From Phoronis australis (taxonomy: Eukaryota > Animalia > Phoronida), in the NCBI GenBank assembly GCA_002633005.1, contig NMRA01000285.1, positions 481,505 to 545,504 of the forward strand: a DNA stretch of 64,000 nt, read 5' to 3'. The translations under genes and the position numbers were made by a program. Shown here in pieces: positions 1 to 64,000 of this stretch. Under the pieces are notes generated by a model. That model made no database searches and had not been told where the DNA came from. It saw only the letters and a list, made by a program, of their open reading frames with translations. How positions within the stretch are numbered: the stretch's first letter is position 1; each line of letters starts with the position of its first letter.

Positions 1-796
1 ACTTAATTGGATCTGAGCCCCCCCCTCCCCCAAACACTAAAACTGCACACATTTAAACCTTGTTTCACCCCCTTCTAAACCCGCCTATGATATAAGCACA
101 TATTTATTTCAATTAATTAAGCTTCAATTTAGTTGTTAATTTCTTCCGCTCTATCGTATTCAGTTTGCTTTGCGCTCCAGAACCGTGTTTTTGTCGGAAA
201 TTCATCGATACTCAATCGCGACCTACATGTACACTGTAGGTCGGGCCTCTTTCAGTCGTGCACGATTTGATATAATACTCGTTTTTCAATAGAATTCACC
301 GATTGTTACGTTCGTTTACACCGGTAACTATTTTAGAACGAGAGTGGTGGATATGTCATTTGTGTCAATATTGACGGAAAGTCAAGATGTGAGCAGGCTG
401 AGGTTACCACTGATTTTATGCAGGAATGTTTCGCGATTGTATGCCCAGCCATGCACGCTCATCACTTTTGTAAACTAAGCAGTATAATCAATTTAAGCCG
501 CCGAAATATATTCATTGCTGACTAGAAAGTCTTGAGTACCCTACGTGTAGCCATGATTACCTTTTGGGTAACCCAAGGATCTTATGCAAATTTCACCACC
601 CGGATAAAGGTCTTGCGTTCTTTGAATAGTTTTCTGCAGGCGAGCAACGGCTTTGGTTGTAATAGAGTATGGAACTGTGTGGCAAAAATGATTGTCCAAG
701 CCCTGACTTTTGTCCTCATCCTGGATTTTTAATTTTTAGTCAGGAAAGATGTGGTAAAAATATGAAACGATTCAGTACACATATCCTATAAAAGGG

Positions 797-1065
797 AATG
801 TGTTGAGAAAATGAGGGTCTCTATCATGTCCTGTGTAGGCCTACTGTGAAATGTTTTGAGAAAATGAGGGTCTCTACCAAGTCCTGTGTAGGCCTACTGT
901 GAAATGTTTTGAGAAAATGAGGGTCTCTACCAAGTCCTGTGTAGGCCTACTGTGAAATGTTTTGAGAAAATGAGGGTCTCTACCAAGTCCTGTGTAGGCC
1001 TACTGTGAAATGTGTTGAGAAACTGAGGGTCTCTACCAAGTCCTGTGTAGGCCTACTGTGAAATG
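797..1065. repeat. 53-bp minisatellite, 5 tandem copies
   Basis: Unit ...gagaaaatgagggtctctaccaagtcctgtgtaggcctactgtgaaatgt... recurs with period 53 (ctact at 841 and 894), with no spacers. Confidence 0.95.
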
Positions 1066-1824
1066 CGATACCAATTTGAAATAGGTTGTGTTTCAAGCAG
1101 GGAACTACGGTAGCAGTGAACTACTGCAGCACTGAAGTACTGCAGCAGTGAACTTGGTTGAAAGACGATTGACTTAAATGGTGGCTGCAAAAGTCTAGCA
1201 TTGGTTCGGGCAGACTGATCTCCTTCAAGCACCTGAGGATAACTTAAAGACATGTAGGACCCTACAAATTTTCAGTTATGCCAACTTCGGAACATCATGT
1301 GGTAGAAATGGGTGGCCAAATTAATACGAAAGTTTTAGATAATATTTTTTATCCACTGTTCTTCAATACGCTATTTGGAATTGTTTTTAAAATGTTTCCC
1401 GTTTGAGGGGCTTTCAAAAATTTGGACCTTTATGATTTACTCGTCACTGCTCGGTCAAGTATACTTGTGGTCGACCTATTGGCGGGTTTCAAACTTCACG
1501 CTGAACGGTACGACCCGCACTTTTGACCCGGCCAGGTTTTCCCTTTTTTCTCGAAACTGCATCCGTTGTCCCCTTCCGATTATATATGTACAACTTGTTT
1601 CCTTCAAAAATATACTGCCGCGACCTCTTGATTTGTTCTTCTGTCTCGAAGTAGGCTATTTTTCCTTGTTGCGGGCTTTTACGCACCTGGATACGTCATG
1701 ATTTAGTTTGTACCTCAAGCATGTAAATTGCATGAGATCCATACTGTAGACCTACAAGGCAGCAGTGTAACCTGGGTCGCTAAGGAGCATAAACCACACG
1801 GTAGGCTCAAAACAATGCTCAACC

Positions 1825-1980
1825 TCCCGTTCAGTAACTCTAGGACCTCGCTAAAAAGCAACACGTCGCGAGATTACGTGAGATATTGCTGTGCATTTTA
1901 AATGAGAACACGTGACTTTGACTAGGTTTTAGCTAAAACCTAGCATACATGTAGGTCCTAGCGTCTACTGAACGCACGCC
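1825..1980. mobile_element. MITE-like element (family copy 1)
   Basis: Imperfect TIRs cgttcagtaac..taggacct / aggtcctagcgtctactgaacg; closely similar copy at 38632-38788. Confidence 0.7.
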
Positions 1981-2579
1981 AGGTTATCGTCTAAAATGTA
2001 GGCCAGGATATGGTGGGCGTGATTTAACCAATAGGTTTTTGAAAATTGCCTTCAAGTGGAATACTTTCATTTGAAAATAACGACTATTTGTTTTTCGCCT
2101 GGCATGCCAACACAAACGTTAATTTATGAATTAAAAATATCACGTGGTGTGTAGTTCAAAGGTTATTCGGTGAGATAAGAGTATAGTGGGGCCCTAACCT
2201 CGACCTTAGATTAAATAAAAGTTTATCCTAAGGTCGGATGCCTGAATTTTTGTATAACACACTATGTTAAAGATAAGATTGCTCTGCCGAGTGTACCTTT
2301 TATGATATTGATTCAGGGTCGCATTTAAGACAACCGAGAACCAGGGCAACTCGGATCAGTCAAATCTCGAAGTTTTCAGTCATGGCGTTTTCTCTATTCG
2401 TAAATATATTTAAAAGGAATATTCAGAACGCTGTTCAGCTAATATGACTATTACCTTAAGATTTTCCGATTTGCGCGGTGGCGAATGGCTAATGGTTTAC
2501 TTTAGTAACGGTCTCAAAAGTCGGGTCAAACAATCCTGTTTCTCGAAGAATCTTTTGTTTTCTAACATGATGGACTAAA

Positions 2580-2649
2580 CTAAAATCAGTCTACGGATGA
2601 TGAAGCCTGTTTCCCCGAAACAGGTTACATCATCCGTAGACTGATTTTA
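2580..2649. repeat. Near-perfect palindrome/hairpin
   Basis: ctaaaatcagtctacggatgatg...catcatccgtagactgattttag. Confidence 0.8.
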
Positions 2650-3485
2650 GGCTAAAAGTAAAAACCTCTGCCCTCAACAATCTGCTCTACTAGCAAACAG
2701 AAGAGAAACAAAAATGAAAAAAGAACAACTTTTGGTTATCCGTAGTCAGATCTCTGAGTTTTGGCGAAACTTGAAAGTCAAAAGTCAATAGTCTCTTGGA
2801 GAAACAGGTCCCAGGACTGAGTTATAAACTCGCAATGAAGGCTAGAGTGACGGGTACGTGCCTAATGGGCGAAGTCTTCCGTTTTCAGAGGTTCTCGCGT
2901 CTACAGACAGCACGACAGTTCTCGTGTTCGTGTAAACAAGGGGAAAACGGTAATTTATGATGACATGTGAATATGTCTGCTGCTATTTAAAAGAACAACT
3001 AATAAAATGAAAAGGACAAAGATGATATCTATCCCAACGTGAAGCACTGCAACAAACTGTATGGTTTGTGTGTTTAACGAATGCTCATCTGTCATATTTT
3101 ACTGACGATGGTTTAATACTAAGTAGCGAAACCTTTCAACCGCATATATTTGCAAATAACTCTGGCTGCTGGGTTGACGTTATAGCATTGTCATTATCGG
3201 GGCAAAAGGTGAGAACCACTGTGATGTCAAGTTTGGAGGAAGCCAATGAGAGTGGCGTACTTGGACAAGTGTCTGCCACCTATACGCAAGGTCTTGGGGT
3301 CTATTCCCACTGGGGCAGAGGGCTAGACCCGCGAGTCTGGCCCGGCTCTACCTCCTCAGATCGGGTTTAACTATATATAATAAAGCATGAAAATGGTTCC
3401 AGGTGATCAGTGCAATGGACCTACTCGAGCGGCCTGCGCACACCTTGAATTACGTGTACCAGGCCGCCTGCAATTATACAGAACG

Positions 3486-3540
3486 CCAATTCATCATGAG
3501 TCAAGTGACCCCCTCACGTGAGACGCCGAGCCAGCTATAA
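3486..3540 (+). promoter_or_regulatory. Putative GGT-A core promoter
   Basis: CCAAT 3486-3490, AP-1 TGAGTCA 3497-3503, E-box TCACGTGA 3514-3521 and TATAA 3536-3540, about 280 nt upstream of the inferred ATG at 3817. Confidence 0.45.
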
Positions 3541-3816
3541 GCTGTTGAGGGAAGACCTGTGTAGCGGCGAGTGCTGTTCAGAGAATCTCTTTATCAAACA
3601 TCCTTGTGTACATGCATATGAGACGGTGTAATACGAGTCGAGGGTCACTAAAACGCAACCGTTCGTCGGAAGGAAACTTATCACTAGTGTAATTTACGCA
3701 TGCTCCAAACTTCATCACAATTGACCGACCTCCAATAAAAATCACCTGAAGAGACAAAGATATTATTTTAGCACGCGAGAAATCGACGGGTGCAAACATT
3801 TCGGAATTCTACAGTC

Positions 3817-21323
<17,507 letters not shown>

Positions 21324-21619
21324 TACTCGCTTGTGTACAAACATATCCTGCCAGATAGCAACGTAATGCGAAACCGCATTGAAGATACCGATTGACTTAG
21401 AAAGATGGTACATGCCCGAAGACGTTTTGACTATGTTTTCCCCGGATTTCTCTTCTTTGTTCGATTTTTAAATTTCGTGTGTGTTCATGTTATCGTAATA
21501 ATGAAAAGCAGGGTGATGTCTACCGGCAAGTAGTAGCACAGGTCGTGGAGCACACTGAGTGCATGTGTAAACTGGGGTAGAGATTTATCTTACGCACAAA
21601 GATTAGCCTCTAGTGGTCN

Positions 21620-22630
21620 AAAAATTTTCTAGTGCATAGATTCAAACGTAACCCTGAATTAAAACTCATGATATTATACGATTTTAGAGGAAAGAAGTAT
21701 AAGAAACTTTAGTAACTTGAGAATCTCACCCAAGCGAGGCTATTTGCGTAGAAAGTGATATTTTCTTATCCCAAAGTCCATTCGGTACAGGCACGTAAAA
21801 ATGTTGAACCATTACTATGAAAGTAGTTTTTTATCCTTGTCGGCAATATTGTTATGTAGGCAGCAACGCGGCGATTTGATATAACACATATATTGGTTGA
21901 TGATAATATTGGAATACTAACAAATAGGTCTGTGTTAGAGAGTCTTTTACTAACTGAGTGGAGAGTTCAGATGAATCGTATAAACAATCAACACATGGTT
22001 TTAATGTGTGGTCGGCACACCAGTACAGCAGACAATAGATCAACGCTAAGCTCCGCCCACGTGACAGCCATATTTGTTTTGGTCGTCTGTCGTGCTTCAC
22101 AAGTTCGAAAAAATGATTAAAATTACGCTGTAAACAAACAGGTATGTCACATTTTCTAATTATGAAGTAAATATCAGCTTTATTTCTAGTACTTCAACAA
22201 AAATTGGAACATAATGACCACGCATTCTGAACGAAATTTGATCTCAACTAAAATCGCGTGCCAGGGTTTTTTGATAAATGGACCAGATTTTTAGTTATTA
22301 GACGGAAAGTGACCAAATGACAAAACGTGGCGTGCTTGCCCCAACTCACACACAAAAATGCCACAAAATCAAAATCATAATGATTTTGTACATATATTTG
22401 GTATGGATAAGTAGAATATTGCGTAAGGAAACAGTTGATGATGATCCCTGTACATTTTGAAAAAAAATTCGAGGTAAAATTGGATTTTTTGAAAATTAAA
22501 CAATACGATTTTTTGAAAAAACGAACTACAAAAAATTTGTCACTTTCAGAGTCATGTCTAACTAGTTAAAACTCCTTTTTTACTCATTTTAGTTAGGAAT
22601 CTGGAGATTTGATCAGTGTATACACCTACC
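21620..22630. mobile_element. Partial TTAA-targeting DNA transposon (Kolobok-like end)
   Basis: Ends ...tacacctacc|TTAA exactly where similarity to duplication copy 1 begins; absent next to copy 1. Confidence 0.5.
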
Positions 22631-24038
22631 TTAAGACATTTTTCTTTTAGTTACAAATTTCAAAAAATCTGTCAACTGCTCTTCAGTTCCCACTAGGCAA
22701 AGCACGTCTCCTTATTTGAAAACATAGACCTGGCACATTTCTCTTATGTCACACTTCCAAAAGACCTGAAACACAGTCAAACATTTAATGAATAGCCAAA
22801 TGGTGCACAACTTCGCTTTCCTGGCACGTTTCGGAGTATACCCCTCATTCTCAAAGGTACAGAAACCAACATGATGTAAAGGACAAGGTAACAAGTAAAA
22901 GGTGTGAGACATGATAGGTCAATAACACAAGTGTAAACAAGCCTATACTCTAGACAATAACCTCAAAACGACGCGACACCAAGCTGATAGAGGCTTGTTT
23001 ACCCTTGAATGTGTTATTGACCTATTGTCTCACACTTGCATGATCTTTTACGTATTACCTTGACCTTTACATCGTGCAGGTTCCTGTACCTTTGAGAATG
23101 AGGGGTACCTCGAAACATATCAGGAAAGTGTGTACTATTTCGCTACTTATATCCGACATTTCATCTAAACAAAACAATGATATGCACTTGGGAAATGTTT
23201 ACTAGGTAATTCTTTGAGCGCATGCTCGTATGCGGCCGAGAATTTGAAAGCAGTGTTGAAACAGAAGAGAGTTTATCTATCGCCTGTGTTTAAAAATTGT
23301 TAATCTGGCGATTTAAAAAAATCTTGCAATGTTCGTAATGAACAACTCTCACGTTAGCATCCCCACTCGAAGAAGTGGATTCCCCATGATTTATTTAAAG
23401 GTATCTTTACGAATTTTTGCGTTCCAGACGTGTTTTTAGGCTGGGCATCTTGTCCAACCCTTGTCTGAACCTGTCTAGAGAATCGTAGACACGCGTCTCT
23501 TTAGTAGACTTTCAATGTTTGCAAGGCGATTGGTATAAGATACAGACAACCATTTTCTGTTTTGGGGCTTCAAGTTTTGTTTTTCTTGTTTTAGGACGTG
23601 ATAACTGAACTTGAGAAGATGAGACATAACGTGTCCAACACCTACAGTCTGGGATCGTCGGTTGTGCAAGGCATTTTCGTGACAGACCAAGGCTTGCAGG
23701 CTTATTCAGACTTTAGAAAAGGCGGTCGACCAGACGGATATTGATACTCGCTTTTGTACAAACATCCTGCCAGATAACAACGTTATGCGAAACCGCATTG
23801 AAGATACAGATTGACTTAGGAAGATGGTACATACCCTAAGACGTTTTGACTATGTTTTCCCCGGATTTCTCTTCTTTGTTCGATTTTTAAATTTCGTGCG
23901 TGTTCATGTTATCGTAATAATGAAAAGCAGGGTGATGTCTACCGGCAAGTAGTAGTACAGGTCGTGGAGCACACTGAGTGCATGTGTAAACTGGGGTAGA
24001 GATTTTATCTTACGCACAAAAATTAGCCTCTAGTGGTC
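22631..24038 (+). repeat. 1.4-kb direct duplication, copy 2
   Basis: Matches 20218-21618 with scattered substitutions and small indels. Confidence 0.92.
23595..23744 (+). CDS. GGT1: Duplicate GGT-A terminal exon
   Basis: Intact acceptor and ORF; three differences from 21174-21323 (R>K and two synonymous). Confidence 0.7.
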   Translation, partial: DVITELEKMRHNVSNTYSLGSSVVQGIFVTDQGLQAYSDFRKGGRPDGY

Positions 24039-24743
24039 TGTGTTTTGAAAACTGAATCAGTATTTTAGTTCATATTTTCAAGAGCAAAAGGTCATCTGAT
24101 TCCAACTGAAACATAAAATAGAAAAGGGCTCTGTCAATCAGTGAGGTAAATTACTGTAACTAACTATATATTTCATACGAACAATGTGGAAATGAACCAA
24201 TTTCGAGACCCAGTGGAATTTCAGTAACTGAGTCAATGTACCTCGCGAGTTCGCGGACATCATCCAAATCCTTGGGGAATACCACCATGCATTACAATTA
24301 CGGTCATGTGGGACTCTAGAGAGTGTGCAAATTGCCTTCCTTCGGGACACCATATCTCAGTGAATGCTGATTGGATACTAGTGAGACTTTCAGATACTGT
24401 ATTCCATGCGTGTTTCTCCAAGATCTTGTCATGAGTTTTTTTAACGTGTTCCATTTTAATGCCGGGGATATAAAAAGTGGGACATTTAGGGTTTTTAGGA
24501 AGTTTGCATAGCATTAAAAGATAAGTGCAATTTAGAAAAAATTGAAATTTGTGATGGCTACGCACTTCTGTAATTTCTATCAGGAAGAGCCTGATGATTA
24601 AATATAAATACATAAAATGCTAGTATCCTCCATTTACATTGGGTTTGGCCTTACAACCGTGGTACAATACCGTTATTCAAAATACTACGTCAAGACACAT
24701 TCGACTTAGCGATAATTGCCATGGAACTGATTACAATAGTATA

Positions 24744-24899
24744 TACCGTAAAGTCGCGGGTTAACACCCTGAGCGCTTAAACTGGGAAACCCTGAGCAGG
24801 GGGTGGGCGATTACCCAAGCAATGGGCGCTTAAGCCGAAAATTGACAAAAAGATATGGGCTTATTACAAGGCTTGGGCGTTAACCCGCGAGTTTACGGA
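24744..24899. mobile_element. Tc1/pogo-type MITE
   Basis: TIRs taccgtaaagtcgcgggttaac / gttaacccgcgagtttacgga. Confidence 0.6.
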
Positions 24900-25572
24900 A
24901 CTCTCTACAGAGTGTGTGAACTCATTGACAAGGCGTCAATAAATCGGCTGGTGAAGCATGTCTTTGACTTAACGTAATTTACCATTCCACATATGTTTCA
25001 CATCAAAAGAGAAGGCGATATTTGCGACACGTTATGAATATGTTTCTGTTTGACTTTGACTTCAATGTCAATTATGACGTATATTTCCGAGCGTATTTCC
25101 AGCTGGTGTCTGTTACATACTTTTACATCCCAGAGGCACTTTGTCTTTTTGATCTCTGTTAAACGTTGGCATGTAATATAAATATCTCAAACTCGTCGAA
25201 AAAAAACCCTTGACTTTCGTTAGTAACGGATGTTTAGGAGCCAATATGACAAATGACTGCAATGTTTACCTATTCCTGAACCTGGATGGCTAGAATTAAT
25301 AGCTTGATTGCTATGTCGAAAAGTTTAATAGTGTTTTTGGATAAATAAAACTCCGTTTAGTTGAGCGTGCTGCATGTCTTGACGTGTCACACAAGATTAA
25401 TGAAAATTTTACTTCACACAGAGCTTTCAAGGCTAAAATCTAATTACTTGGGCGTAACAAAAATACAACACCCAAGATAATAATTAGTCAAGTATTGATG
25501 TTTTACCACCCTTTATAAATGTGCGCTTTTTAAAATATATTAGAAATACGTTTTGCCCAACTGAAGTGATAC

Positions 25573-25718
25573 ATGGAAGGAGAGATTGAAACAAAAGGGC
25601 GAACTCGTCAGGCCTCGGCTGTTCAAAGTTGGGCAAAGATTTGGTTTAAGTTCAGCCAAGCGACGACGATTCACGGCATACGCTACATATTCGAGAAAAA
25701 GGCGTGGATAGTGAGAAG
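25573..25718 (+). CDS. DEG/ENaC exon 1 (HG gating motif)
   Basis: MEGEIETK...FSQATTIHGIRYIFEKKAWIVRR; in-frame TGA two codons upstream of the ATG. Confidence 0.88.
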
Positions 25719-28700
25719 GTAGTAACAACCGTTGATCTGTAAAACAGTTGTTGTTTTCTGTATCTGTCGCTTTTCCATTATTGAAAACGCGATCCTCGAA
25801 AAAGACGTACGAAGTTACGGAACCATTGGAGATTGTAAACAACTGTAAAAGGAAATGCACGCAACAATATGGGAGTCAAGTGTCAAAAATGCTTTAGTTT
25901 TCGATTTGGTTCACCCGTGAGGGTGGTAACTATTGGCGTGTACCAAGAGACAGTTCTGGACCCAACGCATCAGAAAACGGTTGGTACCTCAAATAATCGC
26001 TGTTTTTAATAAAAACATTCCATAGCTTTGGATTAGAATGAGTTTTTTTGAAACTTCCCAAACCACATTTATGTCGTGTTACAATCGAAATTAGCCTCGT
26101 TAAGTTTTAAACAAAATTAATTACTTAAGTACATTTACACCACTTTGTATGCCCAAAGCAGTAATGAGTCGCCGCTTAATGAGTCAGTAGAGCATTAAGC
26201 AATGGCATATACTTTTATTACGAGCACTTACGCGAATGTTTCTGGGGTTGGCTTTTTGTTGTAATTGATAAATATTTGATTAGAGTTTGGCGGAAGAGAA
26301 TGCGACTAGGAACATTGTTATGAGTTTCGTGTTGCCTAGGTTCGAAACGGAGAATATTAAGCTTATGAAGCATCATAGCTACCAACTTGTTGCCCTCAAA
26401 TTTCAAAAATTATGTGCACACCTACGGCGACGAGACGTTGAGCATCTAATCGCTCTCAACACGCGTTACATTTTAACTTCTTAAGCATGGGTTGAATCAC
26501 TATATTCTAGGTGCGAAAGAATGCCTGAAACATTGACAACATAGGTATGTTGCTAATGACCAGTGGACAAATTTTCTTGTGGAAACAAAGCTTACCTAAC
26601 GCAATAAGGAGATTCGTCAACTTCATTCTGTGAATTTCAAGGCATAGGGATTTCGTGCTATCCTTGGTACCGAATTCTTTTAAAAGGGGATAACAGCTAG
26701 CACAAGTTTTCCCAGTGTTTGTTTTATTGTAATATCCAGGGACACAGGCCATCTGCGTCGTATGCAAGTGCTCACAAAAATGACCAGGGGCATGTATACA
26801 TTGCCTTATACGTGCGACATCGCAACAGGCCAGATTCACTCTACCTTATAGTACGAGTCGTAATTCGGCATGCCGGGGCATTCAAACTTGCAAGCAAAAA
26901 GGGCTGATTTACACTGTACACGCATAAAATTAAGGATATTTGACCTCGATGAAGCTTTTTGTATAAAAAACAAATTCCTGGTGTTAAACATTTCTCCACA
27001 GACGTGTTTACCGTACACAGGCACAAAAAATCTTGTAATTCATTCAGGGCCACACTATCTTGTTGTCCTCAAGTCTAGACAAATTTTTATCGAGTTCATG
27101 ACAGTTATGTTGCCTTACATCAAAAGTTGGTTTTGACAGGGGCGTGAGTTCATTATTCTTTTAGCTGTTGGAAACAGCAAACCCCCTTAAAGAACATGAT
27201 CTTGGGCTGTAAAAATTGTCTTGTGAGGGTTTTTGGACAAGAAGTCGGTAGCAACAGGATTTAACACTCAAAATGTGGTCGAATCCTCCAAACTGCACTC
27301 TTCCTCACATTAACAAGACGACATCTCGGCAAAATGTTAGAAATTCTTACAATTTACTTGATGAAATGCCAGGTTTATACATAGGACGTGAAGACGTGTT
27401 AAACATTGCACAAGCAATCGCGACAGACAATAAATTTCTAAATAGTGTTCGAGTTAGCGTAAAGTGTTGACAATGCCAAACAATTAACATCGGATAGTCT
27501 TCTTTCCAAAGCGCAGTCCTTAACGGGCTGTCAGAAAATATTCGCAACTGACTCTTGACGTGCCACTCTCTAGTTCACCCACACATCAGAAAAACCACAC
27601 ATTAACGAGATGTTGCGGACAGAGCTTGCCAATTATGCATACATGTACATCTCCCAGTTTCACCCAGCGTGTAAAACATGACGTAAGCGTTCATAGTTCA
27701 ACTTTCATGCGACATATTTATAATTTCAAACCAGTAAATACTGCAGCTAACAAAAAATCTCAGACATACACATTCACCCAAAACCACAGTGCTTAGAGCA
27801 AGAACTATCGAAGCCTAGTGTCATTTTACAGTATTTTGCATGATGTTTTTCTACGCTCATAGACACAAATTATGGCACCGTAACATAATAATGCTGGTTG
27901 CACCATTATACCAAATAATTGAAGAGCACATGATGGCGGCGAGTAGCGACATCTGAGATATAACTTCCAAACACGTGATGCATCTTTATTTGCTTGACAA
28001 GAGAGAGTTTTCGTCGCTTTCGACCAAAACAATTTGTTTTTAATGAAAGTAGAAATATATCTGTTGTGAGATACAGTGTCAATTTGTTGCTTGTTAAAGT
28101 ACCATCTCTCCTAATACCTTGAAAACATCTACAATACAATTCTTTTTGTTTCTGTAAATTTACAACATACCCCACGAGTTACAATAAATTTTAAGGAAGC
28201 ACAAATCAATTTTATATGCATTGAAAAGGTCTTTGAGATATAAAACAAACTGGATGGTTACGGGTACCAATAGTTCAATTTCAGAATTATCTTAAACGAA
28301 TAATAATTTACATAGGTCTGTACAAAATTAATTTACATGTATGTGGGACTCGGTTGAATGCTTTTGAGAAGTCAACTAACGCAGGGTAAAAACTGGCATC
28401 CTTCTAGCTGACAGAAAATACTTAATCCATAGTCAGTGAAAGCAGGTCTCACAATGACTCGAGTAGAGCACCAGAACCAATTTTGGTTTTGGCCTAACAC
28501 CTTCCACTTACGAATGACGACTTCGCTGGGGTTTTTTCATACTGGATTCTATACATGTACACAGTGTCAGTTTCCGTCATGACATTAAATTTGACCGTTT
28601 TATTTTTGGGGTCTTGTGGCTGATTATCAAGTCCTTGGTCTTTGCACATCAATGTAGATGTCACCTTATTATATGTTGCAAGATCAGTGTTGGTTATTGT

Positions 28701-31700
28701 TTGTATACGCTATAATTAACACCACTAGAATATTCTCATAGTGACTATAATCTGAATTCCTTTCATTCTCATTCCCGAATCGCCTCAGTTGTTCATCTAT
28801 CAACTGCGGCTATGCATGCTCCTCTTGTTCTCCTTTAGTCGCTCTCTGTTCCTTACTTTTTATGTTCCCTCTTCTTTAGTCTCGGCCAACAGGCGCCACG
28901 TTCACGAAACAATACTAACTTCCGTTGTAGACTTCTCTGGGCAGTCGCTGTTGGTGCGGGAGTGTCGATTTTTCTTTATCAAGTCTCCGGCTGTCTTCAA
29001 AACTACCACGCCTGGCCGATGAGCGTGGACATTACGATCAACTACAATGATACCATCAAGTTTCCGGCTGTAACAATCTGCAACCAGAATGCCTTCAAGT
29101 AAGACAACTTTTTATATGTATCGCCATCCTATTCAACATCGTAACAAGCAATTCTACCCTTAAATTACCAATTTTCTGCAGTATATCAACTTCTTAATTA
29201 GAAAGTAACACCAGAGTGATAAACGGTTTGTCTATTATGAGCGACTTCATTAACACTCACGATGTTAAATGCTAATGAAGAAAGGGGTATATTTTCTTCT
29301 CTGAATAGTCCGAGAATAGAGCGCTGTTCCCACGATGTGACTGTACAGTCATTGGGCGGCGCACCATAGGGGGCTGGGGGGCTATAGTCCCCACTTTTTT
29401 CAGTGATGTGCCGCCCATGTAAGCTATATGCATTCGTATGCAGCCAGCAATATTGTTTCACCAACGACACCTAGTGAGTGTAGTGTTCTTCAACCTCAAT
29501 CATCTTTATAATACAAACAAAAGAAAGTAATTTTATTTTTGCTAGACTCACCAAGGTCCATGAACTGGGTTGGCATCAGATGATCCAGGACTTGTTCGAC
29601 AGTTCACGCGTGTTTTCTAATGTTGAAAAATACAAGGACCGCAACTTGACAACAGAGGAATTGTGGACTTGGGCAGCTCATGACAAGAGAGACTTGATAG
29701 TTGAGTGAGTTTTCGCGGGTGCCATTTCTCAACGCTTACCGAACCATTGGTTTTGCTTTAGGTACAAAGTTATGACAATTGGCACTCACGTAAGTGACGT
29801 TCTCCGGCCCCCTCCCGACGACCCCTCACAAAGTCTCTTTGACTAATTCATCACGCGTATATTTCTTGGAGGGCTTGGTCCTACCTGTAATCCGCCTACG
29901 AATCACAAACCACGACCTTGAGTAAGCCACGGAGACGTTTTCAATGTATAGAGTGGTTTTCTTCATTTCTGAACAGCCAACTAATCTCAATCTACTGTCG
30001 GAATATTAATTTCGAACTAATCGGGATGGCTTAATGTTACTTCATTATGTTATTGAGATGCCATGTTGCGACGTCGTTTCACAGCTATTTCTCAGTAGCA
30101 CTGGGATTGATTGTAAAATCATTGTTTGCTAGCAGCTTCAATAATAAATGTTCTTTGTTGGACTTCAGGTGTAAATGGCGCGGCGAAGATTGCAGTGCGG
30201 ACGACTTTGATTATATCATGACTGATCATGGAGTTTGCTTCTCCTTTAACTATAAGAACATCAGAAGTGGAAATGACGAGATAGTATCAGCAGGTTTGGA
30301 CAGTCTTTATAACAGGAATTTCTGAGAAAACTCAAACCTCCTTGACTTAACAGATATCCGATAGGAGTATGTACATGTGACTTGAAGAGGGCTCATAGCG
30401 GTGCCGAAATCGCCTAACCTCTCGCGTTTGAAGATCCGAATCGTTGATAATTTCCAAGGGAAGTGGACAATTATCCCTAGTTTTTGTTATTTTAAAGTTT
30501 TCGAAATTATAAAATACTGTAATATAACAAAACGACATATCAGGCTCTCAAAGTTGGTGAACTCGAGTTCGAGTAAAATAACATGCATAAAAACCGGCTT
30601 TTACGTTATGCATCGCACGTATCCTTAAAATAATAGCGGATCAGGTTTTTTCTCAATTCGAGAAATATTGCAAGCCAAATGCTTATGACCTCAGTTTCAA
30701 ATCGCTAAGCTAGAACTATTTGTTCGCTCATCGCCTTCCGACAATTGAACATCAATACTTGCTACCTGCTAGCGATGTTTGTCATCGCGAAACCTAGGCA
30801 AGAGGGAAACCCCCGGCTCTGAAACCGAGTGAGTGAGTTAGTAAATAAATAAAACGAATCGTGAAGTACTATTTTAAAGACTGTGGACATTGCGGGAGAA
30901 ACTGGATTCGAAAATGGACAGCGAACGCGCGGCAAGAAAATTTAAAACAAACAGCTACGAACCCTATCGGTGTTCGAGGTCAATAACATTTCAGCTTCCG
31001 CCTTCTTTAGCTTGGCCTTACTCTCTCCTTTTCCAGGGCCCTTGTACTTAATCTATTCTCCACCCAGATTCAGTTGCACTAACATAATTGCTATATCCAT
31101 GTAAAACATACGGTTATCAGTCGAGTCCAAAAGAATTAGGCTAACTGTGGTTACTATTAGGGAGGTTCACCACTCCAAAGGTTCATTACTCCGAAATTTC
31201 AATATTGTGAAAGTTTACACTTGTTGAACAGATTAGTGTTAATTTTCCCGGCATGATGGCCTGGCCGACATCGTCAATACCCGTTGTCAAAGCAATTGCA
31301 TTTTTAATGAAACGAGAAATGATACGAGTACAATGAAAGACTACATGTACATGTACATCATTCCACAAGCGACATTGGAAACAAATGACGAGATAAATGA
31401 AAAAAAGTTGTTACCGTAGCCATTGATGAATTTCAAACAGGAACAAAGCCTGGGGCACGGGGATATTTTGTATCAGGGTTGTGCTCAACCGTCGGCTTTA
31501 AATTTGAGGCGACTGCAGTGTATTTTGGGAAAGCTAAAAAATAGACACGCTTATTCAAAATAATCAAAACTTGGTGAAAACTCTAAAATCTTCCATCCTT
31601 TCTATTCATAACCAACTTAAAATTGTACACAAGAAAAGTTTCGTGAATTTCTTCTGTTTGCTAACATGGCAAATGTATAAAAACGAGCTGTTGTAACCAA

Positions 31701-34700
31701 CCAGTGCTTGTCATCAGAGCTAATTGGGATGGGCCAGGAATCAACAGTCGCTTAATTTTATCTGCAAATAGTTCCTCCGCGGCTGAATACGTTAAATAAA
31801 GTCGGAAAAAATGAGTGGCAATGAATGGCTTTACAAGATGTTAGGGGCAAATGCAACGCAAGTCGCCGCAATGACTACTATTCTGTTTGCTTTAAATTGT
31901 CGTGAATACAGTATCTCGTCTGTTTGCTTTAAAGTGTCGTAAATACAGTATCTCGTTGCCAGTTACTTGCAAATACAGCTACAGTATGGGAACGAACGTC
32001 ACAGTGATTCCTGTTAAGTTAGTTTCCGTTTCACGTTTGCTGCCGGCCTGGTCACAGGGGTACGCTACGCCCATACAAGAAACCCGCGAGATACTTGCGC
32101 AGAGAAATCATGGCTCATTGAACGGACATAACGATTTTGTTTACAGTTTACTCCCACAATTCCAGGCTCCGTTCATTTCCGTGGTGATTAAATTTGACTG
32201 TGTACTCCTAGTAAAGTAGTCCTGATCTTGGTTTTACATAACCTAGAGAGGCTGTTTTTGCAAGAACGGAGAATTAGTTATGACTACACGTTGATTTTGT
32301 TTGGATGCACATTGTTTTATATTGCCATCAGTTTGCATCCAAAGCACATTCCAGTGGTGGTTAGTTTTGATTTTGTACGTCACTAAGGTTGTCCTGGGCT
32401 TGGTTTTTTATGATCTGGAGCGATTTGGCTTTTGTCTAAAGAACTGAGACCTGATTACGGTTCCAGGTTCGCTTGCGCACCACTTTCGTGCCTATTAACA
32501 GTTTCTATATGTAAAGGTATTTTTGCACCTGACTTAGGAGCCAAATACGGACTTCGCCTCAAGCTAAACAGCGAACATTATGAATACATGGCAGGGCCGC
32601 AAACCACTTCCGGTGTGAAGCTTCTTGTCCACGATCAAGAAGAAATTCCAATGGTTCAAGACTTTGGTATTGCAGTTTCACCTGGCAAGCACGCGTTTAC
32701 GGCCATCAAACTGGTTCAGGTATGTCAACTATATTTAAACTGCGTTTTGCTCGTGTAGATTTCACGGAAAATTTGACGTTTTCTGTGTTGATAGACGTTG
32801 CTTCTAACATTACAGAGTATAAGTTTAAGTTCAAGCTGACTGCTTTTCATTTTATAATAGTAGATTTGGGGTGGGACTTTCTGGGCGAAGTTTCAGTCAT
32901 TGTTTTAGCAGTGTTATTTTAATAACATTAAATCATGGCTGAGGTCAGTGACTGCTGTAGCTTATTGTCGCATTTGTAGCTATCGTTGTTCTAGTTGCAG
33001 CATTGCTGTCATACATACATCTGTCTCATTTTTCCGATGGCTGGTCTTTGGAAGATCGACTGTGTATGTCAATATCTATGAGATTGTGTATTTAAAGAAA
33101 TATCTGTACTGACAACTACGTGTATGAGTTTTAAGTCAGTAAAATTAGATGTTCTTTAAAGTAGAAAACCTGCTATTAAGACTGTGTACACTTCCATATT
33201 TTTCTCCTGACCTTTTCCAAATCTTCTCATACGGATCATTCGCTAGTTGATTTAAGCTCGAGAGTACCGACTATTGATACATTTTTAATATCAGATTAAG
33301 AGAAATATCATTTAAAGTTAACACAAAACAACATGGCTCACATTCTCAAAAGTCAGTGTTTACGAATGTAATCTATCCGTGCTTGAGAAATCTTAGAAAC
33401 AGATGATAAATGATTAAATCCTTAGGTGTCAACAGGACGATTTAGTTATGCGAAAGAGCTGGAAACCCCGGGCTTCTACAATTAGTTTCAATATACGACC
33501 CACTGCAATTCATTATCATGGAAGATATATTTTTGATTTCTTCAAAGATGACGAATATTGGGCCCCCTCACGGCAAGTGTAAGAAAAACCAAAACCTGAA
33601 ATACTACGAGCAGTATTCTATCTCCGCCTGCTTAATCAACAGAGAGATGGAAGACATGATTAATAATACACAAGGGTGCCGCTATGCGTACATGGGTGAC
33701 GGAAAAGAGAAAGGTAGGCAATTTATATCCCATAACACGTCGTAATTTAATTACACATCTATTTCACTGTTCTGCGTTTGCCTGTTGTCTCTAAGGGGGC
33801 ATTCAAAACAACACAGCCGACTTGTGGTCTGTCATTTCCTTTTGATTTAAAATCGCGCGTTCATTATAAAAGTTTTGAATCATTAGAAGCATAGTGCAAA
33901 TTGGTATTAGTACTTTCGTGGTGGTAATTTAGATGTTGTAGCATGCAACGGCCTCAGAAGCTACAGTGTGTATGTCATTCATTTAGCAGTCTTGTAAGTA
34001 CAGAAAAGCAAATAACGATAGTCAACGTCATTCACACGACTGTCTTAAACATGGTTACTTGAAGATGTATACACCAGTGACCTAAAGTCGTGAATATAAG
34101 CATAAAAAGTGCCGATTGTCATACTACCCAATGTCCGTTAGCAACTGCTCATGTGATGTCATGGACATATATCAGCCTTCACAAATATACCTGTTTTGAC
34201 AATCTTAATCCTTGTTTGTCTCCGTAAGCAGAGTTTTGAAACGGTCGCTGATATCGGCGGCCATTTTGAATGAGACCCTAAAGTCGTGACCGTTTCGGTT
34301 AGACGGAAATACACGAAGTAAGACCTCACAAGTCAACTACAGTGCGTACAGTTACTCTAGATGACATAAAAATGCATTGCATTGTTTATTAATTCATTTG
34401 CAATTGAAATAAATTTTTATATGTTGTGCACTCAACTTTGATGTGCACAGACGTTTTCAATGAGGTTGTTCAAGTAAAACGCTAAGGACCCAGCATCAGT
34501 TATCTCTCTGTATTTTATTGCTTTGGCCTTACGAAACTTTATCGACCCTGGGACATTTTGATACATTGTTCAAGCTAGCCCTGGAGCTCGTGTTTGAGTA
34601 AATCTGAACAATGAATATTTTCGAAAAATATCCCAAAAATGCTAAAAAAGTGGATTAGTGAAATATGCTGTTTTGAAGATACATTTGAAAAAAGAAGCCA

Positions 34701-37700
34701 CTCACTCACTGTTTGTTATCATATTGTGAATACGAACACGTACGGGTATTCGTTTGACGTTCGTAAGCAGACGAACGCTGGAAACTTCAACGACAGATGT
34801 CGCAGGACCGCGCAGAAAAGGAAATAAGATCGTTCACGACTTTAGGGCACTCACGACTTTAGGGCCTCTGACGGTATATATTTCAATATGTCAATCTATA
34901 TTCATTACATTTTTCTTAATTTGACATGCACGTGCACGGAAAGCGAGATGTGTTACCTTTTTGTGATCAGAAGAATTCCTCTTGTCCGATGTTTTGCGCA
35001 ACGAGAATCTAACAGTTGTTTGATGTGTAGTTTTCACTTAATTGGTTTTATTGATTATCTCTCATTATTTTTACCGCTTTAAAAGTCATTAGTTTAGCTC
35101 TGCGACAATTACACGGTACTAATTTGCTGAAAGCTTATTGGCTTTCATGCTGATATTAAGGAGACTACTATTTTATGATAACGATCTTGCACAAATCCTC
35201 CCCTCACTCCATTTTTTACTTTAGTGCCCTAACATTCATATCCACTGTTCAAAGGACTTTCGTTTTGACCTATTCTTCACCCTTCAACCTAACATTCCGG
35301 TCACTCACAGAAGAGGTCATGCGAGAAGAAAAGCTCTGTTTGGTTTTGGCCTGTCAGAAACCTTTTTAATAAACTACAATAATAACGCTTCTGCAACAAA
35401 TGCATTTTACTAAACGACATAGACGTACCAAATATCTGACACGGATGCAGCTGGGGATGCCTTAACTCATTGGCTAAGTGTGTTGAAGATCATGTCCGAA
35501 GGACAGTTGAGGCCCTGGCTTTAGGTAAAGGTCCCCCGAATTGTTATTGGGAATTTGTATGTGTATTGCAAACTTAGCAGAAGCACAATAACTATTCGTC
35601 GATACATGTACATGTACATTGACTCATGTTTTTATCCGTAAGTTATCCCGGTGAATGTTCACTTTTTGAGATTGAAACACTCGACAACTGATATAATATC
35701 CCTGCCGCCTACCCTCGCCGCAATAGACGTTTCAGAAGTTACATCTCGACAGTTCAAAAATGAAAGGAAGTGAGCGAAATGGGATTTTTTATTCTGGAAC
35801 GTTTTCAAATAACATTTAGAATTTTTGATGGTTTGTTATAATACCTCCACATACGTCAGTTCTGAATGTGCGTCATAGCTATCTTCTGTACAAGTATATT
35901 GAAGTGTCGACTTCTGAATGGAAGACATTCAACAAAATTATAGCTCTCTAGTGAACTTTCGCCTCTTGGTTTACATATAGGCCGAAAAAGAGAACATTAA
36001 AATCGCTTAGGAAAATGTCGGTGTTTTTAAGTTTTGAGTGATTAGGGAAACCTTAAATTACAACAGGGGTTCGAGGTACTAAACCCTCAAATTAATGTTG
36101 TGGAAGTTTTTAAATAATGTGGTAGTGAGGAGCTACGAGATTTCGATCATCTGACGTTTTATCAGTGTGTGGTTATCCCCCCTTTGTATATTAGTCGCAC
36201 AGAGGCAGATGTGACTGGAGTGATCTGGTATAATTACAAAATCTTGGGATCCATTCCGGAAGTCAGTTTGTGTGCTACGGGCCATTCGATGCTCACTCTG
36301 AGACGATTATTCACTTTAAGTCCCTTTCGACTGGTGCTTCAAATAAATCGTCTCGTCACCAATAATTTTCCCCGGCACCACCTCCGTTTTCATGCAAATT
36401 GTATGCAAAACGCTACACACTATATTTACACTCTCAACTGAAAATTATTGGAGACAACTCACTCGACACAATTCTGGCGAACACGATCTCTTCTCTTTCA
36501 GCTCCAATTTGTCGACTGCCCAGCCTATTGAAATTGTGGGAGAAAGCAGCACACGCTGGTAAGATAGTTTTGAAACAGCTATTCATTTAACATAATGTCA
36601 CACGCCATGTCGACATTTTATTATTGCTTGTATTTGTGGGTTAACAGTACTATTATTGAAACTGGGAAGGAGTTCCCTGCCAAATAGGCCTTATTGGCAA
36701 ACATTACAGTTCAGGAGATAGATTTTGTTACATTTTTGTGAATGAATGCTAAATGTCTCAAGTACACTTTCTGTAACGACTACATCTCTGTAGGCTGGTG
36801 TCGTTCTAGGCCAGTTTCACGAAACTTGCAAATTTGCGTTGATTCGATTTTGTAATGATTGATCAAGAAAACTAACGTGCTTGGTACCTTTTCTACAACA
36901 AATCTTACAATTTTCATAATGCAGGCTTGCTTCTAATAACATTTGTTTCTTTCTAGTTAAAGAGGGGAACTTAAAGCCTAAGCACGACGCAGAATCCTGT
37001 CCTCTCCCGTGCCATCGCCATATTGTTGAGCCTCAAGTTAGCCTGGCACAAATGACGTCATATAGCAAGTTTGCGTTTAAACCAGGCATGGCCCAAAAGT
37101 ACCAGCGTGCGCGAGAACTGGCAATGCGTGTGAACGTAGAGCAAGTGAAGAAAGACAGAGAGTTCTTCAAGAAACTGGAAACGGGAATCAAGGAACTCGA
37201 AACGTCTTGTCACAGAATAAATGAAAACATTGAATATTTGGAGAAGGAAGTCGGTCAGCTTAATAATTCGTTGAGTACCATTTTAAGAGTTCATTCGAAA
37301 ATTCTTGAGGATATTTCGAAAAATGTCATTCACGTCGAATTATGCTGGGAACTGTTCATGAGCAAAGTCAAAAGTTCCCTTGAATACGAAAATGTCATTA
37401 CTTATGGTATGGTGTACACCCGAAGTAATTCTAATGATAATGGATTGAGTGACATTTTTTTAGAATCGGAAATAGATAGACAGTCTTCTATACTTGAAGA
37501 TCATTTGAGGTTGGTGAAAACTCTTAACAAATCATTTTCTCTACTGGAGTTCTATATTGCTATCTTACCATCGCGGTCTGGAAGCAACGAAGACCGGAAG
37601 TACATGAACATAATCATGAAGCCAAACGAAAACAAAGAAATCACGCGCTTTTCATCAGAATTACATCAACTCCTTTCTCGTTATACCGAAAACCTAAGAA

Positions 37701-40700
37701 CATTAGATCCACGCAGGTTTGAGCCAATCGACACCGAAAAGGCGCGAAAGGTTTTCGACGATATTGCCGGAAAACTCGATGTGCTTGCAATAACATCTGA
37801 AGAAAACTTTCTTCTACAAAAACAATACCTGATTGAAGAAAGGCAAAAAACTGAAAACTTACTAAAGAGACTTCATTATCAAGTTAATGAGACATGGAAA
37901 TCTCTCCAACAACCGAAGATGATTATCAAAAACCAGCGATTTGAAAGATGGTTCGCATTTACGACACAGGTTCAAGATTACTTAGATGATAGCAACAATG
38001 TGTCACGCTTGGATCTTGCAAACACGACGAATCATTTGTTTTCAGATGCTCAAAAGTTAAAGAGAAAAATGTCACGAGTGAAAACAAGTTCTTCACTAAT
38101 ACGAAGTGGTTTGTACGACCTCAAAGGACAGCTGGACACTATTGTCGATACCTTACACATGCAAGCTAGTGGACCACTTATCAACATTTACAAAACTATT
38201 GAGAATGGGCTGGTGACTAAGGAGGCAAATTCCACGAAGTTTATTATAGCGAGCACGTTGTTAAGTTCTGGGTGCGTCACTGAAATGCAACTTTCTCATG
38301 TGCTAAACAGCACACCAACGTTTAAGGAGATTCTCGACTTCAGTATATATGACTTAGCCAATTACCGCAACATATGGCAGGACGCCTTCAAGACTGAGTG
38401 GAAGCGGATTCGAAAACGTGCCAGAATTTCTGATCAAATTGAACATAAACATACGGAGTTTGTCCAGCTGTTTAAAGAGTTCCACAATGAAATGAAAAGC
38501 TTTCAGAAAGGCAATGCACTGGATGATTCTTTTATTCAGTAAGCTACTTCGTCAGGCCTTTGCGTCAAAACCCTTGTATTATACACTGCAACGTGCAAGA
38601 GGTGAAACCAAAAAAACACTCGATACAGGCTCCCGTTCAGTAACGCTAGGACCTCGCTAAAAAGCATGACTTCGCGAGATTACATGAAATTACGTGAGAT
38701 ATTGCCATGTATTTTAAATGAGAGCACGTGACTGATTAGATTTTAGCTAGGTCCTAGCGTAGGTCCTAGCGTCTACTGAACGCACGCCTGTTTCAGCAAC
38801 CGCAGGAAGCTTACTGTTACTGGACCAATTATCTTTTTGAAAATTTACTCTGTGTGTTGTCTCAGCCTGCGAAAGTTTGGAGCAAGTTTATTAACGCCAT
38901 GTTAAGTTTTCCAAATAACGTTATTAGTAACCCTTTAGTATGTGATTTCCCGTCAGCCACATGGGGCCCGTTTTGGCATCGGTCATTAGTAAGGTCTAGT
39001 CTAAGCCTAACCCATGGCATCCGTTTAGCCATGTTAGAAATTACTTTTAAAGTTTGTTAGCCAATGTCCGGAATACATGTTGTACAGGTAGAACGCAAAG
39101 AGACAGAAAAATGACCGGCCGAAACGCCGTGTCCCCGGCCGGAACGTCGTGCCGGGCACGACGTTCCGGCCGGTCATTTGTCTGGACCATTAGAAATGTT
39201 TCGCAAATTGCCTGAAAGAGACCAATAGATTTAAATGCGATTGCACAAAATCTGTAGCAAATTCTTTACTGATTGAAATATACAGAGCTGATTTTGTGCC
39301 TTTTAAAGGGCTGAGAATCCTAGGTAACACACTGAAAGCAGACAACACCATACACATTGTGAAAAGCCGAAAGTCGTATGTAGCCGAACCGCCCATTTGT
39401 ACATATGCAGGTTATCCCACATTCATAGGAATACTACTGCCATCGAGATTTGATTTCAACTGGGAATGTCCCAATAAGACCAGAGATGGAGTTGTGAAAT
39501 TTTATAAATTCACGGCGAATTGAATGGCCAGATTTACACATACATGAATACGACATAAATGGAATTGCTATTCAAGATACAGTTAATATAGTTCTTGTTA
39601 TAAGACATTGTATTTTGTTTCAGGAACAACATGATTCAAGTTGACGTCTATCTGCAGGATTTAAGCTACGAACATATTCAGCAGAGGAAGGCCTATGACA
39701 CGATTTCATTATTGGGTATAAAATTTTACTTTCTTTAACAAACTGTCGCTGAATTTGGTGTATGGTGCATAAAAGCTTTATGTATTTCCACTTAAATGCT
39801 GTCTGCAAGACATGTGACAAAATAAACAGTGGCGATACTAACTTACTGCAGTATAAGTAATACATGCAGTTGTTATAGAGGCAACGATGAGCGCCATGAT
39901 CCAGCATGCAGCACGTATTGTTGAACTTGCAAGAATTATGCGATGGGCGTAAACTGGTCGCATGGTTATAATTTACCAGGCGTATCATCGTTTTCCTTTG
40001 TTGCATCTTTGTTGGACATAACAGTGCAGGTAGCATGAATATCGTACTTTGGTCGTACACTTGAGGGTTAATCGTAAATGTTCCTTTATTGTAACTACGG
40101 GATCTACCGATTGCTATGCGACCAGCGCTTGCTACCAGGTTTCACGTGGGGATGGCATTTAGAACAGCTATGAAAAGAAACGTGGGCCTGCACAGAGCTT
40201 TACAACTAGAAAGTTCGATCTTAATAAATAACGGTTTAATGTTTTACATCAATTTAGGTCCCGGTTTTAGTACTTTGCAGATATTTAAAGATTTTTATTG
40301 TCCTTATACTACCCTTTTTCACAAACTCCCATACAGACATTTTGTCGTCACCTACCGGGATATTACAAAGTTATTTTAGTACCCGGCTGTTTGTACAACT
40401 CAGTTTCAACTAAAGGATTGAGGTTTGTTTATTTCCGCATTTTCTGCATAGATTCTATCATTTATACTGGAATGATATAAATCCGTTAAATTCCTATTAT
40501 CCACCAAATGTATTGAAATCCAAGCTCTTTCAGTTTGCTCACTGAATTCGGCCAAATTTGTATGGGATTGAATTGCAGAAGGTCAAAACCTATGCCCGTG
40601 TCTATCTGGAAGCTTTGTGTATCTGAACAAATATTATAGTTTGATGATCATCGATTTATAAAAGATAACACAATACAAAAATTTTGACTTTGTGCAATAG

Positions 40701-41377
40701 CCCAGTTCAGGTGCTCAATAATCCGAACTTGGAATGGAAGTCGGAAACGCTGACCGGTAATTAGACAACCTTTCTCGAAATGTCTCTTTGCTTAGCGTTT
40801 CTATATTAAAGCGTCAAACGAGGATATTCAAGCGAAATAATTATGTTAACAGTTTTGCGATAGTAAAACAATTTTATAATCTGTCAATGGAGTGTTATTT
40901 TCCGAATACTTATATGCTAATTCATGTCGGTGATCGCTGGAAATTCCACAATCAAATCATTTTTTTGTTTTTTTATTTCGATATCATATCGCAGGGATTG
41001 TTTACTGGTCTAGAAACGGCTGTTTCAGGTAACTGAATTGGTGTCACAATTCGCTTTAGGGAGTTTTGCCAAAAATGAAGAAAATGGAGTCTTTTAATAC
41101 AGCTACTTTGATATTATTTTGTTTAAATATATTTTCAGGTGACATTGGCGGATCTATGGGACTATTTGTCGGTGCATCTTGTCTGTCGTTGTTTGAAATA
41201 GTGGATGCAGCAATTCATCATTTTCTGGCAATTTTCCCAAACTGCAGAAAAAATTTCCGCGTACAGTTTTCCCTCATAAGACACCGAACTCGAAAGCGGA
41301 AAACTGGCCACTCCAACGTCCCAAGGAATGACGCACAAACTGCCTCAGATTTCGGAATTGCACAAACGGCTGTTTAA
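25573..41377 (+). CDS. DEG/ENaC/ASIC-family ion channel subunit, 971 aa, with a large extracellular insertion (spliced gene)
   Basis: Ten exons: 25573-25718, 28931-29098, 29546-29704, 30169-30293, 32538-32719, 33548-33713, 36502-36558, 36957-38538, 39624-39715, 41139-41377. They sum to 2916 nt in one open frame. Motifs: TTIHG, TM1, FPAVTICNQN, G-x-C-F-S-FN, C-x-x-PC, and GDIGGSMGLFVGAS in TM2. Confidence 0.93.
27830..28200 (-). mobile_element. Decayed LINE reverse-transcriptase fragment
   Basis: Broken frames with LQLFGIMVQPALLCYG and CRCFQGIRR resembling CR1/L2 RT segments. Confidence 0.4.
28931..29098 (+). CDS. DEG/ENaC exon 2 (TM1 and FPAVTICN)
   Basis: LLWAVAVGAGVSIFLYQVSGCLQNYHAWPMSVDITINYNDTIKFPAVTICNQNAF. 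Confidence 0.94.
29546..29704 (+). CDS. DEG/ENaC exon 3 (finger)
   Basis: LTKVHELGWHQMIQDLF...LWTWAAHDKRDLIV; phase 2-2 fits its neighbours. Confidence 0.85.
30169..30293 (+). CDS. DEG/ENaC exon 4
   Basis: CKWRGEDCSADDFDYIMTDHGVCFSFN. Confidence 0.93.
32538..32719 (+). CDS. DEG/ENaC exon 5
   Basis: AKYGLRLKLNSEHYEY...GVKLLVHDQEEIPMVQDFGIAVSPG. Confidence 0.94.
33548..33713 (+). CDS. DEG/ENaC exon 6 (thumb)
   Basis: MTNIGPPHGKC...YSISACLINREMEDMINNTQGCRYAYMG. Confidence 0.9.
34070..34877. mobile_element. Non-autonomous DNA transposon with repeated subterminal motif
   Basis: cctaaagtcgtga (34081, about 34277) is inverted as tcacgactttaggg twice near 34835-34864. Confidence 0.55.
36502..36558 (+). 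CDS. DEG/ENaC exon 7 (57-nt thumb exon)
   Basis: ttctctttcag|...|gtaaga, phase 1-1; encodes APICRLPSLLKLWEKAAHA and supplies the expected partner Cys. Confidence 0.8.
36957..38538 (+). CDS. DEG/ENaC exon 8 (1582 nt; end of thumb, beta10, helical insertion of about 490 aa)
   Basis: ttctag|TT AAA...ESCPLPCHRHIVEPQVSLAQ continues into the listed 496-aa ORF; ends DDSFI-CA|gtaagc in phase with exon 9. Confidence 0.9.
38632..38788. mobile_element. MITE-like element (family copy 2)
   Basis: Closely similar to 1825-1980. Confidence 0.7.
39104..39184. repeat. GC-rich palindrome
   Basis: ccggccggaacgtcgtgcc / ggcacgacgttccggccgg nested in aaatgaccggcc...ggccggtcattt. Confidence 0.7.
39624..39715 (+). 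CDS. DEG/ENaC exon 9 (beta11-beta12)
   Basis: NNMIQVDVYLQDLSYEHIQQRKAYDTISLL. Confidence 0.93.
41139..41377 (+). CDS. DEG/ENaC exon 10 (TM2, GAS filter, C-terminal tail)
   Basis: GDIGGSMGLFVGASCLSLFEIVD...GIAQTAV*. Confidence 0.94.
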
Positions 41378-41954
41378 TAGAGTGCTGAAGAAGAAAGCAC
41401 ATTTGAAGCCAATGCAAATGCCATGTAACGATTGAAAATTTGGAGTGTAGAGTTTTGTGTATACCTATGTATAATAAGCTTGGAGAAAGTGGTTCGCTAG
41501 TGATCGATAGATGGCGATATAATCTGACACTGTCGAGAGTTCGCGCTTTGTGTGTCAGGCAAACTAAGAAAGATGGCAGCGCGTAAGCGACCTCACCCCT
41601 ATTACTCTAATCGTTACTTCGTGTTACGCTAGTTTGAACTGTTGAAATGAACGCATAAGCAATACAAGCGAATATTTTCAAGATTCTATCATTAAATTTT
41701 TATTTGAACTTTGTAGTCGAGCTTTATACATTTTTTTCAACTTTTCTTAACGATCGTTTGTTGTAAACGGAAAGAAGAAGAAAAGGCATCCCAATAGTGC
41801 ACTGAGGTACGGGGCGGTGATCTGGCGATTTCTATCATATCGACATGCCTTACTCCTACGATTATTCTCGTATATAGTACTTAGTACTTGAATGATCGCA
41901 AATGTTCATTGCACGATAAAATCTGTATTCTATCCCCACTGCAGAATTTCATCA

Positions 41955-42110
41955 ACAGTGTGGGCTCCAAGTGGCTTGAGCTCCGGATTCCTGTTTGAGA
42001 GACCTGGCTTCGAATCCCGGCTTCTCTGGCTGACAAACGAGCATTTGCGCAAATGTGTTTCCTACTCATCGGTCTTATTAGTGAATGTATGCAAGGGATT
42101 CAGTTAATGA
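41955..42110 (+). mobile_element. tRNA-derived SINE-like fragment
   Basis: B-box-like ggcttcgaatccc and A-box-like ggctccaagtgg; no full cloverleaf. Confidence 0.35.
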
Positions 42111-42479
42111 GAACCTAGATGTAATGCGAAAGCGATGTGGGGGGTGTGCGAAAAAAATCATCTGAATGTAGTTTTGTGTATGGTGCATTCAGTTGCAAGC
42201 TTTGATACCCTATCCCAATTAGGGGGGAACAACAATAGGCCCGACTTGAAAAAAAAACAGTTGCCTGGACTGCAAAACCGATGTTCGGTGATCAAACGTG
42301 TTATCCGAGACTTCAAAACGCGATGGCTTCACCCAAAAAACTAGGTGGCTGGACCCAAACTATGGCCGGTGCTATAACCAGTTGGCTGTTTGAATACTGG
42401 CCAATCTGTTTTACATGTAGGTTCGGTAAACCCATTTTCTTACGCCCACATATTTACATATATATATGTGTACACCTTA

Positions 42480-43190
42480 TACAGTCATCCCCACCCGTCC
42501 GCCCGGCGTCCGGTGCTCTATCTCCAAAACCCTTTAACGTATGTTCATGAAACTGATTTTGCACGTGTTTCTTTCATGGATGGGACGGCATGAGCGAACT
42601 TTCGGACGGATCCGACTACCGATGTGCCGTCTAATGGCAATTTAAGTTTTTACGTTTACCTCTGTATCTTAATGGTCCTCACGGATTTTCATAAAATTTG
42701 GCATATGGGCATCTATGAGTGAGATGACGCTATCGTCCCGTTTTCGGATGGATTCGAGATTTTTGCAGCACCTAGTGGCCAATTTCATTGTTTTTCTAGT
42801 CTGTTGTTTGGCGTCCGCCCCTCTATCAACCAAACTGCTTTAAGGATGATTATAAAAATTTGAATATATGTTCTTACTATGAAGAGGACTGTTGACGACG
42901 ATTTTCCGAAGTCTTCGGTTACTGTGGCCCACCTAGTGACAGTTTTGTTTTGCGCTCATAGCTGTATCTCCTAAGCCCTCTGCAGGATCTTCATTAAATT
43001 TAGCAAGTGTATTTATATGAACAGACGACGACGACTTTCAGACGGATCTGACTATTGGTGTGCCTCTATTGGCAATTTTAGTTTTTTACGTTTACCGCTG
43101 TATCTTCAAACGCCCTAAACGGGTTTTCATTAAATTTGGTCATAGGCATCTTTAGGTGAAATGACGCTATCTTTCCGGTTTCGGATTTTT
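42480..43190. repeat. Diverged tandem or subrepeat element
   Basis: ttcggacggatccgactac...ggcaatttaagtttttacgtttacc at about 42600 recurs at about 43037, with shorter related units between. Confidence 0.6.
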
Positions 43191-44040
43191 TGGAACGAGT
43201 GGTTTCAAAAGGGTATACGATACGTATACGACTTAATTGACCCTGACAAAAGATATATTTATGATTATCATACCTTTTGTACACGTTTTCAATTTTGTCC
43301 TTGTATTACTCATTGTTATGGAATTCGAAGTTCAATACTTCGTTCTTGGAATCATCTAAGAGACAAGAGTACTACAGCCACTCCACTTTTCCAGAACATA
43401 TCTTTCGAATTTCCTCGGAAAATAAAGGGACGGGGAAAATCTATCAGTTATGCGATGATACTCAGTCTTGGAAAAAAGTTCTTTTTGTAATTTATCATTG
43501 TACTTCCGATGTCAGACTCAGATGGTGTCAATTCCTTATCAACCACAGACTTATTGGTACAAACTCTTATTTAAAGAAAATAGGTGTTAGTGAATCGTCT
43601 TTATGTTCTTTCTGTGAGCAACACGAAGAAACAATTTTACATTTGTATTGGGAATGTTCACTTGTTCAGAAGTTTTGGGGATGTTTCAAACCATGGATGA
43701 TAAATCAGTGGGATTTCCCTCTGCAGTTAAATATGCCAACCGCCTTGTTTGAAGATCCAGCCTGTAGATTAGAAGTTGTAAATTTAATTCTTTGATTAGC
43801 GAAATTTCACTTATAAAGGCAAAGATTGTAAAAGGCCAAGCCCAATTTTCACTCATTTTTACGTAAGGTATGTGATAACCACAATCTGGAAAAATTATTT
43901 ACAATTATAAATTTAATCCTGAGAGATTCCAGGCAAGGTGGTCTTTTTTGCTTAGCAACTAGCTAATTTGTTTGAAGCACTTGACTAGATTTAATATTGC
44001 TGTACAACTATGTACAAGTTGGTTGAATTAATAAATAATT
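43185..44040 (+). mobile_element. L1/Tx1-type LINE 3' fragment (ORF2 C-terminus, zf-RVT-like)
   Basis: WFQKGIRYVYDL...LRWCQFLINHRLIGTNSYLKKIG..SSLCSFCEQHEETILHLYWECSLVQKFW; frameshifted, 5'-truncated, AATAAA near 44031. Confidence 0.88.
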
Positions 44041-45131
44041 CATTAAAAACGCTCAGTTTTTTGATTAACGAGTTAGAGTGGAGGCCACTAAATAAGGTTT
44101 AAGATAACCTTAAAGAAAAACAGTGAAAATACGGTCGTCTGAATAAACTCACACGGTTCTTGGCAATACGCAACATCAGGGTGTGGGCTTTACGCAGAGC
44201 TTGGGCATGAGGACTTAGAAGGCGCAGATGGTTGTTTACCTGTTCTATCACGCAACTGGTTTCACCATTTTGCATCCTTGCACGGTATTATTGGAATGCG
44301 CATTAATCCAAAGAGCTAATCACGTCTGCTTCAATAAAAATGGTACGTACGTCATGTACTTGTATCTCTAGCCCGAAGTGGAACACTTAAACAATTCAAA
44401 GTAAGGTTCACAGGAACCCAACCATCCATCTCTGAAATGTGATGCTCCGATAGAAGCCAAATCTGTACTTTAGTTCTCTGCAGTCCCACGTAATCTTGTA
44501 TTGTAATGCATGATATCTCGCAAAGATTAACCTTGTCTTACTGAACACACCTCGGTTCTGGAAAATAGCTCATTCTCAGACCATTCCTATAAAGCAATAG
44601 GTTACGTTACCGTCACCAGAACTTGTGTTTGCACTAACGTGGAGCTCCGACTTGTGAAGCATGTAGTTGTCTGCAATTTTGTAAAAAATAGGGTCTGATC
44701 GCCGCCAGGCTCATTTTTAATCATGTGCTCAAATGTTTAAAAAAACTATTTCAGCTAGCATCAGATGACCCAAATCACATTAATCAGCTTTCCTCAGTTG
44801 GATTTTGTTTTTGGAAATATGAAATAAAACAATTAATCGATTTTCAAAACGCACCTGATGCAAATCTGTTATTTTCCTAGTCCTCAGATACATTTCTGTC
44901 CCAGTCTATACTGTATTATAAGATTGCCAACATACCGCTTTACGTTTTTATGATAATATGAACATACAACAAACTGAAATGAACAAGGAAAAAGAAAAAA
45001 AGAAAGCCGACGAAATTATAGCTAAATCGAAATGTCGCAGCCAATGACAATACATGTCATCAACTTAATCTGCATCTTCCATACGGTTTTATGTCATTAA
45101 TAATCCGGATGTGGCTATGCGCAAATGAATA

Positions 45132-45281
45132 TCAATATCCGTCAGGTCGACCGCCTTTCCTAAAGTCTGAATAAGCCTGCAAGCCTTCGTCGGTCACAAA
45201 AATGGCTTGGACACTGGACGGTCGTAGACTAAAGGTGTTGGACATGTTGTGGCCCATCTTCTCAAGTGCAGTAATCACATC
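45132..45281 (-). CDS. GGT1: GGT-B terminal exon
   Basis: [49 protein letters not shown]. Confidence 0.92.
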   Translation of the reverse strand, partial: DVITALEKMGHNMSNTFSLRPSSVQAIFVTDEGLQAYSDFRKGGRPDGY

Positions 45282-48200
45282 CTGAAAAACAAATAAATCA
45301 ATGTGTGAAGCCTCGAAAGCACTAAACGGTCGCTAAATCTTCTTCTTACCGCGTCAGGGGGAACGAGAGTCTTCATAGCAGCGGCGTTGCTGCGATTTTG
45401 TCTAGCTTCAGACTCTTTGGATTTGTGAAAATGTGACTAGTCGACACCTACTTTTTACCTGGTTTCTGGAGTGCGGAGAGTTTTGGGAGTCTGAATGCGC
45501 TGTCTTAGATAACTTCATGCAGTTATATACTTCCGGTAGTCGCTAAAGGTAAGAAAATGACTTGTAGATCTTCCGTTCGAGGCAAAACGCGTGTTGCTTT
45601 AAAGTCCTTATCTCAAAGGGCATTCTAGTTCAAAAACTTAAAAACATATACCAAATTAAGTAATATGTAACATGGCATAATGTTCACATACTTTCTGTTA
45701 TCAGACTAAAAGCCTTTTTAGCACAATTTAGTACCTCGGCCGAGATCGGGAAATCATCGACTTTTCCCGTTTATTTCCGTGACCTGAGTTCCTGTGTGTC
45801 AGTTCAGGAACGATTCCTGAATGCCAGCCATGTTGTCGTTGAAAACGTATTGACATCACCGTGAGCGTAAATGCGTTTTTACTTTGGTTGTTTTTATTTC
45901 CCATTTTTGGTCCTTTTTATACAAACTTGATTATTTGTTGTCTTAATTTTACCTGTTCTTTACACTATGACGAATGGTATTTAATGCAACATCATAAGTT
46001 TGTGAAGTACCTTTGCAAAGTCTCCGGCGTAGCCAACGCTCGGCTACTGAGGTCAGCCCTGACTCATCGCGAGGGTTCGTTAAATTAGCAACAGTACTCG
46101 TTTAGGTATTAAATCAGAGGAAAAAGTTTCTTGCTCAACAAATGTCTTATCTTTATCGCCATATCTTGAAATTGATGCGAAGTACCAGCCTAAAGTGAAC
46201 AACTGCCGTGTCAAGGTGACTACCCGGACGTTTGTGCGCAGTGCGTAATTGGCAGCAAATTGGCACCGGCTTTACTGGCCGTTTAAAATGTAAAATAGAA
46301 AAAAGGCATATTCATATGGCGATGTTTTGACAAACAAAAACAAGTTTTATCTCAAAACAGTGAGATCCACATCTGTGCTTGATTTTGCTACCAGGACACA
46401 GTAACCGGCGAAGTAATTCCCCGGCCTACAGTAGCCGTGACTGTTCGCCGGGAAAATAATCACTTGGTAAATTGGCTTTGACTGAAAACGGGAAGCTATT
46501 CACACACTGTGAAAACTCGCAAAACGGCGCAGAAAGCCTTCTTGGCGTGAAAATTTGTATTGAAGTGGAAGTTCTACCTTGTTCACCTTTCATGGCCAGT
46601 TCTACGGTGGCAGTTAGTTGCATGGTCTTGCTAAGTGAAAACGGGAGCTAAAGTCACTCATCGGTGAGGACTAATACCAAATTGACCTTACTTAAAACTA
46701 CTGTAGGAACCAACATTGGTTCCTAGCTTAAAATCGTTCATTTAATCGTTCACGATAACTCATAACTTGTCGCGATGCTGTCAACTCAGGCTTCTTTCAC
46801 AGTAAAACAGTTGTCAGTTTTTTACCTCCGGAAATCCACTTTCATATTGCGTTACTGGCGGTAACAACTGGTGGTGAATCCGGGGTGCGTCTATCGCCTC
46901 CTTTATGTTTTCACCAAACCAAAGAGCTCTCATGATCACCTAAGGAAGTGAAGATAAAGAGTATACTTTCTTGTTTACGTATTATCCCATTTTCCTGCAC
47001 AATTGTATATCTATACGAACAAAAAGAAGTATTTGTATTTAGTTACATGCCAAATAGTGCAGAACGTGATTTTTAAAGTTCGACCATGTTTGCCAAAGTT
47101 AAAATCTTGACAGATGTTGAATTGTGACCGAACAGCAACACACGTCATACTCTATGCGTACAGTACATGCGCCGTTTTTCAATTACACTTTCAGATATAG
47201 CCACAACCAAATAACTCTGACGCGAATTCTTGAGTCGCTGATGTTTTTGATGATTTTCTGGGCCCGGTCTCCAATCTTTTTACTTGAAATGGTACTCGAA
47301 ATTAGGTTTGGCATTTTCTGCTCAACTTTTGGGCGAACTCAAGATAAGTGTCTATTATTCTATGCTCGAGTACACAATAACTTACGTAGATAATTTATTG
47401 CCCTTAGTTCACAGTTTGTAAACCCAATATTAAAGCAATAAGTTCGAGTTTTAACTCGAAATTTCGAGTTTTTACTCGATTTTGTAGCACGAATACAAGG
47501 GTGTTCAAGGGCAAACTTGAATTAGAAACTCCTATGCATAAACTATAATGTATTCGAGCACAGTTTGATAACCAATTATCTTAAGTTCGCACAAAAGGAG
47601 CAGAGAAATTGCTAAAAATAGTTTCGAGTTCGTTTCGAGCACAAAGATTAGAGACCGTGCCCTGGTAACGGAAATAATATTCCGTCATTGTGATGAGACC
47701 GATTTCTTGAAAAATAGGCTTAAATGAATTTCTTTTTAGCCAGCTAAACAGAACGAAGTACACGCTCAAATAAAGGAACCAGAAGAGCAATGATGATGGT
47801 ACATTGCAAGTCAAGCTAGAGGTCAAGGTGGCTATCGCTGGCAAACAAAAACAGAAGAGAATTGTTTTTGAAACAATTACAAATCATCACTGTAAAAAAG
47901 AAACTTTATCTTTGCGCCCATGCGTATACTTACGTATGCTGTGGATGTTGTTATTTTCGATCCACCGGAAGCTCCCACGACTAACTGGACGTCACCATTT
48001 CCGTCAACAAATATAGTTGGGCAAATCGAAGAAAGGGGTCGCTTTCCTGGTTCAATGAAATTAGCAGGTGACGGATGAATCCCAAAGCCGTTAATAATAT
48101 TCGGAGAACAGAAATCGTCCATTTCGCAATTGAAAATAATACCCGTTCGTCGACCTTTTACCATTGACCCAAAACTAAAAACAAAACAATCATGAATCAC

Positions 48201-51200
48201 AAGCACGTTCCATCATTTGGGCCCAATTCGACGTTAAGCACAAATCACAAATTACAAATAACGTCTGCGCTAACCTGCGCAAAAGCAAAAACATCTGTTG
48301 GATTAATCCTATCAATTCTGTAACCACGTACAACCTTACTGCGTGTTTATTGTACTCGTAATAGAGACAGCATCTCCATTGGGTGCCATTATTGAGGCGT
48401 GCGCCGTGCCAGTCAACTCGCGGTCCAGAAAAGTTGGTCCATAGTACTCGAAAGTATGCGTCATGTTGTCCCATATCTTATTCCGTATTTCTTCTGCGTA
48501 AGCCTTACTGGTCAGGTTGGCAATTAGCTGTTAAACGTAAAAGAATAGTATTTTCACATTCAAATGACGACTATGAGCTGTTTAGTTTTAGTTTTAATAT
48601 TCCACTGAGGACAAAACACCGTAATGAATCAACAGGGTAGCGCGTGACTTTGTAGTGTCTTATTTCTAAACAATTTCGTTTTCCAATCGCATTTCCCAGG
48701 TTCCTTTCCAGGGCATATCAAGTTTTACAACTTTTGCTTTCTTCGATGCAAATATGTTTAACTTCAGGCAACTTAGATCATAAAAAATGTGAGTCGTCGG
48801 GTATAAAAATTGTGCGGAGGTTTGAAATATCCACCTTCCAGTATATATGTTTAAAACTAACATCACAGCGAATACAGTGTCGCAGTGTACTATGCCCTTG
48901 CTGTTTTTTCGTCTCTTTACAGGAACTTTATCACACTTGTATGCAATGAAATTACCTTTTCAGAAGTCAATCTCGTATACAACACTTATAGAATGTACGG
49001 CAGCGTCATTTGTTGCCTAGTCTTATGGAAGCTTCACCAATTTCGTGTTCCTCAAATCTAAATGCCAAAATCATGATTGTGTGTCCAATAACTGGGATTG
49101 CCTACTTTCGGGTCTCAACAACAATGCAAAGAAACTACTGGCAACCAGTTATAGGAAAACTTCACTAACCGCGCTGATGTCAACAAAGTTTTCGTCTCCC
49201 AAGTCTGTCCTTTTGGCGTACGCAAACTTGAAAGCCTCGATGATCCTATGGTACGTTAGAACAGGCTCTTTTAGCAACGAATCTGTCTTCATTTTATACC
49301 CTGGAAGTATTTGGTCGACGGAAAATGAAGTTGATTAGCACAGAAATCCAAACACGGCTCCGTAAGTGATGCGTTTATGGGAGTCCCTGAAGTCACCAGG
49401 AGAGGTAGTGAAAATAATTGAATGTACCAGTGAATATGCCAAGTATCCAATAACAACTGCTGCATGTGCAGCTACAGCAAAAGTAATAACATTCGGACGC
49501 AGCAACAATACTAACACTAACTGCAGTACGTGGTACAAAGACGGAGTCGTGCGATTTGCTTAATACGTTACCGTCATTGAAAAGCATTTGGGTCGCAAAC
49601 ATAGTTTGAAACAATTTTGTGTGGCTGAAATATTTCTAAAATATTAGGATCTTTCGACACAAGAGCATATTCAAGATCAAAGAAATAAATTGCGAATTCG
49701 TCAGCACACATGTAATTTTCTGCAATCACACACAGGTTGATTGTAAGAAGTGTATCTTACCATCTAAAATATTTAAGATCAACCCCAGCACGATTCCGCT
49801 TGCTGGTGGTCTCACCGAGTAGAGCTTTAATCCTCTAATATCGAACGTCATTGGTTCTTTTTCTAGAACCCTATAATTCTGCAGGTCTTCTATTGTTATT
49901 ATACCGTCTGAAATCAGGGAAACCAAAAACACGTGGGTGAGTGTAAACACAAAAACGAAAGGATCTTCCAAACACCTCGGTTCGAGAAACGTTTTTCTCA
50001 CATGACCTGGATGTGTTACGACACGACTGGTTAACACCGAGTATTTTTTGATAATACAAGGACGATTCACAAAGTAGTGCAAAGTAGAAATCCATACGCC
50101 TCACATTGTGTCGTCTGGAAAACTAAATCAACAAAACGCGCGCAACCAAGCAATGCCGGAATTCCGTGAAAGTGCAGGTTATGATTGACAAATCGGTTGA
50201 CGCAACTGCACGCAATCCCAGTCGGAAGGACATGCAAACAACTTCTTAAACGGACCCATCTCCGGCGGCGATTTCCATATCCACGTTCATTCAAACGGAG
50301 ACGATCTCGACTCAAGAAACGCTTTGAGACTGTCCAGCTGTGCTGTCTCAAGGTCAATTCAGTACTCGTGTGAGGTTAAGCCTTTCTCAGTGGCGGATCT
50401 AGGATATCACAAGGGGGGCCAACATTTTTTCTGTAAGCACTTGCGCAAACCACGATTGTAGATGCGCATAGCACCGAATGGGGGCCCCCCTCCCGCCCAG
50501 GAAATTTTTCTGTTTTTTCATCTAAAAATCAAGCATTTTTCTTGTTTCCTGAAGTATTATCCAAGATAAAAATTAGAACGTGTCAAACAGGAAGAAACTG
50601 CACCCACCGCAGACTCGAACTCACGACCCGCGCGTGCTTTACCACTACACCACCACGATTTAACTCGTAATCTGATTCTAAGAGACCTACTTGTTTATGG
50701 TCCACAGCGTTTGCGCGCGAAATCTACTTCTTTTCGTAATGCTTATTACACGTTTTGTATTTTGTGCACTCGGTTCGTAACAAATTTGCTGTATTTAAAA
50801 TAGTCTTCAAATGCCCAAAAGACCAAATCCGTTTTTCGTGTTGGCAATAATGACGAGATTGCTTTGGAAATCGTCTTAAGTTAAGGTTTAACAAAGAGAG
50901 AATTATGAGTTTCTGAGTGATTCACTAATTAAGGCTTGGATTAAATTCACATCTTACCAGCAGCTTGTGTTTTTTCATCGTCACTCAGGTTCCATTTTCT
51001 TTAAAAAATGAAGAAAATTTTCTTCCTTGCATAGTGGAGCAGACGACGGAAACGGAGTCGTAGTGCGCAGCGCCACTGCCGGTCGTCTGGGATATCGCGG
51101 GAGAGCCTATTATATAATTATATACTTAGCCATAGTTCCGTTACAACTGCGCCGTGTTCCGAATTTGACACTTGAAATTGGAGCTGAGCCCCCCACCCCA

Positions 51201-54200
51201 ACACTAAAACTGCACACATTTAAATCTTCTTTCATCCGTATAATTTTAATTACCTGGGTTAATTAATAAACTCAACATTTCCCTACGCTCTTGCTGTTTT
51301 ATTTTTTGCGGCATCCAGGGGAGGGGGCGGGCCCCCTGCCCCCCTAAATCTGCCTATGTTTCTGACTGTTATTTATTAACATTTGCCCATGTCATAAACC
51401 TGAGACGAATGTAGGATTGCCTGTCACTGAAATGTCGTTAATCATGTCTTCTCATTGGTTCAAGTAATGAAACCGACATGATAACATTCAGTCATTCCCA
51501 TCAGTTGAAATCTGGGAAACCCCTGTCAGTTTACTGTTACGTATTATGGCCACCACCTTTGACTTGAGTAGTTGCAATTTATTAAAACGGGCAGTGTCCG
51601 AAGTATACAAAATCAAGAAAACCCCGATCCCGTGGCTAAACGCAAACAAGTACAGTGCACTGAAGGCGTGTGCAAGTGGTGGCGATGTGATCGATAAATT
51701 TCCGACCAAGCATGCGCATTGATGCCTACACGGAATTCCATGTGTCGTTCATCATGTTTCCACAGGGCCACTTTTTAGTATATAGGTGGCGCTGTGTCAG
51801 AGGGTGAGGGACACCTTGATCCTTTATACCTGGTTACTACAAAACCTCCTGATATGCCGCGTGACCTATAATGCTCCATCTGCTAGCAGAGACCGATTGC
51901 AAATTTTGTTCAAGATCAAGAAACGGAACATCATATAAGATTAAAACGCTTTTCAGAAATCTTAACCATTAATGGAAATTTGCATAAAAAGTGAAGCATT
52001 CACGTGTCACGAGGTACAAGGAATGTGCTAACTATGGAATATAAACATACTGCTTTCTTTAATGTCATTCACAATGTCCTCAGAAAGACTTCCGTTGTAA
52101 AACGCATTGGCGCCCTCCTCAGCTATTATTCTCAATGTGTGAGCTAATTTTGCGCGGTACATTGTATCTCCCTCTTTTAGTAGATTTCCATTGTGCTCGT
52201 CCGTGAAGACCTCTCTGAAATTGAAATACAATTTGTTTGAATACACAAAACTGCAACTATTTTGTAGAAAGGAAATTGAATGTGTCAGTCGCCGACTGGA
52301 ACAATTTTGCTTGATTTCTGTACACAACAAACAGTTAATACGTTCAAATTAGGGGTACTGTCTCGTTGCCAGTAGGCCCCAGGAGTTATAACATTATGGG
52401 GGGATTTCAGGCAGCGGAAGGGTTACGTTGGTGCTAAAGGAGGACGGTGGCTCGAGATATTTTTAAATAGTGTTATTGATATATAGAAACGTATATGCAA
52501 GGGAGATAAAAAGCACGCATACACACAGGCACACACGCACAAACACACACATGCATAAACACACGCATAACAAACAAATATCAATTTGAGATGTATCTGG
52601 AAAGGTTTAGTTAGTCAATTATTATAGAATACCTGTCATCTTTAAAGAGTTTCCACCATGACAGGGGTAGCTCACCATGGGGGGCTGGGGGTCTAAAACC
52701 CCAAATTTTTTCAGTACCGCGCAGCCCATGCCATGACCCTTTGTCTCAACACAAATTTTATAAAGGTTACATGAACCTTATTTACCAGGTTACACTTATG
52801 TGGAAATACCTTACATTTTGTAACTCCTACAAAGTATATATTTTCTGAAAGGTGAATAATTTTCGTAGCAAAATTTATTATCCTTATTTACTTGTCTTTA
52901 TTTTTATGAGACATGCATTTTTACTACTTTTTGAATTTGAGCAGAGATTCTAAAGACCAATTTGGTCTTTTGTGAACATGTTGATAACGGCATTTTCGAG
53001 AGAACTATGTCTCAGGTTTTTGAAATAGATCATTGTTTTTTAATTAACCACTTTTTAGAGCAATTTGAGCAAAAACGGCCGACGTACTATTGATTTTAAA
53101 GGCTTCGTTCTGAAAAATGGGACCTAATTCGAGATTCTTAGACCAGTTTCCTTTAGAAGGGTATCAAATAGCCAACCGTTCGAAATTTCATAGCAATCCG
53201 TTCCCGCATCGCCGAGAAATCGATTCTCAAATATTGAAAGAAACTCCAAAATCGCAACGCGAGAAATCGGTAACAACGCACGGCGGTGATCGAGATCGAA
53301 GTGCACAATCAGACTTTTCATGAGTTTATTGACTGTGACAGCTAGTACTTTTTATAGGTACTCGGGTGACATGGGTCGCTGAGATGATAAGAGCGGTGGT
53401 TACTCCGAAGATACCTGGATTATACATTCTAACTGATAACCAACCTGAGTTGCTCATTTCCCAAAATTTGATGTTTGGACGTAGCCATAGATTTTGACAA
53501 AGCCACGCCAACTTTAAAGCCTTCTTCGCAAAACTTAATTGTAGGCTCAAACAGCGTCTTCCACGGAAGTTTGCCAAACTTCTGGTGAGCTGCCCAGTAT
53601 CCGGCCAACTCCCCTGGTACACCGATTGATAATCCTCCTAGAACAATATCAAGCATGACTTTCTGAAGTAAGCTCAAAGAAAACAAAATCACTTAATATC
53701 TTCGATAAAAAATTAATCAACGCCGAAAATAGGCAGTGTTGTGCTACTGAATAATATACACAATGTGACGTTAAGGATATTTCAAACCTTATTTAATGAC
53801 CTTCATTTTAGCGCCTCATGTATCAAAAAACAAGCTATGTCAACTAGTAATAGTATATATTTTCTGACAGGAAAAGATCATTCAGAAATTATAAAAACAC
53901 GAACTGTCAGTATTATTATTTCGTTGATACCTTTACAAGTCAAAATTTCATTGTCAAGAATGCTACATACACAGCAAAATAACCCCTTGGTAGATTTTAA
54001 TGAAGCCATTTTTAAATGAAAACTTCCCAATTAAGCTCCAAAAAGCTTTTAAAGGCGAAGGCAACCCTTTTTCATGTCATTTTTAGTAAAAATAAGGCTG
54101 GTTGATTTTTTCAGACTTATTTTTCACTTAATTACAACTTTTTTAATTTAATTAATTACTCGCCCTCTACTCAGGAATTGGACGTTTTGGAAGGCAAGAA

Positions 54201-57200
54201 TTTCGCGCCAGTTTGTTCCTGCGTTGAGTTTACTGTGAGGATCTGTACTACTTTTGTTTTCGTGCCGTTTTTCTAAAATTGTCGCCACCAATTCCCATCG
54301 ACGAGTATTCTACTACAAGCTAGGTTGTTACAGAACTCAATTACGTTGGATTTAGGGATTGTTTAGTTTGTAGTAACCTGAAAATGGCTGGAGTCGGCGG
54401 CCCATATTACAGTGACAGTAGTGACGTGAGTAACGGACAGTCATAGACAGTCAGTGAGTGGGTATACATGTATGTTTGAACCCGAGTATAATGAGGGAGA
54501 GTACGTACAGGCACAACCGTCCCACTTTCGCGAGTGTCCCGCGACACACTCCAACCGGATGGTGACTTGAGCACACAAACTGCTTACATCCCGCCGCGTG
54601 ACTCCCTCGCCTCACACCTGGCACTTCCTAAGTAGCTCCAATATTTTAGACAAGCCCACAATAAACTTATCAAAGTTTGGCTCACCGATCTGTTTATTGG
54701 AGGACGAACTGGCATCTTCACTGGTTGTCGAACTGGGCCTGTATTCACTCCCACTAATCAACATCGCTGCAGAGCTGCTTACAGGCTCTCGGCTAGAGAC
54801 AACGGCAAAGGGCATCTTACTGCTAGTTCCCAGAATTGCACGCTCTGTACGTTCGGCGGCCCGAGTGACAATAGATGAAGTGCCTCCAGTCACTGTAGTG
54901 GCCACAGCTCGCAAGGCTTCTCGCTTCAAAGGCGCACTTCTCGGGGGTGGCGACGGGGCTCTGCCGGAAATCAACAGCGACGGTATGGCACCCTTCTTCA
55001 GGCGTTGTTTCACAGGGACCTTCATTAATTCAGCGTACATATCTCTCACGTAATCTGACGACAGAAAATGCTTGCCACACACTGGATAACCCTCCACTGC
55101 TTTGTTCGTTGTGTGGACGGGTAACGCTGCATTCTTCACACGAACGAGCCAAGTACGGCGAAGTGTGTCATCCTTCGGAAAGCGATGCACAGGTACTCCC
55201 AAAGCGCGCGCGAGACGACAATGAGTACTCAGCAACAGTATGGCATGTTGACTGACTCAAGCAAACGACGACCTAACTTATCACAACCGAGGTAGAACAA
55301 TGACTGACTCGACAGACCTCACATTCAAACTACATGAAAAGAAATGGCGCGAAATTCTTGCCTTCCAAAACGTCACTTCCGGAGTAGAGGACGAGCAATT
55401 AATTAAATTACGGAAAGCTGTAACTAAGTGAAAAATATGTCTGGGATAATCAACGAACCTTATTTTTGCTAAAATGACATGAAAAAGGTTGCTCATTTAA
55501 TTTCTATGCCAAATTAATTCGCAAAATGTTCGGTATTTTTGGAAAAATAGCTGTTGTATTCGTCTATCTTACGTTACGCAAAAACTAGTTGTTTAAATTT
55601 GAAAATCCCAAAAAAGTTTTGGACATTCATGATTTAAAGTTTCAATGAAATTCACCGAGCCGTTTTCGAAACTTCGTGTTTCTAATTTGAAATTTAGTCG
55701 ATTTGCCGAATCCCAGAAAAAGCACAAAACGTAGCGAGTTTTTAAAATCTGATGGTTATCGCTTAATTATTCGGTGAAAACTTGTTTTAAGTCAATAAAA
55801 CTTATATATCCCCTAGCCATGTTCGCTATATTTCAACATTCACTGGCAATGTCAACTGAAGTTGCAGTGCGTAATTAAACGCGGGTCGTATGCATGCAGA
55901 CGCACGACACCCTCAGGATCAAAATTACGTTTTGTGTTAATTTACCCCGACATCTTTCTATCCTATGTAACCTCGTTTACTCAATATTATGGCGAATCGG
56001 TGAATGAAAGGACCGAGGGTAAATACGAAACTACTCCATTCCTGGCGGGAGATTCGACTTGAGTGACAACCTTGTAACCTCTGACCTCGGATAAGTGCTG
56101 TAGTAAACAAATTTCCACGCGGTTGCCCGATTCCAAGGTGGTTCTGCTAATTCTTTTTTCTCCCTACACGGTAAATATTTGGTATTTGAAGTTCCCCGAG
56201 AACGAAGATATTTTGATAGGCACATGTGAAGTATTTTAAAAACGACCAATTTTTGTGAATAAGGTTTGAGATATCTTCAAATCGAAAAGGATTGCAACGA
56301 GCAATTTTCCCTAAGCTAGACCGACAGACCTAAAGAAAAAAATATTTTGACAGTAACAGAAATTCAAAGTCTCTACGAAAAAACTGTGAAAACACCTGGT
56401 GAACAGACCTCTGTTTCAGTGACAGAAAACCACTTTGAATGTGCAATTTAGTCTGTTTTTCACGTTCTATGCCATTTTAGTCGTCCAAAAGTATATTACG
56501 TTGACACACTACAGTTAGTTACTAGGTAAGCCTTTCACGGTTTTGTATGTCGCGGTCACTGAAACTGCGCAATAAAACTACCTCTTTCGATTAACTTTAC
56601 AAAATACCTTTCTTCTTTATGAAAACTTCGAAAAGCCAACGCGAACAGGACCAAGCCACCCTGATTCTTGAGTTAACACAAGGAACGATATAAACCGAAT
56701 CAGCAGGAATCCATTACGAGGAATTGAAAGGACAACTGTTTTGACGCATTTGAACTTGATTTCAAACGTATTTTTAAAAAAGTAAATGGTAATGTTATCG
56801 GCAATCCAAGCATTGTGATTTAAAGTTGAAGTCGTAGCCTATAAAATGACACCCACCAACTCGGTCCCCGTATACTGCATATTAGTGGCGGTATGGTGCT
56901 TAAAATTGAATCTGAAAAAGGCAATTTAAATGTTACAAGCCATTTTCTTGTACTTAACTGCCTTAAAACGCTTAAAAGAGAGACACAGCTGCTCCTTTAA
57001 TATATTTACTTCAAGACATTCAAGCTTACCCTCAGCGGCTAATGCCGCGTTCCCTTTATACATATTTGCAGTAGCGGCCCCAGGAGCTTCTTCTCGAAAG
57101 TCAAATGTTGTGACATTTTTGTTTTCCCTGAAATGAAATAAAAAGTATCGGTATTGAGCTACAGGTACGTGACCATGCAGTGACTTGTACAATTGAGATA

Positions 57201-58361
57201 GGGTGATTGCTGTTAGATATCATGGAATTCACCTAATTGTCCAGACCTGACTGTAACCTTTTGACTCGAGGTCTGCTAATCGAAATTGGTAATTTAGCTA
57301 AAACTGTGTTTGGGATCAACAATATATCTGAGACAAAATTAGCCATCATCATCAACAACATAACTTTCGTCTTCGTCGTCGTCATCATCATCGCCTTCAT
57401 TAATGGCTTTGATTATAGGTAACGAAGATTTCCGAAAGTCCCCCGTTAATAGTCCCCACAGGACTCTTTCTGAAACAAGGTGCGAAAAAGCTTTCGGTGG
57501 ACTGTTTCGAGTCAGATATGGAGGATATTTACAACTCATCAGCATTTCGAGACCTGACAATCAAATGGACATTAATATTTAATGAAATGGAGCTTTGGCG
57601 AACCTAGGATATCATAGGGGGAGGGGACAAACAAAGGAAAAGTGCACGTTTCGTTAATTGGTCGAGTTCGTGTGGGGGTCTCGGGACAATGGCCCCACCT
57701 AAATCAGTTTTCGATACCATGTGATACCAACACTATTCTCTATCAAACTATATTTTGACCAAAATGATTACTGCAACTCTGCAAGTTTCAGATACCGATT
57801 TCTCACTTTTAAAAGAATTGTTGTAATATTTCAAGACAACTTCTTGTCAACAGAGGCATCGTATCCCTTTAAGTATTCAAGTCGGCGACAGTTCCAAACC
57901 TCCATATCACAACATATTTTAAAGGCCTAGCAATGCAAGTTTCATCGAGACTCCCGCCATTTTATTTAAAGGAACGTCCTGTTGGGTGTGCTTTCTGTGC
58001 TCAAAATCAGTGGGCGGTTAGGGGAAATCACAGCCTCAACCATGCAACTTTGTCAAACGTCAATTATTTATTGCATTGCAACATACAGTGTACATGAATT
58101 TGATTTACTGTACTTGTTATTCTGCCGAGCTGTGAGCCTCAACATGTCTGCGGCGGCCATCCACAGACACTTTCACAAGATGACAACGATTTGCACATCC
58201 AACAGTACCAAACACGCGTACCGTACTGTGTTTACCTGTCGTAAACAATCATGAATGACCCTCCACCAATGCCGGTACTTTGTGTGTTGAGTACACCAAC
58301 ACAGATCATCGTTGCAATAGCCGCATCTACCGCTGAACCACTGTGTTTTGCCATCATGCGT
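45132..58361 (-). CDS. GGT1: Gamma-glutamyl transpeptidase, copy B (5'-partial spliced gene)
   Basis: Ten exons: 58361-58236, 57127-57030, 53637-53445, 52214-52051, 49907-49761, 49300-49170, 48527-48340, 48174-47934, 46939-46826, 45281-45132. All are open, shared exons have the same lengths as copy A, and the catalytic Thr is kept. Confidence 0.92.
46826..46939 (-). CDS. GGT1: GGT-B exon 11
   Basis: [38 protein letters not shown]. Confidence 0.92.
47934..48174 (-). CDS. GGT1: GGT-B exon 10
   Basis: [25 protein letters not shown]...[11 protein letters not shown]...[14 protein letters not shown]. Confidence 0.94.
48340..48527 (-). CDS. GGT1: GGT-B exon 9 (catalytic Thr)
   Basis: [21 protein letters not shown]...[26 protein letters not shown]. 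Confidence 0.93.
49170..49300 (-). CDS. GGT1: GGT-B exon 8
   Basis: [43 protein letters not shown]. Confidence 0.93.
49761..49907 (-). CDS. GGT1: GGT-B exon 7
   Basis: [18 protein letters not shown]...[17 protein letters not shown]. Confidence 0.92.
50388..51358. mobile_element. hAT-like non-autonomous element containing a tRNA-like fragment
   Basis: Ends cagtggcggatctagg / cctaaatctgcctatg. Positions 51170-51225 match window positions 1-57. Minus-strand A/B boxes (tggtgtagtggt, gttcgagtc) at about 50600-50655. Confidence 0.5.
52051..52214 (-). CDS. GGT1: GGT-B exon 6
   Basis: [54 protein letters not shown]. Confidence 0.92.
53445..53637 (-). CDS. GGT1: GGT-B exon 5
   Basis: [40 protein letters not shown]. 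Confidence 0.94.
54053..55496 (-). mobile_element. TTAA-flanked DNA transposon (Kolobok-like) with about 190-bp TIRs, carrying a THAP ORF
   Basis: TTAA at 54049-54052 and 55497-55500. Inverted arms, e.g. gacgttttggaaggcaagaatttcgcgcca vs tggcgcgaaattcttgccttccaaaacgtc. Confidence 0.8.
54612..55246 (-). pseudogene. THAP zinc-finger ORF, frameshifted after MPYCC
   Basis: HRFPKD..LRRTW...VCGKHF...LKKGAIPS matches THAP consensus motifs; the ATG at 55246 is out of frame with the rest. Confidence 0.8.
57030..57127 (-). CDS. GGT1: GGT-B exon 4
   Basis: [32 protein letters not shown] (D-x-RE-x-AP motif). Confidence 0.93.
58236..58361 (-). CDS. GGT1: GGT-B exon 3
   Basis: [42 protein letters not shown]. 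Confidence 0.93.
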
Positions 58362-59097
58362 CTGGAATTAGAAAATTTTGAAACATGTACAACCGTATGA
58401 TGCATGCATGTACACGTACGTTGCATAACTTACAAAACTATGTTAAGTATTCCTGGTTCATCACCTATTGAAGATATTGTCTCGTTTATTAACATGAAAT
58501 TCTTTGTTTGATATAAGTCTAAAATACAGTGCAGCCTTGTTTGACTCCTTTGCTTTTTAGAGCATTACTCTTGTAAAACTTTTTAGTTGAAAATGACCTT
58601 TTCGTTTGACTACTAAGCCCCGTTTACATGCATATGATGTTGTTTAAACCTGAGTGTATGTTTACACAGGAATGTACTTTTACTTATTGCTGACGTTTTT
58701 GTTGAGTAAACGAAATACACACGGGTGTATAGCTGTAGATTTGGGTGTACTTTGTGCCACCTTCTGAGGTCGTGTAAATGTACGTTTACACACGTGCACA
58801 TATATACACAAAACGTACCGAGAAAAGGCGTATATGAAGTAATATCCCACGAGACATTATTCCGCGTATCGATACGCGGAATAAGGTCGAGTATTTATCC
58901 CATACGCTTCGAATTCCTAAGTTTCTTACATTTTTCCGGCAATTTTTTTAAATACTTAACCCAGACTGTTCACATGGCGAATCACATCCTGTATGTATGT
59001 ACTTGCGCGTAAGGTTGCAAGTTTTCTCTAGTGAAAGAATGTTTTAAAAGTTCTGCTAAAAATGTTTCGTTTTAGTCAAATGCTGTTTTTTAACTTT

Positions 59098-62000
59098 ACC
59101 TGGATTGGTCGGATAAAGTTGTTTTCTTTGCTGTTTCACGTAGCCTAGGCATAGTTCATCATGATTTAGGGGGAGACCATTCGCAACCATTGAGCATTAT
59201 TTTAAAATATGCAAATTAAGGTCGCCAGTATACAAAATTCTATTTTTGCTAATAATTTTCTTACCAAGCAGATAATTTTGACGTTTTTACCCATGTTTTC
59301 ATGGTCAGTGAATTTAATAGTGCACGTTTTTTGATGAATACATTGTCAATTTGCATAAGTTATGCAAATTAAGGCCGTCATTATGCAAAATTCTGTTTTT
59401 GCTAATAATTTCCTTAACAAGCACTGCAGGCAGGTTATTTTGATGCTTTCACCCATGTTTCCATGATCAATGAATTTAATAGTGAAAGTTTTTTGATGAA
59501 TACATTGTCAATTTGCATAAGTTATGCAAATTAAGGCCGTCATTATGCAAAATTCTGTTTTTGCTAATAATTTCCTTAACAAGCACTGCAGGCAGGTTAT
59601 TTTGATGCTTTCACCCATGTTTCCATGATCAATGAATTTAATAGTGAAAGTTTTTTGGTGGATACATCGTCATTTTGCATAATTTATGCAAATTAAGTCC
59701 GCCACTATTCAAAATTTTACTTGTTCTAAAAGCCATGGTACCAATCATCACAGGTGAATTATCATGAAATTTGCACCTATGTTTATATGGTCAAGTAGTG
59801 TAATGAAATCATGAATGTTGTTGTATGATAAATTTGCAAAATGAATGCAAAGTAAGGTCACCATTATTAAAATTATATTTTACTTAAAACGCCTTTACCA
59901 AGCACAATGTTTTTACCTATACTTCCATGGTCAGGGAAGTTAATGGACTTCGTTTGCTGGTAGATACATCGTGAATATGCATAATATATGTATATGTATA
60001 TGCAAATTAAGGCCGCCATTATTCAAAATTCTACTTTTGCTTATAGCTGAAATACCAGGCACCCCAATCAAACTATTTTAACGTCTTTATTCAATGTTTC
60101 TGTGAAATCAGTTGGTAAGTTTTTGCATGATGAATTTTCATAATTTATACAAAAAAGGACACCAATATTCCAAATACTGTTTCTGCTCATAATTTCCTTA
60201 CGGACATTACATGTAGATTATTTTCAAATTTATCTCATGTTTTCATGAATATGCAATAATTGATAATTTACACAAATTACAGCTGTCATAATAATTCTAC
60301 TTGTGCTTATAACAGCTGCATCAGACACTAGAGGTTAGTTACAAATAGCTAGCTCCATTATTGTGCAACAAGACGTGAAATGTGCATATGAACTTAACAA
60401 ATTTTAGAGTGTTTCGGATGACAAAATGTATTTGTCCTTCGTCTGCGTTACTAAGACAAGGAACTGCTTCAAATACCACAACAATGAATTCACCTAGTAA
60501 GCATAGAACAGTCGTAGACATAAAGTTAACAACGGAAACATGTAGCGATATTGTGAAGGTCTCCTCCCTGCCCATGCGCTGTAGGGTTGTAACGCGGTGG
60601 CATGCTACTATGGAGTTGGAAAGGGATCCATCGTTAAAATATTGAAGGCTGGACATGACCTGTCTGCCATAGGCACTTTTAATGCACATTTTCTGATGTC
60701 ATGAAACAGGCAACTAAATGTATGTGTGCCTGAATGAAGAGAATCCGGAAGATATCGGGAACCAGACTACTGGAATAGGGAAGAGAAATGGCAAGAAATA
60801 TATGCCCGCCCCCAAACTGTCACCGACAACAGAGGCATTCACAGAGCCCATTACCAGTCGGTCATGTGGTGGAACGTCACCAGCACTAGATTCAGAGGAC
60901 TATGGATGGAAGAAAGACACCATGAACAAATCACTCTCACCATCTATAATTCCGCATGGTGTCCAACTCGCTCCTATTGCATACTGTTGATGATTTGGCG
61001 TGACTGCAAAAGTCAGATTCAATGAATTGCAGTGTCAATTTTCTACCCCGCACAACATTTTGGGCACGCTATACTGTAGTGTGCTCACGTTCCAAGTGTT
61101 GGATTAGCATTTGAAACGTCTTATTACTGGTCTCCATTAGACAGCTTATGTCCTGGGTTTATGTAATTAAACAATTTGGTCATCTACTACATATACCCTG
61201 GGTATCAGACAAAACTAGAATTTGTAATGTTGTGTAATAAATTACAGATCATTTTTGATGTAATGACAGATTACCTACAATTCATCAGTAAAAATACCAA
61301 AATAATTTACATGTAGTGGCCCCCGTAAGAAAGTTACGAGCTGAAACAGAATTTTTAATAATGGCCGCCTTTATTTTCATAAATTATGCTAATTTATCCT
61401 GCAACTTGCAAACTGATGTCATTAACCTAATTGACCATGGGAAAATACTAGGTTCAAATATCATGAGAATTTAACTGTGATACTTGGTACCGCAGCTATA
61501 ATCACTATTAGAATTTTGAATAATGGCACTTTTAATTTGCATTAGTTATGCAAATTTGCATTAATTATGCAAAGTTATCACGCAACAATGTGCAAACTGA
61601 TTTTATTAAACTAATTGACCAAAAGATTATAGGTGCAAAATCATGATAGTTCATCTGTGGTGATGGATACAGTACTGTAGCTATAAGCACAAGAACAATT
61701 GTGAATAATGACGGCCTTAATTTGCATAAATTATGCAAATTGACAACGTATCCACCAAAAAACTTTCACTATTAAATTCGTTGACCATGGAAATATGGGT
61801 GAAAGCATCAAAATAACTTGCCTGCAGTGCTTGGTAAGGAAATTATAAGCAAAAATGGAATTTTGCATAATGATGGCGTTTATTTGCATAAATTATGCAA
61901 ATCGACAATGTATTCACCAAAAAATTGGACTATTAAATTCATTGACTATGAAAACATGGGTATAAACGTCAAAATTATTTGGCTGCAGTGCTTGGTACGG

Positions 62001-62180
62001 GAATTATAAGCAAAAATAAAATTTTGCATAATGGCGACCTTAATTTGCATATTTAAAGATGCTCAAGGGTTGCGAACGGTCACCCCTCTAAATCATGGTT
62101 ACTAAACCCTAGCGTACATGAAACAGCAAAAAAATACTTTATCCGCCAAAACCAGGTTCAACCCCCTGGCTCCCGAACTA
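59098..62180 (+). mobile_element. Academ-like DNA transposon: long inverted arms of about 160-bp subrepeats around a transposase remnant
   Basis: The arms are reverse complements (atgatttagggggagaccattcgcaacc / ggttgcgaacggtcacccctctaaatcat) and the right end is ...CTA. Region 60345-61110 encodes broken PAHAL*GCNAVACYYGVGKG (XPG/H3TH-like), PKLSPTTEAF and DYGW...LAP. Confidence 0.72.
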
Positions 62181-63379
62181 TTTTGGTAGTATTTGCATTG
62201 AAGAACATGTTCACGTGACCCAATAAATGGGAGAATATTACACAGCCTACAGTTTGTCTTCCTTCAGATAAAAATTTAAAAATCTAGTCTTGTTGGTGTT
62301 TGGCTGCATACAAAGACTTGACTCAATAAGCAGCATAACTGTAATCAATGTATCACAGAATACATATAGATGTTCTCGATGTCGCAGTTTTCAGTCGATG
62401 CCCACCATTGTCGTGTAACTCGATCGCATAAAGCATTGGTCATGTTTGCCGATTTGCATATACTTCGCAAGTAGTTTTCGAATTTGCTCCAAACGTTTGA
62501 GAGTTGGCGATAGTTACACGTTTTATAATGTTTTAGCGAACTGGAAGGGATTTTCTTTTCAAATTTAAAGAGAGGCTTTAAATAATGTCACATCATCACA
62601 GAACACGCAAGCACAATTATTAATTTCTTGATCCACGATGGCATTTTTTGAGTTTCAGAGAATATTCTGGCAGATACTTATTCTTCTCCAAGTTGCATCT
62701 GTTCTTGCCGTTTTCTCCAACAGTTTCCTCTGTCGTTTCTAAATGCCGGTTTAAAATCCTTGAAGCTCAACAAAAATTAGTCTAATTCTGAAATAATTTT
62801 AATTTCCAGTGAAAACTTTTAATGTAACGAAACTTTTTAACACTTTTTTGTGACGGACGTACGGCACCATGATATACAGGAGTTGAGCTTTGACCCCAAG
62901 AGGTGGATGGTGTGCCAAAGTTGAAATGTTATTTTTATAAAGTTTTTTGGTTCATGTGATTGCACACATATGATAGTGTAGTGAAATACCCATAACAATA
63001 AATAGCAACACACATGAAAATCGAGCTAATTTTTTTAGGGTGAAGTGACCCACAAAAATGGGTTCACTGAGGCAAAAACTTGAACGTTATAGGACTATCA
63101 AATATGGGTCCTGAAACTAAAGAGAATGGGATTTCAGATAAGACCAGGAATGTTAGTGTGGCCGCAATTTTTTATTTTTTTCCTCGAGGTTGACCTTTTC
63201 ACGGAATTGCCCATTTATTATTGCTGTCAACAGTATGTGCTGGTACGGGCCTCAGGATCCTAAACTGCATGATATGGTTAAGACAAACCTACGGGCACGT
63301 GCACCTGTTTAAATTTTGTTGCCATACATGTATGCTGGTAGGGGATTCAATGGTTTGCTGTTCCGCTACTAACAGCTCG

Positions 63380-63830
63380 TTATTGACTTGTGAAGGGGAG
63401 ACATTTTATTCGCCGTGTACGGTCTCGAGAAATTTCAAACTGTGAGATTGCAAGACCTGATCACTCATCATCTAAAAAAGAACGAAAAATGGGTTTGTTG
63501 CCCGTTTTCATAATAAACTGTGATTACCTGATTGTGTTTTCTAATGGTAACTCCGCAACCATAAATAGGCGTAATTTATTGCCACGCGAACAAGTCATCG
63601 AATAACGGACTGGTCAGGAACACCTCGTTTATTTTCGTAGCTTTGAATTATCCCGGTCGGAGGTGTTTCGTTTCGGCGCATGCGCCCTCTGTAGTCTGTT
63701 ACTTGGATCCAATGGCTTTCTGACAAACAGATTGTCTTCTTTTCCACTACATTTCAACATTTTTTTAAAAACGAGTTGGCCTGCAGAAAGGCATCTGCCT
63801 CTTGATGATTTTAAATTGTACCATTTTTGC
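63380..63830 (-). pseudogene. Possible decayed Polinton/adintovirus A32-like packaging ATPase
   Basis: Motif remnants in the expected order across frames: RCLSAG..CSGK..LFVRK, GVPD, FDDL, RLF..SYH, LQSH, FEISRDR. Confidence 0.33.
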
Positions 63831-64000
63831 TTTAAGACAAATTTTCCGTTGTGTTCTGCCCCCAGTCTTGACAATCTGTTTTTCCTAAGTCATACTCATC
63901 ATTTGCGAGATAGTACAAAGAGCAATCCCGCGTCGGATACCGGCGGGGGATTCCCGCAGGGCGTCGGAACAACGCAATTTCAAGTAATTATACTAATAAT

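Follow-up and report, generated by a model that had tools for sequence, protein, structure and literature searches.

A Phoronis australis DEG/ENaC subunit with a predicted helical tower at the knuckle, a candidate sensor arm apparently inherited within a multi-species family

The closest described systems to the channel reported here are ASIC1/ASIC2 and BASIC (ASIC5), which give the top PDB match for each of the five core exons searched (6ave, 7cfs, 6l6p, 9mkz). Members of the DEG/ENaC superfamily share seven conserved extracellular disulfides (PMC6197857) and, according to the accessible part of PMC10507113, commonly form heteromers; the same text names His73, located after TM1, and the palm residue Lys211 as critical for ASIC proton gating. 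The knuckle consists of two closely linked helices, and at the extracellular face the knuckles of all three subunits come together (available sections of PMC6827283). Trichoplax TadNaC channels tolerate short insertions between these helices, as described in the same sections. In FaNaC, knuckle helix α6 lines a peptide pocket at the top of the trimer (excerpts of PMC11026163), and in α-ENaC, knuckle glycans serve as a tether for shear sensing; the tether that would make some DEG/ENaC members force-sensitive has proved elusive, and its nature is given as unknown (both from the accessible portion of PMC6955349). DEG/ENaC gating has been interpreted from compact extracellular domains, and the family described below doubles the subunit with a conserved apical domain predicted to be helical.

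The gene lies on the forward (+) strand of a 64,000-nucleotide stretch of Phoronis australis DNA, here called the window, to which all coordinates refer. The model read from the sequence comprises ten exons with GT-AG introns and encodes a stop-free DEG/ENaC subunit of 971 amino acids. Exon 1 (25573..25718), read from the sequence and without a Pfam match on its own, supplies the start codon, the cytoplasmic N-terminus, and the HG motif (TTIHG). Exon 2 (28931..29098) encodes TM1 and β1-β2 (FPAVTICN; PF00858, E 1.6e-14). Its top PDB match is ASIC5/BASIC (E 4.4e-8, versus 0.047 for ASIC2), with ASIC1 absent from the 11 matches; at the level of this search, an equivalent of ASIC H73 is not apparent and the stretch is BASIC-like. 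Exon 3 (29546..29704), covering the finger region, enters as an in-frame AG/GT exon of the model. Exon 4 (30169..30293) encodes β-ball and palm with C159, C166, and C181 (PF00858, E 8.1e-8; ASIC1, E 3.5e-5), and exon 5 (32538..32719) further palm/β-ball strands (PF00858, E 1.5e-9; PDB search). The thumb is encoded by exon 6 (33548..33713; PF00858, E 2.5e-4), which retains C271, C288, and C304 and, in an alignment to ASIC1 (6ave), is missing two of the cysteines found in that channel, and by the 57-nt exon 7 (36502..36558; gene model and a read depth of two reads across the exon), which carries C319 and lacks the second cysteine found there in tower-family relatives. Downstream of the large exon 8, exon 9 (39624..39715; gene model, read depth) encodes β11-β12 up to the start of TM2, and exon 10 (41139..41377; PF00858, E 1.1e-5; ASIC1, E 8.5e-5; sense reads) encodes TM2 (GDIGG...GAS), the C-terminal tail, and the stop.

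Altogether, five exon frames match PF00858 (E 1.6e-14 to 2.5e-4), four of them above the curated cut-off. TTIHG, TM1, and GDIGGSMGLFVGAS provide the HG motif, the two transmembrane segments, and the GAS belt; the pore motifs HG, GDIGG, and GAS are intact, and TM1, palm, thumb, β11, and TM2 follow in the order of ASIC and BASIC. FaNaC ranks below ASIC or BASIC, or is unlisted, in all five exon PDB searches. Ten conserved cysteines (C99, C159, C166, C181, C271, C288, C304, C319, C349, C353) allow five disulfides, compared with seven in the superfamily; their pairing we take to be that of the ASIC1 structure. The cysteines are lost pairwise, two relative to the ASIC1 alignment and two relative to the family sequences, so that two thumb disulfides are gone. 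Judged from the sequence, this appears to be a derived loss that leaves DEG/ENaC membership standing.

Exon 8 (1,582 nt, 36957..38538), delimited by sequence, sense reads, and the splice phases of relatives, encodes the end of the thumb (CPLPC, C349, C353), β10, and the entire knuckle insert. Its phase-1 AG acceptor and phase-2 GT donor join it in frame to the end of exon 7 (36558) and the start of exon 9 (39624), and the stop-free model bears out the first-pass annotation, which had proposed a single exon spliced between β10 and β11 of a 971-residue subunit. The 496-residue open reading frame named there exists, from Met367 to an intronic stop, but only 493 residues (aa 367-859, 37052..38530) lie between QVSLAQ and FIQNN, where ASIC and BASIC have two short helices. 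Its description of the composition was confirmed: the coding frame contains no stop, versus 23-42 in each of the five other frames (chance of 527 codons without a stop, ~1e-15), and L/I/E/K are abundant in the insert, which contains 1.6% Pro and 2.6% Gly. Self-BLAST revealed no internal duplication. TadNaC insertions occupy this site too, separating the two helices of the knuckle, but in the available sections of that work they are modelled as loops in ordinary-sized channels, whereas the P. australis insert is a predicted helical domain of ~500 residues.

Exon 8 is transcribed. Across three RNA runs bearing the same species label (depth ~1x), sense reads fall in 9 of its 10 bins, including the exon interior, with no antisense reads and none in the two intron-7 bins. 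These interior reads speak against skipping of most of the exon, which would have undone the proposed architecture; complete omission would shift the frame and reach a stop after three codons. Junctions were reported only at ≥3 reads, and neither 36558/36957 nor 38538/39624 reached this threshold in the three runs, so that the reads bear out the exon and not its two junctions directly.

The insert had been annotated as about 490 residues of predicted coiled coil. This was not confirmed, as heptad windows make up 29% of exon 8 (aa 390-457, 693-740, and 823-856) and the confident part of the model is bundle-like. The quoted heptad pattern is nevertheless real, with a best window of 0.88 that none of 200 shuffles equals, and the remainder of the exon is amphipathic helix (helical moment 0.31 versus 0.22 ± 0.016 in shuffles). 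The first long heptad helix (aa 395-457, 37136..37324; heptad 0.88, hhalign probability 94.9, pLDDT mostly 70-82) is the predicted ascending stalk. It leads into an eroded "head" segment (aa 456-621, 37319..37816), the best-conserved part of the insert in the family, where similarity of the P. australis copy is at noise level and pLDDT is below 50. The middle part of the stalk is predicted to be a helical hairpin (aa 622-738, 37817..38167; pLDDT 67-84, second heptad stretch at 0.82, family similarity above shuffles), which is followed by the predicted descending stalk helix towards β11 (aa 801-853, 38354..38512; pLDDT mostly 68-85, heptad 0.65, family alignment).

Without an alignment, AlphaFold reached a pLDDT of 41.5, and Foldseek found no match to that model. 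A seven-sequence alignment yielded a moderate model (mean pLDDT 54, pTM 0.43): 177 of 526 residues, located in the stalk helices, score 70-90, and 269 score below 50. Its structural matches in VIA-align are generic helical bundles across model residues ~61-515, the best Z of 10 lying within the generic helical-bundle range, and Foldseek gave no match at E≤0.001 in the PDB or among viral models. The confident part of this model resembles an up-and-down helical bundle within one subunit, a topology deduced from secondary structure and match ranges. The seven sequons listed by the first-pass annotation are all present; against a shuffle mean of 4.8 (P=0.18) they are at chance level, and sequon enrichment was rejected.

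DEG/ENaCs with an insert at this site occur beyond P. australis, namely in five metagenome loci (L002-L006), in the database protein P0002, and in entries of supplement 11 of PMC10507113 from the brachiopod Lingula (comp141642, comp140230) and the marine worm Platynereis (comp401362, comp418513, Contig1928). The loci are five of six from a motif scan; the sixth, L001, with a GC of 0.61 and no similarity, was taken to match the motif by chance and was discarded. In L004, L005, and L006 the exon begins with a phase-1 acceptor, and its closing phase-2 donor falls at an identical position in the alignment. A profile built from five homologues, with the P. australis gene excluded, gives exon 8 a score of 47.1 bits, where the highest of 200 shuffles reaches 6.8. 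Its scores also exceed all 200 shuffles for exon residues 30-526, 114-526, and 331-526; the last stretch alone gives 12.6 bits, compared with 6.5 for the top shuffle and 1.0 on reversal. For exon residues 114-330 homology was not detected, 19 of 200 shuffles scoring equally high, and at the sequence level "eroded" is here indistinguishable from "replaced". Identity of exon 8 to the family exons is 15-18%.

The P. australis copy thus shares with this family the insert site, length, exon phases, heptad positions, and the first and last thirds of the insert. A ~500-residue insert in one phase-1/phase-2 exon, together with the insert homology, places it, on sequence evidence, in what we call the knuckle-tower family; the insert is an inherited trait of several species rather than a single event, so that the architecture proposed at first is unusual as claimed, but not unique. 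The copy is divergent: stalk helices are recognisable and pore motifs intact, whereas it has lost the family head signature (F[IV]RG..ER, extended as F[IV]RGW..ERT; A.N; RYD; Y..Y.F...RI), two family-conserved sequons, and two thumb disulfides. In the head segment, whose alignment to the family is at noise level, 2 of 22 invariant columns are retained (2 of 17 excluding the search motif), with 13.8% versus 35.5% identity.

Searches for an origin were run with the single exon and with the family profile. Exon 8 by itself gave no match in word-index searches (longer and near lengths), none in phmmer against 1.84 billion representatives, no usable match in the ESM Atlas, and seven weak coiled-coil-type Pfam matches, every one below cut-off; these empty searches are not evidence of uniqueness. 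The family profile found only two proteins among 7,997 candidates, so the protein collection is poor in such animal proteins. The ESM Atlas queried with P0001 returned only low-score clusters (0.75-0.76), of which two of the three shown contain PF00858 members, and the profile met only weak heptad matches in PDB sequences (E≥0.085) and no relative in viral and prokaryote genome contigs. PHROGs gave 0 of 7. The insert shows no viral, phage, or mobile-element similarity in Pfam, phmmer, the contigs, PHROGs, or Foldseek, a result still compatible with a remote origin.

We favour, at a probability of about 45%, an intact ASIC/BASIC-like subunit of 971 residues with an inherited 493-residue insert, predicted to form a bundle atop the channel and likely serving as a sensor arm to palm and pore. 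In the model, the first long helix would depart after β10 and the last would come back to β11, with the middle hairpin packed against both, leaving aa 456-621 and 739-800 as the probable distal head. Three such towers would stand around the three-fold axis, where the knuckles meet. A pull or a binding event outside would move the tower, and this movement would pass through the palm to the gate, since the tower is connected to palm strands at either end. FaNaC and WaNaC (8on7, 7yvb) are comparable in that knuckle α6 helps to build a ligand site atop the trimer (again from excerpts), but their known specific insertion lies in the thumb. ENaC, in the accessible account, likewise shows that a knuckle-attached tether can drive gating, although that tether is glycan on a small knuckle and the extra ENaC domain, GRIP, sits in the finger. 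For the P. australis copy a glycan tether is weakened, because its sequons are at chance level and the two family-conserved ones are absent. Capture of an extracellular macromolecule or a matrix tether transmitting force from a filament is slightly ahead of a soluble ligand, both being putative. Since stalk and pore are kept while head signature, conserved sequons, and thumb disulfides are lost, the copy may be a re-tuned paralogue. More tentatively, and possible rather than probable, spiralians would possess an undescribed DEG/ENaC class in which each subunit bears an antenna, a helical tower of ~500 residues attached directly to the palm. Its putative distal head would bind a partner in the matrix, in mucus, or on a cell surface and thereby gate the pore, and the P. 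australis gene would show that head evolving as a replaceable module for specificity while the stalk is conserved.

The same losses, with stalk and pore kept, would also suit an accessory subunit that retains its stalk for heterotrimers with canonical tower paralogues, which sense while it tunes their currents. Paralogues do co-occur (L002, L005, and L006 under one assembly prefix; L003 and L004 under another), and heteromers are common in the superfamily, but the 64-kb window contains no paralogue as a partner, and a change of ligand predicts divergence of the sensing surface equally; we consider this role rather unlikely. Also unlikely is a purely structural tower, that is, a spacer, lid, or adhesion scaffold on a channel that leaks or is modulated by protons or calcium like BASIC. 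The TM1 exon is nearest ASIC5/BASIC, no recognisable binding domain was found by Pfam, Foldseek, or VIA-align, and the family varies little in insert length, with 508-545 residues following the final thumb Cys in four sequences, as a spacer requires. The family head, however, is rich in invariant polar and aromatic residues, which exceed a spacer's needs, and both insert ends join palm strands.

The stalk could instead be built between subunits, with the three first heptad helices forming one central trimeric coiled coil, close to the helical stalk from three inserts envisaged in the first pass and compatible with the sensor-arm explanation. About six uninterrupted heptads at aa 395-457, at a position common to all seven aligned sequences, and the meeting of the knuckles atop the trimer point this way; a trimer prediction of exon residues 30-135, run without an alignment, spoke for neither arrangement (score 0.25, mark 0.32). 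The monomer model gains confidence in four helices together and the bundle matches span all of them, which suggests that each subunit buries its own heptad faces. The proposal of a long helical structure over the channel is supported, and its assembly from three inserts is improbable. That the gene is decaying or its long exon mis-modelled, with no tower protein made, is very improbable: low expression without a reported junction, the low exon identity, and 3 of 31 in-frame internal GT sites scoring level with some real donors are set against 971 codons without stop or frameshift, cysteines lost in pairs, intact pore motifs, exons 9 and 10 that are 52-63% identical to L004 and L005 (65% between those two), reads across the exon 8 interior, and exon ends shared by relatives.

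The tower is a deletable and swappable candidate sensor. If the sensor-arm reading is true, this DEG/ENaC would encode its own extracellular tether, and deletions and head swaps would test the much-debated tether model directly, the divergent P. australis copy offering a natural contrast with stalk and pore kept and head and thumb changed. In the portions of the DEG/ENaC literature available to us, we found no description of the tower and no characterised subfamily with such an insert, nor any comment on it, although members of the family already stand in published datasets. None of five motifs is present in the supplements of PMC9949801. One published alignment file names family entries without their motif as an unbroken string, which suggests that trimming of the file hides the tower motif.

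The channel gene consists of ten exons on the plus strand (25573-41377) of a window of animal genomic DNA with a GC content of about 39%. All nine introns are GT-AG, and the coding sequence of 2,916 nt encodes 971 aa without an internal stop. Pfam PF00858 matches five exon frames, each of the five core exons tested has ASIC1, ASIC2 or BASIC as its top PDB match, and the HG motif, GDIGG and GAS belt are all intact. Exon 8 (36957-38538, plus strand) encodes the last thumb cysteines and beta10, followed by 493 residues extending to FIQNN. Its reading frame contains no stop, compared with 23-42 in the other five frames (chance about 1e-15), and skipping it causes a frameshift with a stop three codons later. 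The ten-exon model thus bears out the first-pass annotation, which had placed a stop-free exon in frame between beta10 and beta11. Three of the 31 internal in-frame GT sites score 4/7 on a crude consensus, equal to some true donors, so that an internal donor is compatible with the sequence alone.

RNA data assigned by species label comprised three raw-read runs, about a fifth of each being sampled, and one contig set. Nine of the ten exon 8 bins carried reads in at least one of the three runs (0.1-1.9x), in the orientation found on exon 10 and with no opposite-orientation reads, indicating low-level transcription along the length of the exon. Neither bin of intron 7 contained reads in the sampled part of the three runs. 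The bins holding the 57-nt exon 7 and the 92-nt exon 9 reached depths of 0.69 and 1.13, respectively, against 0.68 and 1.10 expected for two reads confined to the exon. The exon 8 junctions, for which RNA-seq had been proposed as a check, are consistent with these depths; no junction of the channel gene reached the three-read listing threshold among the sampled reads of the three runs. Further signals were observed within the gene. Across intron 1 and exon 2 (27032-29207), reads run opposite to the channel exons, at depths reaching 4.9x in X1 and 2.6x in X2, a possible antisense transcript. Intron 8 holds a short repeat containing inverted segments (38626-38790), with a related copy at 1824-1980; hundreds of RNA reads from both strands include it, their ends continuing into other sequence. 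Sense-only reads in intron 9 (39957-40123; 1.1-2.8x, all three runs) may come from a short repeat whose transcripts originate elsewhere, or from a small exon missing from the model.

Single-sequence searches with exon 8 returned no matches. A short-motif search of the sequence supplement of PMC10507113 revealed a Lingula entry in which the thumb cysteines lead directly into a similar long helix. At least five entries (two Lingula, three Platynereis) share F[IV]RGW..[IM].ERT, a lower bound, as the first 400 characters of each row were searched. That paper also mentions uncharacterised groups in clade A that lie near BASIC and include annelid and brachiopod members. A degenerate DNA pattern for the motif located six metagenome loci (L001-L006). 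Five of them carry the same long exon, and L001 was set aside as a chance match. The five stem from two assembly prefixes and hence do not represent as many independent organisms. The database protein P0002 came from a profile search. The three loci that reach the exon end (L004, L005, L006) share a phase-2 donor at the position aligned with that of the channel gene, and L002, L004, L005 and L006 carry a phase-1 acceptor within a few codons of its position. L003 extends past its contig end. The L002 frame stops early: this exon (L002:1521-2339, minus strand) is 85% identical to that of L005 and ends after about 270 codons, reflecting a pseudogene, an allele or an assembly error.

A profile of five near-complete homologues, built with the channel gene left out, scored 47.1 bits against exon 8, 36.1 against exon residues 30-526, 9.4 against 114-526 and 12.6 against 331-526, each above the reversed sequence and 200 of 200 shuffles. 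Residues 114-330 gave 1.1 bits, equalled by 19 of 200 shuffles. By these profile scores the insert is an inherited family trait, with homology detectable in its first and last thirds. The knuckle insert is a real feature, and this tower architecture appears undescribed: no several-hundred-residue DEG/ENaC knuckle domain was found in full-text searches of a mostly open-access literature. The unusual architecture noted in the first-pass annotation stands, but as an inherited trait and mostly as a predicted helical bundle.

The insert is strongly amphipathic (helical moment 0.31 versus 0.22 ± 0.016). Heptads are restricted to aa 390-457, 693-740 and 823-856, 29% of exon 8, so the initial description as some 490 aa of coiled coil holds for three stretches only. 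Likewise, all seven reported sequons are present, but in a number that composition predicts (mean 4.8, P=0.18). Without an alignment, the insert model was unusable (pLDDT 41.5); with a seven-sequence alignment, mean pLDDT was 54 and pTM 0.43. A pLDDT of 70-90 was reached in 177 residues (exon residues about 50-110, 290-400 and 470-520), while residues 121-286 and 404-465 remained below 50. Foldseek with this model gave no significant match in the PDB or viral models. VIA-align matched helical bundles over residues ~61-515, with a best Z of 10.0, in the generic range for such folds. As modelled, the insert is mostly a helical bundle and not a pure coiled coil. With the first helix following beta10 and the final one leading to beta11, an up-down-up-down bundle is the simplest interpretation, and it would place both low-confidence segments at the far end.

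The Phoronis copy is divergent. Exon 8 is 15-18% identical to the family exons, compared with 24-51% among the five near-complete homologues; exons 9 and 10 together show 52-63% identity to L004 and L005, which are 65% identical to each other. Within the family insert, conservation is highest over exon residues 121-286, in the predicted head of the tower (mean identity 35.5%, 22 invariant columns). In Phoronis this stretch is the least similar one (13.8%), and two of the 22 columns are retained, or two of 17 outside the locus-finding motif, which holds five. In leave-one-out comparisons, the omitted homologue retains 22 of 22-35 columns and the Phoronis copy 2-4; the alignment of this segment is at noise level, making the retained counts lower bounds. 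Family sequons at columns 175 (five of six homologues) and 208 (six of six) are missing. The thumb has six cysteines; two cysteines of ASIC1 are visibly substituted, and two more are missing relative to the family. We take the missing cysteines to be partners by the ASIC1 disulfide pattern, leaving five of seven conserved bonds. Such paired loss speaks for selection acting on a folded protein, and against decay. Seven conserved disulfide bonds are described in PMC6197857.

We favour, at a probability of about 0.45, the reading that the tower is a sensor arm, re-tuned in the Phoronis paralogue. The head would bind something outside the cell, and the stalk would move the palm. Precedents favour such an arm: the knuckles of the three subunits come together on the extracellular side (PMC6827283), ENaC knuckle glycans are tethers in shear sensing (PMC6955349), and the FaNaC peptide pocket is lined by knuckle alpha6 (PMC11026163). 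Trichoplax channels (PMC6827283) tolerate insertions at this site, but short ones, in contrast to the 493 residues in Phoronis. It is less probable that the Phoronis copy is an accessory subunit, and slightly less so again that the tower serves as a structural spacer atop a channel of the leak type. A central trimeric coil, a question of geometry that may coexist with a sensor arm, an accessory subunit or a spacer, is similarly unlikely. That the gene is decaying or exon 8 mis-modelled is very improbable, the paired cysteine loss standing against decay.

The channel gene is flanked by an inverted pair of related genes (11336-18369, plus; 46803-58369, minus) with blastn blocks of 79-94% identity. 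Two frames of the minus-strand copy match gamma-glutamyltranspeptidase (PF01019); judged by the blastn match, the plus copy is probably one too. Inside the span of the minus-strand gene, a THAP-domain frame (54615-55256, minus; PF05485) sits between inverted repeats (54061-54246 and 55312-55492; 84%), so that 54061-55492 is likely a DNA transposon remnant. A fragment at 43146-43795 (plus) carries a zf-RVT domain (PF13966), the end of a LINE-type retroelement. Finally, two direct copies of a 1.4 kb sequence (20218-21618 and 22631-24038) are 94.8% identical and contain inverted repeats, with a single N at position 21619; this duplication may reflect a haplotype left uncollapsed or a tandem repeat element.
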